NCBI GenBank assembly: GCA_029558955.1
Contig: JAKQCW010000124.1
Span: forward strand, 598 to 64,597
Length of the DNA: 64,000 nt
Source of the DNA: Chloroflexota bacterium
GTDB lineage: Bacteria > Chloroflexota > Anaerolineae > JAAEKA01
Direction of reading: 5' to 3'
Part shown: positions 1-64,000 of the stretch, one piece after another
Layout of the letters: every line of letters starts with the position of its first letter
Position numbering within the stretch: the stretch's first letter is position 1
Translations under genes and position numbers: made by a program
The notes under the pieces: model-generated
The model's input: only the letters and a program-made list of their open reading frames with translations
Database searches by the model: none
Told to the model about the DNA's origin: nothing

Positions 1-63
1 TGTTGTTCCAAGCACGGCTTCGAGCGGCGTGCGCCAGATGGAGCCGCGCCGGCGCGAAGCCTC

Positions 64-3000
64 CTAACGACTGGCTTGCAGCAAGCGCGTGCCGGCGCTG
101 CTGGTCTCAGCAATCCAGCCGGTGACTGGGCCGAAGCGCACCTGCCACCAACGTAGCCCATCGGCCTGGAGCGGGCCCCCGATGACCTCGCCCCGATCGC
201 CTGACCGCACCCTGGCAAACACGTCATCCTCCGGTTTTTCCAGCCAGCCGGCCGAACGGCGCAGGTTGGCGCCGGCGTAGACCACCTCCACCTGTCCACC
301 GATCCGAATCTCATCCGATGGCGTCGCAACCTCTACCGTCGGCAGCGCAGCCGGCGGGTCCCGGCGCGCGTTGTCCCAGGCCAGGTTTTCAGCGATCACC
401 TCCTCGCCCAGGTGCAGCGTCACCTGCTTGCCCGGCCCGCCGCACTCGGCCAGCGGCCCCTCATCGGCCGCGTCCACCTTGATGATGTAGCGCCCCAGCC
501 CGGTGTTGTCATAAACGACGGTCGCCGCGCCGCAGCCCTCGGCGCCGTTCACCGTGGCGGTCAACTCCGGCGGCGCGGCGCCGGCCGCGTCGGCCTGGAT
601 CTCGCCGAAATAGACGGCCGGCGGTGTGCGGCTGACGGGGTTGGCCAGGGCCACGACCTGCGGCTGGCCCAGCGCCGCCGCCGTCCCCACCTTCAGCACC
701 AGCGTGATCGGCTCGGTGACGTTGATCCAGTAGCCCTGGCCGAACCGAAGCGTTTGCAGGTCGTTGGCCCATGCCTGCTCTGGCCCGACGCGACGGTCGT
801 ACACCGTCCAGGGCGCGCCAGGCTCGGCGGCGTCGAAGCCGTAGACCGTGGAGTAGCAGCAGTCAGCGCCGCGGCCGATCTGGTTGCCATCCAGCGAGGC
901 CAGCGCCTCGGCGATGGGCAGGTCCATGGGCACGGGGTAGGCGAACAGGTTCCAGCCGGCCGTGTAGAAGGGGATCTCCACGCCCGCGGTCAGCACGTAG
1001 AGGCCCGACTGCTCCGCCTTGGCCGTGGCCTGGTTCTCGGCCGGATCGCGCTGGGTAGGCAGGCGGGTCCAGGTGACGCCCTCGTCGGGGGAGTAGTAGA
1101 TGGTCAGCGTGTGCTCGTAGCCTTCGGGAACCTCGCGCTGGTAGTAGGCGAATTCGATGCTGCGCGGCGCCGCGTCGGCGGCCTGGAAGCGGTAGGCCTG
1201 GCCCACCGGGGTCAGCCAGGCCGGCAGGCCGGGCGGCTTGGGCAGCGCCTCCAGCGACTCGACGCCGGTGTCGCCGGTCAGCGCGTCGGTGCGGTTGAAG
1301 ATGGTCACGCCGCCGTCCTCGGAGGACATGGGCGCGCCCAGGGCCCGGCTGTTGGCATAGAGGCCGCGCACGTCGGCGCCCAGCAATGCCCGGTCATCGG
1401 TTCCCAGCAAGGCGCGGTCATCGGTGCCCAGCAGGGCCCTGTCATCGGTTCCCAGCAGGGCCCTGTCATCGGCGCCCAGCAGGGCCCTGTCATCGGTTCC
1501 CAGCAGGGCGCGGTCATCGGTCCAGAGCAGGCCGCGGTCATCGGTGCCCAGCAACGCCCTGTCATCGGTGCCCAGCAGGGCGCGGTCATCGGTGCCCAGC
1601 AGCGCCCGATCGTCGGTCCACAGCCCCGCCCAATAGTCCACGCCCAGCAAAGCCCGGTCATCGGTGCCCAGCAAGGCGCGGTCATCGGTGCCCAGCAGAG
1701 CGCGGTCATCGGTGCCCAGCAAAGCCCGGTCGTCGGCGCCCAGCAAGGCGCGATCGTCGGCGCCCAGCAGGGCGCGATCGTCGGTGCCCAGCAAAGCGCG
1801 ATCATCGGTGCCCAGCAGGGCGCGGTCATCGGTGCGCAGCCCCAGCGGATCGATCCGCGCGATCAGTTGCTCCAGGGTGAGAGCCCCGACCAGCCCGTCA
1901 TCGGGTTGGCCATGGCGGCGCCGGGCCAGCGTCCGCACCAAGGCCAGCTTGCGCGGCCAACTGGGCGTCAGCGTGACGGTCGCGTCGCCCCAGGTGTAGG
2001 CGCCGTCAGGCGCGCGGCTGGCCTGGAGATAGAAGCGGCTCACGGCCTCGCGCCGATCGTGCAGCCACGCCCCCTGCTCGCCGCCGGACGCGGCGTTCTC
2101 CAGCCAGGTGCGCACCATGCCGGTGTAGGCCGGATAGTCCAGCGTCACCTGCGCCCGCAAGCGCTCGTCCCCATCCCCGGCCAGCGGCGCCGCCACAGCC
2201 ACCGGCGCAAAGGCCTGGCTGCCCAACTGATAGCCCGGCAGAATCTGCGTCAACAGGCGCTGGTCGGCGGAGATGGGCTGCGTCACGGTGATGGCCAGCC
2301 CCGGCCGGGCGATCTGGATCGACGCGGCCTGGCCGGGCGCGGCCGGCTGGCTGGTCGCGATGGCCACCGACCCGCCGCGGAAGAGCCAGGCATCCAGCGC
2401 CGGAACGGTGGTCGACAGCGATTTGGTCCCGGAGAGCACCACCGTGAACCCCTGGCCGCCGCCAGCCTCCGGCATCCAGCGCACCGTGGCCAGCCCCAGC
2501 TCCGGCATCTGCTGAACCGCGGCCCTTCCCTGGCCGTCCAGGGCTGTGACCGCGATGGCCGGCCCGGCCGGCCCGGCCGCCTGAGTCACGCTGATCAACA
2601 GCGTCGGGACCATCACCGGTCGCACCTGAACGTTGGGCTGCCAGCCCTCGACGGACGCGATGGGGATCGAGGTGGAGAGCGCGGAGACATCTTCGGCGCA
2701 GCCGATCAGCGCCGCGTCCCCGCTGTTGTCGAAGACACAGACGCGGTCGCCCTCGGTCGCGCCGCGCACCTTGATCGAGTCGCTGCGTCCCGTGACCCCC
2801 AGCGCGATCACCGTGTCGTCGCTGAGATCCGGGGTGCCGTGGGACTGGAACAAGAAGGTTTGGCCCTGCGCCACCGACATCCGGCCGCCGTCGGCCGCAT
2901 TGCGCAGATCGAAGAAGCGCGCCGGCAAGGCCGCGCCGCCGCCGGCCGGCTGCACGAACTGCACCTGGGTGACGGCCAGCGGCAGCGCGGCCGGGCCGGG

Positions 3001-6000
3001 GTTGACCCGCTCATCCGGCCGGTTCACCATGGGATAGTGGCGCTGGATCATCTCCCAGTCTGAGAACTTGGTGGTGTGGGCGGCCAGGGTATCGCGGCAT
3101 TCGCCCGGCCACTCGGCCACCGTCTCGCCGTCGGCGCCCTGGCTGTAAAAGCGCGCCGCGCCGAAGTCCGCGAATTCGCTGTAGGCATCGTCGTAGGCCG
3201 TGGTCATCACGCTGCCCGCGCAGTCCACGCTGATCACGTCGACGATGCTGCCGTCGGCCGCGGTGTGGTAGCCCAGGTAGTTGTCGGGCAGGAAGAGCAG
3301 GTGATGGCCCAGCTCGTGGGCGAAGGCCCGCCACCAGTCGCGCCCCAGGTCGGCCCGGCTCTGGCCGAACGGGTCCCACACCGGCCCGATGCGGATCGCA
3401 CCCGGATTGTAGGCCTTGGCGATCTGTACGCCGTCGCGGTCCTGCTCGTCCAGCGCCCGTTGCACGATGCCCCCCATGCTGGCGCGCGGCCGCACCCGAT
3501 TGCTGGCGTAGATCTGCACATCCGAGGTCAGCCACTGCTCCTTGTTCTGGAAGACGCGCACCCGACCCAGCGCCATCTGGCCGTTGGACAGATCGTACAG
3601 CACCTCCGACGAGCGCTGGAACGCCTCTTCCAACTGCAAGAGAAAATCGGGATCGCCGGTCGCGTCCCATTCCAGCGAGACATTCAGGTCGAAGAGCAGC
3701 AGGGGATTGTCGGGCGAAATGAAGAGCTCCCGCAGCAGGGCGCCGCTGACCACCGTCGAGGCGGCGATGGTGGTGCTGATCGGCTCGGCGCTGGTGTGGA
3801 AGAGCGTATAGGCCGTGGTGACGGTGCGGGTGCGGGTGATGGGCAACAGCGCGACCAGGGTGTCATCGGCGTCGATCTGGCCGCGGCCCTGCAAGAAGCC
3901 GTTGATGTCGGTGCGATAGGGGCCCCGGCTGCTGCCCAGCGGCCGCGCGCCGGCCACCTGGCCCGCGGGCAGTCGAAAGACCAGCGCGCCGGCCGCCGGC
4001 TGGCCGCTGGCCTGGTCCAGAACGCGCACCTGCGCGCCGCGCACGGGGAAGGGCCCGGTGGCCGCGCCCGACGCGCCGATGCTGGCGCGTTCCGCGGCCG
4101 TGTTGGGCTGCACCAACGGCCGGGCGGCCGCGGTCAGGCGCAGCACCGCGTTGTCGCTGCGCCCCATCAGCCCATCGGCCGCCGTGTCCCAGACAAACAG
4201 GTGCTGGCCGCTGCCCAGCGCCGCGCTCTGCACGCCGGCCGCGGGGGTGGCTGGCAGCCAGGCGCCCGGGCCGTTGAGCGAGTAGAAGGCCCGCACGTCG
4301 GCCAGCCTGCCCGGCGCGCCGTTGCTCAGGGTGAAGGTGACCGTCACCTCTGTCTGCGGGCTGATCAGCGCCGGCGGCCCGCTGCCAACGCCGCCGGCCG
4401 GCGTCTGCACCGCCAACCTGGGCGCGCCGGCCGCGGCCAGCCGCTCCCCCAACAGATTGCGAAACAGCACGCCGCCGGCCAGCAGGTCGGCCGCGCCGTC
4501 GCGGTTCGCATCGCCCCAGGCCACCCCGCCGCCGCTGCGCTTGGTCTCAGTCCAGGCCGCGTTGGGGTCCAGCAGGCCGTTGTCGTTCAGATAGAGCCGC
4601 GCGGCCTGGTCTCCGTTGATCGCCAGGTCCAGGTCGCCGTCGTTGTCCACGTCGCCCCAGGCCAGCCGGGCGTTGCGGTTGGTCTCGCGCGCGGTCCAGG
4701 TGGCGCTGGCGCTCAGCCGCCCCCCCTGGTTGCGGTAGAGATGCACCGCCTCATCCTGGTTGGAAACGGCCAGGTCCAGGTCGCCATCGCCGTCGTAATC
4801 GCCCCAGGCCAGGTTGCGCGTCTCGGCCGTCTGTTCCGACTCCCACGAGGGCTGGGCGTCCAGCACGCCGCCCCGGTTGACGTAAAGTCGCAGCCGCTGG
4901 CGGCGGTCGGCCACCAGCAGGTCCAGGTCGCCGTCGTTGTCCACATCGCCCCAGGCCAGCGCGCTGGTGTCCTGCGGCGCGGGCACGCGCCACACCGCGT
5001 CGGCCGACAGGCCGCGCGCCGGCGCGGCCGCCTGCGTGCCGGTCAGCGTCTGGCTGACGTTGGGCAGCACGCGCGCCACCCCGTCGCGGCAGATCAGGTT
5101 GCCCTGCGCATCGCGGCCACAGCTTTCCCCCGCGCCCACCGCCAGGTCCAAAAAGCCGTCGCCGTCCACATCGCCCCAGACCAGGCTGGAGATGGTCTCC
5201 TCGCTCAGCCCCTGCCACGTCGCGCCGGCGCTCAGCACGCCCTGATCGTTGCGAAAGAGCCGCACCCCGCCGTTCGAGCATTGCGGCTGGCCGCCCTCCA
5301 ACTGGCAGCTATAGGTGCGGATCAGGCTGCGCCCTCCCAGCCCCACCCAGCGGCAGTTGGTCACGCCGCCGGTGATGGCGCAGGAAGCCGCGCTGCCGGC
5401 GGCCAGGTCCGGGTCGCCATCGCGGTCATAGTCCCCCCAGGCCAGGGTGCGCACGTCGCCCCAGGCCCCGTCGGCGCTGCTCTGGGCCGGGTCGATGGGC
5501 TGGCGTTCCAGCGCGCCCTGCTGGTTGAGGTAGAGCCAGAGCTGACCGGGGGTGCATGGGGTGGGGCTGGTGCTGCACTGGCGGGAGAAGCCCAGCGCCA
5601 GGTCGAGGTCCTGGTCGCCATCCACATCGGCCCAGGCGGCCGAGACGGGCGCGCCGTCGCCGCTCTGCGGCAAGACCTGAGCGGCCGCCAGCGGCTGGCT
5701 GGTGTTGCGGTAGAGGCGGTTGGGCTGGTTGGAGGCGTTGCCCGCGCCCACGGCCAGGTCCAGGTCGCCGTCGCCGTCCACGTCGCCCCAGGCCAGGCCG
5801 GCCGCGTTGAAGCTGTCCTGGCTTTGCCAGCTTTCCTGGGCAGCGATGCGGCCCCCCTGGTTGGGGTAGACCCGCAGCCGGCACTGGCTGCGGGAGGCGG
5901 CGCAGTCCGAGCCCACCGCCAGATCTTCGCGGCCGTCTGCGTCCAGGTCCCCCAGCGCCAGCGACTGAATGGATTGGGTGGTGGTCATGGTCCAACTGCT

Positions 6001-7053
6001 CTGCCAGCTTTCGCTGCCCGGCTCCCGGCTGATCAGCCACAGTCGGCGCGGCTCGCGGCCGCCGGCGGCCACCACGTCGGGGCGGCCATCGCCGGTCACA
6101 TCGCCCACCGCCAGGTCGATGACGGCGCCCTCGGTCGCGGCCAGGGGGGTGGCTGTGCGGGCCAGGCCGGTCGGGCCGTTGTCGTAGAACGCCACGCCGC
6201 TCTGGCCCCCCACCACCAGCTCCAGCGCCGGGTCGTCGTCCAGGTTGACCCAGACCAGCGCCATGCTGTCCTCCATGTCGGCCGATGTCCAGATGGCCTC
6301 CTGGCTGAAGCGGCCACCTTCGTTGCGATACAGGCGGTTGGCGGCCAGGGGGCAGGGCTGTCCCGCGCTGCAGCCGCGCTCCGGCAGCACGTTGGCCACG
6401 GCCAGGTCCAGATCGCCGTCGCCGTCCGCGTCGCCCAGCGCCAGGGCGCGCGAGTCGTCGGCCTGGCGGGAGCTCCAGACGGCCTGGCGGGTCAGTTGGC
6501 CCCGAACGTTTTCGTAGAGACGTTCCAGACCGGGGGTGCAGCGGGTCTGCGTCCCCAGTTGGGTGGTTGTCGCCTGGCAGCGCACGCTGTTGGCCACCAC
6601 CAGGTCCAGGTCGCCGTCGCCGTCCACATCCCCCCAGGCCAGCGCGCTGCTGGCATCGCTTTCGGCCGAGGTCCAGGCGCCGGGCGCGTCGCTGCGCAGC
6701 GTGCCCCCCACGTTGATGGTGAGACGGCTGGGGCCGTTGACGTTGCTGACGGCCAGGTCCAGGTCGCCGTCGCCATCCACATCGCCCCAGGCTGCGCCGG
6801 TGGTGGCCGAGGCATCCTGCGACAGCCAGGCCAGCGTCAGCGGCTGCGCGGCTTCGTCCGTTCCGACGGGCTGTTCGGGCGGTGCGCCCTGCGCCGCGCC
6901 GCCTGGCGCGGCCAGAGTCAGAAATGCAGCCAGCAGCAGGCCAGCCAGGCCCAGCGCCAGGCCGGGGCGCGCCAGTCGTTCAGGCCAGCCGGCGTGGCCA
7001 GGCAGAATCCCCCGCGTCGGGTGCAATCGAACAGGATGGTCAGAGTTGTTCAT
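64..7053 (-). CDS. Giant secreted multidomain protein (~2329 aa). It has a signal peptide, at least 14 FG-GAP/VCBS-like repeats (WGDVDGDGDLDLAV), a central HExxH zinc-metallopeptidase-like motif (HELGHHLLFLPDNY, reminiscent of M6/InhA) and about 30 tandem TDDRALLG octapeptides near the C-terminus.
   Basis: ORF 64..7320 minus. The first ATG with a hydrophobic signal-like segment (RPGLALGLAGLLLAAFLTLAAPGGA) is codon 90, giving the start at 7053. Repeated WGDxDxDGDLDL motifs and the HELGH motif were read from the translation. Confidence 0.75.
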   Translation of the reverse strand: MNNSDHPVRLHPTRGILPGHAGWPERLARPGLALGLAGLLLAAFLTLAAPGGAAQGAPPEQPVGTDEAAQPLTLAWLSQDASATTGAAWGDVDGDGDLDLAVSNVNGPSRLTINVGGTLRSDAPGAWTSAESDASSALAWGDVDGDGDLDLVVANSVRCQATTTQLGTQTRCTPGLERLYENVRGQLTRQAVWSSRQADDSRALALGDADGDGDLDLAVANVLPERGCSAGQPCPLAANRLYRNEGGRFSQEAIWTSADMEDSMALVWVNLDDDPALELVVGGQSGVAFYDNGPTGLARTATPLAATEGAVIDLAVGDVTGDGRPDVVAAGGREPRRLWLISREPGSESWQSSWTMTTTQSIQSLALGDLDADGREDLAVGSDCAASRSQCRLRVYPNQGGRIAAQESWQSQDSFNAAGLAWGDVDGDGDLDLAVGAGNASNQPNRLYRNTSQPLAAAQVLPQSGDGAPVSAAWADVDGDQDLDLALGFSRQCSTSPTPCTPGQLWLYLNQQGALERQPIDPAQSSADGAWGDVRTLAWGDYDRDGDPDLAAGSAASCAITGGVTNCRWVGLGGRSLIRTYSCQLEGGQPQCSNGGVRLFRNDQGVLSAGATWQGLSEETISSLVWGDVDGDGFLDLAVGAGESCGRDAQGNLICRDGVARVLPNVSQTLTGTQAAAPARGLSADAVWRVPAPQDTSALAWGDVDNDGDLDLLVADRRQRLRLYVNRGGVLDAQPSWESEQTAETRNLAWGDYDGDGDLDLAVSNQDEAVHLYRNQGGRLSASATWTARETNRNARLAWGDVDNDGDLDLAINGDQAARLYLNDNGLLDPNAAWTETKRSGGGVAWGDANRDGAADLLAGGVLFRNLLGERLAAAGAPRLAVQTPAGGVGSGPPALISPQTEVTVTFTLSNGAPGRLADVRAFYSLNGPGAWLPATPAAGVQSAALGSGQHLFVWDTAADGLMGRSDNAVLRLTAAARPLVQPNTAAERASIGASGAATGPFPVRGAQVRVLDQASGQPAAGALVFRLPAGQVAGARPLGSSRGPYRTDINGFLQGRGQIDADDTLVALLPITRTRTVTTAYTLFHTSAEPISTTIAASTVVSGALLRELFISPDNPLLLFDLNVSLEWDATGDPDFLLQLEEAFQRSSEVLYDLSNGQMALGRVRVFQNKEQWLTSDVQIYASNRVRPRASMGGIVQRALDEQDRDGVQIAKAYNPGAIRIGPVWDPFGQSRADLGRDWWRAFAHELGHHLLFLPDNYLGYHTAADGSIVDVISVDCAGSVMTTAYDDAYSEFADFGAARFYSQGADGETVAEWPGECRDTLAAHTTKFSDWEMIQRHYPMVNRPDERVNPGPAALPLAVTQVQFVQPAGGGAALPARFFDLRNAADGGRMSVAQGQTFLFQSHGTPDLSDDTVIALGVTGRSDSIKVRGATEGDRVCVFDNSGDAALIGCAEDVSALSTSIPIASVEGWQPNVQVRPVMVPTLLISVTQAAGPAGPAIAVTALDGQGRAAVQQMPELGLATVRWMPEAGGGQGFTVVLSGTKSLSTTVPALDAWLFRGGSVAIATSQPAAPGQAASIQIARPGLAITVTQPISADQRLLTQILPGYQLGSQAFAPVAVAAPLAGDGDERLRAQVTLDYPAYTGMVRTWLENAASGGEQGAWLHDRREAVSRFYLQASRAPDGAYTWGDATVTLTPSWPRKLALVRTLARRRHGQPDDGLVGALTLEQLIARIDPLGLRTDDRALLGTDDRALLGTDDRALLGADDRALLGADDRALLGTDDRALLGTDDRALLGTDDRALLGVDYWAGLWTDDRALLGTDDRALLGTDDRALLGTDDRGLLWTDDRALLGTDDRALLGADDRALLGTDDRALLGTDDRALLGTDDRALLGADVRGLYANSRALGAPMSSEDGGVTIFNRTDALTGDTGVESLEALPKPPGLPAWLTPVGQAYRFQAADAAPRSIEFAYYQREVPEGYEHTLTIYYSPDEGVTWTRLPTQRDPAENQATAKAEQSGLYVLTAGVEIPFYTAGWNLFAYPVPMDLPIAEALASLDGNQIGRGADCCYSTVYGFDAAEPGAPWTVYDRRVGPEQAWANDLQTLRFGQGYWINVTEPITLVLKVGTAAALGQPQVVALANPVSRTPPAVYFGEIQADAAGAAPPELTATVNGAEGCGAATVVYDNTGLGRYIIKVDAADEGPLAECGGPGKQVTLHLGEEVIAENLAWDNARRDPPAALPTVEVATPSDEIRIGGQVEVVYAGANLRRSAGWLEKPEDDVFARVRSGDRGEVIGGPLQADGLRWWQVRFGPVTGWIAETSSAGTRLLQASR
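1380..1850. repeat. 24-nt tandem repeat array inside the giant CDS, encoding (T/A)DDRALLG octapeptides. About 19 near-perfect DNA copies.
   Basis: Direct repeats ggtgcccagcagggcgcggtcatc and variants are visible in the sequence. Both strands translate to repetitive peptides in the ORF track. Confidence 0.85.
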
Positions 7054-7089
7054 GCGCTTGTCGCCTTGGTGTTGATCCACAATCAGCTC

Positions 7090-7160
7090 GCCGTTCGGGC
7101 CGGTCTCCGACCGAGCCCCGCCGCGCGCGCCGCTCGGGCCGGTCTCCGACCGAGCCCCGC
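7090..7160. repeat. Two direct copies of cgggccggtctccgaccgagcccc in the divergent promoter region. This is a member of dispersed repeat family A.
   Basis: Copies at 7096-7119 and 7135-7158. The same core recurs at 26600-27060, and in inverted form at 17650-17835. Confidence 0.8.
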
Positions 7161-7185
7161 TCTCCTGTTCAACGGCGCGGACAGC

Positions 7186-7214
7186 TTTTTGTTTCACCCC
7201 CTCCGGCATATAAT
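7186..7214 (+). promoter_or_regulatory. Candidate sigma70-type promoter for pncB. The -10 element TATAAT is at 7209-7214. The -35 element is weak.
   Basis: catataattcacg lies 42 nt upstream of the pncB ATG. An AAGGAG ribosome-binding site is at 7244-7249. Confidence 0.3.
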
Positions 7215-7255
7215 TCACGCCACGACTCCACACCGGCTGCACAAGGAGAACGACC

Positions 7256-8806
<1,551 letters not shown>

Positions 8807-9056
8807 CCGATGTCGCCTGAAACGCACGCGCAGTCGCAGCAGCAAAAACTCTCCAGGCCTGCGCCGGGCGAAATCGTGGCCGACCTGTGGGTGCAGCATT
8901 CCCGGCCCGGCAGGTTTCCAGATCGTGCGCCCGACGCGATCAGATGGTTGAGCCGGAGGCGGCCTTTGGGGCCCCAGTCCCTGGCGCGCCTCCGGTTTCT
9001 CGCGATATTTCCCCCTGTGGTACACTCCGTGGCATCACATCATCAGGAGACAACCC

Positions 9057-10847
9057 ATGACTGAACCATTGCTGACCGGCGCGGAAGAGATCGCCTGGAA
9101 CCTGGCCGATCTCTACGCCGCCATGGACGATCCGCAGCTCGACGCGGATCTGGACACCTGCGACGCCGAGGCGCAGGCCTTTCAGGCTGACTACCGCGGC
9201 CGCGTGGCCAACCTGAGCGCGGCCGAGTTGGCTGCACTCATCACCCGCTATGAGACGCTCAACGAGCGCATGGGCCGCATCGGCGCCTTTGCCGGCCTGA
9301 ACTGGACCCAGAACACCGAAGACCCGGCGCGCGGCGCGCTGATGCAGCGCATCACCGAGCGCGGCGCCCGGCTGAGCCAGGAGCTGGTCTTCCTGGATCT
9401 GGAGCTGGCCGCCGCGCCCGACGAGACCGCGGCGGCCTGGCTGGCCGATCCGGCGTTGGCCCGCTGGCGGCATTGGCTGGAGATGGTGCGCATCTTTCGG
9501 CCCCACCTGCTCAGCGAGCCGGAGGAAAAGCTCCTGAGTGAGAAATCGGTCACCGGCGCGGCCGCCTGGGTGCGCTTCTTCGAGGAGGTGCATGGCGCGG
9601 CCCGCTATGAGCTGGACGGCGAACAACTGAGCCGCGATCAGACGCTCAGCAAGCTCTACGACCAGGATCGCGACCTGCGCCGGCGCGCGGCGGCCGCGGT
9701 CACGGCCGGCCTCAAGACCATGCAGCGCACCAACACCTACGTCTTCAATACCCTGCTGGCCGACAAGGCCTCCGACGATCGGCTGCGCAGCTACCCGACC
9801 TGGATCAGCGGCCGTAACCTGGGCAACCAGGTGGACGACCGCACGGTGGAGGCGCTGATCGACGCAGTCACCGGCCGCTACGACATCGTGGCGCGCTATT
9901 ACCGGCTCAAGCGCCGCCTGCTGGGGCTGGATGAGCTGTTCGACTACGACCGCTACGCCCCGCTGCCGGCCGCCGATCGCTTTTACTCCTGGGAGCAGGG
10001 GCGGCAGATCGTGCTGGACGCCTACGGCCGCTTCCATCCGCGCATGGCCGAGGTGGCCGGCTGGTTCTTCGATGGGCGCTGGATCGACGCGCCGCCGCGG
10101 CCGGGCAAGATGGGGGGCGCCTTCAGCCACGGCGTCGTGCCCTCGGTGCATCCCTACATCCTGCTCAACTACGAGGCCAAGCCCAGGGACGTGATGACCC
10201 TGGCCCACGAGCTGGGCCACGGCGTGCATCAGAAGCTGTCGGGGGTGCAGGGCGTCCTGCAGGCTGACACGCCGCTGACCACGGCCGAGACCGCCTCGGT
10301 TTTCGGCGAGATGTTGGTCTTCCAAAGCCTGATGGCGCAGGAGAGCGACCCGGCCACGCGGCTGGGGATGCTCACCGGCAAGATCGAGGACAGCTTCGCC
10401 ACCGCTTTCCGCCAGATCAGCATGAACCGCTTCGAGCACGCCATGCACACGGCGCGGCGCGAGGAGGGCGAGCTCACCACCGAGCGCTTCAGTGAGCTGT
10501 GGCTGGCGACGCAGCGCGCCATGTTCGGCGACAGCGTGACCATGACCGAGGACTATGGCCTGTGGTGGAGCTATGTGCCGCACTTCCTGGGCACGCCCGG
10601 CTACGTCTATGCCTACGCCTTCGGCGAGCTGCTGGTGCTGGCGCTCTATGCCCGCTACCGGCAGGAGGGGGGCGACTTCCCCGAGCGCTACATCGCCATG
10701 CTGACCGCCGGCGGCTCCAACTGGCCGCACGAGATCGTCAAGCCGCTGGGCGTGGACCTGACCGACCCCGACTTCTGGGGCAACGGGCTGGACATCCTGG
10801 AAGGGCTGGTGGCCGAGGCAGAGCAGTTGGCGGATAGTTTGGGTTGA
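9057..10847 (+). CDS. pepF: Oligoendopeptidase F (M3B family zinc metallopeptidase)
   Basis: 596 aa with the HELGHGVHQ zinc-binding motif and overall PepF-like layout. An AGGAGA ribosome-binding site is present. Confidence 0.85.
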   Translation: MTEPLLTGAEEIAWNLADLYAAMDDPQLDADLDTCDAEAQAFQADYRGRVANLSAAELAALITRYETLNERMGRIGAFAGLNWTQNTEDPARGALMQRITERGARLSQELVFLDLELAAAPDETAAAWLADPALARWRHWLEMVRIFRPHLLSEPEEKLLSEKSVTGAAAWVRFFEEVHGAARYELDGEQLSRDQTLSKLYDQDRDLRRRAAAAVTAGLKTMQRTNTYVFNTLLADKASDDRLRSYPTWISGRNLGNQVDDRTVEALIDAVTGRYDIVARYYRLKRRLLGLDELFDYDRYAPLPAADRFYSWEQGRQIVLDAYGRFHPRMAEVAGWFFDGRWIDAPPRPGKMGGAFSHGVVPSVHPYILLNYEAKPRDVMTLAHELGHGVHQKLSGVQGVLQADTPLTTAETASVFGEMLVFQSLMAQESDPATRLGMLTGKIEDSFATAFRQISMNRFEHAMHTARREEGELTTERFSELWLATQRAMFGDSVTMTEDYGLWWSYVPHFLGTPGYVYAYAFGELLVLALYARYRQEGGDFPERYIAMLTAGGSNWPHEIVKPLGVDLTDPDFWGNGLDILEGLVAEAEQLADSLG

Positions 10848-10849
10848 GG

Positions 10850-11415
10850 TGCGGAGCCGTCCACGAATGGAGCACGAATACACGAATGCGGTTGGTGTGG
10901 CGCGCCGTCCACGAATGGGGCACGAATACACGAATGCGGTTGGTGTGACGCGCGCCGTCCACGAATGGGGCACGAATACACGAATGCGCTCGCCGCAGCA
11001 ACTGCTTCTTCGCCCATGTGGGTGCCGACTGCACCTCCACCCGTGTGAGCGTCGACTGCACCTCCATCCATGTGGGCGCCGACTGCACCTCCACCCGTGT
11101 GAGCGGCGACTGCACCTCCACCCGTGTGAGCGTCGACTGAACATCCATCCATGTGGGCGCCGACTGGATATCCACCCATGTGGACGCCGACTGAACATCC
11201 ACCATGGATGTCATCTACGCAGAATCTCCCGTACGCACACCCAAGCATTCGTGTATTCGTGGCCCCATTCGTGGACGGCCCCCCGCGCACCCAAGCATTC
11301 GTGTATTCGTGCCCCATTCGTGGACGGCGCGCGTCACACCCAAGCATTCGTGTATTCGTGGCCCCATTCGTGGATGGCCCCCCGCACACCCGAACATTCG
11401 TGTACTCGTGCGGTA
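10850..11415. repeat. Composite palindromic repeat block. It has 3 direct copies of a ~62-bp unit (ccgtccacgaatggggcacgaatacacgaatgcg...), then ~7 tandem ~30-bp units (cgactgcacctccacccgtgtgagcg alternating with ...atccatgtgggcg), then 4 inverted copies of the first unit (cacccaagcattcgtgtattcgtggccccattcgtggacgg).
   Basis: Read directly from the sequence. ORF-track entries here (10688..11914 minus, 10849..11430 plus, 11204..11548 plus) translate to repetitive HEYTNA-type peptides on both strands, so they are not genes. Confidence 0.85.
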
Positions 11416-11678
11416 TCGGCGGCGCCTTGACCCGGTACGCAGCCGAAGGCGTCGAAACGCATCTGGTTTGCGCCACACGCGGCGAGCGCGGCTGGCCCGG
11501 CCCGGAGACCGACAACCCGGGGCTGGCAGCGCTGGGCCGTCTGCGTGAGAGCCCCTTGCTGGACCTGCCGGCTGAGACCCATCGGCGCCTGCTGGGCCGC
11601 GGCTCATTCGTGCGCGTCTTCAGCCTGGTCAACGGCGGACGTGCCGTGGAACATGACTTGTTCGCCGGTTTGAGATAG
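11409..11678 (+). pseudogene. Possible 5'-truncated PIG-L/LmbE-family deacetylase fragment (…CGIGGALTRYAAEGVETHLVCATRGERG…), with the repeat block abutting its 5' end.
   Basis: The GG(A/T)L..Y...G..V.(L/V)V..T.GE.G pattern resembles the LmbE N-terminal motif, but the fragment is only ~90 aa before the stop. The HPDDE portion is missing or replaced by repeat sequence. Confidence 0.3.
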
Positions 11679-11844
11679 CGCCAGCGCCGCCCCTTGCCCA
11701 CCATGACCCTCCATTCATCGGAAGGTCGGGTGCAGCCCTCTGGGCGCCTGCTTGGTGATGTGCTTGGTCTGGTTTGACGGAATTGGCCAAACACAGCATA
11801 ATTGGGGCCTATCCATCCGCACTCGAAAGGAGTCTCATCAATCC

Positions 11845-12330
11845 ATGAGCAAGTCCGCTTCGCAGCGCAAGCCGGCGCCGCGCAAGACCGTTCCGCAACA
11901 ACCTGACACCTCAACCGGCAAGAAAGGCGGCTCAGGCCAGAGCCAGTCCAACAAGAACAAGCAGGGCAAGGGCCAGCCAGCCGTCAAGCAGCGCACCACT
12001 CTGTTGACCATCGTCCTGGCGCTGGTCAGCATCGGCGCCGTGGTAGACGCCATCGTGCCGCTGCTCTATCGACGAGAGACCTATGAGATTTCCCATCCAA
12101 TGGTCTTGGGCGGCGCGATCCTGGTGGGCCTGTTGGGCGTCGCCGGGGTTGTCGGTCTGTGGCTCTGGAAGCGCTGGGGGCTTTATCTCTTCGTGGCCAG
12201 CGTCGTGGGCAGCATCGCCGTCGGCCTGATGATCTATCCGTCCATGGTGGTGGCCTTCCACGCCGTCATCCCGCTGCTGATCCTGGGCTATGGTCTGACC
12301 AAAGACAATGCCCTGGCGCACTTCGAGTAG
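11845..12330 (+). CDS. Small membrane protein with a Lys/Gln/Ser-rich N-terminus and 3-4 predicted transmembrane helices (hypothetical).
   Basis: ATG at 11845 is preceded by an AAAGGAG ribosome-binding site. Hydrophobic segments follow the basic N-terminus. Confidence 0.6.
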   Translation: MSKSASQRKPAPRKTVPQQPDTSTGKKGGSGQSQSNKNKQGKGQPAVKQRTTLLTIVLALVSIGAVVDAIVPLLYRRETYEISHPMVLGGAILVGLLGVAGVVGLWLWKRWGLYLFVASVVGSIAVGLMIYPSMVVAFHAVIPLLILGYGLTKDNALAHFE

Positions 12331-12362
12331 AGGCGCCATTCCGCGATCCAAGCAATCTGAAC

Positions 12363-12391
12363 AAGCCCCGCAACGGGGCTTGTTTTTTTTT
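12363..12391 (+). terminator. Rho-independent terminator (aagccccgcaacggggctt followed by a T9 run).
   Basis: Perfect 8-bp GC-rich stem followed by ttttttttt, directly downstream of the 11845..12330 CDS. Confidence 0.75.
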
Positions 12392-12508
12392 GCAGAAATG
12401 CACCGTTGCTGCGCAAAAATGGGGTGTCGCATCTCACACGGCTTCCCTTGAATTGGAACCCTTGCTCAGGAGAATCTCATCCGTTGCGCCGGGAGCGCCG
12501 TCGCGACC

Positions 12509-12538
12509 TTGACGCCGTCCGGTTTGCCATGTAGAATA
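12509..12538 (+). promoter_or_regulatory. Candidate promoter: -35 TTGACG, 18-bp spacer, -10 TAGAAT.
   Basis: cttgacgccgtccggtttgccatgtagaat lies upstream of the RHH-like ORF at 12572. Confidence 0.35.
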
Positions 12539-12571
12539 CAGGCACCGACATCTGTGCTCAAGGACTGTGCC

Positions 12572-12697
12572 ATGGCTGCTGCATCACCCCCTGTTCGTAT
12601 CAACCTGGTGCTGCCGGCCGACGTTGCCAAGACCCTGTGAGAGGTCGTGCCATCGCGCAAGCGAGCCCGCTTCATTGGCGAGGCCATCGAACATTAG
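12572..12697 (+). pseudogene. Ribbon-helix-helix (CopG/antitoxin-like) small gene interrupted by an in-frame TGA: MAAASPPVRINLVLPADVAKTL*EVVPSRKRARFIGEAIEH*.
   Basis: The INLVLP….R..I.EAI pattern is typical of RHH antitoxins. The TGA at 12638-12640 is in frame. An AAGGA ribosome-binding site lies upstream. Confidence 0.45.
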
Positions 12698-12791
12698 TTG
12701 AGACGCGTCCAGTTGGAGGCTGCCCTGAAAGCCAGCGCGGGCGCATGGCAGGATGCCGATCACCCGGTCACAACTCAATGGAGGTTTCAAG

Positions 12792-14639
12792 ATGACAAAA
12801 CCACAATCTCGGCGTTGGACAGTCTCTCTGGTGCTCCTGCTGCTGACCAGCCTGCTGGCCGGCTGTGTTGGCCTCTCGCAGGAGTTGACGCCCCCTGAGA
12901 CTCCGGTCCCCACCCCTGAGGAAACTCAGGCAGTTGGCATGGCCAACCCGGCCTCGGTTCATTGCCAGGAGCAGGGCGGCGTGCTGGAGATCCGCACCGG
13001 CGCCGACGGCGGCCAGTACGGCGTCTGCCTCTTTGCCGATGGCAGCGAGTGTGATGAATGGGCCTTCTATCGCGGCGCGTGCCAGCCGGGCGGCCAGGCC
13101 ATCCCGACGCCCACGCTCCCCGGCGCGTTGGCGCCTGAGGCGGAAATCGGCGAGATTCTGGCCCAGATCCAGTTGCCCGCCGACGCATATTCGGGCGAGC
13201 CTGCTCTGCTGCCGCTGTCTGTCCCGGAGGGCAGCCCGCCGCTGTGGGCCCTGTACAGCACCGGTATGCGCAACTTCGAGCTTGATCCGGTTCCCTCGCA
13301 CTTCCTGGCGCTCTTCACCCGCAACGATGCAGGTTGGCAGGAAGTCGCGCGCATCGATCTCGACGCCGAACCCACCGACGACACGCTGTTGATGGCCCCG
13401 ATGCCCGATTTCATCGCCCCGGAAGGCGTGCAGCAGGTATCCATCGATGGCGATCACATCTGGCTGACGGTGGACGGCGGCGTGGGCGCGCACAGCGGCG
13501 TCTTCCAACTGCTGAGCTTCGACGGCCAGGCGCTGACCCTGGCGCTGGCCAGCTCAGCCGCCAGCCCCGGCGCCGGCTACGTCGCCGACGTCAATCAGGA
13601 TGGCCAGAACGATGTGGTGTTCAACGCCACCGATCCTTACATCTTCTGCTACGCCTGCGGCGTGCGCCATCCCTATTTCCAGGTTCACACCTGGCTGGGC
13701 GATGCCCTGGTTCCGGTGGAGATCTCCGGCCTGCTGATGGGGCAGCGGGGCACGCCGCCGGACGAGGCCAACAGCCAGGCGGTGGCGCTGGCTGAGGCGG
13801 GGCTCTGGCCCGAGGCATTGGCCAAGATCGACGAGGCGGTGGCGCTGGCCGGCGACGACGACCCGGCCGCCGCGGCCGGCACGCTGCGCTGGAACCAAGC
13901 GCTGATTCGCCTCAACCACGACGCGCTGTTGGGCGCGGCCGGCGAAAGCGCCTACCCGCTGCTGAGCCAGGTCTTCTATGGCGACTACGCCGCGGCCGTG
14001 GATCTGATGCGCGCCGTCAGCGCCGAAGAGATCTTCAGCCCCGACACGCCGCTGGTGACCGGCACAGCCGCCGAGGGGTGGCAGCCTGAGCTGAGCAGCT
14101 ATCTGCTGAGCAGCACCGAGGCGGCGCTGGCCCTCCAGCCTGAGCTGGCCCCGGCCTGGTTCGTGAGCGCCTGGGGGCGTTACCTGGCTGATCCCGCTGA
14201 TCCACGCGTCATCATCGACGTCGCCCGCGCGGCCGAGCTGGCGCCGGAGGATGCGCTCTACAGCGCGGCCGTGGCCGCCCTGCCGGAGCTTCCCCCGCCG
14301 ACGGCCCAGGCCAGCCAGGAGCCGGCCGTGCGCATCCGCTTTGCGGCCGGCGGCACATCGGCCGCCGTGCCGGGCAACATCGGCCCCGGCCAGGTGCGCC
14401 AGTATGTGCTGGGCGCGGCCGAGGGTCAGACCATGACCGTCAGCGTGGCCTCCCCCAACAACGATGTGGCTCTGGCCATCTGGGGCGCGGATGGCGTCGT
14501 GCTGCTCAGCGACCATGCCGGCGCAACCGAGTGGCAGGGCGTTCTGCCCGCCACACAGGACTACTTCATCGGTCTGTCCGGCGCCGCCGAGCCGACGCTC
14601 TACCGGCTGACCGTGTCGATCCCCCCCGCCAGCGAGTGA
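12792..14639 (+). CDS. Lipoprotein with an N-terminal DUF333-like (putative hemolysin) domain and a large domain of unknown function.
   Basis: Signal peptide plus LLAGC lipobox. The MANPASVHCQEQGGVLEIRTGADGGQYGVCLFADGSECDEWAFYRGAC segment matches the DUF333 pattern. A GGAGG ribosome-binding site is present. Confidence 0.7.
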   Translation: MTKPQSRRWTVSLVLLLLTSLLAGCVGLSQELTPPETPVPTPEETQAVGMANPASVHCQEQGGVLEIRTGADGGQYGVCLFADGSECDEWAFYRGACQPGGQAIPTPTLPGALAPEAEIGEILAQIQLPADAYSGEPALLPLSVPEGSPPLWALYSTGMRNFELDPVPSHFLALFTRNDAGWQEVARIDLDAEPTDDTLLMAPMPDFIAPEGVQQVSIDGDHIWLTVDGGVGAHSGVFQLLSFDGQALTLALASSAASPGAGYVADVNQDGQNDVVFNATDPYIFCYACGVRHPYFQVHTWLGDALVPVEISGLLMGQRGTPPDEANSQAVALAEAGLWPEALAKIDEAVALAGDDDPAAAAGTLRWNQALIRLNHDALLGAAGESAYPLLSQVFYGDYAAAVDLMRAVSAEEIFSPDTPLVTGTAAEGWQPELSSYLLSSTEAALALQPELAPAWFVSAWGRYLADPADPRVIIDVARAAELAPEDALYSAAVAALPELPPPTAQASQEPAVRIRFAAGGTSAAVPGNIGPGQVRQYVLGAAEGQTMTVSVASPNNDVALAIWGADGVVLLSDHAGATEWQGVLPATQDYFIGLSGAAEPTLYRLTVSIPPASE

Positions 14640-14651
14640 AATGTGGACAAT

Positions 14652-14694
14652 GATGGGTGACTCGGCATCAGCGATGCGTCACGAGTCACCCATC
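14652..14694. terminator. 13-bp inverted repeat (gatgggtgactcg…cgagtcacccatc) between convergent genes. It overlaps the 3' end of ribF.
   Basis: Read from the sequence. No strong T-run follows, so it is a hairpin only. Confidence 0.35.
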
Positions 14695-15623
14695 AACAGC
14701 TCCCGCGCGGCCGCCGCGTCCTGACGAATCTGCGCAGATAGCGCCTCGATGTTGGGGAAGCGTTGCTCCGGCCGCAGCCGGGCGACGAATTGCAGCGTCG
14801 CCGGCCGGCCATAGAGGTCGCCGTCGAAATCCAGCAGGTGGGCCTCCACCGTGCGCGGGCCATTGTCGAAGCTGGGGCGCACCCCCACGTTGGTGACGCC
14901 AGGCAGCCATGCCCCGTGTCGCGGCAAGTCGTCATCCAGCCGCATCCAGGTGGCGTAGACGCCGTTGGCCGGCAGCAGGCGCCCCTCGGGCACTGCCAGG
15001 TTCGCGGTGGGAAAGCCCAGCAGATGGCCGCGCTGCGCGCCCTTGACCACTTCGCCGCTCACCTGGTAGAGACGGCCCAGTTGCCGGCCGGCCGCCTGGA
15101 CATCCCCCTCCGCCAGATAGCTGCGAATGCGGCCGCTGCGCACCTCTTCCCCGCCCAGCAGTTGCGGCTCGATGGTGTGTACCTGGTAGCCCAGCTCCTG
15201 GCCGATGGCGCGCAGGGCCGGCACGTCCCCCTCGCGGTTGCGACCCAAGGCGAAGTCTGGCCCCACCCAGAGCGCGGCCATCTGCACCCGCCGCCGCACC
15301 TGGCCGATGAACTCAGCGGCCGGCATGCGGGCCGTCTCCAGGCTGAACGGATAGACCACGGCGAAGTCCAGCGCCAGCTCAGCGAACACCTCCAGCCGTT
15401 CCGGCATGGTGGTCAGGTAGGAATGAACCCGGTCTGGGCGCAGCAGGGCCGCCGGGTGGGGATCGAAGGTCAGCACGCCGGCCTGGCGGCCATGGCGGCG
15501 CGCGTCCTCGCGCATGGCAGCCAGCAGCGCCTGATGGCCGCGGTGGACGCCGTCGAAATTGCCGATGGCCAGGTTGCAGGGTGTGGTCAGCGGTGGGTCG
15601 GGCAGGGCGTAGAAGGTGTTCAT
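14679..15623 (-). CDS. ribF: Bifunctional riboflavin kinase / FMN adenylyltransferase
   Basis: 314 aa with the N-terminal motif GNFDGVHRGHQ. Its start overlaps the truB stop as ATGA. Confidence 0.9.
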   Translation of the reverse strand: MNTFYALPDPPLTTPCNLAIGNFDGVHRGHQALLAAMREDARRHGRQAGVLTFDPHPAALLRPDRVHSYLTTMPERLEVFAELALDFAVVYPFSLETARMPAAEFIGQVRRRVQMAALWVGPDFALGRNREGDVPALRAIGQELGYQVHTIEPQLLGGEEVRSGRIRSYLAEGDVQAAGRQLGRLYQVSGEVVKGAQRGHLLGFPTANLAVPEGRLLPANGVYATWMRLDDDLPRHGAWLPGVTNVGVRPSFDNGPRTVEAHLLDFDGDLYGRPATLQFVARLRPEQRFPNIEALSAQIRQDAAAARELLMGDS

Positions 15624-16585
15624 GGCGGTTCTTGGTTGGCCAATATCTTGCTGGGCCGCCAGACGCGGGCGGCAGCGTCGCCGGCGACGATGCCCAGAAA
15701 GCGGCCCTGGGGATCGTAGGCGCGCGCCGGGCCCGCCTGCAGCGGCGCGGCCGCGGCCACAGCCTGGCCATGCAGCAGCCGGCTCACCTCGGCCGCGTTC
15801 AGGGCGACGGCCGGCAGATGCGCCACGGCCGCATCGGCCGGCTGCACGGCAGCCGCCAGCGCGCCGGCCTCGGTCAGGCTCTCCAGAGCGACGGCGTTTT
15901 CGACGCTGAAGGCGCCGACGGCGGTGCGACGCAGCGCGCTCAGATGCGCGCCGCAGCCCAGCGCCTGGCCCAGGTCGTGGGCAATGGAGCGCACGTAGAC
16001 GCCGGCCCCACAGCGCACGTGCAGGCGCAGGGTCGCGCCCTCCAGGTGCAGCAGGGTCAGCTCGTAGATGGTCGCCGGCCGCGGCTCGACCTCCACCCTC
16101 TCGCCGGCGCGCGCCCGTCGATAGAGGGGCACGCCATCCCGCTTGAGCGCGGAGAAGGCCGGCGGCCGTTGCATGATCTCGCCGCGAAAGGCCTCCAGCG
16201 CCCGCTCGATCTGGTCGGCGGTCAGCGCCGGCGCGTTGTCCGCCTCGCCCGGTCGCTGAGGCGCGGCGCGGTCAGCCAGGGCGTGCCAATCGCTGAACCG
16301 GCTCACGATCTCCCCCTCGGCGTCGTAGGTGTCGGTGACCACGCCCAGCGTCACCTCGGCCAGATAGCTCTTGGGCTGGCCGGTCAGGTATTCCAGCAGG
16401 CGGGTGGCGCGGCCCAGGCAGAGCACCAACACGCCGGTGGCCATGGGGTCCAGCGTGCCGGCGTGGCCCACCTGGCGCAGGCCGGCCAGACGCCGCACCC
16501 GGGCCACCACATCGTGCGAGGTCCAGCCGGCCGGCTTGTCCACGTTCAGCACGCCGCCCAGCGGCGTCGGGTCAGCAGCGCTCAT
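15620..16585 (-). CDS. truB: tRNA pseudouridine(55) synthase
   Basis: LNVDKPAGWTSHDVV and GHAGTLDP motifs. Its start overlaps the nrnA stop as ATGA. Confidence 0.9.
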   Translation of the reverse strand: MSAADPTPLGGVLNVDKPAGWTSHDVVARVRRLAGLRQVGHAGTLDPMATGVLVLCLGRATRLLEYLTGQPKSYLAEVTLGVVTDTYDAEGEIVSRFSDWHALADRAAPQRPGEADNAPALTADQIERALEAFRGEIMQRPPAFSALKRDGVPLYRRARAGERVEVEPRPATIYELTLLHLEGATLRLHVRCGAGVYVRSIAHDLGQALGCGAHLSALRRTAVGAFSVENAVALESLTEAGALAAAVQPADAAVAHLPAVALNAAEVSRLLHGQAVAAAAPLQAGPARAYDPQGRFLGIVAGDAAARVWRPSKILANQEPP

Positions 16586-17619
16586 GCTGGCGGCTCCACG
16601 GCCGGGCTTTGCTGTGCGGGGAGGTGTTGCTGGCGTTGTTGGGCCAGCGCCAGCTTCAATGCCGCCAGCACCTGCTCGGCGGCCTGCGCCAGGGGGGGCG
16701 CCAGGGTGCAGCCGGCCGCGCGCGGGTGGCCGCCGCCGCCCAACGCCAGCGCGACCTGGGCCACGTCGAAGCCTGGGGCCGCGCGCATGCCCACGTCCAC
16801 CTGCCCATCGGCGCGCTCGGTGAGGATCAGCGCCACGTCAGCCTCTTCGGCGCCGACCATGAAGTTGGCCAGGCCGGAGTCGCTCTGTTCGATGCTGTTG
16901 CAGCGGGCGCGCATGGTCAGCGGGATCGCGGTCCAGATGATGCGCTCCTCCAGCCGCAGCTCGGCCAGGGCCTGTCCCCACAGGCAGATGGTGTCCACAT
17001 CGCGCCGCTCCAGCACCAGCTCGTTGACCGCGGCCAGCGAGGCGCCGGCCTCCATCAGCCGCTGCGCCACCCCCAACAGCGCGGGGGTGACATGGCCCAC
17101 GCGGAAGCTGCGCGTGTCGGTGACGATGCCGGTCAGCAGGCATTGAGCCGCCTGCGGGCCGATGGGCCAGTGCAGCGCCTCGGCCACGCGCCAGACCAGC
17201 TCGGCCGTGCTGCTGGCAGCCGGGTCGACGATGTTCAGCGCGCCGAAGTGGAGGTTGGTGATGTGATGGTCGATGTTGACCAGCGGCGCGTCGGCCAGCG
17301 AGGGGTCGTAGGCCTGGCCCAGTCGCGCCATGTCGCTGCAATCGAGCGCGATCACCAGCTCGTAGCCGTTGCCCCGCCGCTGTGGCTTCATGGGGTTGCG
17401 AACCAGCTCCCGCCAGCCGGGCGCGACCTGATCGGCGCGCAGCAGGGCGGGGACGCCGTCCTGGTTAGCGGCGATCACCTGATGGCCCTGCGCCTCTAGC
17501 AGCCATTTCAGCCCCAGTTGGGAGCCGATGGCGTCGCCGTCTGGGTTGACATGGCTGAGCAGCAGGATGCGCCGCGGATCGGCCAGCAGTGAGTTGAGAG
17601 CTTCGAAAGCGGAGGACAA
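16582..17619 (-). CDS. nrnA: DHH/DHHA1 phosphoesterase, a NrnA-type nanoRNase / pAp phosphatase.
   Basis: LLSHVNPDGDAIGS DHH motif. Likely TTG start at 17619 with an AAGAGG ribosome-binding site. This is the usual position in the nusA-infB operon. Confidence 0.8.
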   Translation of the reverse strand: MSSAFEALNSLLADPRRILLLSHVNPDGDAIGSQLGLKWLLEAQGHQVIAANQDGVPALLRADQVAPGWRELVRNPMKPQRRGNGYELVIALDCSDMARLGQAYDPSLADAPLVNIDHHITNLHFGALNIVDPAASSTAELVWRVAEALHWPIGPQAAQCLLTGIVTDTRSFRVGHVTPALLGVAQRLMEAGASLAAVNELVLERRDVDTICLWGQALAELRLEERIIWTAIPLTMRARCNSIEQSDSGLANFMVGAEEADVALILTERADGQVDVGMRAAPGFDVAQVALALGGGGHPRAAGCTLAPPLAQAAEQVLAALKLALAQQRQQHLPAQQSPAVEPPA

Positions 17620-17649
17620 GCGAAAACCTCTTTGAGTCGAAGTCGGGGC

Positions 17650-17835
17650 GCATGGGCTGGCTCGGTCAGGAGACCGGCCAGAGCGCGGGGCGGTGGGCTG
17701 GCTCGGTCAGGAGACCGGCTAGAGCGCGGGGCGGTGGGCTGGCTCGGTCAGGAGACCGGCCAGAGCGCGGGGCGGTGGGCTGGCTCGATCAGGAGACCGG
17801 CCAGAGCATCAAGGAGTCGAGGCTTTAGCCGGCCA
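17650..17835. repeat. Four tandem ~41-bp copies (gggctggctcggtcaggagaccggccagagcgcggggcggt) ending in ggagtcgaggctttagcc. This is repeat family A in inverted orientation.
   Basis: Read from the sequence. It lies between nrnA and rbfA. Confidence 0.85.
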
Positions 17836-18199
17836 CGCCCAACTCGACCGATGGCTCCTGGTCGGCGATCTCGTCCAACAGGTCGCTCATGCGCTGGCTT
17901 TGGATCAGCCCGTCGTCGAAGTGAAAGGCCAGTTCAGGCACATAGCGCAGCGCGGTGCGTCGCCCCAGCTCACGGCGCAGGAAGCCTTGGGCATGGCGCA
18001 GCGCAGCCAGCGTTTCTGCGCGCCCCTCCTCGCCCTCCAGACTGCTGATGTAGACGTTGGCGTGGCGCAGGTCGGGGCTGACCTGAACCCGGGTGACGCT
18101 GATCAGGGCCAGCCGCGGGTCGCGCAGGTCGAAGGTGATCAGAGTGGCCAGCTCGTGCCGGATCAATTCAGCCACACGCAGTTGTCGTCGGGTAGACAT
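17825..18199 (-). CDS. rbfA: Ribosome-binding factor A
   Basis: MSTRRQLRVAELIRHELATLI… is RbfA-like. The second ATG (18199) has an AGGGA ribosome-binding site. The ORF in the supplied track (17825..18205) starts 2 codons earlier. Confidence 0.85.
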   Translation of the reverse strand: MSTRRQLRVAELIRHELATLITFDLRDPRLALISVTRVQVSPDLRHANVYISSLEGEEGRAETLAALRHAQGFLRRELGRRTALRYVPELAFHFDDGLIQSQRMSDLLDEIADQEPSVELGVAG

Positions 18200-18214
18200 G
18201 ATCATCCCTTGTCT

Positions 18215-18335
18215 GCAAGGACTGACAGTCCTTGGTGCGCAGGACTGTCAGTCCTTGTTTGACGCAGGACTGTCAGTCCTTGTTTGGCGCAGGACTGACA
18301 GTCCTTCTGAGGACTGTCAGTCCTACAGTCCTACT
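18215..18335. repeat. Five copies of the palindromic 15-mer aggactg(a/t)cagtcct (repeat family B) between infB and rbfA.
   Basis: Read from the sequence. Each unit is self-complementary and the spacers are 8-10 nt. Confidence 0.85.
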
Positions 18336-18340
18336 CTCTG

Positions 18341-20974
<2,634 letters not shown>

Positions 20975-21289
20975 GTGATTCACCTCTCCGCACGCTGACG
21001 CGCGGCGCAAGAATTGCCACGCGCCTGGCCGGGTCCGGCGGCGTGCTCGAATAGCGCCGGCCAAAGCGGGCGGCGTTGCGGTCTGCGCAGATCTAGGGTT
21101 GTGGTGCGGACCAGATCGCAGGTGAGCACCCCCGGGGGCGTGAAGAGCGGAGAACGAAGCGGAGGGGAAGGTGGGTTAAGTCACCTAAGCGTGCATAAGC
21201 GCGCTCCTCCTTGTGTGCGTTGTCCGTCTCCACGTCCACCTGACGTGCTCGCGTGGCGCCACGCCCATGTCTGTTTCTTCCACCAAAGG

Positions 21290-21622
21290 TCAGCCTGGGA
21301 GCACCGCTTCATCATCGTCGCTCTCCAGGGCTTCGGGCAGGCTGGCTGCGAAAGTTCGCAGCACAGCCAGTTCGTCGACGGTCAAAGTCGTTTTGAGCGC
21401 CCGGTTCAAGGCCGAGCTCTTGATGGCCTTCTGCCAGCAGGGCTGGCTCTGGCAAAGATAGGCGCCCCGGCCAGCCAGCTTGCCGGTCGGATCGATCTGC
21501 ACACCCTGGTGAGCGGTGCGCACGATGCGTATCAAGGCGCGCTTGCTGTCAGTCCGCCGGCAGGCGATGCAACTGCGCTGCGGGACATGGCGTCGCCGCA
21601 CAGGCTGTTTCACTTGGGCCAC
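21290..21622 (-). CDS. YlxR/DUF448 family RNA-binding protein (nusA-infB operon)
   Basis: CIACRR…ALIRIV…GRGAYLC pattern. Probable GTG start 3 nt after the nusA stop. Confidence 0.8.
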   Translation of the reverse strand: MAQVKQPVRRRHVPQRSCIACRRTDSKRALIRIVRTAHQGVQIDPTGKLAGRGAYLCQSQPCWQKAIKSSALNRALKTTLTVDELAVLRTFAASLPEALESDDDEAVLPG

Positions 21623-21625
21623 GGA

Positions 21626-23299
<1,674 letters not shown>

Positions 23300-23513
23300 G
23301 CCTTCTGCGCACTCCTGGTGCTGAACCTGCTGCCTCCACCGAGGCGTTGTCCTGTGATGTTGATTTTGCGTTACTACATCAGGCGCCGGGCACTTTCACT
23401 CAGTAGAATCAAGTGCCTGGCGCCGATGGCTGAGCAGTTACGATTTGACGTGCAAACCGCCGCAGTCGCGGAACGACCGGCGACTCTGCGCCGCCGGAAA
23501 CTTCCCTGACAAC

Positions 23514-23545
23514 AAGAAAAGTGGGGGATGCCCACTTTTCGTGAC
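23514..23545 (-). terminator. Hairpin aagtggg-ggatg-cccactt flanked by A and T runs. Likely terminator for the 23586..24506 gene and boundary before the nusA leader.
   Basis: On the minus strand: cacgaaaagtgggcatcccccacttttcttgtt. Confidence 0.5.
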
Positions 23546-23585
23546 GGAACTTCTTCGGCTGCCGCTATTTTACCACAGCTTGCAA

Positions 23586-24506
23586 TCAGATGCCAAATGA
23601 CGCGAGATACGCTGCGCCGGTGGTGATCTCCTGGGCAGTGAAATACCAGTCCAGCTCGCAGGTGCGCACGGCCTGCGCCGGCAGGCTGGCCATGATGCGT
23701 CCAAAATCCAGCTCGCCCAGGCCTGGCAGCAGATGATCGCGCAGGCCGGCCGTGTCGTGCAGGTGTACCCCCACGATCCGCCCCGCGCAGGCCGCCAGCC
23801 ACTCCTCGTGGCGGTGAAAGCCCAGGTTGTGCAGCACCTGGACGTGCCCGCAGTCGTACCAGAAGCCCACGACGGCCGGGTCGTTTTCGTCCAACAGCAG
23901 AATCAGCTCCTCCAGGGTGGGGATCTGCCAGTGCTGCACGCGCGACTCGATGCCCAGGCGCACGCCGCGCGGCCGGGCATAGGCAGCCAGCTCCGCCAGG
24001 CTGCGTCGGGCCGCATCCAGCGCCGGCCGGGCCGCGCCGGCCCGGTCGGCCACAACCTCGGCCAGCGTCGCGGCGTAGACCGCCGTGCCAGCCTGGCCGC
24101 CCAGGAAACGTTGCGCCAGCGCCCATTCCAGGTGGCGCTGGGCGGCCGTCTCGCCCAGGTGCAGGCAGACGGCCGCGGCGCCGGCCGCCGCGGCCAGGTC
24201 GATGCTGGCATAGCCCTGCGCCACCGCCCAGGCTCGCTGGGTGTCATCGGCCGCGCTGAGCAGGGCCTCGGCCGGCGCGCCGAAGGGGGAGGGCGCGGCG
24301 GGGGCCGGGAAATGCACCGAGCGGACGGGCAGATCGGCCAGGTCGGCGCCGGCCAGCATCGCCGGCGTGACGATGTGGCTGAGCTCGATGCCGCCGAAGC
24401 CCAAGTTCAGGGCGGCCGCGGCGAAGTCGGCCACCGTGGCGAAGCGGTGCTGCATCCACATGGTGGAAAGCGCGAACGGTTGCAGGGCGGGGTGGGGGTG
24501 GGTCAT
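23586..24506 (-). CDS. Sugar phosphate isomerase/epimerase (xylose isomerase-like TIM barrel family)
   Basis: GFGGIELS…WYDCGHVQVL motifs. Its start overlaps the upstream stop as ATGA. Confidence 0.65.
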   Translation of the reverse strand: MTHPHPALQPFALSTMWMQHRFATVADFAAAALNLGFGGIELSHIVTPAMLAGADLADLPVRSVHFPAPAAPSPFGAPAEALLSAADDTQRAWAVAQGYASIDLAAAAGAAAVCLHLGETAAQRHLEWALAQRFLGGQAGTAVYAATLAEVVADRAGAARPALDAARRSLAELAAYARPRGVRLGIESRVQHWQIPTLEELILLLDENDPAVVGFWYDCGHVQVLHNLGFHRHEEWLAACAGRIVGVHLHDTAGLRDHLLPGLGELDFGRIMASLPAQAVRTCELDWYFTAQEITTGAAYLASFGI

Positions 24507-25348
24507 GGTTGGATGAGGCCGTAGCGTTGGTTGATGATGCGCTGGCCGCGCTGACTTGTCATAAAGCTGAAAAGAGCAGCAACTTCCGGGGCCGGCGTTG
24601 CGGGGGTCAGGAAATGGATGGGCAGCACGGCCGGGTAGTCAGGCCAGCCGCGCGCCACCCATTCCGGGCCGCGGCCATCGATGGAGAGGGCGCGCACCTC
24701 GTCGTTCAGCCAGGCGGCCGGCAGTGCGGCGATGGCCTGCGGGTCCGCGGCCACCTGCGCCCGCAGCCGCCGATCGTCGGGCAGCACCCGGGCGGCGGCG
24801 GTCATCGGTCGCACGCCCAGAAAGGCATCGGTCGCGACCTGGCGCGGCCCGGCGCCCTCCTCGCGCGTCGCCACCTGAATCTCGCCCTGGCCCGCGCCCA
24901 GCTCCTCCCAGTTGCGCACCAGCCCGCGCAGGATTTCCTGCACCCGCGGACTGGGCAGGTCGTCCAGCGGCCGGCTGGGGTGGACGACGATGGCCAGCGC
25001 GTCGTTGGCCACATGGCTGGCCTGCAGCCCAGCCAGCGCGGGGAGAGTCCCGCTCACCAGCGCCGCGTCGGCCTGGCTGTTCTGCACCGCCTGGATCGCG
25101 GCCGCCTCGTTGGCCAGCGGCAACAGGTCGATGCTGATGTGCGGGAAAGCCGCATGGTAGCCGGCTGCCACCGTTTCGGCCAGCGGCAGGGCGCTGGAGC
25201 TGGCGGCCAGCGTCAGCCGCACCGGCTCCACGGTCGGCACGGTGGTGCCGCAGGCCGTGGCCAGCAGCGCGGCGACCAACAGGCCGGCCCAGCGCGTCAG
25301 CCGGCGGCTGTCAGGTTGGCGGGTGGAGGGGGGGCGAAGGTGGCGCAT
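24503..25348 (-). CDS. PstS-family / PBP-like substrate-binding lipoprotein
   Basis: Signal peptide plus Cys lipobox. The SSSALPLAE…IQAV pattern resembles the phosphate-binding protein fold. Confidence 0.55.
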   Translation of the reverse strand: MRHLRPPSTRQPDSRRLTRWAGLLVAALLATACGTTVPTVEPVRLTLAASSSALPLAETVAAGYHAAFPHISIDLLPLANEAAAIQAVQNSQADAALVSGTLPALAGLQASHVANDALAIVVHPSRPLDDLPSPRVQEILRGLVRNWEELGAGQGEIQVATREEGAGPRQVATDAFLGVRPMTAAARVLPDDRRLRAQVAADPQAIAALPAAWLNDEVRALSIDGRGPEWVARGWPDYPAVLPIHFLTPATPAPEVAALFSFMTSQRGQRIINQRYGLIQP

Positions 25349-25408
25349 AGAGCGGTTGATCGGCCAGGCGGCGGCTGATGGGGCCGGCCGGGAGGGGGTG
25401 GGGGCGTC

Positions 25409-26578
25409 CTACGCGACGGCGGCCAGCGTCTCACGGCGGGCCTGGCGGTTGCGGGCGCGCGCCTCCTGGTCGCTCAGTTGATAGCCGGCCAGGAAGCGTT
25501 CCTTGAAGGCCACGAAGGAGCCGTCGGCGATGGCGGCGCGGATTTGCTCCATCAGGCGCAGCATGAAGTGCAGGTTGTGCAGCGTGGCCAGGTGCAGCCC
25601 CAGCGTCTCGCCAGCCTTGAACAGGTGGCGCAGGTAGGCGCGGCTGAAGTGCTGGCAGGTGTAGCAGGTGCAGCCCTCCTCCACCGGCTGCGGCGCTGCG
25701 GCGTGCTGGGCGTTGCGAATGTTGAGGCGGCCGGCGTGGGTGAGCAGCGCGCCGTTGCGTGCGATGCGGGTGGGCAGCACGCAGTCGAACAGATCGATGC
25801 CCTGGGCCACCGCTTCCAGAATGTCCTCGGGCGCGCCGACGCCCATCAGGTAGCGCGGCTTGGCGGACGGCAGCAGGGGGCAGGTGTGGGCCAGGGTCGC
25901 GATCATCTGCGCCTTGGTCTCCCCCACAGCCAGCCCCCCCACGGCATAGCCGGGAAAGTCCAGTTCGGCCAGGAAGCGGGCCGATTCGCCGCGCAGGTCG
26001 GGGAAGATGCCCCCCTGCACGATGCCAAACAGCGCCTGGTCGGGTCGGGTGTGGGCGGCGCGGCAACGCGCGGCCCAGGCGTGGGTGCGCAGCAGCGCCC
26101 GCTCGTTGGCGGCCCGATCCAGCGGGTCGGGGCATTCGTCCAGGCACATGGCGATGTCCGCGCCCAGCTTTTGTTCGGTCTCCATCACCGATTCGGGGGT
26201 GAAGCGCTGCAAGCTGCCGTCGATGTGCGAGCGGAAGGTGACGCCGTCCGCGTCCAGCTTGCGCATGTGGGCCAGGCTGAAGACCTGATAGCCGCCGGAA
26301 TCGGTCAGAATCGGTCCGTCCCAGTCCATGAAGCCATGCAGGCCGCCCATGCGCTGCACCAGATCGGCGCCGGGGCGCAGGAAGAGGTGATAGGTGTTGG
26401 CCAGGATCAGCCCGGCGCCCAGGCTGCGCAGATCGCGCGGGGTCATGGTCTTGACGGTGGCCTGGGTGCCGACAGGGGCGAAAAGGGGGGTGGGCACGGC
26501 GCCGTGCGGCGTGTGCAGGGTGCCCAGCCGCGCGCCGCTGGCCGGGTCGGTGGTATGCAGGTCGAAATGAATGGTCAT
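25409..26578 (-). CDS. tgt: Queuine tRNA-ribosyltransferase (tRNA-guanine transglycosylase)
   Basis: FAPVGTQATVK, DSGGYQ and the C-terminal zinc site CTCYTCQHFSRAYLRHL. The ATG at 26578 was chosen. The ORF-track start 26695 lies inside repeat sequence. Confidence 0.9.
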   Translation of the reverse strand: MTIHFDLHTTDPASGARLGTLHTPHGAVPTPLFAPVGTQATVKTMTPRDLRSLGAGLILANTYHLFLRPGADLVQRMGGLHGFMDWDGPILTDSGGYQVFSLAHMRKLDADGVTFRSHIDGSLQRFTPESVMETEQKLGADIAMCLDECPDPLDRAANERALLRTHAWAARCRAAHTRPDQALFGIVQGGIFPDLRGESARFLAELDFPGYAVGGLAVGETKAQMIATLAHTCPLLPSAKPRYLMGVGAPEDILEAVAQGIDLFDCVLPTRIARNGALLTHAGRLNIRNAQHAAAPQPVEEGCTCYTCQHFSRAYLRHLFKAGETLGLHLATLHNLHFMLRLMEQIRAAIADGSFVAFKERFLAGYQLSDQEARARNRQARRETLAAVA

Positions 26579-26599
26579 GGGGCGATTATAGCCGTAGCC

Positions 26600-27060
26600 G
26601 CGCCGCTTGGGAAAATCGCGGCCAGACCCGGCTAAAGCCTCGACTCCTCTCACCCGCCGCTCGGGCCGATCTCCGACCGAGCCCACCCGCTTCATCCACG
26701 GCCGTCCGCCCAGACCCGGCTAAAGCCTCGACTCCTCTCACCCGCCGCTCGGGCCGGTCTCCGACCGAGCCCGCCCGCCTCATCCACGCCCGTCCGCCCA
26801 GACCCGGCTAAAGCCTCGACTCCTCTCACCCGCCGCTCGGGCCGGTCTCCGACCGAGCCCGCCCGCTTCATCCACGGCCGTCCGCCCAGACCCGGCTAAA
26901 GCCTCGACTCCTCTCACCCGCCGCTCGGGCCGATCTCCGACCGAGCCCGCCCGCTTCATCCACGGCCGTCCGCCCAGACCCGGCTAAAGCCTCGACTCCT
27001 CTCACCCGCCGCTCGGGCCGGTCTCCGACCGAGCCCGTCCGCCCAGCGCACATGGACGGC
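26600..27060. repeat. About five tandem ~90-bp copies of repeat family A (…cccggctaaagcctcgactcctctcacccgccgctcgggccggtctccgaccgagcccgcccgcttcatccacggccgtccgcccaga…).
   Basis: Read from the sequence. Overlapping ORF-track entries (26586..26783, 26868..27287) repeat the same peptides and are rejected as genes. Confidence 0.9.
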
Positions 27061-27286
27061 TGTTCTCCGACGCCGCGCCTGAACCGCTGATTTTTCCCCG
27101 TCATGCATGGCCTTGGGAGTGAACCCGAAGCGGCATGCACGGCGTGTAAGCGGCTATGTCGATGGCCACACGGGCGCGTCCGGCCCCGTCCTGATTCAGC
27201 CCATCCACGCGGCTGTGCTATAATCCGCCCCGTGTGAGCCATGATCAGGCAGTTCGATACAAATTTCACACCGAGGAGGCATGACA

Positions 27287-29230
27287 ATGCGAGTAGTTCT
27301 ACGTTCCCTGGCGGTCCTGGTGATCGCCCTTGCCCTGACGCCCATGGCGCTGGCCGCGCCGCAGGCCGCCCAGCCGGAGACGGTCAACACCGGCGACGAG
27401 TTGGTGATCATCACCAGCGACGGACGGCTGGAGGCGCGCGATCCCTATGTTCCGACCGGTTTCCAACCCGTGGTCTGGTCGTCGCCGAGCACTGGTTTCA
27501 CTGACGTGGTCACCGGCGACTTCAACGGCGATGGCACCGACGAGGTGGTGGGCCTGCGCGGCGCCGAGGCTGTCGTCTACGACCCTGTGCGGGGAGCCGG
27601 CGAGCCAGATGTGTCTCATACCTTTTTTGCCACGGCCGGTCAGTTCTGGCGCAACGTGACCACCGGCGACCTGGACGGCGATGGCAGAGATGAGCTGGTG
27701 CTGGCCGAGTCCTCCGGCTCTGGCACCCGGATGGCGTCCTTCAAGTTCGCCAGCAACGCCTGGACTCAGACCTTCAGCGCCTTCTACGGCGCGCCCTGGG
27801 TCGGCCTGACCACCGGCAACGTCATTGGCAGCTCGGCCGGCATGCGCCAGCAGGTAATAGCCATCCGCAACGCGGGCAGCACCTGCCAGATTCTCATCTT
27901 CAACCCAGCCAACAACTGGCAGACCATCAACGAGTTCACCCGCAACTTCCCCTGGATGTATGTGACGGTGGGGGATGTGACGCTGGACGGCGCGGGCAAG
28001 GAGGAGATCGTCGTCACCCGCTCTGGGGTAGGCGCGACCTTGCCCTCCATGTTCGTCTTCCGTTGGGAGCAGCAGTTCCCGGAGCTGCAAGAACAGGAAC
28101 GGGAGGTCTTCAACCCTGAGTTTCGCTGGGTGGCGCTGGCCGACGTCAACGCCAGCGGCGACAAAGAGGTGTTCCTGCTGCGCAACACCGCAGGCGCCGG
28201 CCAGGTTGCATTGACCAGCCGCAACTACGGCAACGACCAGGGCACGCCGGTCTTCAACGAGTTGGCCGGTCAGACTCAATGGAATGGCATCCAGGCTGGC
28301 GACATCGACGCCGATGGCCGCGATGAAGTGATCGTCATGTCACCCACCCAGTACCTGATCTACACGCAGCCTGATGTCAGCACGGCATCGACGCCCTATT
28401 CAGGGTCATTCTGGCGTGACGGCAACTTCGCCGTGGGCGATCTGGACGGCCAGGGCCAGGTAGCCGGGCCCACCTTGTCCGTCTCGCCGCTGAGCCTGGA
28501 CCTGGACCTCCAGGCCGGTCAGAACTTCTCCCAGCCCGTCGCCATCACCAACACCGGTTCGGGCACGCTGAACTGGAGCGCCACGGTGGTGGATGGCTCG
28601 GCTTGGCTCTCGTTCTCCCCCTCCAACGGCACCGCGCCGACCACGGCGCAGTTGATGGTGAGCACCGGCGGCGTCGCGCCTGGCTCCTACGTGGGTCGGG
28701 TGCGCATCGACGCGCCAGGGGCCAACAGCACGCCGCAAACCATCACCGTCAACCTGACGGTGACCGCGCCGGAGTTCGCTGTGCAGCCGAGCCAGGTCTC
28801 CTGGGTCTACACGCCGCCCACCAATCCGGGCGTGCGAACGGTGACCATCCGCGGCCAGAATGTGCCGTGGCATGCGGGCGTGGTTTCCACCTCGGTGGCC
28901 AACCGCGTTGCGCAGGCTGTGGCCGCGGGCCAGCCGGTGACGCTGGAAGATGGCCAGCTGGTGATCGGCGATGGCCGCGGCGCCGAGGACGTGCCGCCCG
29001 TGGTCAACTGGATCAGCATCAACCCCGTTTCCGGCGTGGCCACCCCTGGCGGCATCCTGGTTGACCTGAGCCTGGTGCTGGATCAGGTGCCCAGCGGCTT
29101 CCGGACGGCGGCCGTGGTCTTCGTGGCCGATACGACCGCCTCCCCGCCAGCGCTGGTGGTGCGCGCCAGCACTCTGCGCACGCAGCCCGACGCGTCGGAT
29201 ATCTACTTCCTCCCCCTGATCCTGAGATAG
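27287..29230 (+). CDS. Secreted FG-GAP/VCBS-repeat (beta-propeller-like) protein with C-terminal Ig/BACON-like domains.
   Basis: Signal peptide, then repeated GDFNGDGTDEVV / GDLDGDGRDELV / GDIDADGRDEVI motifs, with a C-terminal LNWSATV…WLSFSP pattern. A GAGGAGG ribosome-binding site lies 7 nt upstream of the ATG at 27287. An alternative ATG is at 27281. Confidence 0.75.
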   Translation: MRVVLRSLAVLVIALALTPMALAAPQAAQPETVNTGDELVIITSDGRLEARDPYVPTGFQPVVWSSPSTGFTDVVTGDFNGDGTDEVVGLRGAEAVVYDPVRGAGEPDVSHTFFATAGQFWRNVTTGDLDGDGRDELVLAESSGSGTRMASFKFASNAWTQTFSAFYGAPWVGLTTGNVIGSSAGMRQQVIAIRNAGSTCQILIFNPANNWQTINEFTRNFPWMYVTVGDVTLDGAGKEEIVVTRSGVGATLPSMFVFRWEQQFPELQEQEREVFNPEFRWVALADVNASGDKEVFLLRNTAGAGQVALTSRNYGNDQGTPVFNELAGQTQWNGIQAGDIDADGRDEVIVMSPTQYLIYTQPDVSTASTPYSGSFWRDGNFAVGDLDGQGQVAGPTLSVSPLSLDLDLQAGQNFSQPVAITNTGSGTLNWSATVVDGSAWLSFSPSNGTAPTTAQLMVSTGGVAPGSYVGRVRIDAPGANSTPQTITVNLTVTAPEFAVQPSQVSWVYTPPTNPGVRTVTIRGQNVPWHAGVVSTSVANRVAQAVAAGQPVTLEDGQLVIGDGRGAEDVPPVVNWISINPVSGVATPGGILVDLSLVLDQVPSGFRTAAVVFVADTTASPPALVVRASTLRTQPDASDIYFLPLILR

Positions 29231-29240
29231 CCTGAAACAG

Positions 29241-29279
29241 AAAAAAAGCCGGACTTCTTCCGAGAAGTCCGGCTTTTTC
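29241..29279. terminator. Bidirectional rho-independent terminator (aaaaaaa gccggacttct tccga gaagtccggc ttttt).
   Basis: Perfect 10-11-bp stem with an A-run 5' and a T-run 3'. It lies between convergent genes. Confidence 0.75.
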
Positions 29280-29327
29280 ATGGAATGCAATGAAGCCAGA
29301 GCCGGGCGAGGACGCCCTGGGCGATGG

Positions 29328-29918
29328 TCAGATGCGGGCGCGGAAGCGGCTGTTGTCCAGCAGATTCTCCGCCATCTCGGCGTGCAGTTGGGGGATGGTC
29401 ACCGCGTTGAGCAACTGGCCCCCCTCGGCGATGGCGTCGCAGGCGATGAGAACCGCGGTCTCTACGTCGGTGAGCGAGCCGCTGAAGAAGGCCAGCCCCT
29501 TGCCACCCAGCCCGTCGGCCAGGCGCAGCTCCAACAGCGTCACCTGCGCGCCCTTCAACCCGGCGTCGGCCGCCTGGATGGCCGCGGCCACGCTGGCCGT
29601 CTCGACGATGCCCAGCGCCTCGATGGGGGCGGGCCGGCGTGCGGCGGCGATGCCGGCCGGCACGTCCGGGTGTACGCCGGGCAGATAGACGTGATCCAGC
29701 ACCGAACCGCTGCCGGCGGCCAGCCCGGCCGCCAGCGCCTCCTGTACGGGGGCCACCTCGCCGCTGACCAGCACCAGATAGCGGCCGGGATGCACCGTGC
29801 CGGCGACGATGCGGGCCACCGGGGCCTTCTTGACCATCGCGTCGCCGGCCAGAATGCCGGCGGCGATGCTGTCGAATTCGACGAGCGCGAGGGCGGGGTC
29901 GATCGCTACCGGGGTCAA
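29328..29918 (-). CDS. Tandem BMC-domain shell protein (BMC-T, PduT/CcmO-like), with two consecutive canonical BMC domains.
   Basis: ALALVEFDSIAAGILAGDAMVKKAPV… and ALGIVETASVAAAIQAADAGLKGAQV… both fit the PF00936-like pattern. The likely TTG start at 29918 overlaps the upstream TGA (TTGA) and has a GAGAGAGG ribosome-binding site. The ORF-track start 29975 would overlap the upstream gene by 60 nt. Confidence 0.7.
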   Translation of the reverse strand: MTPVAIDPALALVEFDSIAAGILAGDAMVKKAPVARIVAGTVHPGRYLVLVSGEVAPVQEALAAGLAAGSGSVLDHVYLPGVHPDVPAGIAAARRPAPIEALGIVETASVAAAIQAADAGLKGAQVTLLELRLADGLGGKGLAFFSGSLTDVETAVLIACDAIAEGGQLLNAVTIPQLHAEMAENLLDNSRFRARI

Positions 29919-30526
29919 ATTGCCTCTCTCCGTATCACATTCAGTGCAGCGTCGAATTGGCGAAAACTGGGACAACGCTGCTTGACGGTTTCGATTTCCC
30001 GTCCCATCTCCACGGCCAAGTCAAAGGCCAACTCCTCGTTAAGCCACCGATGCGCCGTGTGCCTGAGCAGGAATGGCACGACAACCTCGTTCTTGGGATG
30101 CAAGTAGTGCTCCGGTTCTTTGACCAGTGAGGGGAGTGGCCGGCCGAACACGCGCTGCCATGCGTCAGGACAGGCGATCAACCAGGCTTCCAACATCTCG
30201 ACGGCAACGGCAACCACGGCAGGAGCAGCCAAATCAGGCGTCGTCAATGTTCGCAAGGCTTCGACGCACGCAGGATCGCGTTCGTTGTCGACCACGACCA
30301 AGCCGCCCAGAACGCCGCGCCACTGGAATGATCGCACGTAGCCCTGGTAGCGCTTCGGATCATTGACATATTGCCGGCAGCCGCGGATGCGGGCCCGCAC
30401 GAATTCGGCATGAACCGGCCGGCCCAGCAGATGTTCGGTGAGCACCGGCAGCGCGCCGGCGTCGGCTCCTCCATCGACCAGAAAGCCCAGCCGTATCGCC
30501 TCATTTCCAGCTCCAGCCTCAGCCAT
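29915..30526 (-). CDS. Small (~203 aa) acidic partner protein, a candidate DUF4276/TOPRIM-like protein. The family name is recalled from memory, not verified.
   Basis: ATG at 30526 has a GGAGGG ribosome-binding site and overlaps the last codons of the ATPase (ATGGCTGA). It contains the IRLGFLVDGGADAG…LVVVDNERD acidic motifs. Confidence 0.55.
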   Translation of the reverse strand: MAEAGAGNEAIRLGFLVDGGADAGALPVLTEHLLGRPVHAEFVRARIRGCRQYVNDPKRYQGYVRSFQWRGVLGGLVVVDNERDPACVEALRTLTTPDLAAPAVVAVAVEMLEAWLIACPDAWQRVFGRPLPSLVKEPEHYLHPKNEVVVPFLLRHTAHRWLNEELAFDLAVEMGREIETVKQRCPSFRQFDAALNVIRREAI

Positions 30527-31715
30527 CTTGCAGCCCTCCAGATACCCATAGCTCTCCCAGCGGACCAAACGTCTTCTGGCGCTGCGCAATCTCGGTTGCT
30601 GTGAGTTCGACCAGAGTCGTTGGACCGCCGTTGCGGGTGAAGACGAGCAGTTCATCCGGTTGCAGGCGATCCACCAGGTAGGGAGCATGTGTCGTCAGGA
30701 TGATCTGCTGACCTGCGCGGGCGTGGTTGCGCAACAATTCCACCAGTTGGAACAACCTGGCCGGGCTGATGCCGTTTTCTGGTTCTTCGATAGCCAGCAG
30801 GGGTGCAGCGACTGCGCCGTGAGCGATGGCTGCCAGGGCCAGAAAGCGCAAGGTCCCGTCGGAAATCTGGTGGGGATAGAAGCTCAGATTGTTTTTCTCC
30901 CGCATGACGATGACCTTCTGTCCAGGGCCTGCCGCTTCGAGTCTGATGCTGTGCAAACCTGGCACGGCCACCCGGAGTTCGCCGGTGATTGCCTCCAACA
31001 CATCGCCATGCACTTCGTCAAGAACGGCAGCCAGGTTGGCGCCGTTGGGCTGCAGCTCAGCCTGGTACTTCACTGTGGCCGGCTTGCGCATGGCCTGCGG
31101 CTCGAGCCTAAAAACTTTGAACTGGCGCAGGGCGGCAGCCAGTGCAACGGCATGGGGATAGCGAACCCGATCCGACAACTGCGAGAGCGCTGTGCGCTGC
31201 ATGTTCCCAGCGAAAGCCTCGGCCGCGCCGCCGTCCTCCCGCCACGCTTGCCCAGCGTGGAGCAGTGGCTGCCTGTCATCCGGCAAATAATCGAACGCCT
31301 GGCCGTGGGGATGCGATGCGTTGGCGCTGGCAAGGAACGGCCTGCCCACCCGCCATAGCTGCTCCATCCCAACTTCGACCTCGCGTCCGCTGGCCGGGTT
31401 CAGGCCAAAGCCGACTTGATAAAAGAGCAGATCGTCGTCGTTCTGAAAACCAAGCCGGTTGTTCCACGCCTCGATCTGGATGGCGATGATCTGATGCCGT
31501 TCACCGGCGTACACCAGGTCCTCGAACGAGACGCGATTCTCGTGCAGCAAGGCAGACCTCACGCCCATGTCAGTGGCATCAGCCAGGAACGCCAAGCTAT
31601 CCAGGAAATTGCTCTTGCCCGCGCCATTCTTGCCCAACAACACGTTCAACGGGCCGAGACGCACGGTCAGGTCTTTGATGCTGCGGAAATTCTGGACGCA
31701 AATGGCGTTGATCAT
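30519..31715 (-). CDS. AAA_21/AAA_15-type ABC-like ATPase (SMC/RecF-like). This class is found in OLD/AbiE/PARIS-type defence modules.
   Basis: Walker A LLGKNGAGKSN, Q-loop ISDGTLR, Walker B LLAIEEPENG, H-loop ILTTHAP. It starts 15 nt after the aldehyde dehydrogenase stop. Confidence 0.8.
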   Translation of the reverse strand: MINAICVQNFRSIKDLTVRLGPLNVLLGKNGAGKSNFLDSLAFLADATDMGVRSALLHENRVSFEDLVYAGERHQIIAIQIEAWNNRLGFQNDDDLLFYQVGFGLNPASGREVEVGMEQLWRVGRPFLASANASHPHGQAFDYLPDDRQPLLHAGQAWREDGGAAEAFAGNMQRTALSQLSDRVRYPHAVALAAALRQFKVFRLEPQAMRKPATVKYQAELQPNGANLAAVLDEVHGDVLEAITGELRVAVPGLHSIRLEAAGPGQKVIVMREKNNLSFYPHQISDGTLRFLALAAIAHGAVAAPLLAIEEPENGISPARLFQLVELLRNHARAGQQIILTTHAPYLVDRLQPDELLVFTRNGGPTTLVELTATEIAQRQKTFGPLGELWVSGGLQDG

Positions 31716-31730
31716 CAGGCTACCTCTGGG

Positions 31731-33218
31731 CTACACAATCCTAAAATGGTCCACCAGCGTACAGCGCCTAATGCGGCTGAAGGTCAGGGCGGAGGTCAGC
31801 CCCTCGCCGGTGGGGCTGGCAATGCTGAAGCTGGTGAAGCCCTCGCCGCGGTAGCCCAGGCCGGCCAGGTTGGGGCCGTTCTTGACAAAGATCGAGGTGT
31901 CGATCTCCCTGGCCATGCGGCTGAGCTTGTCGATATCGCGGCTCCACATGCTGGCGGTGTGGCCAAAGCCATGTTCGGCCTCCACGGCCAGGTCGATGGC
32001 CTCGTCGCAGGAGCGCACCCGCACCAGCGGCATCACCGGCATGAGCTGCTCCGTCCAGACCAACGGGTGTTCCAGCGGCACCTCGACCAGCGCCAGCCGC
32101 ACCTCCCGACCGGCCGGGATGCCGATCTCGGCCAGGATCTCAGCAGCGTACTTGCCGACCCACTGCTTGTTGGTGACGCCCGGCTTGCGGGGCGCGCCCA
32201 GTTCTTTGAAGATCACCCGCTCCAGGCTGCGCAGCTTGTGCGCCGGCACCTCGACCGCGCCGTGCGCACACATGGCGGCCTTGAGCTGATCGGCTACCCG
32301 GTCGACGACGAAGATCTCCTTCTCGTCCACGCAGATGATGTTGTTGTCGAAGCCGCCGCCGAAGACGATCTCGCGGCCAGCCTTGTCGATGTCGGCCGTC
32401 TCATCCACCACCACCGGCGGGTTGCCCGGCCCGGCGCAGATGGCCCGCTTGCCGCTGGCCATGGCCTCTTTGACCACCCCTGGCCCGCCCGTCACCAGCA
32501 GCACCCGCACGCCAGGATGGCGCATCAAGGCCTGGGCGCTCTCGATGGTCGGCTCGACCAGGGCTGTCAGCAGGTTGGCCGGCCCGCCCGCGCCGACGAT
32601 GGCCCGATTGATGAGCTGGATCTGGTAGGAACAGACATGTTTGGCGCTGGGGTGAACGTTGAAGACCACCGCGTTGCCGGCTGACAGGATGCTGATGGCG
32701 TTGTTGATGATGGTGGATGTGGGGTTGGTGACCGGCGTGATGGCGCCGACGGCGCCGAAGGGGGCGCGCTCCACCAGGCTCAGCCCGCCGTCGCCGCTCC
32801 AGGCCAGGGGTTGCAAGATCTCCGGGCCAGGGGTTTTTTCGATCACCAACAGGTTCTTCTGCACCTTGTCCTCGAACCGGCCCAGCCCGCTCTCCTCATG
32901 GGCCATGCGCGCCAGCAGCTCGGCGTTGGCCCGCATGGCCGCGCGCACGGCGGCGATGATCTCGTGGCGTCTGGCCAGGGTCATGCCGTTCAGGGCGCGG
33001 AAGGCCGCGCGCGCCGCGGCCACGGCGTCGTCCATGGTCGTGAAGATGCCATCCTGGCCGGCGGCGTTGGGACCGGGCGCGGCCCGGCCCGCGCGGCCGA
33101 TGTGCGCCAGATGCGGCGCGGGGCCGGGGGCGGCGGTCGGCGGCGCGCTGCTGTTCAGCTCACGCTGCACGCGCTGGACGATGGATTGGATCTGGGCGTT
33201 GTCGAGGGGGTGGGTCAT
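31731..33218 (-). CDS. CoA-acylating aldehyde dehydrogenase of the BMC-associated EutE/PduP family. It has an N-terminal amphipathic helix (LDNAQIQSIVQRVQRELNS) and an Ala/Pro/Gly-rich linker (encapsulation-peptide-like).
   Basis: Strong resemblance to EutE throughout (…ITPVTNPTSTIINNAISILSAGNAVVFNVHP…, C-terminal …SPTGEGLTSALTFSRIRRCTLVDHFRIV). ATG at 33218 is the second codon after a TTG. Confidence 0.85.
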   Translation of the reverse strand: MTHPLDNAQIQSIVQRVQRELNSSAPPTAAPGPAPHLAHIGRAGRAAPGPNAAGQDGIFTTMDDAVAAARAAFRALNGMTLARRHEIIAAVRAAMRANAELLARMAHEESGLGRFEDKVQKNLLVIEKTPGPEILQPLAWSGDGGLSLVERAPFGAVGAITPVTNPTSTIINNAISILSAGNAVVFNVHPSAKHVCSYQIQLINRAIVGAGGPANLLTALVEPTIESAQALMRHPGVRVLLVTGGPGVVKEAMASGKRAICAGPGNPPVVVDETADIDKAGREIVFGGGFDNNIICVDEKEIFVVDRVADQLKAAMCAHGAVEVPAHKLRSLERVIFKELGAPRKPGVTNKQWVGKYAAEILAEIGIPAGREVRLALVEVPLEHPLVWTEQLMPVMPLVRVRSCDEAIDLAVEAEHGFGHTASMWSRDIDKLSRMAREIDTSIFVKNGPNLAGLGYRGEGFTSFSIASPTGEGLTSALTFSRIRRCTLVDHFRIV

Positions 33219-33278
33219 GGTCAATGGTCAATGGTTGATTGGGGAATGCGGGAATGGTTATTTGGGGAAGGGGAATGG

Positions 33279-34736
33279 CTAGTGGCAGGTGTAGAGGGCG
33301 AGGTTGGGAGTGGGGGTGCTTTGCAGGGTGCAGTTGGCCTCGACAATGCTCCGCAGGCGGGCGTGCCAGGGGAGGGGCTCGCTGTCATCTACTACTACCA
33401 CAGGCGCGATGTGCTGGGTGATCAAGTCGGCCAGCTCGGCCTCGCGCGCGGGGCTGTGATTGACCGGATACAGGTAGATCCACCGGGTCGCGGGCGGCCG
33501 GTCGCTGAGAAAATAGACCTGCGGCGCGGCGGTGATGGCCAGAATCGGCAGGCCGGGCTGGCTCAGGGCCTGGACGGCCGCAGCCACGACCTGCTGCCGC
33601 TCAACCAGACGCTGTGTATGGGCCAGATAGCGCGGCCAGGCGGGCAGGTCGATCAGGGCCAGCGCCAGCAGGCCGGCCACAGCCAGCGCCCGCCAGGGCC
33701 AGGGCCGGCAGGATAGCCATTGCCAGAGCGCCGCCAGGCCGGCCGCTGCCAACGCGGCTGCCGGCGGCAGCGCTTGCAGCACGTAGTGGCCGTAGAAGCG
33801 GTGCAGCAGCGGCAGCAGACCGGCCAGCAGCATCAGCCAGAGCAGGGTGGCCCGCTGGCCGGCTGCGCTCCGTCGTAGGCTGGGGGGAGCGAAGATCAGC
33901 GCCGGCAGCAGGCCTAGCCACAGCAGCGGGAAGGAGCGCAGGTTGATCAGGTTGCCTGACAGCAGCGCGGCAAAGGATGCCCGCGGGTACTGGCTCAGGT
34001 TGACCCAGATGGCGTCGCGCCACAGGTCAGGCAACGCGCCCTGTGTGGCGAAAAACGCGGCCGTCGCCAGCAGCGGCGCCGTGCAGCCGGCTATCAACGC
34101 CAGCCAGCGCCGGCCCACCTGGCGCCAGTCGCCCCGGATCGACGCGGCCCAGAGCGCCAGGGCGGGCAGGGCCAACAGACCGGTCTGTTTGAACAGCGCC
34201 GCGAGACCGACCAGCCATCCGGCCAGCAGCCAGTCGCCGGTCGAGGGGGGCTGGCTGGAGCGACGCAGCAACGACGCCAGCGCCGCGGCCGTGAAGAGCG
34301 CCGTCCAGGCTTCGGTGGTCAGATGGCCGCCCTGGTAGGCAGCGCCGCCATAGAGCGCCAGCAGCAGCGTCAGCGCGCCGGCCAGACGACCCCACAGCCG
34401 CCAGGCCAGCCAGCCGGTCAGTCCGGCCATGGCCATCACGGCCAACAGTTGCACCAACTGCACCGCCCGCAGCGAACGCCCGGACAGCGCCAGCGCGGCG
34501 GCAAAGGTGTAGTAGATGCCGGGCGTCTTGTGGTCGAAGAGGTCGCGGTAGGGCAGGCGACCGGCCAGGATCGCATCGGCCATGGTCAGGTAGGCCCCGG
34601 CGTCGTTGCTCACCGGCGTGGCTGCCGTCGATGCCGCCAACAGCAGCAGCACCGCCGCCAGCGCCAGCCCAAAAGAGAGCCAAACGACGCCGCGATAGAT
34701 CAACGTCAGCCGTCCGGGGTGCTGGTCAATGGTCAA
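33279..34736 (-). CDS. Integral-membrane glycosyltransferase of the ArnT/PMT (GT39/GT83) family.
   Basis: AYLTMADAILAGRLPYRDLFDHKTPGIYY loop-1 motif followed by many transmembrane helices. The start is uncertain (TTG at 34736 proposed). The 5' half of ORF 33279..35723 is rejected. Confidence 0.65.
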   Translation of the reverse strand: MTIDQHPGRLTLIYRGVVWLSFGLALAAVLLLLAASTAATPVSNDAGAYLTMADAILAGRLPYRDLFDHKTPGIYYTFAAALALSGRSLRAVQLVQLLAVMAMAGLTGWLAWRLWGRLAGALTLLLALYGGAAYQGGHLTTEAWTALFTAAALASLLRRSSQPPSTGDWLLAGWLVGLAALFKQTGLLALPALALWAASIRGDWRQVGRRWLALIAGCTAPLLATAAFFATQGALPDLWRDAIWVNLSQYPRASFAALLSGNLINLRSFPLLWLGLLPALIFAPPSLRRSAAGQRATLLWLMLLAGLLPLLHRFYGHYVLQALPPAAALAAAGLAALWQWLSCRPWPWRALAVAGLLALALIDLPAWPRYLAHTQRLVERQQVVAAAVQALSQPGLPILAITAAPQVYFLSDRPPATRWIYLYPVNHSPAREAELADLITQHIAPVVVVDDSEPLPWHARLRSIVEANCTLQSTPTPNLALYTCH

Positions 34737-34738
34737 TG

Positions 34739-34830
34739 CTGCACCGTGGGTCGAGTAGCCGGCTGCGGCGTATCGAGACCCGTCTGCACCGTGGGTCGAG
34801 TAGCCGGCTGCGGCGTATCGAGACCTCCGG
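34739..34830. repeat. Two tandem 46-bp copies (ctgcaccgtgggtcgagtagccggctgcggcgtatcgagacc).
   Basis: Read from the sequence, immediately upstream of the glycosyltransferase. Confidence 0.85.
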
Positions 34831-34994
34831 AGGGTTTCGATACGCTGGCCTCTGCTGACCTCATGCGAGTCGGCGCACCTCAACCCGCTACTTAACCCGC
34901 GTCGTTCCGTTGGTCGCATGCATCCTCGATGGTTGATTGACCCGCTCAGCATGCCAGGATAGGGCGCTTGTAGTTGGCAAAAATGGAGTATGCC

Positions 34995-36359
34995 ATGAAA
35001 CGCATTAGCGCGTTGTTGATCATCGCAGTACTGGCGCTTGCCGCCTGCACTCCGCCGGCCGCGCCGCTGCTGCAGGAGACTCCCGCGCTGGCCACGGCCG
35101 AGCCCACCGCTGAACCAACCGCCACGACCGCTCCTCCCGCGCCCGGGACGCTGGTGGTCGATCCGGCGATTGACCTCGGCCCCATCAGCCCCTATGTCTA
35201 CGGAACCAACTACGGGCCGATGCTGGCGGTGCCCATGGAGATGATGCCGGATGTCCTCGATTCCCGCTTTACTGCGCTGCGCTGGCCCGGCGGGGACTGG
35301 ACCGACACGGTAGCCATGCAACCCTTCCAGCTCGACCAGTTCGTCTGGTTCTACACCCAGTTGGGCGCGCTGCCCACCGTCAGCGTGCGGCTGTTCGGCG
35401 GCCAGCCGGAGGTCGCAGCCGAGATGGTGCGCTATGCCAACATCGAGCAGGACTATGGCATCGAGTACTGGAGCATCGGCAACGAGCCGACGCTGTACGA
35501 GGAGCAGCACGGCGAGCCCTACGACACCGAGCGCTTCAACCGCGAGTGGCGCGCCATCGCCGAGGCCATGAAGGCGGTCGATCCCAGCATCAAGCTGCTG
35601 GGGCCGGAGCTGCACCAGTGGAACAGCGATCTGGACACCACGCCCAAAGACTCGGCCGGCCGCGACTGGATGACCGAATTCCTCCAGGCCAACGGCGATC
35701 TGGTGGACGTGGTGACCGTGCATCGCTATCCCATGTACGAGGTCAGGGGCGATCCGGTGACCTTCGACCAGTTGCGGGCCAACACCGAGGTCTGGGACGA
35801 CGAGATCGCCTATCTGCGCCAGTTGATCCGGGAACAGACCGGCCGCGAGCTGCCCATCGCCATCACCGAGATCAACTCGTCGCCCACCAGCGTCTTTGGC
35901 CAGCCGGCCAGTCCCGATTCCTTCTTCAACGCGATCTGGTATGCCGACGTGCTGGGCCGGCTGATCACTGAGGACCTGTTCCTGGTCAATCTGTGGAATA
36001 TCTCACAGCGCGGCGGCGGGCTGGGGCTGATCAGCGGCTTCACCATTCGTCCGACGCTCTACACCTTCCAGATGTATAAGCACTTCGGCGATCAGCAGGT
36101 CTACGCGGCGTCCGGTGTACCGGGTGTGACGGTGTACGCCGCGCAGCGTGAAGATGGCGCGCTGACGGTGATGGCGGTCAACCTGAACGACGACCCGCAG
36201 ACAGTGACGCTGGAGGTCGCCGGCGTGACGCCAACCGAGGCCGAGGTGTGGCTGCTGGACGCGGAGCACAACGCCGAGAATCTGGGTGTACAGCCGTGGC
36301 CGGCTGACGGCGCGGTCACGCTGCCGGGGCAGTCGGCGACGCTGTTTGTGATCCACTGA
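34995..36359 (+). CDS. Secreted lipoprotein glycoside hydrolase (clan GH-A-like, with RWPGG and IGNEP motifs).
   Basis: Signal peptide plus LAAC lipobox. A GGAG ribosome-binding site is present. The catalytic-region motifs resemble the GH39/GH44/GH51 type. Confidence 0.65.
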   Translation: MKRISALLIIAVLALAACTPPAAPLLQETPALATAEPTAEPTATTAPPAPGTLVVDPAIDLGPISPYVYGTNYGPMLAVPMEMMPDVLDSRFTALRWPGGDWTDTVAMQPFQLDQFVWFYTQLGALPTVSVRLFGGQPEVAAEMVRYANIEQDYGIEYWSIGNEPTLYEEQHGEPYDTERFNREWRAIAEAMKAVDPSIKLLGPELHQWNSDLDTTPKDSAGRDWMTEFLQANGDLVDVVTVHRYPMYEVRGDPVTFDQLRANTEVWDDEIAYLRQLIREQTGRELPIAITEINSSPTSVFGQPASPDSFFNAIWYADVLGRLITEDLFLVNLWNISQRGGGLGLISGFTIRPTLYTFQMYKHFGDQQVYAASGVPGVTVYAAQREDGALTVMAVNLNDDPQTVTLEVAGVTPTEAEVWLLDAEHNAENLGVQPWPADGAVTLPGQSATLFVIH

Positions 36360-36369
36360 GCCTGATGGC

Positions 36370-36591
36370 TCAGTCGCTGAGCTTGGTCAGCGCCGAACCT
36401 TTGTGCAGCGCAATGTGGGTGGTCTTGTCGCTCTTGATCTCGTATTGCGGGACGTCTGCGCTGGCGTGATGGGTGTAGCCCTTGTAGACAACGTTTTCCG
36501 TGTGAACCTTGATGATCCGGCCGCTGACCCAGCCGGCCTCTGAGTTCCAGGTGACGTGATCGCCGACCTGGAATTGTTCGTTCGTTGACAT
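36370..36591 (-). CDS. DUF2945 / HVA1-like Tudor-domain small protein (73 aa).
   Basis: FQVGDHVTWNSEAGWVSGRIIKVHTENVVYKGYTHHASADVPQYEIKSDKT matches the recalled family pattern. ATG at 36591. Confidence 0.65.
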   Translation of the reverse strand: MSTNEQFQVGDHVTWNSEAGWVSGRIIKVHTENVVYKGYTHHASADVPQYEIKSDKTTHIALHKGSALTKLSD

Positions 36592-37049
36592 TGTGCGCCT
36601 CGTGTTGTGTTCGCACCGCGTCCGGTGTGTACGTGGATTGTAGCGCGGGAAGCGTTTGGCGGAAAACGGAGCGGATGTCACGGTGTGTAGTGTGATCGGC
36701 GAGAACGGGAGTCACGTTGGAAACGTGACCTACGAGTTTTCGTTGTGCGGTGGTAAGGAGCGCTTTGCTGGTTTTTCCCCTCCATTTAGGAGTGTGAGCA
36801 TGAAAGCTAACACGACCGTCATGATCGGTTGCTAATTCATAGGGAAACCTCCAGTAGCTGATGAGATGGCTTACATAGCCTGCCTTGTGATGGTTGGCCG
36901 GTACACCGAGCGCCTCGATGCACTTTCACCATACCACGAAATCCACCGGGAATTTGTGATTGTTTGTGATCTCAGGCGGATACCCCGACAGCGTTGCCCA
37001 ATGCCTCGTAGTAGCTGCTGCTCCAACTACTAAATATCGACACACCATG

Positions 37050-38600
37050 CTAACGCCGCACGCGCGTGTCTGCATCGTGGAAGAGCAGCTCGCCATAGGG
37101 CGACTGCTGCTCGCCGCGTACGCACGCGCCGTTCACCGCAAAGATGATGCGCCGGGTTAGCAGCGGCTGCCAAATCGCTTGCTCCAGCACGGCGCGTTGC
37201 GCCTGGTTGACCAGTTGCTGGCGCAGCGTTGGATCGGCGGTCGCGCGCGCCTGGCGGATCCAGCCGGCGATGTCCCCTTGGGCATAGTTCAACAAATTGC
37301 GCGGCCCCGGCCCCAGAAAAATGCTCAGCGCAGCGTAGTCGGCCCATGCATAGTCGAAGAGCAGCAGGTCGAATTCCTGACGCTCGGCCAGCAGGCGGGA
37401 ACGGGGCGTCTCCCGCACCTGGACCGGTCCCAAGCCCACTGCCTCTAACTGCTGCTGAACCAGCGCGGCCAGGGTGCGGTACGTTGTGCTCTCTGGGATC
37501 AGCAGCGTGATTGCCTGGCGCTGGTCAAGGTCGGCCTGACTGAGCAGGCGGCGGCTCTGCTCAGGATCGAAGGCATAGCCAGCGCTGGCCACGGCTGGAT
37601 CGTAGCCCGCCGCATTCGGAGCCAGGGGAGTGTCAAGCACAGCAAAGGGACCGGTGGCGGCCAGCGCCATCTTGTCCAAAGCCATGGCGACCGCCTGCCG
37701 CGCTTGCAGGTCTTGCCAGCGCGCTTTCTGAAAATTGAAGCCCAGGTAAGTTACCCCGCCGCTGGCCGTGTAAAGACGCATCTGAGGCACGGTAGCCGCC
37801 CGATCCAGGTCTTCCTGGCTTAGGCTGAGCACGCAGCCTTCACCCGCCATCAAGGTTGCCAGCCGGTCGGCGCGCTCAGCCTCGAAGACAAAGCGCAGCT
37901 CGGGAATGTGCGGTGCGCTTCGATTGGCGAAGAGAGCCGGCGGCCAGCGATAGGCGCGGTTGCGCGAGAGCGCCAACGCCTTGTTCGGGCGATAAAGCTC
38001 GCGCCGGAACTGATAAGGCCCGGTGCAGGCGACGAAGCCCGTCGCTTCTTCGTCGGCCGCCTGGGGCGACACGATGGCCGCATACGGGTTGCTCAGCACA
38101 AAGCGCACGAACTCGTAGTCTGCCTCCGGCAAGATGAACTGAACGCTCATGCCGTCTGGCTGCGCCTCCACCTGCACCTGGCGCAAATCGCTCAGTAGCG
38201 GCGAAGCTCCCAGCCGTTGCAGGCGCTCGAAGCTGCGTTGCACGGCGGCTGCGTCCAGCGGCGCGCCATTGTGGAAGGTGATGCCCGGGCGCAACATCAC
38301 CGTCACCCCACGACCATCCTCGCTGACCCGCCACTCGTCCTGCGCCAGCAACCCGCGCACGATGCCTTGCCCATCCTCGTAGAACAGCGGCTCGCAGACG
38401 TGCCGAAAGACATCGGCCGCCACGGCGTTCGACGTGTGCTGTGGATCGTACATGCCGGGGTCGGCGCTCCACAGCACAGTCAGCGGCCGGCCACCCACAT
38501 CATCCACCTGCGCCACGAACCACAGCAGCGCGGCCAGCGTCCACAGCAGCGTTGCAGGCAAGGCCAATCTTGAGAGTGCCCCAAGCCAACGGCGTTTCAT
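37050..38600 (-). CDS. Orphan ABC-type substrate-binding protein, family 5 (peptide/oligosaccharide/nickel type).
   Basis: Signal peptide and SBP_bac_5-like layout. The ATG at 38600 overlaps the stop of the upstream regulator (ATGA). No permease or ATPase genes are adjacent. Confidence 0.8.
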   Translation of the reverse strand: MKRRWLGALSRLALPATLLWTLAALLWFVAQVDDVGGRPLTVLWSADPGMYDPQHTSNAVAADVFRHVCEPLFYEDGQGIVRGLLAQDEWRVSEDGRGVTVMLRPGITFHNGAPLDAAAVQRSFERLQRLGASPLLSDLRQVQVEAQPDGMSVQFILPEADYEFVRFVLSNPYAAIVSPQAADEEATGFVACTGPYQFRRELYRPNKALALSRNRAYRWPPALFANRSAPHIPELRFVFEAERADRLATLMAGEGCVLSLSQEDLDRAATVPQMRLYTASGGVTYLGFNFQKARWQDLQARQAVAMALDKMALAATGPFAVLDTPLAPNAAGYDPAVASAGYAFDPEQSRRLLSQADLDQRQAITLLIPESTTYRTLAALVQQQLEAVGLGPVQVRETPRSRLLAERQEFDLLLFDYAWADYAALSIFLGPGPRNLLNYAQGDIAGWIRQARATADPTLRQQLVNQAQRAVLEQAIWQPLLTRRIIFAVNGACVRGEQQSPYGELLFHDADTRVRR

Positions 38601-39448
38601 GGAGCGGCGTCCTTTTGATCCACATGCAGCGCATAGCCCAGGCCATGCATGGTGCGGAGGAGGCGCGGTGCGCGCGGGTCCAGCTCGATCTTCTGGCGCA
38701 CATTGAAGACTAATCGGCGCAACCGATCCCTTTGGTCCGGGCGCAGCCCGAGCTCGTCCACATCCTCCCCGGGCCAAACCCACTGGAAGAGCGCTTTGGC
38801 TGGCTGCGCCTCATCTGGGTGCTGCAGCAGAGCGCGCAGCAAGCGCTGCTCGGTATTGGTCAACGTGCTCTCCTGCCAAGCCGCTTCCTCGCCTGGTTGC
38901 GACGGCTCGCTGCGCTTCACCTGGATTTCCGCGCGCGTGCGGTGCATGCGCAGCGCCGGCCCCAGCGCTAGCCAGGACTCAGCCTCGCTGGTCTGCATGG
39001 CGAGGGCAGCGGGCGCCGGGGTGATCGTGGCCAACGCAGGCCGCGGCATGACCATGGCTACCACGCCGCTGACCTCGTCCGGCTGCCGAAACACCGGAAC
39101 GATCACCACGGTCTTGTCCGGTAGGATCGTGTCCAGTTGGCTGGCGCGGGCCTCGACCTCAGCCTCCCACAACGCATCGGCCAGCGCGCTCAGCGCGTCC
39201 CCGTTGGACTGCCTCCATTCATGCAGCAGCGCCTCTGCCCCGGCGTTGAGCGCAACGAACCCGCCCGCGCGATCGAAATAGATGGCCGGTTGGCTGGCCA
39301 GCGCCGGATCGACGGCTGCCAGCGCCGCGGAAAGCTTGGGGCGGCGAACCGCGAGAACCAGCAACCAGGCCAGCAAAAGCAGGCCGGTCGCCGCAACCAC
39401 CAGCACTTGCCAAAGGGGGGCATGCCAATACACGAATTGCGTCATCAT
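38597..39448 (-). CDS. Membrane-anchored one-component transcriptional regulator. It has an N-terminal single transmembrane helix and a C-terminal OmpR/PhoB-type winged-helix DNA-binding domain.
   Basis: Transmembrane helix LWQVLVVAATGLLLLAWLLVLAV. C-terminal LTNTEQRLLRALLQHP…RLRRLVFNVRQKIELDPRAPRLLRTMHGLGYAL. The ATG pair at 39448/39445 has a GGGAAGG ribosome-binding site. Confidence 0.7.
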   Translation of the reverse strand: MMTQFVYWHAPLWQVLVVAATGLLLLAWLLVLAVRRPKLSAALAAVDPALASQPAIYFDRAGGFVALNAGAEALLHEWRQSNGDALSALADALWEAEVEARASQLDTILPDKTVVIVPVFRQPDEVSGVVAMVMPRPALATITPAPAALAMQTSEAESWLALGPALRMHRTRAEIQVKRSEPSQPGEEAAWQESTLTNTEQRLLRALLQHPDEAQPAKALFQWVWPGEDVDELGLRPDQRDRLRRLVFNVRQKIELDPRAPRLLRTMHGLGYALHVDQKDAAP

Positions 39449-39582
39449 AGCCTTCCCTGTCGCGTGGTCCTGCGCTGAGCCTTGATCCAACTCCGCTACC
39501 ACTTGCACGACTGCGCCGCCCTGGCAGTTCACGGGGCACGATGGCTTCACTGCATTCATTGTATGCCAAGCGCCGGGTCGCG

Positions 39583-39646
39583 TCAAGAAGGTTCGACTCA
39601 GGACTGCCAGTCCTTCCGAGGACTGGCAGTCCTGAGTCGAACCTTC
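39583..39646. repeat. Perfect palindrome with 29-bp arms (aagaaggttcgactcaggactgccagtcc / ttccga / ggactggcagtcctgagtcgaaccttctt). It contains the family-B core aggactgNcagtcct.
   Basis: Read from the sequence. It sits at the boundary between the regulator's upstream region and a lower-GC island. Confidence 0.85.
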
Positions 39647-39834
39647 TTATCTATTCTGAACTGGCCCAACTTGCCGGCTATCGGTCTCTGGCCGGCCCTC
39701 CAACTTGGCAGCAGTTACGCCCTACGAGGTACAAAGCCCCCCCCGACTCAAGACGCAACAGGTGAACCTCGCAAATCAATCTCGTCCCGGGCTCTGTCCA
39801 AGAACGAGTTCGCTTGGGGAACCTGTTTTACCAA

Positions 39835-40296
39835 TCAACACGTATCTGAACAGAGCCAGTAGTACTCGTTCAGCCCGAAACCAGAATCGTAGAAGTGGTG
39901 CAAAGAGCGGTTACTATGCTGATGGCCATATTGACAATTCTGATAGGTCCCTCGGGCATAGGCAGTCCCTGAGCTGTATGCCCAAGATGCAGAACTGCTG
40001 CCGTAACCGTATTGGGACCAAGCTTGCCAAGTCCCGTTCGAATTGGCACAGCGGTCCTCTAGACGGGCGTCAGCAAAGATTTGTTCGATCACTCCTCGTG
40101 GTGTCTGAGCATTTGAGGAACTCCACATTTCGCGATCGTGGGGAGAGATCCAGTTGGTCGAGTGGGATCCTGACATACTGGACCCGTTCTTGTACCAAGA
40201 GCCAGAAGCTGCGAGGGCAACACCAATAGTAGCGGCAAATGCCAATCCAACTACAACCAAGATTGCTACTGGCTGGGCAATCCTGGAGATTCTCAT
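39835..40296 (-). CDS. Small secreted Ser/Gly/Tyr/Trp-rich protein with 4 Cys (hypothetical). Its codon usage and GC are markedly lower than the surroundings.
   Basis: Signal peptide MRISRIAQPVAILVVVGLAFAATIGVALAAS. The gene is visibly AT-richer (many att, aat, tct codons). Confidence 0.55.
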   Translation of the reverse strand: MRISRIAQPVAILVVVGLAFAATIGVALAASGSWYKNGSSMSGSHSTNWISPHDREMWSSSNAQTPRGVIEQIFADARLEDRCANSNGTWQAWSQYGYGSSSASWAYSSGTAYARGTYQNCQYGHQHSNRSLHHFYDSGFGLNEYYWLCSDTC

Positions 40297-40341
40297 AATC
40301 TTACATCGCTTTCTAGCATGACTGAAGCGTGTCTCGTGGCG

Positions 40342-41676
<1,335 letters not shown>

Positions 41677-42072
41677 GCTGGCGCCTCCTTCAATCTTCCA
41701 TCAGCGAACTCCTCGCGGACACACCCATTGTACCACAAGACCGCCTCAGATTTCATGAGACTTTGTGATTTATCATGATCGTTTGTGATTTTAGGGCAGC
41801 TACCCTAACGGAATTACGCGATGTACAGGATACTTTTCGCCAAGACTGCATGATATGGGCCTCCTGTTGACCCATGGCCAAGCGATCCACGGTATCAAGG
41901 GGCCAAGAACCTCAACTTGCCTGCGACTGAACTGGCGCAAAACCCAAACCGGGGTATCATGGGATCAATCGTTCGCAGATAACGAGACGTCCGACGCTTG
42001 TCTGATGAGTTGCCCGTAATGGTTCGATCGGGTCAGGCGTCAGGCGTCAGGCGCCTCAACAACTTCACCACG

Positions 42073-44922
42073 ATGGTGCGAAACGTGAAACGTGACAACC
42101 GACCGCTTTTGATCCTTGTGCTCTTGCTCGTTGTGACAGGGCTGGCTGCCGCGTGTAGCCGCGGCCAGCCGCAGCCCCCAGCGCCTGCTCCTGTCTCTAC
42201 CGTTGCTCTGGCCGGGATGCCTGCTACTGTCCCTGCTGCACCGGCCGGCCCGCCGCCAGCCATCCGCTCCGTAGCGCAAGACCGCGCCGACCTGCCGCGC
42301 TACGGGGCGCTGGAGATGGTCGTCGACGTGCAGGCGCAATACGCCAACCCCTACGACGCGCGCCAGATCGCCCTGGATGGCCTGTTCACCGCGCCTGACG
42401 GCAGCGAATGGCGCGTGCCAGGCTTCTGGGACGGCGAGGCTGAGTGGCGGCTGCGCTTTACCCCCTCGCAGGCCGGCGAATGGCGCTACCAGGTGACGGT
42501 GCAGGACGCCAACGGCGCCAGCCAGCCGGCCGCGGGCGCGTTCCAGGTCACAGCCTCGGACCAGCACGGCTGGCTGCAAGTGGGCAGTTGGGTCGATCCA
42601 ACCTACAGCCCGCGCTACCTGGTCTACCACGATGGAACGCCCTTCTACGGCGTGGGCCACGCCGATGCGCTGAACATCCTGATCGACGGCTTCAACCTGG
42701 AGCGCGGCGTGGGGCTGTTTGAGGACATGCAGGCAGCAGGCGAGAACTACGTCGTCTGGTGGCCCTTCTACGCCATGTCGCCAATCAACAGCAGCTACGA
42801 CGACTACGCCGTGCAGAACCTCAAGGTCATCGACACCATTGTGCGCAGCGCCGAACAGCGCGGCGTTCACCTGGTCTTCACCATCTGGGACCACCCGCAA
42901 CTGCGCGACAACACCCATAGCTGGGCCGATGGCCGCTGGGCGGCCTCCAACGGCTTCCGGCGGCTGGGCGACATCGCCAGCTTCTTCAGCGGCGACGAGG
43001 CCTGGGCCTGGCAGGAGAATCTCTACCGTTACCTGATCGCGCGCTGGGGCTACAGCCCAGCCATCGGCCTGTGGCAGACTGTGTCGGAGATCAACGGCAC
43101 CAACGCCTACCAAGAGACCGATCCGTGGCACGCCAAAGTTAACGCCTTTTTCGTGGACAATGACCCCTACCGCCACCCCACCACGGCCAGCAAGTCGGGC
43201 GACGTTGACTGGATAGCCGGCTGGCAGGCCATGGACGTGTCGCAGGTGCACCTCTATGAGTTCGGCGATGGCGCGGTGGCCGCAGCCGCAGTGATCGCCG
43301 ATTGGACCGCTGAGATGTGGAACGCCGCCGAGAAGCCAAACTGGGTCGGCGAGTTCGGCGTCACCGACAATGCGCAGTACCCGGAGCTGTTTCACAACGC
43401 GATCTGGGCCGCGCTGGGCGCGGGCGCGGCCATGACGCCGGCCGAATGGAACAGCGGCGGCAGTTGGGGCCGGCTCACGCCGGAGATGAAGGCCGACCTG
43501 GGCCGGCTGGCCCAATTCGTGGCCGACATCCCGCTGGCGCACTGGAACCCGCAGCCGGTGCAGATCAGCAGCAGCGATCCGGCTGTGCGTGGCTGGGGCG
43601 TGGCCGGCGAGGCGGGCGGGCTGTTCTGGGTGCAGGACGCCGCGCTGGAGGGACAGCCCATGGCTGGCGTACGCGCCAACAGCGCAGCTCGCTCCGGCGT
43701 ACAGGTGACCATCGACGCCCTGGTCGGCGGAACCTATGCCGTCACCCCCTACGACACCTGGCAAGGCGAATTCCTGGATCCCATCGCTCTCACATGCGCC
43801 GCGGGCCAGCCCTGCACCGTCGATCTGCCCGCCTTCAGCGCTGACATGGCCTTCCGGCTGGAGAACGCCGCCTGCTGTCGGGGACGCCCAACGGGCTATG
43901 GCCCGACGCCCGCGCCTTCTGGTGCGACGCAGAGCGGTCTCGATACGACGGGGACGCCTACTCGACCGGCGGAGGGGGCGCGCGGGCTTGGTGTGTCGAT
44001 TTGGGCGCCGTTGGCCGGCTTTCTGGAGCAGCAGACCATGCAACAGAACGCCGATGTGCTGGACGAGGTCAACTTCTTCTGGTACACCCTGGGCGCGGAT
44101 GGCAGCATCGGCGGCGGGGCCATGGCGTCGCAGGCGGTGCAGGTGGCGCGCGACGCGGGGCTGCGCGTTGTGCCCTCCATCGTCAACGGCGGCTTCGACC
44201 CGCAGCGGGTCAGCTTGGTGGTCAACGATCCAGCTCGCCGCGCCCAGTATATCGACGCTATCCTGGCGCTGGTGCGCGACAACGGCTACGACGGCATCGA
44301 CATCGACTATGAGAGCCTGAATCCGGCCGACCGCGACGCCTTCAGCCTGTTCATCGAGGAGCTGGCGGCCGCGCTGCACGCCGAGGACAAGCTGCTCTCC
44401 ATCGCGGTGCATGCCAAGACCAACGACGCCGGCGCGTGGAGCGGCGCGGCCGCGCAGGATTGGACGCGACTGGGCGCGGCCGTGGACATGTTCAAGATCA
44501 TGACCTACGACTTCCACAACGCGGCCAGCGAGGCCGGCCCCATCGCGCCGCTGGATTGGGTGGACGAGGTGTTGAGCTACGCCGCGACGGTGGTCCCGCC
44601 GGAGAAGACCTGGATGGGTGTGCCGATCTATGGCTACGACTGGGCCGGCGGCGGGGGGCGCAGCCTCAACTGGCGGCAGGCGCTCAAGCTGGTGGAGCAG
44701 AACAGCGTGCAGCCGCAGCGCGACCCAGCCTCCGGCGAGATGTGGTTCAGCTATAATGGCGGCAGCAACACCGTCTGGTATAATGACGGCGAGACATTGG
44801 CCGGCAGGCTGGCCCTGCTGGCCGAGAAACATCCCTACGTGGCGGGCATCGCCATCTGGCCGCTGGGCGGCGAAGACCCGGCCAACTGGACAGCTATCAG
44901 AGAGGCAACACAACAACCATGA
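42073..44922 (+). CDS. Multidomain glycoside hydrolase lipoprotein. The N-terminal domain is a GH5/DUF4038-like TIM barrel. The C-terminal domain is GH18-like (DGIDIDYE motif), possibly endo-beta-N-acetylglucosaminidase or chitinase-like.
   Basis: Signal peptide plus AAAC lipobox after ATG 42073. YDGIDIDYESL is the GH18 catalytic signature. Confidence 0.7.
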   Translation: MVRNVKRDNRPLLILVLLLVVTGLAAACSRGQPQPPAPAPVSTVALAGMPATVPAAPAGPPPAIRSVAQDRADLPRYGALEMVVDVQAQYANPYDARQIALDGLFTAPDGSEWRVPGFWDGEAEWRLRFTPSQAGEWRYQVTVQDANGASQPAAGAFQVTASDQHGWLQVGSWVDPTYSPRYLVYHDGTPFYGVGHADALNILIDGFNLERGVGLFEDMQAAGENYVVWWPFYAMSPINSSYDDYAVQNLKVIDTIVRSAEQRGVHLVFTIWDHPQLRDNTHSWADGRWAASNGFRRLGDIASFFSGDEAWAWQENLYRYLIARWGYSPAIGLWQTVSEINGTNAYQETDPWHAKVNAFFVDNDPYRHPTTASKSGDVDWIAGWQAMDVSQVHLYEFGDGAVAAAAVIADWTAEMWNAAEKPNWVGEFGVTDNAQYPELFHNAIWAALGAGAAMTPAEWNSGGSWGRLTPEMKADLGRLAQFVADIPLAHWNPQPVQISSSDPAVRGWGVAGEAGGLFWVQDAALEGQPMAGVRANSAARSGVQVTIDALVGGTYAVTPYDTWQGEFLDPIALTCAAGQPCTVDLPAFSADMAFRLENAACCRGRPTGYGPTPAPSGATQSGLDTTGTPTRPAEGARGLGVSIWAPLAGFLEQQTMQQNADVLDEVNFFWYTLGADGSIGGGAMASQAVQVARDAGLRVVPSIVNGGFDPQRVSLVVNDPARRAQYIDAILALVRDNGYDGIDIDYESLNPADRDAFSLFIEELAAALHAEDKLLSIAVHAKTNDAGAWSGAAAQDWTRLGAAVDMFKIMTYDFHNAASEAGPIAPLDWVDEVLSYAATVVPPEKTWMGVPIYGYDWAGGGGRSLNWRQALKLVEQNSVQPQRDPASGEMWFSYNGGSNTVWYNDGETLAGRLALLAEKHPYVAGIAIWPLGGEDPANWTAIREATQQP

Positions 44923-46277
44923 CCAAGCAAGTAACTTTTCCCCATGACTTCATCTGGGGCGCGGCGACCGCGGCGTATCAGATCGAAGGCGCTTGGGATC
45001 AGGACGGCAAGGGCGAGTCGATCTGGGATCGCTTCAGCCACACGCCGGGCAAGGTGCTGAACGGCGAAAACGGCGATGTCGCCTGTGACCACTATCACCG
45101 CTGGCAGGACGATCTGGACCTGATGGCGGCGTTGAACCTGCGCGCCTATCGCTTCTCCATCGCCTGGCCGCGCATCCTGCCGGCCGGCCGCGGCCAGGTC
45201 AACCCGGCCGGGCTGGACTTCTACGATCGGCTGGTGGATGGGCTGCTGGCGCGCGGCATCCGGCCCTTCGCCACGCTCTATCACTGGGATCTGCCCCAGG
45301 CGTTGGAGGATGCCGGCGGCTGGCCGGCGCGCAGCACGGCCGAGGCTTTCGTCGAATATGCCGATGTGGTCAGCCGGCGGTTGGGCGACCGCGTCCAGGA
45401 CTGGATCACGCACAACGAGCCGTTCTGCACCGCGTTTCTGGGACACATGATCGGCGTCCATGCGCCGGGTCACAACGACGCGGCCAAGACCGCCCGCACG
45501 GTGCATCACCTTTTGCTGTCGCACGGCTGGGCTGTGCCGGTGCTGCGCGCCAACAGTCCCGGCGCGCGCGTGGGCCTGGCCCTCAACCCCAATGAAGTCG
45601 TGCCGGCCTCGGCCAGCCAGGTCGATCTGCGGGCGGCCGCGCGCGAGGATGGCATCCGCAACCGGCTTTTCCTGGATCCCCTCTATCACCGCGGCTATCC
45701 GGCTGATGTGGTCGAGCGCCTGGACGTCGAGTACGGCGTGAGGTTCGACTTCGTGCAGCCGGGCGACATGGACGCGATCGCCGTCCCGACCGACTTCATG
45801 GGCGTCAACTACTACAATCGCACCATCGCGCGCGATGAGGAGGCGCCCAACAACCTGCCGCCGGCCATCACGGTTGAGGGCAACGAGCATACCGAGATGG
45901 GCTGGGAGGTCTACCCGCCGGGGTTCTACAACCTGCTCTGCCGGCTGCACTTCGACTACCGTCCGGCCAGCATGATCATCACCGAGAACGGCGCCAGCTA
46001 CTCCGACGGCCCCGACGCGGCCGGGCGCAGCGCCGACCAACGCCGGCTGAACTACATTCGCGACCATCTGGCGGAGGTGCGGCGGGCCATGGATGCCGGC
46101 GTGCCGCTGAACGGCTACTTCACCTGGTCGTTGATGGATAATTTCGAGTGGGCGTTCGGCTATTCGCAGCGCTTCGGCATGGTTTGGGTGGACTATGCCA
46201 CGCAACAGCGGCTGCTCAAGGACAGCGCCCTCTGGTACCGGGATCTGATCGCCAACGACGGATTCGCCCTGCCCTGA
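44919..46277 (+). CDS. GH1 family beta-glucosidase / beta-glycosidase
   Basis: FIWGAATAAYQIEGA, ITENG and TWSLMDNFEW motifs. Its start overlaps the upstream stop (ATGA). Confidence 0.9.
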   Translation: MTKQVTFPHDFIWGAATAAYQIEGAWDQDGKGESIWDRFSHTPGKVLNGENGDVACDHYHRWQDDLDLMAALNLRAYRFSIAWPRILPAGRGQVNPAGLDFYDRLVDGLLARGIRPFATLYHWDLPQALEDAGGWPARSTAEAFVEYADVVSRRLGDRVQDWITHNEPFCTAFLGHMIGVHAPGHNDAAKTARTVHHLLLSHGWAVPVLRANSPGARVGLALNPNEVVPASASQVDLRAAAREDGIRNRLFLDPLYHRGYPADVVERLDVEYGVRFDFVQPGDMDAIAVPTDFMGVNYYNRTIARDEEAPNNLPPAITVEGNEHTEMGWEVYPPGFYNLLCRLHFDYRPASMIITENGASYSDGPDAAGRSADQRRLNYIRDHLAEVRRAMDAGVPLNGYFTWSLMDNFEWAFGYSQRFGMVWVDYATQQRLLKDSALWYRDLIANDGFALP

Positions 46278-46298
46278 CGGCGGGCGCTGAGCTGACGG

Positions 46299-46470
46299 GC
46301 TGGAGTCGAGGCGTTAGCCGGAACGCGCGCCGGACCCGGCTGAAGCCTCGACTCCGGCTGGCCGGCTGAAGCCTCGACTCCGGTTGGCCGGCTGAAGCCT
46401 CGACTCCGGCTGGCCGGCTGAAGCCTCGACTCCAGTTGGCCGGCTGAAGCCTCGGCTCCGGTTGGCTGAT
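46299..46470. repeat. Repeat family A variant. A hairpin unit ggagtcgagg…cctcgactcc is followed by ~5 tandem 26-bp copies of ggctgaagcctcgactccggctggcc.
   Basis: Read from the sequence, downstream of the GH1 gene. Confidence 0.85.
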
Positions 46471-46479
46471 GAACCTTTA

Positions 46480-46625
46480 GGTGATATTTCGACCATAGAG
46501 CGGAGCGCGTCCGGGTGCGATCTTGACGGGGGGGGGAGTTCGCGTTATCGGACGGAGCATGTCCGTGTGCGATCTTGACGGGGGGGAAGTTCGCGTTATC
46601 GAGCAGGGGGGCGCGTGCAGGTGCG
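46480..46625. repeat. Two tandem ~60-bp copies (…cgtccgggtgcgatcttgacgggggggagttcgcgttatcg…).
   Basis: Read from the sequence. Confidence 0.8.
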
Positions 46626-46672
46626 GCCTCGGCGGGGGATGAAGTCCCTCCTGATTTCCCCAAAATTCCCTC

Positions 46673-46740
46673 TTGACAACTCACGCGATTTGTGTTATCC
46701 TATCATTAGATATCCGACATCTGATATCCAGTGACCTGAT
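46673..46740 (+). promoter_or_regulatory. Candidate promoter (TTGACA, 17 bp, TATCCT) with an overlapping palindromic operator-like sequence (ttatcctatcattagatatccgacatctgatatccagtgacctgataag) upstream of the GntR gene.
   Basis: Read from the sequence. Inverted repeats gatatc…gatatc and ttatc…gataa are present. Confidence 0.3.
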
Positions 46741-46757
46741 AAGCTCCGCGACTTTCG

Positions 46758-47522
46758 ATGAAGAAGGCTGGCATGGAAAAGCTCCCTCGTGGGCCGATGC
46801 TCAATCGGGTGATTCAGGATCAAGTCAAGCAGTATATCACTGCCAACCGTCTCGAGGCTGGCGATCTGCTGCCGCCGGAGGGACAGTTGGCCAGCGATCT
46901 GGGCGTCAGCCGCGGCTCCGTGCGCGAGGCCATCAAGTCGCTGGAGTCACTGGGCATCGTCGAGGTGCGTCACGGCGACGGTGTACGGGTGCGGGCCTTC
47001 AATTTCGACCCCATTTTCGATCTCCTCTCCTACGGCCTGGTCTATGACCCTATCCGGGCCGCCGAAATCCTTCAAATCCGCATCTGGCTGGAGGTTGCAG
47101 CCGTGGTCGACGCCGTCGCGGCCATCAGCGACGCGGAACTGGACCAATTCGACGCACTGCTGGAGCAGTGGGAGGCCAAGGTAGACCGCGGCGAAGACGT
47201 CTCTGCCGATGACCGCAGCTTCCACAGCATGCTCTACACTCCCCTGGGCAACGAATCGCTGATTCGCCTGATCGATATTTTCTGGGTGATCTACCATTCG
47301 CTGGCGGTCGAGATGATCGGCGCCGACCATGACCCCCGCACCACGGTCCGAATGCATCGCGAACTGCTGGACGCTATCCGCACCCGCGATGCCGCCCTGG
47401 CCGCCCAGCGCATGCGCGAACATTTCTACAAGTTGGAGCAACGCCTGGCGAAAGCGATCCAGCCCAGCCAGGTCAACGGTTCCGCGGACCACGTCGCACT
47501 CCCCATCGTTTCCACCACCTAA
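46758..47522 (+). CDS. GntR-family transcriptional regulator (FadR/FCD-type C-terminal domain).
   Basis: HTH motif LPPEGQLASDLGVSRGSVREAIKSLESLGIV. An alternative start ATG is at 46773. Confidence 0.8.
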   Translation: MKKAGMEKLPRGPMLNRVIQDQVKQYITANRLEAGDLLPPEGQLASDLGVSRGSVREAIKSLESLGIVEVRHGDGVRVRAFNFDPIFDLLSYGLVYDPIRAAEILQIRIWLEVAAVVDAVAAISDAELDQFDALLEQWEAKVDRGEDVSADDRSFHSMLYTPLGNESLIRLIDIFWVIYHSLAVEMIGADHDPRTTVRMHRELLDAIRTRDAALAAQRMREHFYKLEQRLAKAIQPSQVNGSADHVALPIVSTT

Positions 47523-47547
47523 CAACACACTATCAGGGAAGCACGCA

Positions 47548-48548
47548 ATGACGCACTTGCTAGAGGTCAAAGATCTCGTCACCCGCTTCTACTCCGACGG
47601 CGCCACCATCCACGCGGTCAACGGCATTTCTTACACGCTGGATGAGGGCGAATCGCTGGCCATCGTCGGCGAGAGCGGCTCCGGAAAATCGGTCGGCGTC
47701 ATGTCGATCATGGGTTTGATTCGCTTCCCGCCCGGCCGGGTCGAGGGGGGCGAGGTGCTCTTCAAGGGCCGCGATCTGCTCAAGCTGTCGCCCGACGAGA
47801 TGCGCGCGGTGCGCGGCGGCGAGATTTCCATGGTTTTTCAGGACCCCATGACCTCGCTCAACCCGGTGCTGTCGGTGGGCCAACAGTTGATGGAGCCATT
47901 GCGCGCCCATCTGGGGCTGGACAAGGCCGCGGCCCGCGCCCGCGCCGCCGAGCTGCTCTCGCTGGTGGGGCTGCCCAACGCCGCCGAGCGGCTCAAGGAC
48001 TACCCCTTCCAGTTCTCCGGCGGACAGCGGCAGCGCATCATGATCGCCATGGCGCTGACCTGCAATCCCAGCCTGCTGATCGCCGATGAGCCGACGACCG
48101 CGCTGGACGTCACCATCCAGGCCCAGATCGTCGAGCTGGTCAAGGAACTGCAAGAGCGGCTGAACACGGCCATCATCTGGATCAGCCACAACCTGGCGCT
48201 GGTGGCCGGCATGGTGGACAAGGTGATCGTCATGTATTCCGGCTACATCATCGAGCAGGCGCCGGTGGACGATCTCTACGAGCAGCCGGCGCACCCCTAC
48301 ACCATGGGCCTGCTGCACGCCATCCCCAGCCTGGATCAGCGCAACCAGGAGCGGCTGGCCTCCATCGAAGGAATGCCGCCCGACCTGCGCAAGGCGGCCA
48401 CGGCCTGCCCCTTCGCCCCCCGCTGCCCCTACGTCATCGACCGCTGTCTGCAAGAGGTGCCGCCGCTGCGAGCGGTCGGCCCCAACCATACATCCGCCTG
48501 CTGGCGCGCCGAAGAGCTGCGCAAGATCCACAACTTTGGAGAAGAGCT

Positions 48549-48552
<4 letters not shown>
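47548..48552 (+). CDS. ABC transporter ATP-binding protein (DppD/OppD-like).
   Basis: Walker A GESGSGKS, signature LSGGQRQR and the C-terminal oligopeptide-ATPase Cys motif. Confidence 0.85.
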
Positions 48553-49574
<1,022 letters not shown>

Positions 49575-49644
49575 GCCATTTTCAATCGTGTTTCCTTGCC
49601 GGCGCCTCACCGGCGCAAGATCAACTTTCCGATAGGAGCGTACC

Positions 49645-51354
49645 ATGAAGGTTTACAAGCTGTTTGCGATCGTCGCGCTGATCGCCCTGGTGCTGGCCGG
49701 CTGCGGATCCCCCGCAGCGACCCCGGCGCCTGAGGCAACCACCGCCCCTGCCGCCCAACCGGCGGCCTCTGACGCCACTGCCGCGCCCGCCGAAGCCACC
49801 GCGGCCCCGGCTGCCCCCTCTACTGCCAGCGGCCCGGCCGGCGTCTTCCGCTCGCCCATGCGCACCGGCTGCGCCATCGGCACCCTCTGGACCACCTGCG
49901 GCCGCCGCATCGACGAGGCCTTCCTGCAGGGCCTGGCCCAGGTCAAGTGGACGGCCGACGGCGTCGAGCCGCTGCTGGCCGAGAGCTGGGAGATGGAAGA
50001 GGACGGCAAAGCTTTCGTCTTCCACCTGCGCGAGGGTGTCACCTGGCACGACGGCGAGCCTTTCACCGCCGATGACGTGGTGTTCACCTTCAACACCTTC
50101 GCCAATCCGGCCGTCGGTTCCACCTACGCCTCCAAGCTGGCCGACATCGTGGGCTACGATGAGTTCCAGTCCGGCGCCGCCACTGAGCTGGCCGGCGTGA
50201 CCAAGGTCGACGACATGACCGTGCGCGTCGAGCTGAAGACCCCCTCGCCGCTGTGGGTTGAGCTGCAGCAGATCTCCATCAGCATCCTGCCTGAGCACAT
50301 TCTGGGCAGCGTGCCGGCCGATCAACTGCGCACCAACGGCTACTGGAAGCAGATGGTCGGCACCGGCCCCTTCGTCATGACCAAGTTCGTCGATGACCAG
50401 TACATCGAGGGCGTGGCCAACGAGAACTACTTCCTGGGCAAGCCCAAGCTGGACAAGATCGTCTTCCAGATCTACGCCGACACCACCGCGATCCTCAACG
50501 CGCTGGAGGCGGGCGAGCTGGACGCCACCCCCTACGAGGGCGGCGGTATTCCGCTGGACCAGGTGCAGCGCTTCGAGAAGATGCCGCACCTGACCGTGCT
50601 GGGCAACATGGACGCCGGTCTGCCCAGCTTCCTCTTCCTCAACCTGACTGACCCCGATTTCGCCAAGCCGGAAGTGCGCCAGGCCCTGATGTACGCCATC
50701 GATCGCGAGACCATCATGGAAACCGTGCGCATGAACTATGGCAAGATCTCCAACACCATGTTCCCGGCGGAATGGGCTCGCCCGGCTGACCTGGAGACCT
50801 ATCCCTACGACCCTGAGAAGGCCATGGAACTGCTGAAGGCCGCCGGCTGGGACTCCTCCCGCAAGCTGGACTTCCTTTACTACTACAACGACCAGGTCAA
50901 CAAGGACCTCGTGGTCGCCATCCAGGCCTATCTGGGGGCCGTGGGCGTCACCGTCGAGCCGCGGCTGGTGGACGGCGCCGGCTTCAACCAGGCCATCGTC
51001 GATGGCACCTTCCAGATCGGCTACGGCGCCAACGGCCAGGGTCTCGATCCTTCCATCGGCGCCTTGATCACCAAGTGCGGCACGCAGCGCGCCATGGGCT
51101 ACTGCAACGAGCAGGTGGACGAGCTCTTCACCCAGGGTGTCAGCGTGGCCGAGCGCGACGAGCGCGCCCCCTTCTACCATGAGATCAGCACCATCCTGAA
51201 CCAGGAACTGCCCAAGATCTGGCTGTGGTACGAAGTGCGCCCCATGGGCTTCAACAAGCGCATCGTCGGCCTGGCGCAGCACTTCTCTGAGCAGCCGCTG
51301 CTGATGTTCGATATCCCGATCTACAACGAGATTCACACCTGGTACACTGAATAG
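49645..51354 (+). CDS. ABC substrate-binding lipoprotein, family 5 (oligopeptide/oligosaccharide).
   Basis: Signal peptide plus LAGC lipobox, with a long Ala/Pro/Thr linker. Confidence 0.85.
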   Translation: MKVYKLFAIVALIALVLAGCGSPAATPAPEATTAPAAQPAASDATAAPAEATAAPAAPSTASGPAGVFRSPMRTGCAIGTLWTTCGRRIDEAFLQGLAQVKWTADGVEPLLAESWEMEEDGKAFVFHLREGVTWHDGEPFTADDVVFTFNTFANPAVGSTYASKLADIVGYDEFQSGAATELAGVTKVDDMTVRVELKTPSPLWVELQQISISILPEHILGSVPADQLRTNGYWKQMVGTGPFVMTKFVDDQYIEGVANENYFLGKPKLDKIVFQIYADTTAILNALEAGELDATPYEGGGIPLDQVQRFEKMPHLTVLGNMDAGLPSFLFLNLTDPDFAKPEVRQALMYAIDRETIMETVRMNYGKISNTMFPAEWARPADLETYPYDPEKAMELLKAAGWDSSRKLDFLYYYNDQVNKDLVVAIQAYLGAVGVTVEPRLVDGAGFNQAIVDGTFQIGYGANGQGLDPSIGALITKCGTQRAMGYCNEQVDELFTQGVSVAERDERAPFYHEISTILNQELPKIWLWYEVRPMGFNKRIVGLAQHFSEQPLLMFDIPIYNEIHTWYTE

Positions 51355-51439
51355 CACCGTCGTGTGAGGCTGGCTCGCGGCGAGCACTTCTCTCGCCGCG
51401 AGCCGGCTCACACCCATCTGCCTGACGGAGAGCATCGCT

Positions 51440-52396
51440 ATGACGACCTATATCGTGCGCCGTATCCTCATTAGCCTGCCCATCATCCTGGTGATCACGG
51501 TCATCGTCTTCCTGCTGGCGAATATGATGCCGGGCGATGCCGTGATGGCGATGATCTCCTCCGACTCGCCCATGGAGGCAGATCTGATCAAGCTGCGCCA
51601 GGGACAGCTCGGCCTGGACCTGCCGCTCTACGAGCAGTATGGGCGCTGGCTGGGCAACCTGCTGAAGGGCAGCCTGGGCTACTCCTTCCAGACCGGCGAG
51701 CCGGTCGGTCAGATGATCCTGACCCGCATCCCCGCCACCCTGGAGCTGATGGGTCTCTCGCTGCTCATTTCGGTCATTCTGGGCGTCTTCCTGGGCACCA
51801 TTTCCGCCATGAAGCAGTATTCCCCCATGGACTACGGCCTGACGCTGTTCGGCTTCACCGGCATCTCGATCCCCGATTTCTTCCTGGGCATGATCCTGAT
51901 CTTTATCTTTGCCCTGAAGCTGGGTTGGTTCCCCACCTCGGGTATGGTCACTGCCGGCACGGAGTTCTCCTGGAGCGACAATCTGCGTCACCTTTTCCTG
52001 CCGGCGCTGGCCCTGGCATTGGTGCGCACCTCGGTTTTCATGCGCTACACCCGCGCCAGTGTGTTGGAGGTCATCAACGAGGACTACGTGCGCACCGCCC
52101 GCGCCAAGGGCATGACCGAGCGTGTGGTCACGGTGCGCCACATCCTGCGCAACGCCCTGATCCCGGTGATCACGGTGATCGGCATCAACCTGACCGTGCT
52201 CTTTGCCGGTTCGGTGATCATCGAGACCATCTTCCAGTGGCCCGGCATCGGCATGATGTTCATCAACGCCATTGCGCTGCGCGACTCGCCGGTGATCATG
52301 GGCTACGTGCTGATTTCCGCCTTCGTCGTGCTGCTGGCCAACCTGGTGACCGACGTGACCTATTCCTTCGCCGACCCGCGCATCCGCTACGAGTAA
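51440..52396 (+). CDS. ABC transporter permease (DppB/OppB-like).
   Basis: Six transmembrane helices and the permease EAA-like loop. Confidence 0.85.
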   Translation: MTTYIVRRILISLPIILVITVIVFLLANMMPGDAVMAMISSDSPMEADLIKLRQGQLGLDLPLYEQYGRWLGNLLKGSLGYSFQTGEPVGQMILTRIPATLELMGLSLLISVILGVFLGTISAMKQYSPMDYGLTLFGFTGISIPDFFLGMILIFIFALKLGWFPTSGMVTAGTEFSWSDNLRHLFLPALALALVRTSVFMRYTRASVLEVINEDYVRTARAKGMTERVVTVRHILRNALIPVITVIGINLTVLFAGSVIIETIFQWPGIGMMFINAIALRDSPVIMGYVLISAFVVLLANLVTDVTYSFADPRIRYE

Positions 52397-52430
52397 GATC
52401 AGGGTTTCCCGCCTGTAGGAGAGAGCCATT

Positions 52431-53321
52431 ATGACTGCCACCGCACAAGCAATTGACCTGGCTGAAGACAAGCCGGAAAGCCTCTGGGGCAAGGCCCGCA
52501 AACGCTTCTTTCGCCACAAGCTGGCCATGTTCGGACTGATCACGCTGAGCCTGCTGATCTTCGTCTCCGTGGCCGCGCCACTGCTGACGCCCCATTCGCC
52601 CACCGAGATCGACCTGCGCTCCATTCGCCAGCCGCCTAGCGCCGACCACTGGCTGGGCACCGACGGCACCGGCCGCGATGTGCTGACCCGCATCTTCTAC
52701 GCCGGCCGCATCTCCCTTTCGGTGGGCCTGGTGGCGGTCACCATCTCGATGATCATCGGCGTCATCATCGGCAGCATCGCTGGCTATGCCGGCGGCAAGG
52801 TGGACATGACCCTGATGCGCGTCACCGACGTCTTCATGACCTTCCCATCGCTGGTCATCATCATCACGGTGGCAGCCGCCTTAGGGCCCAGCGTCTACAA
52901 TGCCATGCTGGTGATCGGTATGCTGACCTGGCCCTCCATTGCCCGCCTGGTGCGCGGCCAGTTCCTGACCCTGCGTGAGCAGCAGTTCGTGCGCGCGGCC
53001 CGCAGCATCGGCGTCACGCGCGGCCAGATCGTCTTCAAGCACATCTTCCCCAACACCGTCAGCTCCATCGCCGTGGCGCTGACCATCGGCGTGGCCAACA
53101 TCATCCTGCTGGAGGCCTCCCTCTCCTTCCTGGGCCTGGGCGTGCAGGCGCCGACCCCCAGTTGGGGCAACATGCTGCGCGACGCGCAGAGCCTGAACAT
53201 CCTGCAGGAAATGCCCTGGATGTGGGTGCCGCCCGGCCTGATGATCGCCCTAGCGGTGCTGAGCATCAACTTCATCGGCGACGGGCTGCGCGACGCGCTG
53301 GACCCGAAGAGCATTCACTGA
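52431..53321 (+). CDS. ABC transporter permease (DppC/OppC-like).
   Basis: Permease fold with an N-terminal OppC-like extension. Confidence 0.85.
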   Translation: MTATAQAIDLAEDKPESLWGKARKRFFRHKLAMFGLITLSLLIFVSVAAPLLTPHSPTEIDLRSIRQPPSADHWLGTDGTGRDVLTRIFYAGRISLSVGLVAVTISMIIGVIIGSIAGYAGGKVDMTLMRVTDVFMTFPSLVIIITVAAALGPSVYNAMLVIGMLTWPSIARLVRGQFLTLREQQFVRAARSIGVTRGQIVFKHIFPNTVSSIAVALTIGVANIILLEASLSFLGLGVQAPTPSWGNMLRDAQSLNILQEMPWMWVPPGLMIALAVLSINFIGDGLRDALDPKSIH

Positions 53322-53362
53322 GACGCGGTAGGCATCGTTAGGATGGCGCACTGCTGATAACC

Positions 53363-53475
53363 CGTAATGCGTAATGCGTAACCGGAATCGCGGGCAGCGG
53401 CTGCAGCGCACTTGACACACCTCCCATGCTTGAACCCGTCGTTCATCCCCATCCGGTTACGCATTACGCATTACG
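53363..53475. repeat. 113-bp element bounded by perfect 23-bp terminal inverted repeats (cgtaatgcgtaatgcgtaaccgg … ccggttacgcattacgcattacg).
   Basis: Read from the sequence. It lies between the permease gene and the lyase gene. The interior contains cttgacacacctcccatg. Confidence 0.8.
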
Positions 53476-53542
53476 CATTATTCCGCCAGCTCGCTGAAAA
53501 CCGGTACTGCGACACGAACACTTCACCAAGGTAATACCTCCC

Positions 53543-54460
53543 ATGAAACCATTCTGGATCACCGGCCTGGTGCCGGCAACCTTCACCCCGATGCATGACG
53601 ACGGCAGCTTGAACCTGGCCCCGGTTGGTCCGACGGTGGACCGGCTGGTGCAGCAGGGGGTCAGCGCCATCTTCACCTGCGGCAGCACCGGCGAGATGGC
53701 CTCCCTGACCACCGCCGAACGCCAGGCGACGTTGGAGGCCTTCGTCACGGCCGCGGCCGGCCGCCTGCCGGTCATCGCCCACGTGGGGCACACCTCCCTG
53801 GCCGACGCGCGCGCCCTGGCCAGCCACGCCCAACAGGTGGGCGCGGCCGCCATCGCCGCCCTGCCCCCCTTCTACGTCAAGCCGGGCTCGGTCAAGGTGC
53901 TGGTGGACTGCATGGCTGAGATCGCCAGCGCCGCGCCCGAGCTGCCCTTCTACTACTACCACATCCCCGGCCTGACCGGCGTCAACCTGGACATGGTGGA
54001 GTTCCTGCGCCAGGGCAGCCAGCACATCCCCACCCTGGCCGGCATCAAGTACAGCTCGCCCACCCTCTACGAGCTGCAGGCCTGCGTTGCCTTTGACGGC
54101 GGCCGCTTCAACATCCTCTTCGGCGTCGATGAGATGCTGCTGAGCGGGCTGGCGGCCGGCGCGCACGGCGCCGTGGGCAGCACCTTCAACTTCGCCGCGC
54201 CCCTCTACCAGGAGATCATGGCCGCGTTTGCGGCCGGCGACCTGGCCACAGCCCAGCGTTTGCAGCTCCTGTCGGCGCAGATGGTGCTCAAGGTGGTGGG
54301 CAGCTATCGCCCGCTGCCTGGCCTGAAGGCGATCCTGGGCTTCGCCGGTCCCTCGTATGGCCCCGCCCGCCTGCCGCAGGTGGCGCTGTCGCCGGCCGAG
54401 ATCGACTCCCTGCGCGCCGACATGGCCGAGCTGGGCTTTCTGGAGTGGGTGCAGCGATGA
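53543..54460 (+). CDS. DapA-family (DHDPS/N-acetylneuraminate lyase-like) class I aldolase.
   Basis: GTTGE…Y...P Schiff-base lysine region (IKYSSP). The genomic context suggests NanA/NanL. Confidence 0.75.
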   Translation: MKPFWITGLVPATFTPMHDDGSLNLAPVGPTVDRLVQQGVSAIFTCGSTGEMASLTTAERQATLEAFVTAAAGRLPVIAHVGHTSLADARALASHAQQVGAAAIAALPPFYVKPGSVKVLVDCMAEIASAAPELPFYYYHIPGLTGVNLDMVEFLRQGSQHIPTLAGIKYSSPTLYELQACVAFDGGRFNILFGVDEMLLSGLAAGAHGAVGSTFNFAAPLYQEIMAAFAAGDLATAQRLQLLSAQMVLKVVGSYRPLPGLKAILGFAGPSYGPARLPQVALSPAEIDSLRADMAELGFLEWVQR

Positions 54461-55671
54461 ACGGCCCCGACGCCCCCCTGCTGACCCCTGAACGCGCCGG
54501 CCAGCTTCTGGCCACCTACCGCGATGGCCTGCTGAAGAGCACCCTGCCCTTCTGGTTCCCGCGCAGCATCGATCAGGAGCAGGGCGGCTTCATGTTCAGC
54601 CGCGACCGGGACGGCTCGTTGCTGGACAGCGACAAGGCCATCTGGCTGCAAGGGCGGGCCAGTTGGCTGTTGGCCACCCTCTACAGCGAGGTGGAGCCGC
54701 GGCCGGAGTGGCTGGCCTGGTCACGCCACGGCATCGACTTTCTGCGCCAGCACGGCTTTGACGACGACGGCCGCATGTTCTTCCTGGTGGACCGCGCCGG
54801 CCAGCCGCTGCGCAAGCGCCGCTATATCTTCAGCGAGACGTTCATGATCGCCGCGCTGGCGGCCTATGGCCGCGCGGCCCGCGATGGCGACGCCGTGCAG
54901 GACGCCGTGGACCTCTACCAGCGGGTGCTGCGCCATCTGCAAACGCCCGGCGTGCTGCCTCCCAAGTGGAACACCACAACCCGGCCCATGCGCGGCCTGG
55001 CGATCCCCATGATCATGATCGTCACGGCGCAGATTCTGCGCCAGACCGGCGCGGAAGTGGCCTTCTGCAACCACTGGATCGACCACTACATCGACGAGAT
55101 CCGCCGCTACCACATGCACCCGGAGCTGCAGACCGTGCTGGAGACCACCGGCCCCAACGGCGAGCTGCTGGATCACTTCGACGGTCGCACCCTCAACCCC
55201 GGCCACGCCATCGAGGCCTCCTGGTTCATCATGCAGGAGGCGCGCGAACGGGGCAACGACCCGGCGCTGCTCCAGACCGGGCTGACCATCCTGGACTGGA
55301 TGTGGGCCCGCGGCTGGGACCCGGAGCATGGCGGCATCACCTACTTCGTGGACGTGCATGGCCGGCCGGTGCAGGAATACTGGCACGACATGAAGTTCTG
55401 GTGGCCGCAGAACGAGGCCATCATCGCCACGCTGATGGCCTATCGCCTGACCGGCGACGAGAAATACGCCCGCTGGCACGGCCTGATCCACGATTGGACC
55501 TACGCCCGCTTCCCCGACCCGGAGCACGGCGAATGGTTCGGCTATCTGCACCGCGATGGCCGGCTGTCGTCCAGCCTCAAGGGCAACACCTACAAGGGCG
55601 CATTCCACGTCCCGCGCATGGAGCTCATCTGCTGGCAACTGATGGAGGAGCTCAGCTCAGGCCAATCGTGA
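54457..55671 (+). CDS. N-acylglucosamine 2-epimerase (AGE / renin-binding-protein family).
   Basis: (alpha/alpha)6-barrel AGE-like motifs. ATG at 54457 overlaps the upstream stop (ATGA). Confidence 0.75.
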   Translation: MNGPDAPLLTPERAGQLLATYRDGLLKSTLPFWFPRSIDQEQGGFMFSRDRDGSLLDSDKAIWLQGRASWLLATLYSEVEPRPEWLAWSRHGIDFLRQHGFDDDGRMFFLVDRAGQPLRKRRYIFSETFMIAALAAYGRAARDGDAVQDAVDLYQRVLRHLQTPGVLPPKWNTTTRPMRGLAIPMIMIVTAQILRQTGAEVAFCNHWIDHYIDEIRRYHMHPELQTVLETTGPNGELLDHFDGRTLNPGHAIEASWFIMQEARERGNDPALLQTGLTILDWMWARGWDPEHGGITYFVDVHGRPVQEYWHDMKFWWPQNEAIIATLMAYRLTGDEKYARWHGLIHDWTYARFPDPEHGEWFGYLHRDGRLSSSLKGNTYKGAFHVPRMELICWQLMEELSSGQS

Positions 55672-55705
55672 ACCCCGCCCCGGACGCCTGAAAAACCAGG
55701 CCTAC

Positions 55706-55755
55706 CGCCCACCGTTCACCGTTAACTGTTCACCGTTCACCATTCACCCATCACC
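55706..55755 (+). repeat. Six to seven tandem 7-mers (caccgtt / cactgtt / caccatt) directly upstream of the ROK kinase gene.
   Basis: ccaccgttcaccgttaactgttcaccgttcaccattcacccatcacc. Confidence 0.75.
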
Positions 55756-55769
55756 AACCGCGCGTCGTC

Positions 55770-56738
55770 ATGAACCAATCACTGGCTATCGGCATCGACC
55801 TGGGCGGAACCAAGATCGCCGGCGCGCTGGCCAGCCGCCAAGGCGAGGTCCTGGCCGCGTCCCGCCGACCGACGGAAGCGGGGCGCGGGCCAGAAGCCGT
55901 GTTGGACAGCCTGGCCGACAGCATCGCCGGGCTGCTGGCCCAGGCCGGCGGCCCGGTGGCAGGCGTCGGCATCGGCTGCCCCGGCTTGATCGACCCGGTC
56001 GGCGGGATGGTGCTCAAGGCCACCAACCTCGGCTGGCAGCGCCTGCCGCTGCTGGCCGGGTTGCGCGCCCGGCTGGGCGACGCGCCGCCGCTCTTCTTGC
56101 AGCGCGACACGGTGGCCGGCCTGCTGGGCGAGGTCGCCTTCGGCGCCGGCCAGGGGTGTCACGATCTGGTCTACCTGGCTCTGGGCACGGGCATCGGCAG
56201 CGCCAGCCTGGTCAACGGCCAGCCGGTGGTGGGGCGCACCTTCTCCGCTTCCGAGATCGGCCACCTGGTGATCGACCCGACCGGCCGGCCGTGGAACGAC
56301 GGGCTGTCCGGCTCGGCCGAATCGTTGCTCTCCGGCACCGGCGTGCTGGCCGAGACGCGGGAGCATCTCGCACAGGCAATTCACCCCACCCGCCTGACCG
56401 ACACCGCCGAACTAAGCGCGATCGACGTGGTCCAGGCCGCGCGCGAGGGGGACAAGCTGGCGTTGGCCGTGATGGACAAGGTGGCCAACTGGTTGGCGCG
56501 CGTCATTGCCATGCACACCATCATCCTCAACCCAGAGCGCATCATCATCGGCGGCGGCTTTGGCCAGGCTGTTTTCGACATGCTGTTGTTGCCCATCTGG
56601 CGCGAGCTGGACCAGTGGGCGCTCAAGGAAGCGCATCAGCAGTTGCAGATCGTGCCGTCGCGCCTGGCTTCCAGCGCCCTGGGCGCATCCTGTTTGGTGT
56701 GGTATCATGCCGACAGGGGCGCAGAGAAAATCTCGTAA
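55770..56738 (+). CDS. ROK-family sugar kinase (glucokinase / N-acetylhexosamine kinase-like, no HTH).
   Basis: IGIDLGGTKIAGAL ATP-binding motif and the ROK Cys/His zinc motif region. Confidence 0.8.
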   Translation: MNQSLAIGIDLGGTKIAGALASRQGEVLAASRRPTEAGRGPEAVLDSLADSIAGLLAQAGGPVAGVGIGCPGLIDPVGGMVLKATNLGWQRLPLLAGLRARLGDAPPLFLQRDTVAGLLGEVAFGAGQGCHDLVYLALGTGIGSASLVNGQPVVGRTFSASEIGHLVIDPTGRPWNDGLSGSAESLLSGTGVLAETREHLAQAIHPTRLTDTAELSAIDVVQAAREGDKLALAVMDKVANWLARVIAMHTIILNPERIIIGGGFGQAVFDMLLLPIWRELDQWALKEAHQQLQIVPSRLASSALGASCLVWYHADRGAEKIS

Positions 56739-56753
56739 AAAGGACCTCGCATC

Positions 56754-58157
56754 GTGTCAAGTTCACCCACTCTCATCAAACCCAATTTCGTTCCCCCGCT
56801 GGACCCTGATTTTCGACCGGCGGTGCTGGCCAATCGGGCCCTTCGGCAGGCGGCCAGCGAGGCCGGCGCGGCTGTGCCGCTGGTGATTGCCCTGGAGCGC
56901 TCCGACGGCGCGGTCTCGCGCTTCGAGACCACCGCCTTTGCCGCTGATCACCCTAACGCGGCCGCCAATCTGGACTACGCCGAGCGCCTGGTCAAGTTTC
57001 TGCTCTGGGCGCGGGGCGGCTGGAAGGTGAGCATCGACGGGCCGGCCGGCATCGCCGAGCACATCCGCCAGGTCTACGCGCCCGACGGGCCGCGCGCCTT
57101 CGACTATCATTTCATGGGCGAGAACGTCTACCAGCAGCCCTTCACCGTGGTTTCCTGCGAAGCCGGCCAGGCGCCGGCCGCCCGCGAGGCCGGGCAGGCG
57201 CTGGGCCGTCACCTGGACGGCTGCCGCATCGGCTTCGACCTGGGCGCGTCCGACCTGAAGGTGTCGGCGGTGATCGACGGCGAGCCGATCTGGAGCGACG
57301 AGATTGTCTGGGAGCCGGTGGAACAGACTGACCCGGCCTATCATTACGAGCGGATCACGACCGCGCTGCGGCTGGCGCAGAGCAAGCTGCCGCGGCTGGA
57401 CGCCATCGGCGGCAGCTCGGCCGGCGTCTACGTGGACAACCGGCCCATGGTGGCCTCCCTCTTCCGCGGCATCCCGGCCGAACGCTACGACGCCATCCGC
57501 GGCATGTTCCTGCGCATCCGCGAGGAGTTCGGCGTGCCGCTGGAGGTGATCAACGACGGCGATGTGACCGCGCTGGCCGGCGCGATGTCGCTGGAGGATG
57601 ACGGCGTGCTGGGCATTGCGCTGGGCAGCAGCCAGGCCGTGGGCTACGTCAACCTGCACGGCGCGGTCACCGGCTGGCTGAACGAGCTGGCCTTCGCGCC
57701 GGTGGACTACAGCCCCGGCGCGGCCGTGGACGAGTGGTCGGGCGACCGCGGCGTCGGCTCGCAGTACTTCTCGCAGCAGTGCGTCTTCCGCCTCGCGCCG
57801 CAGGTCGGCATCACCCTGCCCGACGGCCCCGCCGTCACCAAGGCGGAGAAGCTGAAGCACGTCCAGGGCTACCTGGAGGCGGGCCACGAGGGCGCGGTGC
57901 AGATCTGGCAGAGCATCGGCGTCTACCTGGGCTACAGCCTGGCGCACTACGCCGAGTTCTACGACCTCAAGCATGTGCTGATCCTGGGCCGCGTCACCAG
58001 CGGCAGCGGCGGCCAGTTGATCCTGGACGGCGCACACGCGGTGTTGGCTGCCGAGTTCCCCGAGCTGGCCGGCCGCGTCCACATCCAACTGCCCGACGAG
58101 AAAAGCCGCCGCGTGGGTCAATCCATCGCCGCGGCCAGTTTGCCGGCGCTGCGGTGA
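56754..58157 (+). CDS. ASKHA-superfamily (ROK/BadF-like) sugar-kinase-like protein with a ~150-aa N-terminal extension of unknown function.
   Basis: CRIGFDLGASDLKVSAV phosphate-1 motif begins around residue 170. GTG start. Confidence 0.55.
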   Translation: MSSSPTLIKPNFVPPLDPDFRPAVLANRALRQAASEAGAAVPLVIALERSDGAVSRFETTAFAADHPNAAANLDYAERLVKFLLWARGGWKVSIDGPAGIAEHIRQVYAPDGPRAFDYHFMGENVYQQPFTVVSCEAGQAPAAREAGQALGRHLDGCRIGFDLGASDLKVSAVIDGEPIWSDEIVWEPVEQTDPAYHYERITTALRLAQSKLPRLDAIGGSSAGVYVDNRPMVASLFRGIPAERYDAIRGMFLRIREEFGVPLEVINDGDVTALAGAMSLEDDGVLGIALGSSQAVGYVNLHGAVTGWLNELAFAPVDYSPGAAVDEWSGDRGVGSQYFSQQCVFRLAPQVGITLPDGPAVTKAEKLKHVQGYLEAGHEGAVQIWQSIGVYLGYSLAHYAEFYDLKHVLILGRVTSGSGGQLILDGAHAVLAAEFPELAGRVHIQLPDEKSRRVGQSIAAASLPALR

Positions 58158-58329
58158 GACCGAGGGATTGGAAATCCCTGGCTGAAAGGACGAAGCGCCC
58201 TCAGGCGCTGCGGAGCGGAACTGGTCGGTTGAAAGGACGAAGCGCCCGCATGCGCCAGATTCCGGGTCTGCCAGGCCCTGAGGGGCCTTCGTGTGGTCAG
58301 ACGGTGAATTCCATTCGCTGCTTCTTGAT

Positions 58330-58358
58330 TGACCTGCGTAACGCACCATGTTACAATC
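58330..58358 (+). promoter_or_regulatory. Strong sigma70-like promoter (TTGACC, 17 bp, TACAAT) for the toxin-antitoxin operon.
   Basis: ttgacctgcgtaacgcaccatgttacaat. Confidence 0.45.
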
Positions 58359-58493
58359 GCTTGAGCATGCTTGTCGAAGGATGGACTTCCCTGGCTCTAA
58401 TGGCTACATACCTTTTCTCGGAGGAAAACAGATCTTGTTTGCCATCTTGAGCTTCATGACATCGTGATTCGTAGGCAAGAACCGGAGTATTTG

Positions 58494-58745
58494 ATGACCA
58501 CTCGACAAATTGTTCTCGAAATCCCAGAGAAGGTCCTCTTGGCAGAAAAGACCGACGAGACATCCTTTGCACGTGAGCTACGGATGCTGGCGGCAGTCAA
58601 GCTTTTTGAGATGGGGCGGTTGTCTTCCGGTCGCGCGGCTGAGTTGGCAGGTATGCCTCGGGTGGAGTTCCTGCTAAGCCTGGAACGCTACAAGGTGTTT
58701 CCATTGCAGTCCGAGTTGATTGATTTGGAAAGCCGCCATGCCTAA
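58494..58745 (+). CDS. UPF0175-family antitoxin.
   Basis: 83 aa. The pattern …FARELRMLAAVKLFEMGRLSSGRAAELAGMPRVEFL… is characteristic. A GGAG ribosome-binding site is present. Confidence 0.7.
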   Translation: MTTRQIVLEIPEKVLLAEKTDETSFARELRMLAAVKLFEMGRLSSGRAAELAGMPRVEFLLSLERYKVFPLQSELIDLESRHA

Positions 58746-59226
58746 TGCTATCAGCAACACCTCGCCGTTGCTCTATCTTTACCGGATCGGTGGTCTGGAT
58801 TGGCTTCCAGCTCTGTTTGGAGAAGTATGGGTACCTGCATCGGTCTTGGGTGAGCTGAAGCAAGGGCAGAGGAAGGGCTATGATGTGCCCGATCTCGGTC
58901 GGCATAGTTGGGTGCACGTAAGGAACCCTCGAGCTATGCCTTCTGAATGGTTGGCGCTGGACTTGGGACCAGGTGAACTGGCTGCCATGGCCTTAGCGCT
59001 TGAGAATCCGGATATGATAGTCCTGCTGGACGACCAACTTGCTCGCCATACCGCGCAGGCGGCTGGTCTGTCAGTCTGGGGAACTTTGCGAGTCCTGCTG
59101 GAGGCCAAGTCATTCGGTCTGATTACCAAGGTTGAGCCGTACGTCAACCGTTTGGGTGAAAGCGGAATGTGGCTCTCCAATGATATCCGCCAACGTGTGC
59201 TGAAATTGGCGGAAGAGGGCGCATGA
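58738..59226 (+). CDS. DUF3368-family PIN-like toxin.
   Basis: MPNAISNTSPLLYLYRIGGLDWL…  Its start overlaps the antitoxin stop by 8 nt. Confidence 0.7.
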   Translation: MPNAISNTSPLLYLYRIGGLDWLPALFGEVWVPASVLGELKQGQRKGYDVPDLGRHSWVHVRNPRAMPSEWLALDLGPGELAAMALALENPDMIVLLDDQLARHTAQAAGLSVWGTLRVLLEAKSFGLITKVEPYVNRLGESGMWLSNDIRQRVLKLAEEGA

Positions 59227-59334
59227 GGATTGATCTGATGTTGAGACCGGAGTCAAGCGCCAGCAATCTGGTGTACGAGCTAATCGGTACTCTCCAAGTT
59301 CGAGTTGGTTATTCGCTAGTGTGAGAAAAAAACC

Positions 59335-60486
<1,152 letters not shown>

Positions 60487-60489
60487 GCA

Positions 60490-60568
60490 AGGACTGACAG
60501 TGCTGCTTGGCCGACAGCCAAGTTTCAGCGCGACGGCCTGTCCTCGACATGACCAGCACTGTCAGTCC
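60490..60568. repeat. Inverted repeat with 16-bp arms (aggactgacagtgctg … cagcactgtcagtcct), related to repeat family B, between nagA and the SIS gene.
   Basis: Read from the sequence. The spacer is 47 nt. Confidence 0.8.
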
Positions 60569-60590
60569 TGAACCCAGACGAGAGAAAGAC

Positions 60591-61640
60591 ATGATCGACC
60601 TGACAACCACCAACCTGTATCGAGAGATCCACGAGCAGCCCACCGTGCTGGCGCGGCTGCTGGCGGATGAGCGTGAAGCGGCCGCGGCGCTGGCTGCCGA
60701 GATTCGGCGGCGCGGCGTGGACCACGTGGTGATCGCGGCGCGCGGCACCAGCGACAACGCGGCCCGCTATGCCCAGTATCTGCTGGGCGCGCACAATGGC
60801 CTGCCGGTGGGGCTGGCCGCGCCCAGCCTGTTCAGCATCTACCAGCAGCCGCCGCGCTTCGGCAACGCGCTGGTGTTGGGCATCAGCCAGAGCGGCAAGA
60901 GCCCCGACATCGTCTCGGTGCTGGCGGAGGCGCAGCGCCAGGGCGCGCTGACCGCGGCCATCACCAACTTCCCGCAGTCCGACCTGGGCCGGGCGTCCGA
61001 TTTCGTGCTGAACCTGCACGCCGGCGAGGAGAAGTCGGTGGCCGCCACCAAGACCTACACCACCTCGCTGACGGCTATTGCCCTGCTCAGCGCCACGCTC
61101 AGCGGCGACGCAGCGCTGCTGGCCGCGCTGGATCAGATTCCCGCCGTGGCGGCCCAAGCGCTGGCGCTGCCCGGCATCGACCGCGTGGCCGAACGCTATC
61201 GCTACATGAGCGCCTGCATCGCCATCGGCCGCGGCTTCAACTACTGCACCGCCTTCGAGCTGGCCCTCAAGCTCAAGGAGCTGACCTACACCGTGGTGGA
61301 GCCGTACAGCAGCGCCGACTTCCTGCACGGCCCGCTGGCGCTGCTCAGCGACGGCTTCCCCATGGTGGTGGTCGCACCGTCGGGCAGGATGCTGCCGGAG
61401 ATCAAGAGCTTCATGGCCACGGCCAAGGAGCGCGCGGCCGAGCTGGTGGTGATCAGCGACGACGTCGAGGCGTTGAGCATGGCGCGCGTGCCGCTGGCCC
61501 TGCCGGCCGGCGTGCCGGAGTGGCTCTCCCCCATCGCCGCCATCCTGCCCGGCCAGCTCTTCGCCATGAACCTGGCCCACACGCGCGACTACGATCCCGA
61601 CCAGCCGCGCGCGCTGAGGAAGGTCACGGAAACGTTGTAG
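60591..61640 (+). CDS. Two-SIS-domain sugar-phosphate isomerase/deaminase (AgaS/NagB-II-like glucosamine-6-phosphate deaminase).
   Basis: [16 protein letters not shown] and [12 protein letters not shown] motifs. The ATG at 60591 was chosen. Confidence 0.7.
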
Positions 61641-61751
61641 GTGAGGGGGAAAACGAAGGAAAGGCAGGATTGGCTGCACGAGGTCCGCACAGGGCGCGTT
61701 CATAGCTTTTGCGCAACTACCCGGCGGGCCAAACGTTGGTTTCGACACTTG

Positions 61752-61785
61752 CACCTGCGCTGCGCTTCGGCGCAAGCGCAGGTGT
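61752..61785. other. Strong GC hairpin (cacctgcgctgcgc-ttcg-gcgcaagcgcaggtg) between convergent genes. It is flanked by an outer inverted repeat ggccaaacgttg (61728…61850).
   Basis: Read from the sequence. There are no T-runs, so it is a terminator-like or structured element. Confidence 0.5.
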
Positions 61786-61872
61786 ACGCCTCAGAAGGCT
61801 ACTCAACCCTTGGATCGAGTAGGCTGTCGTAACGAGATCAACGTTTGGCCTGCCGGCTGAATAGTCACGCTT

Positions 61873-62505
61873 TTACGCCGAATACGCCTCGGCCTCCTCC
61901 TTGACCACCGTCAACTTCGGCGCTGGCTGGGTGTCATCGAACTCCACCCGGTCGTAGACATCTGCCAGGGAAAGCTGGCACTGGATCGACTCGATGGGCA
62001 TCACCGCATCCAGGCCGATGCTCTCGGTCAGCAGCCAGCCGCTGTCGGCCTGGCGCACATAGCGCTCGATGCGCGGCTTGTCCTGGCTGATGAGAAGGTA
62101 GTCGGTCAGCATGTCCAGGGTGCGGTACTGGGCGAACTTCTCCCCGCGGTCGTAGGCCTCGGTGGATTTGGAGAGGATCTCGACGATAACCGTGGGATTG
62201 AGCAAAGTGTCCAGCTCTTTGTCCTCGAAGCGCGGCCGGCCGCAGACGACGCTGGCGTCAGGATAGGTGTACAACCCGGTGGGACTGATCTTGACCCGCA
62301 TGTCGCCGTTGAACAGTTCACAACGCTGGCCTTTGAGTTGGTTGTCCAACAATGTCATCACATTGACTGATATCCTGACATGCTGCCGGCTGGCTCCGGC
62401 CATCGCGAAAAGCTCGCCTCTGAAATACTCATGCTTGACATCGCTTTGTCGCTCGAACGCCAAAGACTCGGCCGGCGTCAGGTAGATTTTCGGTATCGCA
62501 CTCAT
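61873..62505 (-). CDS. Uma2-family (DUF820) putative endonuclease.
   Basis: IPKIYLTPAESLAFERQSDVKHEYFRGELFAM… matches the Uma2 pattern. An AAGGAG ribosome-binding site precedes the ATG at 62505. Confidence 0.7.
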   Translation of the reverse strand: MSAIPKIYLTPAESLAFERQSDVKHEYFRGELFAMAGASRQHVRISVNVMTLLDNQLKGQRCELFNGDMRVKISPTGLYTYPDASVVCGRPRFEDKELDTLLNPTVIVEILSKSTEAYDRGEKFAQYRTLDMLTDYLLISQDKPRIERYVRQADSGWLLTESIGLDAVMPIESIQCQLSLADVYDRVEFDDTQPAPKLTVVKEEAEAYSA

Positions 62506-62742
62506 CGCTTGCTCCTTGCCGTTCTTCCCATGCTGTTGGCCGCGCCCGCCAGGAAGGGCGTCACCAGACCGCGTCGCAAGCCGGGCTGGTCGGCTCTGTT
62601 CCTGCCGGGCGGTATGGTAGCACATCTTCACCGGTTAGGCCACTTCGTATGGACCCTACAGCAATTGCAAATAGGGCGCGGAACCGATGACTACTTGCAG
62701 CGAACGATACCATCGGTTACAATCGATCACAGCAACAGGTAA

Positions 62743-62805
62743 CGCAGCCGGCCAATACGCGAGCTGCGCGGGTTCCTGCGCGGGATAGACACCACGGTTG
62801 AATGA
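62743..62805 (+). pseudogene. Possible remnant of a VapB-type antitoxin C-terminus (…IRELRGFLRGIDTTVE*).
   Basis: Only ~20 codons are open after an upstream TAA. The RG..GIDT motif resembles the toxin-binding tail of AbrB-type VapB. Confidence 0.2.
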
Positions 62806-62819
62806 GAGTCCGATCGCGT

Positions 62820-63195
62820 ATGAACGTCGTCGACTCTTCAGGATGGTTGGAATACTTCGCCGACGGCGCCAATGCCGGGTTCTTCGCTCCGGCGATCGAC
62901 GATGCCGATACGTTGTTGACGCCCTCCATCAGTATCTCCGAAGTGTTCAAGCGGGTCCCTGACGCAGCGCAGCGAGGATGAGGCCTTGCAGGCCAGCATG
63001 GCGATGCAGCAGGGCCGTGTGATTGATCTGGATACCTCGCTGGCGTTGGAGGCTGCCAGGTTGTCGGCAACGCTCAAGCTGCCGCTGACGGAGAGCATCA
63101 TCCTGGCCACTGCCCGCGCGTTCAGTGCTACCCTCTGGACACAGAATGCCGACTTTCGTGACGTGACCGACGTTCAATTCATCGAGAAGACGTAA
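62820..63195 (+). pseudogene. VapC/PIN-domain toxin gene disrupted by a +1 frameshift in a C-run (62957-62959).
   Basis: The N-part MNVVDSSGWLEYF…ISEVFKRV ends at the TGA at 62979. The C-part continues in another frame (…LTQRSEDEALQ…IILATARAFSATLWTQNADFRDV…). Removing one c restores a ~125-aa PIN protein. Confidence 0.5.
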
Positions 63196-63196
63196 A

Positions 63197-64000
63197 ATGA
63201 AGACAGTACCACAGATCACCACCGAGCAGGCCGCGGCGCTGGTGCCCGATGGCGCCGTGTTGATGGCCGGCGGCTTCGGCATGACCGGCAACCCGGTTCA
63301 CCTGCTGAACGCCCTGGCCGAACGGGGCGTCGGCAACCTGACCTTCATCGGCAACAACGTGGGCGAGCCGGGGTTGGGCGGCGGTCGCCTGCTGCGCAAT
63401 GGCCAGTTGAAAAAGGCCATCGGCTCCTTTTTTACCTCCAACCCGGAGGCTGTCAAGGCCTATCAGGCCGGCGCCATCGAGATCCAACTGATCCCGCAGG
63501 GCTCGCTGGCTGAGGCGCTGCGCGCCGGCGGCGCGGGCATCGCCGGCTTCTACACCCCCACCGGCGCCGGCACCGTGGTGGCCGAGAGCACGGAGACGCG
63601 CAGCTTCGACGGCCAGGACTACATCTTCGTCCCCGGCCTGCGCGCCGACGTGGCTTTCGTGCGCGCCTGGCGGGCTGACACGGCCGGCAACCTGGTCTAC
63701 CGCATGACCGAGCGCAACTTCAACCCGCTGATGGCCACGGCCGCCCGGCTGGTCATCGCCGAGGTGGAGGAGATCGTGCCGGTGGGCGCGCTGGACCCCG
63801 ACCAAATCCACACCCCCGGCTGCTTTGTGGACTATCTGGTGCAGGCGCACATGGCGCTGGAGGACCTGGGCAGCTCAGCTTCGGTGGAGGCCAGCGGCAA
63901 GAAGGCGGACGAAAGCCGCATGGCCATGGCCCGCCGCGCCCTGGTCGAGCTGCACCCCGGCGATGTGGTCAACCTGGGCATCGGCATCCCCACGCTGGTG
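63197..64000 (+). CDS. 3-oxoacid CoA-transferase with subunits A and B apparently fused. It is 3' partial at the window edge.
   Basis: MKT…[13 protein letters not shown] subunit-A N-terminus. There is no stop before …[23 protein letters not shown], which is the subunit-B N-terminal motif. Confidence 0.75.

Follow-up and report, generated by a model that had tools for sequence, protein, structure and literature searches.

A single minus-strand open reading frame spans 64..7320 of the window (the whole stretch of DNA analysed here, 64,000 nucleotides in length), and its probable start is an ATG at 7053, giving a coding sequence at 64..7053 that, from the ORF list and its translation, specifies 2,329 aa plus stop. 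This is a real gene; we found a 99%-identical protein (P0001) as well as named MAG proteins from 'Anaerolineae bacterium'. The product belongs to an unnamed Chloroflexota family, of which no other member was found within the 64-kb window, and is predicted to be an exported multidomain protein (the coordinates of its parts, given below, are all on the minus strand). The sole hydrophobic segment that a hydropathy scan detects at the N-terminus, aa 27-54 with Arg residues ahead of it, is compatible with a signal peptide or signal anchor, and we assign this predicted role to aa 1-55 (6889..7053). Upstream, in the intergenic region that the gene has in common with a divergent NAPRTase gene, lie two copies of a 36-nt hairpin-forming element (7086-7121 and 7125-7160, together 7086..7160), the very pair of repeat copies that the original prediction had placed in the divergent promoter region, and five related copies are found at 26662-27039. 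These elements have no Rfam match, and promoter and terminator scans of the upstream region returned nothing useful.

Residues ~75-880 (4414..6831) are made up of about 14 FG-GAP/VCBS blades, delimited by Pfam matches, motif count and PDB profile matches. FG-GAP_3 matches 11 stretches (E 9e-76; 250.8 bits against a cut-off of 26.9) and FG-GAP matches eight (E 6e-40; 135 bits against a cut-off of 22.1). Twelve strict GDxDxDGxxD loops occur in this region at a spacing of 47-66 residues; the longer gaps are of 75-117 residues, two of them double-length (110 and 117), which is consistent with about 14 blades and agrees with the earlier count of at least 14 repeats. The blades are probably arranged as two propellers of the integrin-alpha type, each of them 7-bladed and with DxDxDG calcium loops. 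A family profile searched against the PDB matched CRTAC1 (6e-23), integrin alpha-V (about 4e-11 to 1e-10) and the fungal lectin PVL (1e-8), with integrins alpha-4, alpha-5 and alpha-IIb also among the matches, all of them confined to the propeller part. Judged by its gathering score, its calcium loops and its homology to solved propellers, this part of the protein can be placed among the FG-GAP/VCBS integrin-alpha-like beta-propellers.

A putative zinc-protease domain and the C-terminal modules

The propellers are followed by a conserved module of ~590 aa (module A; aa 900-1490, 2584..4356) that comprises beta-sandwich domains and a catalytic-like domain. From DSSP of the AlphaFold2 model m607680caac11 and from invariant residues we delimit within it a putative zinc-endopeptidase catalytic domain at aa ~1100-1345 (3019..3756). 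The protein's only HExxH lies here, in the candidate zinc-binding signature HELGHHLLFLPDNY (aa 1246-1259, 3277..3318), which has the form HExxH-x6-D-x-Y. H1246, E1247, H1250, D1257, Y1259 and M1283 are invariant in family alignments of 65, 41 and 23 sequences that span 40-80% identity, while N1258 is so in the two smaller alignments (41 and 23 sequences) and not in the largest. M1283 stands in GSVMT (aa 1280-1284, 3202..3216), a candidate Met-turn whose G, S, M and T columns are invariant. The AlphaFold2 model of module A (pLDDT 83.7, pTM 0.82) has, by DSSP, the element order strand, backing helix, four strands, HExxH active-site helix, beta-ribbon, Met and C-terminal helices, and in this model the order around the invariant residues appears to be that of the metzincins. 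The metzincin criteria of PMC12237041 are an HExxH motif, a third ligand (His or Asp) soon after it and a conserved Met further downstream, and all of these are present here as invariant residues (H1246, E1247, H1250, D1257 and M1283); aspartate is the third ligand in snapalysins and thuringilysins (PMC12237041).

The original prediction described the HExxH module as M6/InhA-like. This description fits the active-site motif only and does not extend to family membership, since the matches to Peptidase_M6 (PF05547; 12 bits against a cut-off of 22, E 0.13) and to TIGR03296 (16.9 bits against a cut-off of 110.8, with ~25 residues covered in 17 of the 23 members) both fall short of their cut-offs. 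Aligned with hhalign to genuine M6 fragments, which are short fragments only, the motif gave 18 columns at a probability of 46% (P 2e-4). It is 61% identical over 18 columns to genuine PF05547 fragments and aligns to AHEYGHDL-GLPDLY, for which hhalign requires a one-residue gap, and M6 fragments have W-x-L-M-S where GSVMT stands here. Instead of the M6 zinc motif HEXXHXXGXXD the protein carries HELGHHLLFLPD (HExxH-x6-D), which is one residue longer and lacks the Gly. Nor can the protein be counted as a member of Peptidase_M64 (PF09471), which matched one of the 23 members (E 0.22) and whose spacing fits but whose Gly is absent. We note that, where weak matches in Pfam and NCBIfam are to peptidases at all, the families concerned are zincins (M6, M7, M64, Zincin_1 and a metzincin lipoprotein). 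The catalytic profile matched no solved structure among PDB sequences at E<=10, and a PDB sequence search with the C-terminal 1,449 aa gave no relevant match. Foldseek against the PDB with model 1, the whole multidomain model serving as query, returned mostly Ig-like pilin domains, and the only peptidase was adamalysin 3hdb_A at rank 43 (E 0.019, TM 0.18-0.25); a multidomain query of this kind, here as with model 2 below, is little informative on single domains. The peptidase-fold similarity on which the original prediction had made its protease-like domain depend is suggested by the element order of the AlphaFold2 model and finds no significant HMM or solved-structure match.

It is conceivable that the HExxH module is a pseudo-protease without catalytic activity that serves only as a scaffold or binding domain. 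The metzincin-motif Gly is absent, the similarity to M6 lies under every curated threshold, and the NCBIfam family of 'M6-like inactivated metalloproteases' weakly matches the FG-GAP part of this protein. Against this, the invariance of the two histidines, Glu, Asp, Tyr and Met over 65 sequences at 40-80% identity takes in all zinc-binding and catalytic residues, which would not be expected of an inactivated enzyme, and we regard loss of activity as improbable.

Downstream of module A the protein continues as a variable beta-sandwich region (aa 1500-1698, 1960..2556), which was delimited from strands in AlphaFold2 model 2 (pLDDT 60-79) and from the conservation map and ends in the family motif ...REAVSRFYLQ..., and then as a clade-specific helical segment (aa 1699-1740, 1834..1959; helices 199-215 and 227-234 of model 2). 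Beyond the octapeptide array come a second conserved module, beta-rich and of ~340 aa (module B; aa 1909-2245, 319..1329; pLDDT about 90), recognised by conservation among homologues, and a small beta tail (aa 2246-2329, 67..318; strands at pLDDT about 60) that is confined to the close clade. Module B has no Pfam and no PDB match. In the model the tail looks SH3-like by eye; a place in the SH3b family finds no Pfam match at E<=10, and the best PDB match of the tail is a eukaryotic SH3 at E 0.77. Pfam searches with four sub-regions (aa 881-1740 and 1901-2329; array flanks) and with the tail alone gave nothing at E<=10, whole-protein Pfam and NCBIfam scans (E<=0.1) gave nothing beyond the FG-GAP region, the array at aa 1741-1908 included, and Foldseek against the PDB with the whole multidomain model 2 as query gave nothing at E<=0.001.

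The octapeptide array and its place in the family

According to the conservation map, the array lies between the two conserved modules. Tandem Repeats Finder (TRF) reports a 24-nt period with 19.5 copies over 1373-1840 and 82% matches, and together with the translation and the orthologue layout this defines a core array of 19 units at aa 1741-1892 (1378..1833), which corrects the predicted span of 1380-1850. The units run as eight [TA]DDRALLG, VDYWAGLW (aa 1805-1812, 1618..1641), three TDDRALLG, TDDRGLLW (aa 1837-1844, 1522..1545) and six [TA]DDRALLG, amounting to 17 exact units and two internal variants, with degenerate terminal units ADVRGLYA and NSRALGAP (aa 1893-1908, 1330..1377) that fit the family-wide motif WGANxRxLGAP. 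VDYWAGLW occupies the same relative place in all orthologues and TDDRGLLW is fixed in them. The ~30 copies first proposed therefore come down to about 20 (19.5 by TRF; 17 exact units, the two Trp variants and a degenerate end), and the DNA repeats, said to be almost perfect, have a mean pairwise identity of 0.81, with array units 81-88% identical.

Behind the 14 TDDRALLG peptides stand 12 distinct DNA sequences, which vary at synonymous sites only. A comparison of the 17 exact units gave a pS of 0.41 and a pN of 0.03, from which it follows that the unit peptide is under purifying selection and that the array is old. This is at odds with the suggestion of a recent expansion, as 41% of synonymous sites differ and orthologues at 63% identity share the architecture. 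We rejected an overlapping gene or RNA as the cause of array conservation, since nothing holds the synonymous sites constant. We also consider a coiled-coil array unlikely, by our own reasoning that a period of eight residues drifts 80 degrees per unit on an alpha-helix. In AlphaFold2 model 2 the array is non-globular, a coil with a pLDDT of 27-46 between two confident flanks, a low confidence that cannot tell disorder from an unfamiliar repeat fold.

Array copy number is changing at present. Orthologues have 14-22 array units, and 90%-identity clusters mix array lengths (20 or 22; 19 or 20; 14, 16 or 18 units), with the places of VDYWAGLW and TDDRGLLW and the overall layout kept; the unit peptide is identical even in orthologues that are only 63% identical overall. 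Metagenome contig L085 has flanks 100% identical to those of the window (3,000 nt upstream and 1,290 nt downstream), and the sole difference is a 48-nt, two-unit indel (1690..1737) whose junction falls between units 4 and 5, at window position 1713/1714, flanked by two identical units. The mixed counts within clusters and this indel within identical flanks bear out the suggestion that the array is variable in length. One could argue that the array is low-complexity sequence without meaning, or that it, or the number of its copies, arose in assembly, given that the source data are metagenome assemblies, that repeats may collapse in assembly and that the 48-nt indel sits between identical 24-nt units. 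We consider the chance of this to be very slight, however, as the units differ from one another and reads of about 150 nt can therefore place them, three records carry the 20-unit allele and eight independent ones the 22-unit allele, the layout is kept in orthologues down to 63% identity, and the frame is always preserved with a strong synonymous excess. We rejected a contingency locus with on/off phase variation because all alleles observed, built on a 24-nt unit, differ by whole units and are in frame.

An exhaustive profile search found the protease module in no fewer than 1,795 cluster representatives (clusters at 50% identity), all seen in Chloroflexota; this phylum, and in it the class Anaerolineae in the broad sense, is the only one in which we saw the family. 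The best 150 matches listed were all close family members and included no bridge to named peptidase families. Module A is present in 113 of 113 more distant homologues and module B in about 90-110 of the 113, and one MAG encodes at least 10 paralogues. The combination of modules, which had been thought unusual, is standard in this very large family. Among 62 species-level loci, 36 have a 6-8-residue repeat at the array site, with a unit of its own in each lineage (GLGPNDLY and GPDDRFGY are examples); the unit also differs between paralogues in one genome, and non-expanded members have 2-4 copies of a WGPNxR motif. Five other lineage-specific arrays share the synonymous excess, 21 identical GLGPNDLY peptides, for example, being encoded by 20 DNA versions. 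The octapeptide, at first recognised from no family, is on these comparisons one lineage's version of a family-wide Chloroflexota repeat segment with a period of 7-8 residues. A search with the array alone, which was to look for TDDRALLG in other proteomes, picked up three short ORFs, all spurious, but none of the true orthologues, and it is in this respect insensitive. We found nothing on this family in literature linking FG-GAP or VCBS to Chloroflexota.

A proposed protease-adhesin with a spacer array, and its rivals

We propose that the gene encodes an exported multidomain zinc endopeptidase-adhesin in which the array acts as a spacer or tether, a reading to which we give a probability of roughly 45%. 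The original view of a secreted FG-GAP protein with an HExxH protease-like module is upheld to the extent that the FG-GAP part is recognised by Pfam and the motif residues are invariant, export being predicted. The order would be signal or anchor, two propellers, beta-sandwiches, catalytic domain, beta-sandwiches, array, module B and small tail. The two integrin-alpha-like FG-GAP propellers would bind ligand or substrate, and the Asp-metzincin-type site would have H1246 and H1250 binding zinc, E1247 as general base, D1257 as third ligand, Y1259 as the 'tyrosine switch' and M1283 as the Met-turn residue. Two to four copies of WGPNxR...G may represent the ancestral form of the repeat. The array, most likely a length-tunable regular inter-module spacer, would be extended and determine how far the C-terminal half lies from the propeller-protease half. 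Units would be gained and lost in frame through slippage or unequal recombination between identical 24-nt units, by which array length could be tuned between strains, and selection would hold the peptide of every unit constant. The anatomy, the invariant residues, the distribution of the family, the polymorphism in copy number, the 48-nt indel and the synonymous excess are observations; catalytic activity, export and the spacer role we infer. Speaking against a plain spacer is that all eight positions are conserved in each unit, that three of the eight are hydrophobic and that the Trp units are fixed.

Integrin propellers recognise short peptide ligands, and the array could instead present a short linear motif multivalently, with every octapeptide binding a co-evolving partner; its own or a neighbouring propeller (in homophilic adhesion, or for the recognition of kin within filaments), a polymer of the envelope and calcium are candidate partners. 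Such a display would suit a unit in which all residues are conserved within a lineage and which varies between lineages and paralogues, a family that always couples the repeat with integrin-like propellers and often has many paralogues per genome (at least 10 in one MAG), and non-expanded members that keep 2-4 WGPNxR copies. We nevertheless hold it to be rather unlikely, as the charge of the unit ranges from -1 to +2 across lineages and no docking of the array onto module B was seen with AlphaFold2. It is more doubtful still that the array is a polyprotein-type precursor, cut at unit boundaries by the cis protease or another one to free a lineage-specific octapeptide signal in many copies. Multi-copy peptide precursors, such as those described in fungi (PMC6339444 and PMC7329392), show this same pattern of peptides repeated identically in tandem, specific in sequence to the lineage and saturated with synonymous differences, and a probably active endopeptidase is always part of the same polypeptide. 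But consecutive units are joined with neither a spacer nor a recognisable cleavage motif, most members hold only 2-4 degenerate copies, the fixed Trp units would have no role, and no known precursor resembles this 2,329-aa multidomain protein. We give equally little credence to the fuller version of this idea, a self-contained peptide-signal factory in which the protein's own metzincin-like protease or a partner protease frees ~17 identical octapeptides. If it were true, the octapeptides (TDDRALLG here) would be species- or paralogue-specific extracellular signals among filamentous Chloroflexota, and the system would parallel, in bacteria, the KEX2-processed repeat proteins of fungi, with copy-number polymorphism tuning the dose.

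Returning to the proposed protease-adhesin with its spacer array, we note that the catalytic module (~590 aa) and module B (~340 aa) lie outside every Pfam and NCBIfam model, and databases say only 'VCBS repeat-containing' of a family that occurs in lineages abundant in soils, sediments and wastewater sludge. Defining this family would add a new Asp-metzincin-like peptidase family. It also offers a case of a repeat whose unit peptides are identical within a protein although drift has brought their DNA to about 80% identity, whose unit sequence is swapped wholesale between lineages and whose copy number is still shifting among genomes that are otherwise identical. Together these traits indicate that what is constrained is the sameness of the units and not a universal motif; self-stacking, a partner that co-evolves or the release of peptides could lie behind such a constraint.

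Comparison with known systems

The propellers resemble those of integrin alpha, CRTAC1 and PVL lectin in their significant profile matches and DxDxDG calcium loops, and differ from them in that 14 tandem blades are fused here to a protease module. Short Gly/Asp/Asn-plus-hydrophobic units that stack into solenoids are known from the RTX nonapeptide beta-roll and from the 8/16-residue repeats of ice-nucleation proteins, and RTX repeats are disordered without calcium. Unlike RTX, the array has a period of eight and not nine and lacks GGxGxD; it has no Pfam repeat match and is given no solenoid by AlphaFold2.

With the M6 enzymes (immune inhibitor A/thuringilysins) the protein shares the local signature AHE-x-GH-x-L...LPD-x-Y with a presumed Asp third ligand, a Tyr two residues past the Asp, a downstream S/L-M-S/T and the plan of a secreted multidomain enzyme with beta-sandwich domains (export being predicted here), and a few relatives have an InhA-like MAM domain. 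It departs from them in the extra residue between HExxH and Asp and the absent glycine, as the canonical one of HExxHxxGxxH/D is missing from the signature, in a segment ahead of the Met of about 22 residues against about 13, and in the two FG-GAP propellers, the repeat segment and module B, all of them foreign to M6. The IgAse (M64) from gut Thomasclavelia has the same +7 spacing from the second His to Asp, followed by x-Tyr, with Asp as third ligand (PMC12237041), and a beta-ribbon in the segment ahead of the Met-turn, which here is seen in the model; IgAse, however, retains Gly (HExxHxxxGxxD) and has no domain architecture in common with the protein.

Like the KEX2-processed repeat proteins of fungi and the precursor of alpha-factor (PMC6339444, PMC7329392), the array is a tandem series of short peptides, identical to one another and specific to the lineage, within a secreted protein (by prediction, in the present case). 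Those precursors, in contrast, are small and dedicated and have dibasic cleavage sites between cores, whereas here there is no spacer and the protein is a very large multidomain one. The SD repeats of staphylococcal Clf/Sdr proteins are dipeptides, LPXTG-anchored and from Firmicutes, and the octapeptide differs from them in its hydrophobic residues, in being wholly different in each lineage and in its fixed variant units. Nevertheless, both systems have short in-frame repeats that are imperfect at the DNA level, lie between functional domains of exported proteins (predicted to be so here) and vary in copy number between strains (PMC3324548).

The octapeptide array and its copy number

The array occupies aa 1741-1892 of the translated minus-strand gene (window 1378-1833) and consists, in order, of eight [TA]DDRALLG units, VDYWAGLW, three TDDRALLG units, TDDRGLLW and six [TA]DDRALLG units, after which come the degenerate units ADVRGLYA and NSRALGAP. 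The original prediction counted about 30 copies, encoded by almost perfect 24-nt DNA repeats that implied recent expansion or ongoing slipped-strand variation. We find instead about 20 units, both in the peptide layout and by Tandem Repeats Finder (24-nt unit, 19.5 copies, 82% matches, window 1373-1840), with a mean pairwise identity of only 0.81 between the DNA units. Twelve different DNA versions encode the 14 TDDRALLG peptides, and the variable sites among these units are all synonymous (third positions, CGN/AGG for Arg and CTG/TTG for Leu). With pS of 0.41 and pN of 0.03 among 17 exact units (Nei-Gojobori counting), the duplications are not recent, and conservation of the array acts on the peptide and not on the DNA.

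The same layout is found in seven close relatives (63-99% identity): N units, VD[FY]W..LW, three units (two in P0007), TDDRGLLW, M units and [AS]D[VI]RGLYA, with N between 3 and 10 and M between 3 and 7. Within one 90%-identity cluster, eight records carry 22 units and the window and two other records carry 20; two further such clusters contain 20 and 19 units, and 14, 16 and 18 units, respectively. In contig L085, from JGI metagenome 3300010356, the 3,000 nt upstream and the 1,290 nt downstream of the array show 100% identity to the window, and the sole difference is two additional units (48 nt) placed between two identical 24-nt units, the hallmark of slippage, or of unequal recombination, between such units. 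Array length variation is therefore current, and the length-variable protein that had been proposed is borne out. The changes are in frame and concentrated in the array flanks, with the central block containing the two Trp-containing units fixed. An assembly artefact might be invoked to explain the copy-number difference, but both alleles recur in independent assemblies, which argues against it. Synteny with the divergent NAPRTase gene is preserved in orthologous loci. We note that in the genome of one orthologue, P0004 (loci L001-L004, about 12100-18900), RHS/YD-shell toxin cassettes (Tox-URI2, Ntox44) lie after the gene on the opposite strand and vary between otherwise syntenic contigs; on the equivalent side the window stops at position 1.

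A repeat segment across a large family

After the propellers, virtually all of 113 more distant homologues conserve two modules: module A (aa ~900-1490), which contains the HExxH motif and precedes the array, and module B (aa ~1891-2230), which follows it. A conserved motif, WGANxRxLGAP[VIM][AS]SxDG (YANSRALGAPMSSEDG in the window), has 2-4 copies of a short WGPNxR-type motif immediately upstream of it in most members, and long arrays with their own unit have arisen in many separate lineages, the units including, among others, GLGPND[LA]Y (about 17-23 copies), GPDDRFGY, DDRFGSA (period 7), [TP][ND]SRGGLG, GPNAIGIG and GGGGVDLR. Of 62 species-level loci whose length allowed a judgement, 36 carry a tandem repeat at the array site (period 8 in 21 loci, 7 in 10 and 6 in 3), and at least eight copies are present in 17. 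All arrays examined use many DNA versions for one and the same peptide, with differences confined to synonymous sites, as with GLGPNDLY (20 DNA versions for 21 peptides, mean identity 0.80). TDDRALLG, which had not been recognised from any family, is therefore the form taken in one clade by a feature general to the family, and the two Trp-containing units of the window array look like retained ancestral-type units.

An exhaustive search with a profile of the catalytic part returned 1,795 representatives of clusters at E<=1e-3, 655 of them at E<=1e-30. In a species-level genome collection 136 loci were confirmed and 80 kept, all from Chloroflexota MAGs (Anaerolineae, Anaerolineales, Caldilineales, Ardenticatenaceae, Promineifilaceae and Thermoflexales). 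The window holds a single member, with no second one within its 64 kb; elsewhere paralogues are many per genome and some are adjacent. At least ten occur in one Anaerolineae MAG, DATHYN01 (L020, L022, L027, L033, L035, L037, L063, L072, L076 and L079), tandem paralogues (L038 and L047) adjoin on JAXLWB010000006.1 of a Caldilineaceae MAG, and paralogues differ in repeat unit (WGGESA[VI], GWGGKRA and GNIRGWG, for example). Source annotations read 'VCBS repeat-containing' or 'hypothetical' and nothing else, and we found no paper on this family in the literature on FG-GAP/VCBS proteins of Chloroflexota. Some distant members have an InhA-like MAM domain (PF20773; P0045 aa 1053-1190, P0066 aa 346-444), and others have proprotein-convertase P domains, DUF11 or cadherin-like domains; the family is highly modular in its inserted and C-terminal domains.

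Propellers, protease-like module and C-terminal half

The minus-strand ORF spans 64..7320, and its start codon is most plausibly the ATG at 7053, giving 2,329 aa; the region upstream of it contains a 36-nt element in two copies (window 7086-7160) and the start of the divergent NAPRTase gene. Each copy is able to form a small imperfect hairpin (GGGC-U-CGGUC / GACCG-GCCC); the whole leader does not fold better than shuffled sequence (z = -1.27) and has no Rfam match. The same hairpin-forming element is held in each copy of an 88-bp tandem array (window 26622-27042, 4.8 copies, 97% matches) between a tRNA-guanine transglycosylase gene (25409-26695, minus) and a gene for a second FG-GAP/BACON protein (27281-29230, plus), and is therefore upstream of both FG-GAP genes in the window. 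A 752-aa ORF adjoining the NAPRTase gene (window 8940-11198, minus) has no Pfam match at E<=0.001. Overlapping long ORFs on the opposite strand or in other frames (up to 1,482 aa, including window 412-3063 and 3076-7524, both plus) were rejected as separate genes, being an expected by-product of ~70% G+C; the 164- and 174-aa ORFs in the repeat region stem from the repeats themselves.

The sole hydrophobic segment in a hydropathy scan, aa 27-54, fits predicted export. Pfam matches are confined to FG-GAP_3 and FG-GAP at aa ~75-880, with none beyond aa 880 in a whole-protein scan at E<=0.1 or, for aa 881-1740 and 1901-2329, at E<=10. Twelve strict GDxDxDGxxD loops and two double-length gaps suggest about 14 blades, and every PDB match of the family profile (CRTAC1, integrin alpha chains, PVL lectin) lies within the propeller part. 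We note a weak match of the FG-GAP part to NCBIfam NF052323, 'T9SS-dependent M6-like inactivated metalloprotease' (E 0.005), which suggests that M6-like/FG-GAP fusions also exist in Bacteroidota.

In the protease-like module, H1246, E1247, H1250, D1257, Y1259, M1283 (in GSxMT) and several Cys are invariant across the family in three alignments, and N1258 in two of the three. For aa 881-1500, a confident AlphaFold2 model (pLDDT 83.7, pTM 0.82) has an alpha/beta core surrounded by beta-sandwich domains, and the order of the modelled core elements (long strand, backing helix, four strands, HExxH active-site helix, beta-ribbon, Met, short C-terminal helices) is that described for metzincins. The motif of that clan is HExxHxxG/NxxH/D, the third ligand is aspartate in snapalysins and thuringilysins (M6), and a variant in IgAse carries one additional residue and then x-Tyr (PMC12237041); this variant spacing is that of the protein under study. 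The original assignment as M6/InhA-like holds for the active-site signature but not for membership: TIGR03296 (M6 domain) matched 17 of 23 members over ~25 residues only (best E 0.003), Pfam matches were weak (Peptidase_M6 E 0.13, M7 0.046, Zincin_1 0.062, M64 0.22), and true PF05547 fragments, fetched with a motif query, aligned over 18 columns at 61% identity with a one-residue gap (hhalign probability 46%). The catalytic profile had no match among PDB sequences, and a Foldseek search of the PDB was swamped by Ig-like domains, with one adamalysin listed (E 0.019). We conclude that the module is very probably an active Asp-metzincin-like endopeptidase, outside M6 and in a family of its own with an M6-like active-site signature; that the protease is inactive, a matter we rate separately from the readings of the array, seems improbable.

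In the AlphaFold2 model of aa 1501-2329, a beta-sandwich region (pLDDT 60-79) and two helices directly before the array are followed by the array as coil (pLDDT 27-46), a confident, beta-rich module B (about 90) with no significant Foldseek match in the PDB, and the tail, a small beta unit (about 60) that looks SH3-like to the eye, which sequence searches do not support (no Pfam hit at E<=10; best PDB hit an SH3 domain at E 0.77).

Possible roles of the array and relation to known systems

Lying between two conserved halves of a predicted exported enzyme, the array is in frame and looks non-globular; its length shifts by whole units between near-identical genomes, and its unit peptide is constant within a lineage and different between lineages. 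The simplest reading, to which we give a tentative probability of roughly 45%, is that it is a regular, extended spacer whose length would set the distance that can be spanned between the propeller-protease and C-terminal halves. Chloroflexota are reported to be increasingly seen as monoderm (preprint 10.1101/2025.08.19.671072), and one cultured member has a multilayered envelope (PMC13319060); we infer that a tunable stalk would suit such envelopes. That the units are so strictly uniform, and in part hydrophobic, points to something beyond a passive linker. One possibility is a repeat fold, not recognised by AlphaFold2, in which the units pack together. Another is a multivalent motif, each unit being a site for a co-evolving partner, which we consider unlikely. 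Less likely still is that each unit is a cleavage product and the array a source of released peptides.

The original prediction held the combination of parts to be unusual. FG-GAP propellers, a metzincin-type peptidase and a peptide repeat of variable copy number are all components of known kinds, and at least 1,795 cluster representatives share the protease-like module. The family is undescribed, with two large modules that lack models, and what is unusual is the evolution of the repeat segment, in which peptide identity persists despite saturated synonymous divergence, units are replaced wholesale between lineages and copy number is still changing. Functionally, the nearest counterpart of the array is the SD-repeat region found in surface proteins of staphylococci (PMC3324548).

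Follow-up and report, generated by a model that had tools for sequence, protein, structure and literature searches.

Why should an ATPase and a small partner protein lie between an aldehyde dehydrogenase (ALDH) and a shell protein of a microcompartment (BMC), in what appears to be one operon? The question was raised by an initial annotation of a 64-kb stretch of Anaerolineae DNA (the window). At 29328-33218, the minus strand carries four tightly packed open reading frames, here listed with their immediate surroundings in the direction of transcription.

33279-34736, minus strand: PMT_2-family membrane glycosyltransferase-like gene, directly upstream of the ALDH gene
31731-33218, minus strand: EutE/PduP-type CoA-acylating aldehyde dehydrogenase, 495 aa (PF00171, 4e-40; PRK15398)
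30519-31715, minus strand: ABC-type (AAA_21) ATPase, HEC-01A-like, 398 aa (AAA_21, 1e-30; PADLOC HEC-01A, 7.7e-59)
29915-30526, minus strand: DUF4276/Toprim-like partner, HEC-01B-like, 203 aa (8-nt overlap with the ATPase stop, ATGGCTGA)
29328-29918, minus strand: tandem-BMC shell protein BMC-T, 196 aa (two PF00936 domains, 4e-33)
29242-29279, minus strand: intrinsic-terminator-like hairpin at the operon end (17-bp stem, then a T run)

The gene junctions are as first described: a 15-nt spacing between ALDH and ATPase, the ATGGCTGA overlap between ATPase and partner, and a TTGA overlap between the partner stop and the TTG start of BMC-T. The terminator reported after BMC-T was also found. This hairpin is flanked by A and T runs, lies between BMC-T and a convergent FG-GAP/BACON gene, and is common to that gene and the BMC operon. 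As argued below, the locus is best explained as the 3' part of an SPU-type BMC operon that carries an accessory HEC-01-type conflict or anti-phage cassette with no role in the organelle, a reading that we consider likely.

A BMC encapsulation peptide is expected to consist of a terminal amphipathic helix of ~18 residues and a poorly conserved, flexible linker. Two features at the N terminus of the ALDH correspond to this description.

33153-33206, minus strand: encapsulation-peptide-like amphipathic helix, ALDH residues 5-22, LDNAQIQSIVQRVQRELN (from the hydrophobic moment)
33048-33152, minus strand: Ala/Pro/Gly linker next to the helix (66% A/P/G)

The helix has a hydrophobic moment (muH) of 0.67, at the 98.8th percentile within the protein, and persists among relatives as distant as 55% identity; the linker varies and is rich in A/P/G. 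Judged by sequence, this N terminus is thus a good candidate for an encapsulation peptide, as had been proposed. The EutE/PduP assignment holds as well, with a score of 637 bits against the curated cut-off of 403 for NCBIfam PRK15398. With a third-position GC content (GC3) of 0.909, the ALDH is native to the BMC operon. The last gene likewise proved to be a two-domain BMC-T, with both PF00936 stretches in a single chain (113.6 bits). It scored 88.3 bits against the PduT equivalog model TIGR02526, below the cut-off of 250.3, and is PduT-like in architecture only.

No BMC-H or BMC-P gene is present within the 64-kb window, which had led the initial annotation to conclude that this is not a canonical locus and that it might be a satellite (FRAG-type) fragment. 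The absence is real but misleading, because sister contigs carry both genes 1.5-5 kb upstream. In seven near-identical contigs (99.9% nt identity), the same four genes end a complete main locus of the sugar-phosphate-utilisation (SPU) type as defined in PMC8217296, in the order RpiB, DeoC, a CsoS1D-like BMC-T (BMC-Tdp), BMC-H and BMC-P, then PMT_2, ALDH and onward; the position of PMT_2 upstream of ALDH is kept in related BMC loci. The SPU combination of DeoC (pfam01791), RpiB (pfam02502) and AldDh was found in L001-L004 and L006 (99.9% identical) and not within the window, and BMC-H (97 aa) and EutN_CcmL (97 aa) were found in L001-L004 and L006-L008. The sister contigs resemble described SPU-type loci (Sutter et al. 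2021; PMC11585597) in carrying DeoC, RpiB, an AldDh with an N-terminal encapsulation peptide, BMC-H, BMC-P and BMC-T, but the locus of this clade additionally has PMT_2, pyrophosphatase and Lactamase_B genes, and within the window the linkage is reduced to ALDH and one BMC-T. SPU BMCs have been proposed to break down DNA degradation products (PMC8217296); the operon is of a type that uses sugar phosphates or deoxyribose.

The window departs from its sister contigs at 34901, where it joins a GH39 region inside the following element.

34745-34901, no strand assigned: dispersed repeat of ~155 bp with 42-45-nt tandem units (blastn against L001-L018)

A genuine satellite or FRAG-type fragment, apart from any main locus, would be consistent with the lack of BMC-H, BMC-P, DeoC and RpiB within reach in both the window and contig L005, and the same junction was independently assembled in two assemblies. 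However, the seven contigs at 99.9% identity run on into the full locus. The break falls in a repeat that also precedes the GH39 gene where this gene has its usual GH20 neighbourhood (the GH20|GH39 junction), and several contigs end within it. Such a pattern is compatible with a mis-join or with a repeat-mediated rearrangement. In addition, FRAG loci are characterized by scattered shell genes, a BMC-P triplet (PMC8217296) and no defined main locus, whereas there is one BMC-P per locus here and a syntenic main locus in the sister contigs. A separate satellite is therefore very improbable, and the ALDH and BMC-T of the window are better regarded as the end of an SPU-type operon.

The two genes between them are of a different kind. 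The predicted AAA_21/ABC ATPase was borne out: its PADLOC HEC-01A match (7.7e-59) spans the full length, Walker A, the signature SDGTLR, IEEPE and the H-loop are all conserved, and its closest solved relatives are OLD, PtuA, GajA and AriA. The best NCBIfam match is Mad3, at 137 bits against a cut-off of 420. The partner had tentatively been called DUF4276-like, and this holds for its family more clearly than for the protein itself: all 19 family members match the DUF4276 model (PF14103) and, of ten profile-level relatives, nine pass its gathering cut-off, but the partner's own score of 24.0-24.7 bits is under the threshold of 30.2. Its match to PADLOC HEC-01B is partial (1.5e-6). A Toprim domain is expected to show a conserved acidic residue after beta1, a DxD-type motif after beta3 and a three-layer beta2-beta1-beta3-beta4 fold. 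The partner has Asp, not Glu, at the first acidic position, and in a fold search generic three-layer alpha/beta folds dominated, with the OLD Toprim domain only 29th. DUF4276 has been described both as Toprim and as Mad4 (PMC12065111). With a HEC-01A-like gene adjoining, and overlapping by 8 nt, a HEC-01B-like one, the pair matches, at the level of sequence models, a known type of candidate defence cassette.

Comparison of empty-site alleles (L023, L032) with the window and a cassette-bearing relative (L019) delimits the insert.

29901-31715, minus strand: inserted cassette, ~1.81 kb

The cassette extends from the ATPase start, at the position of the ancestral BMC-T ATG, to the ATC just before the conserved Asp-Pro-Ala-Leu-Ala-Leu of BMC-T. 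The empty allele L032 reads GCCAAGCC-ATG-GAT-CCT, and L019 reads GCCAAGCC-ATG-ATC-AAC, the latter ATG being the ATPase start. The flanks of these two alleles are 97-99% identical in nucleotides and the 1.8-kb cassette is cleanly absent from L032. A 5-residue N-terminal extension on BMC-T, derived from the cassette, occurs only in cassette-bearing alleles, and the NTGA overlap between partner stop and BMC-T start is kept in all cassette-bearing lineages checked. These observations support the proposal that an ATPase and Toprim-like pair was captured into the transcription unit between ALDH and BMC-T.

The same comparison bears on a second proposal, that shell protein and ALDH cooperate with the ATPase in a system not described before. 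BMC-T directly follows ALDH in nearly all of 80 species-representative loci, and 79 lack the pair, which was found only in L031. In L021/22, L023, L032, L033 and L034, the two genes adjoin with no gene between them inside a complete locus. ATPase and partner might nevertheless be functional BMC components, serving positioning or assembly, or supplying DNA-derived deoxyribose to the SPU pathway through nuclease activity. Their tight coupling within the operon and stable co-inheritance with the locus would agree with this, as would the proposed catabolism of DNA breakdown products by SPU BMCs and the presence, in 13 of the 80 loci, of a different ATPase (REC + ParA/MinD-like) and a ~190-aa protein in the ALDH|BMC-T gap. 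Against it stand the distribution of the pair, which is missing in 79 of 80 species-level relatives that have this locus, as well as in one genome 97-99% identical; its foreign composition (GC3 of 0.68-0.73 against 0.91 for the flanks in the window, and 0.53-0.75 against 0.85-0.93 across all lineages); nearest relatives in toxin-antitoxin and restriction-modification contexts; and the fact that an encapsulation peptide is evident on neither protein. A role as organelle machinery thus appears highly unlikely, and the cassette is probably an optional passenger.

The passenger is not a newcomer. The initial annotation had named, as grounds against its own interpretation, ALDH and BMC-T lying side by side in a complete locus of close relatives, with the pair as a recent insertion; the adjacency was found, but the insertion is old and patchily retained. 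The cassette always occupies one site, in eight lineages with ATPase identities down to 64%, its tree is congruent with that of ALDH, and alleles with and without it occur in one species-level lineage. Both genes are under purifying selection, with dN/dS of about 0.11 (ATPase compared with L019). Long retention at one site together with an ALDH-congruent tree would be unusual if the cassette were nothing but a selfish passenger, and it may confer a locus-specific benefit. That the surroundings are not a defence island also counts against the preferred reading.

Position itself might also explain persistence. Since the cassette replaced the start codon and ribosome-binding site of BMC-T, an imprecise deletion or polar mutation would silence the shell gene, and the cassette could be lost only if an intact empty allele took its place by homologous recombination. 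The start of the cassette at the ancestral ATG, the NTGA restart in every lineage and the long retention at a single site are consistent with persistence mainly by this route, as are the empty sites, all of which are clean and ancestral-looking, with no decayed remnants seen. However, the low dN/dS of both genes and their intact catalytic motifs show selection on the proteins and not on position alone, and BMC-T might be translated from an internal start even if uncoupled; we give this explanation a slim chance. Somewhat broader, and still rather unlikely, is the idea that the cassette either holds BMC-T expression hostage or is purposely expressed when an organelle that catabolises DNA detritus is induced and the cell is exposed to foreign nucleic acid. 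Either version, if true, would represent a new means by which a conflict module stabilises itself or is regulated inside a metabolic operon.

Under the preferred reading, that of an accessory cassette, the ancestral operon ended in BMC-P, PMT_2, ALDH and BMC-T, and the two-gene cassette (HEC-01-type ABC ATPase and DUF4276/Toprim-like putative nuclease) entered it precisely at the start codon of BMC-T. The ribosome-binding site and ATG that once served BMC-T would then be used by the ATPase, the partner would be translationally coupled to it through the 8-nt overlap, and BMC-T would restart at a new TTG, GTG or ATG overlapping the partner stop, such that a conflict or anti-phage module rides on operon transcription. 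By analogy with PARIS, OLD/Gabija and the MADS proteins Mad3/Mad4, the most likely role of the ATPase is sensing or gating, and nucleic acid would be cleaved by the Toprim partner.

The attractive idea of a shell protein and an encapsulated enzyme cooperating with an SMC-like ATPase is thus corrected. The locus instead provides a clear-cut natural case of an ABC-ATPase/Toprim candidate defence cassette embedded in a metabolic organelle operon, outside a defence island, with an insertion resolved to the start codon, long kept under purifying selection and polymorphic in a species-level lineage. This is relevant to guilt-by-association defence discovery and to the annotation of BMC loci, where inserts could pass for organelle components. 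L019 and L032 also provide a natural plus/minus allele pair for HEC-01, which is as yet without a demonstrated phenotype.

Several known systems combine related components. In OLD and Gabija GajA, ATPase and Toprim are fused, in contrast to the two separate reading frames here, and a GajB-like helicase is lacking; this assignment was rejected. PARIS pairs a separate ABC ATPase (AriA) with a small Toprim-superfamily effector (AriB), and its model, with an ATPase that senses or gates and a nuclease that is set free (PMC11464382), is plausible for the cassette. However, AriB is DUF4435 and not DUF4276, the resemblance to AriA does not go beyond the generic AAA_21 level, and PARIS was set aside as the partner was matched by HEC-01B models alone and by none for AriB. 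MADS is similar in that Mad3 is the best NCBIfam match of the ATPase and Mad4 a DUF4276 homologue (PMC12065111); it was rejected on the sub-threshold Mad3 score and the lack of a methyltransferase or other MADS genes nearby.

The closest correspondence is to HEC-01 (Hma-embedded candidate 1), discovered as genes embedded within other operons (bioRxiv 10.1101/2024.01.29.577857). HEC-01 gave no protection in its only published test, in E. coli (same source), and we therefore only infer a defence function for the cassette, as we do, by analogy, its nuclease activity and trigger. Both have two genes, ATPase first, with a start/stop overlap, and the cassette gives a full-length HEC-01A match and a weaker HEC-01B match. 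They differ in that the partner here is a divergent DUF4276 protein, with Asp for Glu as noted above, and in that the host operon encodes a metabolic microcompartment rather than Hma or restriction-modification. The nearest out-group pairs (43% identity) adjoin a HEPN/MNT toxin-antitoxin pair. The habit of nesting inside another operon is shared, and it is also seen on a Meiothermus plasmid, where an ATPase and DUF4276 pair is nested between hsdS and hsdR with 4-nt overlaps.

The initial annotation described four tightly packed minus-strand genes, and these open reading frames are real, with the junctions that it had claimed. A 15-nt spacer separates the aldehyde dehydrogenase (ALDH) from the ATPase, the ATPase and partner genes overlap by 8 nt (ATGGCTGA), and the partner gene overlaps that of the shell protein (BMC-T) in TTGA.

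Features of the four-gene unit (29328-33218), listed 5' to 3'
31731-33218, minus strand: ALDH, ATG start; PF00171, NCBIfam PRK15398
30519-31715, minus strand: ATPase; AAA_21, PADLOC HEC-01A
29915-30526, minus strand: partner; DUF4276, HEC-01B
29328-29918, minus strand: BMC-T, TTG start; two PF00936 domains
29242-29279: hairpin with a 17-bp stem and a T run, closing the unit

Profile searches back the families proposed for ALDH, ATPase and BMC-T, and make DUF4276 probable for the partner. The ALDH belongs to the EutE-type subfamily (PRK15398, 637 bits; cut-off 403), and the ATPase matches AAA_21 (1e-30) and, across its full length, HEC-01A (7.7e-59). The partner reaches just 24 bits against DUF4276 (gathering score 30.2) and 1.5e-6 against HEC-01B. 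BMC-T has a PduT-like architecture, and its PduT equivalog score (88 bits) is far under the cut-off of 250. A scan of 28.5-34.5 kb for sigma-70-like promoters, which is uninformative for Chloroflexota, returned none, and an Rfam search of 25-37 kb gave zero matches.

Within the window, a phmmer search of six-frame ORFs with approximate PduA, EutN and CcmL queries recovered no BMC-H or BMC-P, only the known BMC-T. The identical ATPase is present on 20 public contigs. Ten of these were retrieved, and on seven (L001-L004 and L006-L008) the four genes close a single syntenic locus at its 3' end. Listed as far as each contig reaches, this locus comprises thiolase, S26 peptidase, RpiB, DeoC, a 95-aa ORF, a CsoS1D-like BMC-T, BMC-H, pyrophosphatase, Lactamase_B, BMC-P (EutN), PMT_2, ALDH, ATPase, DUF4276 partner and BMC-T. 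The sugar-phosphate-utilisation (SPU) type of bacterial microcompartment (BMC) is defined by DeoC, RpiB and AldDh and is common in Anaerolineae (PMC8217296); the same combination is found on the sister contigs. These contigs contradict the earlier suggestion that the four genes are a satellite (FRAG-type) fragment. As had been proposed, the ALDH N-terminus resembles an encapsulation peptide, with a predicted amphipathic helix (muH 0.67) kept in relatives to ~55% identity and, behind it, a variable linker of 66% Ala/Pro/Gly. Most SPU aldehyde dehydrogenases have predicted N-terminal encapsulation peptides (PMC11585597).

The window matches the sister contigs (99.9%) only from 26795 to 34901, past which it follows contig L005 into GH39, Hva1 and SBP_bac_5 genes. 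The window passes from the canonical BMC locus to its GH39 junction at a dispersed repeat of ~155 bp (34739-34901), built of 42-45-nt tandem units (GGTCGAGTAGCCGGCTGCGGCGTATCGAGACCC...) that vary in number. This genome has the repeat at no fewer than two loci, with copies also at L001 6815-6975 and L011 5658-5950. It sits between BMC-P and PMT_2 and also between GH20 and GH39, the usual GH39 context in eight other contigs, and several contigs terminate within it. Since the repeat is found at both junctions, the window has been cut off from BMC-H and BMC-P by repeat-mediated rearrangement or by an assembly mis-join.

Other features of the locus were also recorded. An 88-bp unit is repeated 4.8 times in tandem (97% identity) at 26622-27042, between divergent TGT and FG-GAP/BACON genes; its copy number varies among the otherwise 99.9%-identical L001-L008, and contig ends are frequent there. 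At the homologous site of L001-L034, a PMT_2-family (dolichyl-phosphate-mannose-type) membrane glycosyltransferase (window 33279-34736) is conserved between BMC-P and ALDH, and this clade also keeps the pyrophosphatase and Lactamase_B genes in the interval from BMC-H to BMC-P. All three are odd company for a metabolosome.

Synteny in relatives, a check proposed in the initial annotation, shows that the ATPase pair is an accessory insertion. L021/L022 and L023 carry the whole syntenic locus with BMC-T (87-88% identical) directly after ALDH, and the pair is carried by L019/L020, L024/L025, L026/L027, L031, L111/L112 and L113. A wider survey by BMC-T alignment scan, with one genome per species, yielded 80 loci from Chloroflexota, Gemmatimonadota, Acidimicrobiia and other groups. 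ALDH immediately 5' of BMC-T is the rule among them, and the pair occurs in only one, L031 from an uncultured Anaerolinea; HMMs built from alignments of the ATPase and partner turned up no convincing homologue among the remaining 79. Because the pair is absent from these 79 loci and from a genome 97-99% identical to a carrier, a direct role in the organelle is very improbable, and the proposed joint BMC-ATPase system falls with it. In a side observation, the BMC-T of L024 (11800-12410, GCA_037045275.1) is frameshifted after ~residue 78, the locus being otherwise near-identical to L025; the gene is a pseudogene, or the assembly is wrong here.

The insertion site can be read by comparing empty and filled alleles. 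The empty allele of L032 reads TGA-GCCAAGCC-ATG-GAT-CCT, with BMC-T starting 'MDPALAL'. In the filled allele of L019, TGA-GCCAAGCC leads into ATG-ATC-AAC, where the ATPase starts, and after the cassette the sequence resumes at ...GTGACCACGGTATCAATC-GAC-CCT. This nucleotide comparison places the cassette exactly on the BMC-T start codon, such that the ATPase takes over that start and BMC-T acquires a new one and a 5-residue extension. All filled lineages share an NTGA overlap (TTGA, GTGA or ATGA) of partner stop and BMC-T start. The flanks of L032 and L019 are 97-99% identical across ~9 kb; thus, the cassette is polymorphic inside a species-level lineage. Simple deletion through a 2-nt microhomology would leave ATC-GAC at the L032 site, and ATG-GAT is observed, so precise deletion is not its simplest origin. 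The empty site may reflect loss, homologous replacement or retained ancestral polymorphism.

The ALDH|BMC-T junction varies in other lineages as well. In L021/L022, L034, L036 and L037 simple heptamer or octamer tandem repeats (GTGATCG(G), TACCGTT, CCAATAC...) fill the spacer, suggesting an unstable, permissive spot. The gap is ~1.4-2.0 kb in 13 of the 80 related loci (Ardenticatenaceae, Promineifilaceae and others), including L044 (8180-10001), L045, L047, L050, L054, L059, L078, L081, L104 and L105. The gaps that were translated (L044, L045 and L047) encode a response-regulator receiver fused to a ParA/MinD/BcsQ-like ATPase (in L044, Response_reg 8.7e-28 and CBP_BcsQ 1.6e-10) and a ~190-aa protein without a Pfam match. 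A McdAB-like pair for positioning is one possibility, a further insertion tolerated at this site another.

The insertion of the ATPase pair is old and maintained. ATPase homologues grade from 100% to 64% identity, all 398-400 aa long, before stepping down to 43% and ~30%, and the gene occupies one and the same position, between ALDH and BMC-T, in all eight sampled lineages of the clade at or above 64%. The ATPase tree, ((window,L019),(L031,L024)),L026, is the same as the ALDH tree for these taxa, and empty alleles (L032, L021, L023, L033, L034) are interspersed among filled ones. This pattern fits one ancient gain followed by repeated loss or replacement by empty alleles; alternatively, the cassette may be exchanged via its conserved flanks. 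The GC3 of the cassette genes (0.53-0.75) lies below that of ALDH and BMC-T (0.85-0.93), marking the cassette as foreign in all lineages; no lineage shows amelioration despite long residence.

Between the window and L019, dN/dS is 0.113 for the ATPase (dS 0.90) and 0.107 for the partner (dS 1.34), against 0.09-0.28 for the flanking genes (dS 0.29-0.42). By these substitution rates, both proteins are under purifying selection. The ATPase motifs are intact (GKNGAGKS, SDGTLR, IEEPE and the H-loop His), both Glu of IEEPE are invariant across the family, and the partner conserves acidic positions D/E18, D80-N81-E/D82 and E110/E113. One could suppose that the cassette is stabilised by owning the BMC-T start, with which the clean empty alleles and conserved NTGA restart are compatible; this reading is unlikely and leaves purifying selection on both proteins unexplained. 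Cassette dS is 2-4 times that of the flanks, which may stem from a weaker codon bias or from a greater age of the alleles; taken with the unameliorated GC3, possible causes are weak selection on codons, exchange of alleles or selection that favours low expression.

PADLOC assigns the pair to Hma-embedded candidate 1 (HEC-01), an ABC ATPase and Toprim protein whose genes are embedded in Hma systems and for which the published test in E. coli found no defence (bioRxiv 10.1101/2024.01.29.577857). DUF4276 has been described as a domain of the Toprim superfamily, with homology to Mad4 of MADS and to the C-terminal domains of Menshen NsnC (PMC12065111). The partner-family profile finds only 222 representatives among 1.84 billion, and nine of ten relatives tested score as bona fide DUF4276. 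An AlphaFold2 model of the partner (pLDDT 80.8) has a four-stranded alpha/beta domain and a helical C-terminal half; it supports a Toprim fold without being decisive, and generic three-layer folds score above Toprim in the fold search. A PDB sequence search with the partner profile gave zero matches, and Foldseek added nothing on the fold. Solved relatives of the ATPase include OLD, retron PtuA, GajA, SMC heads and AriA.

The out-group pairs closest in sequence (43% identity) adjoin a HEPN/nucleotidyltransferase toxin-antitoxin pair, in the interval from an FGGY kinase gene to dnaN. On Meiothermus taiwanensis plasmid pMtWR-220 (L115, 53056-59681), a type I R-M operon holds, between hsdS and hsdR, a DUF4433 and macro-domain (DarTG-like) pair followed by an AAA ATPase and DUF4276 pair, the embedded genes being linked by 4-nt overlaps or short gaps. 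These are stacked embedded cassettes. Thus, the family habitually nests in host operons by way of overlapping codons, and only the host operon is unusual here. Enterobacterial plasmid and phage homologues of the ATPase (~28% identity) were set aside as a guide to context; the sole one inspected, in phage RCS47, is a lone gene beside blaSHV and IS26 and not informative.

HEC-01 is a candidate defence system. By analogy with PARIS, OLD/Gabija and MADS, the ABC ATPase would bind its Toprim partner, restraining or activating it, and respond to a foreign trigger, whereupon the partner would cleave DNA or RNA. The 8-nt overlap suggests co-translation of the two proteins at a fixed ratio. No promoter of its own is evident for the cassette, which is presumably transcribed as part of the BMC operon; translation of BMC-T probably begins anew at the NTGA overlap.

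The initial interpretation is right in that the operon has captured a defence-like pair. A literature search on defence systems or cassettes in BMC loci found no relevant description. The start-codon-precise embedding and long retention at one site are notable, and with the natural plus/minus alleles HEC-01 could at last be tested for a phenotype. Both components are of known kinds, an SPU-type BMC and an HEC-01/DUF4276 pair; a BMC operon together with an HEC-01-type pair is a new context, not a new system.
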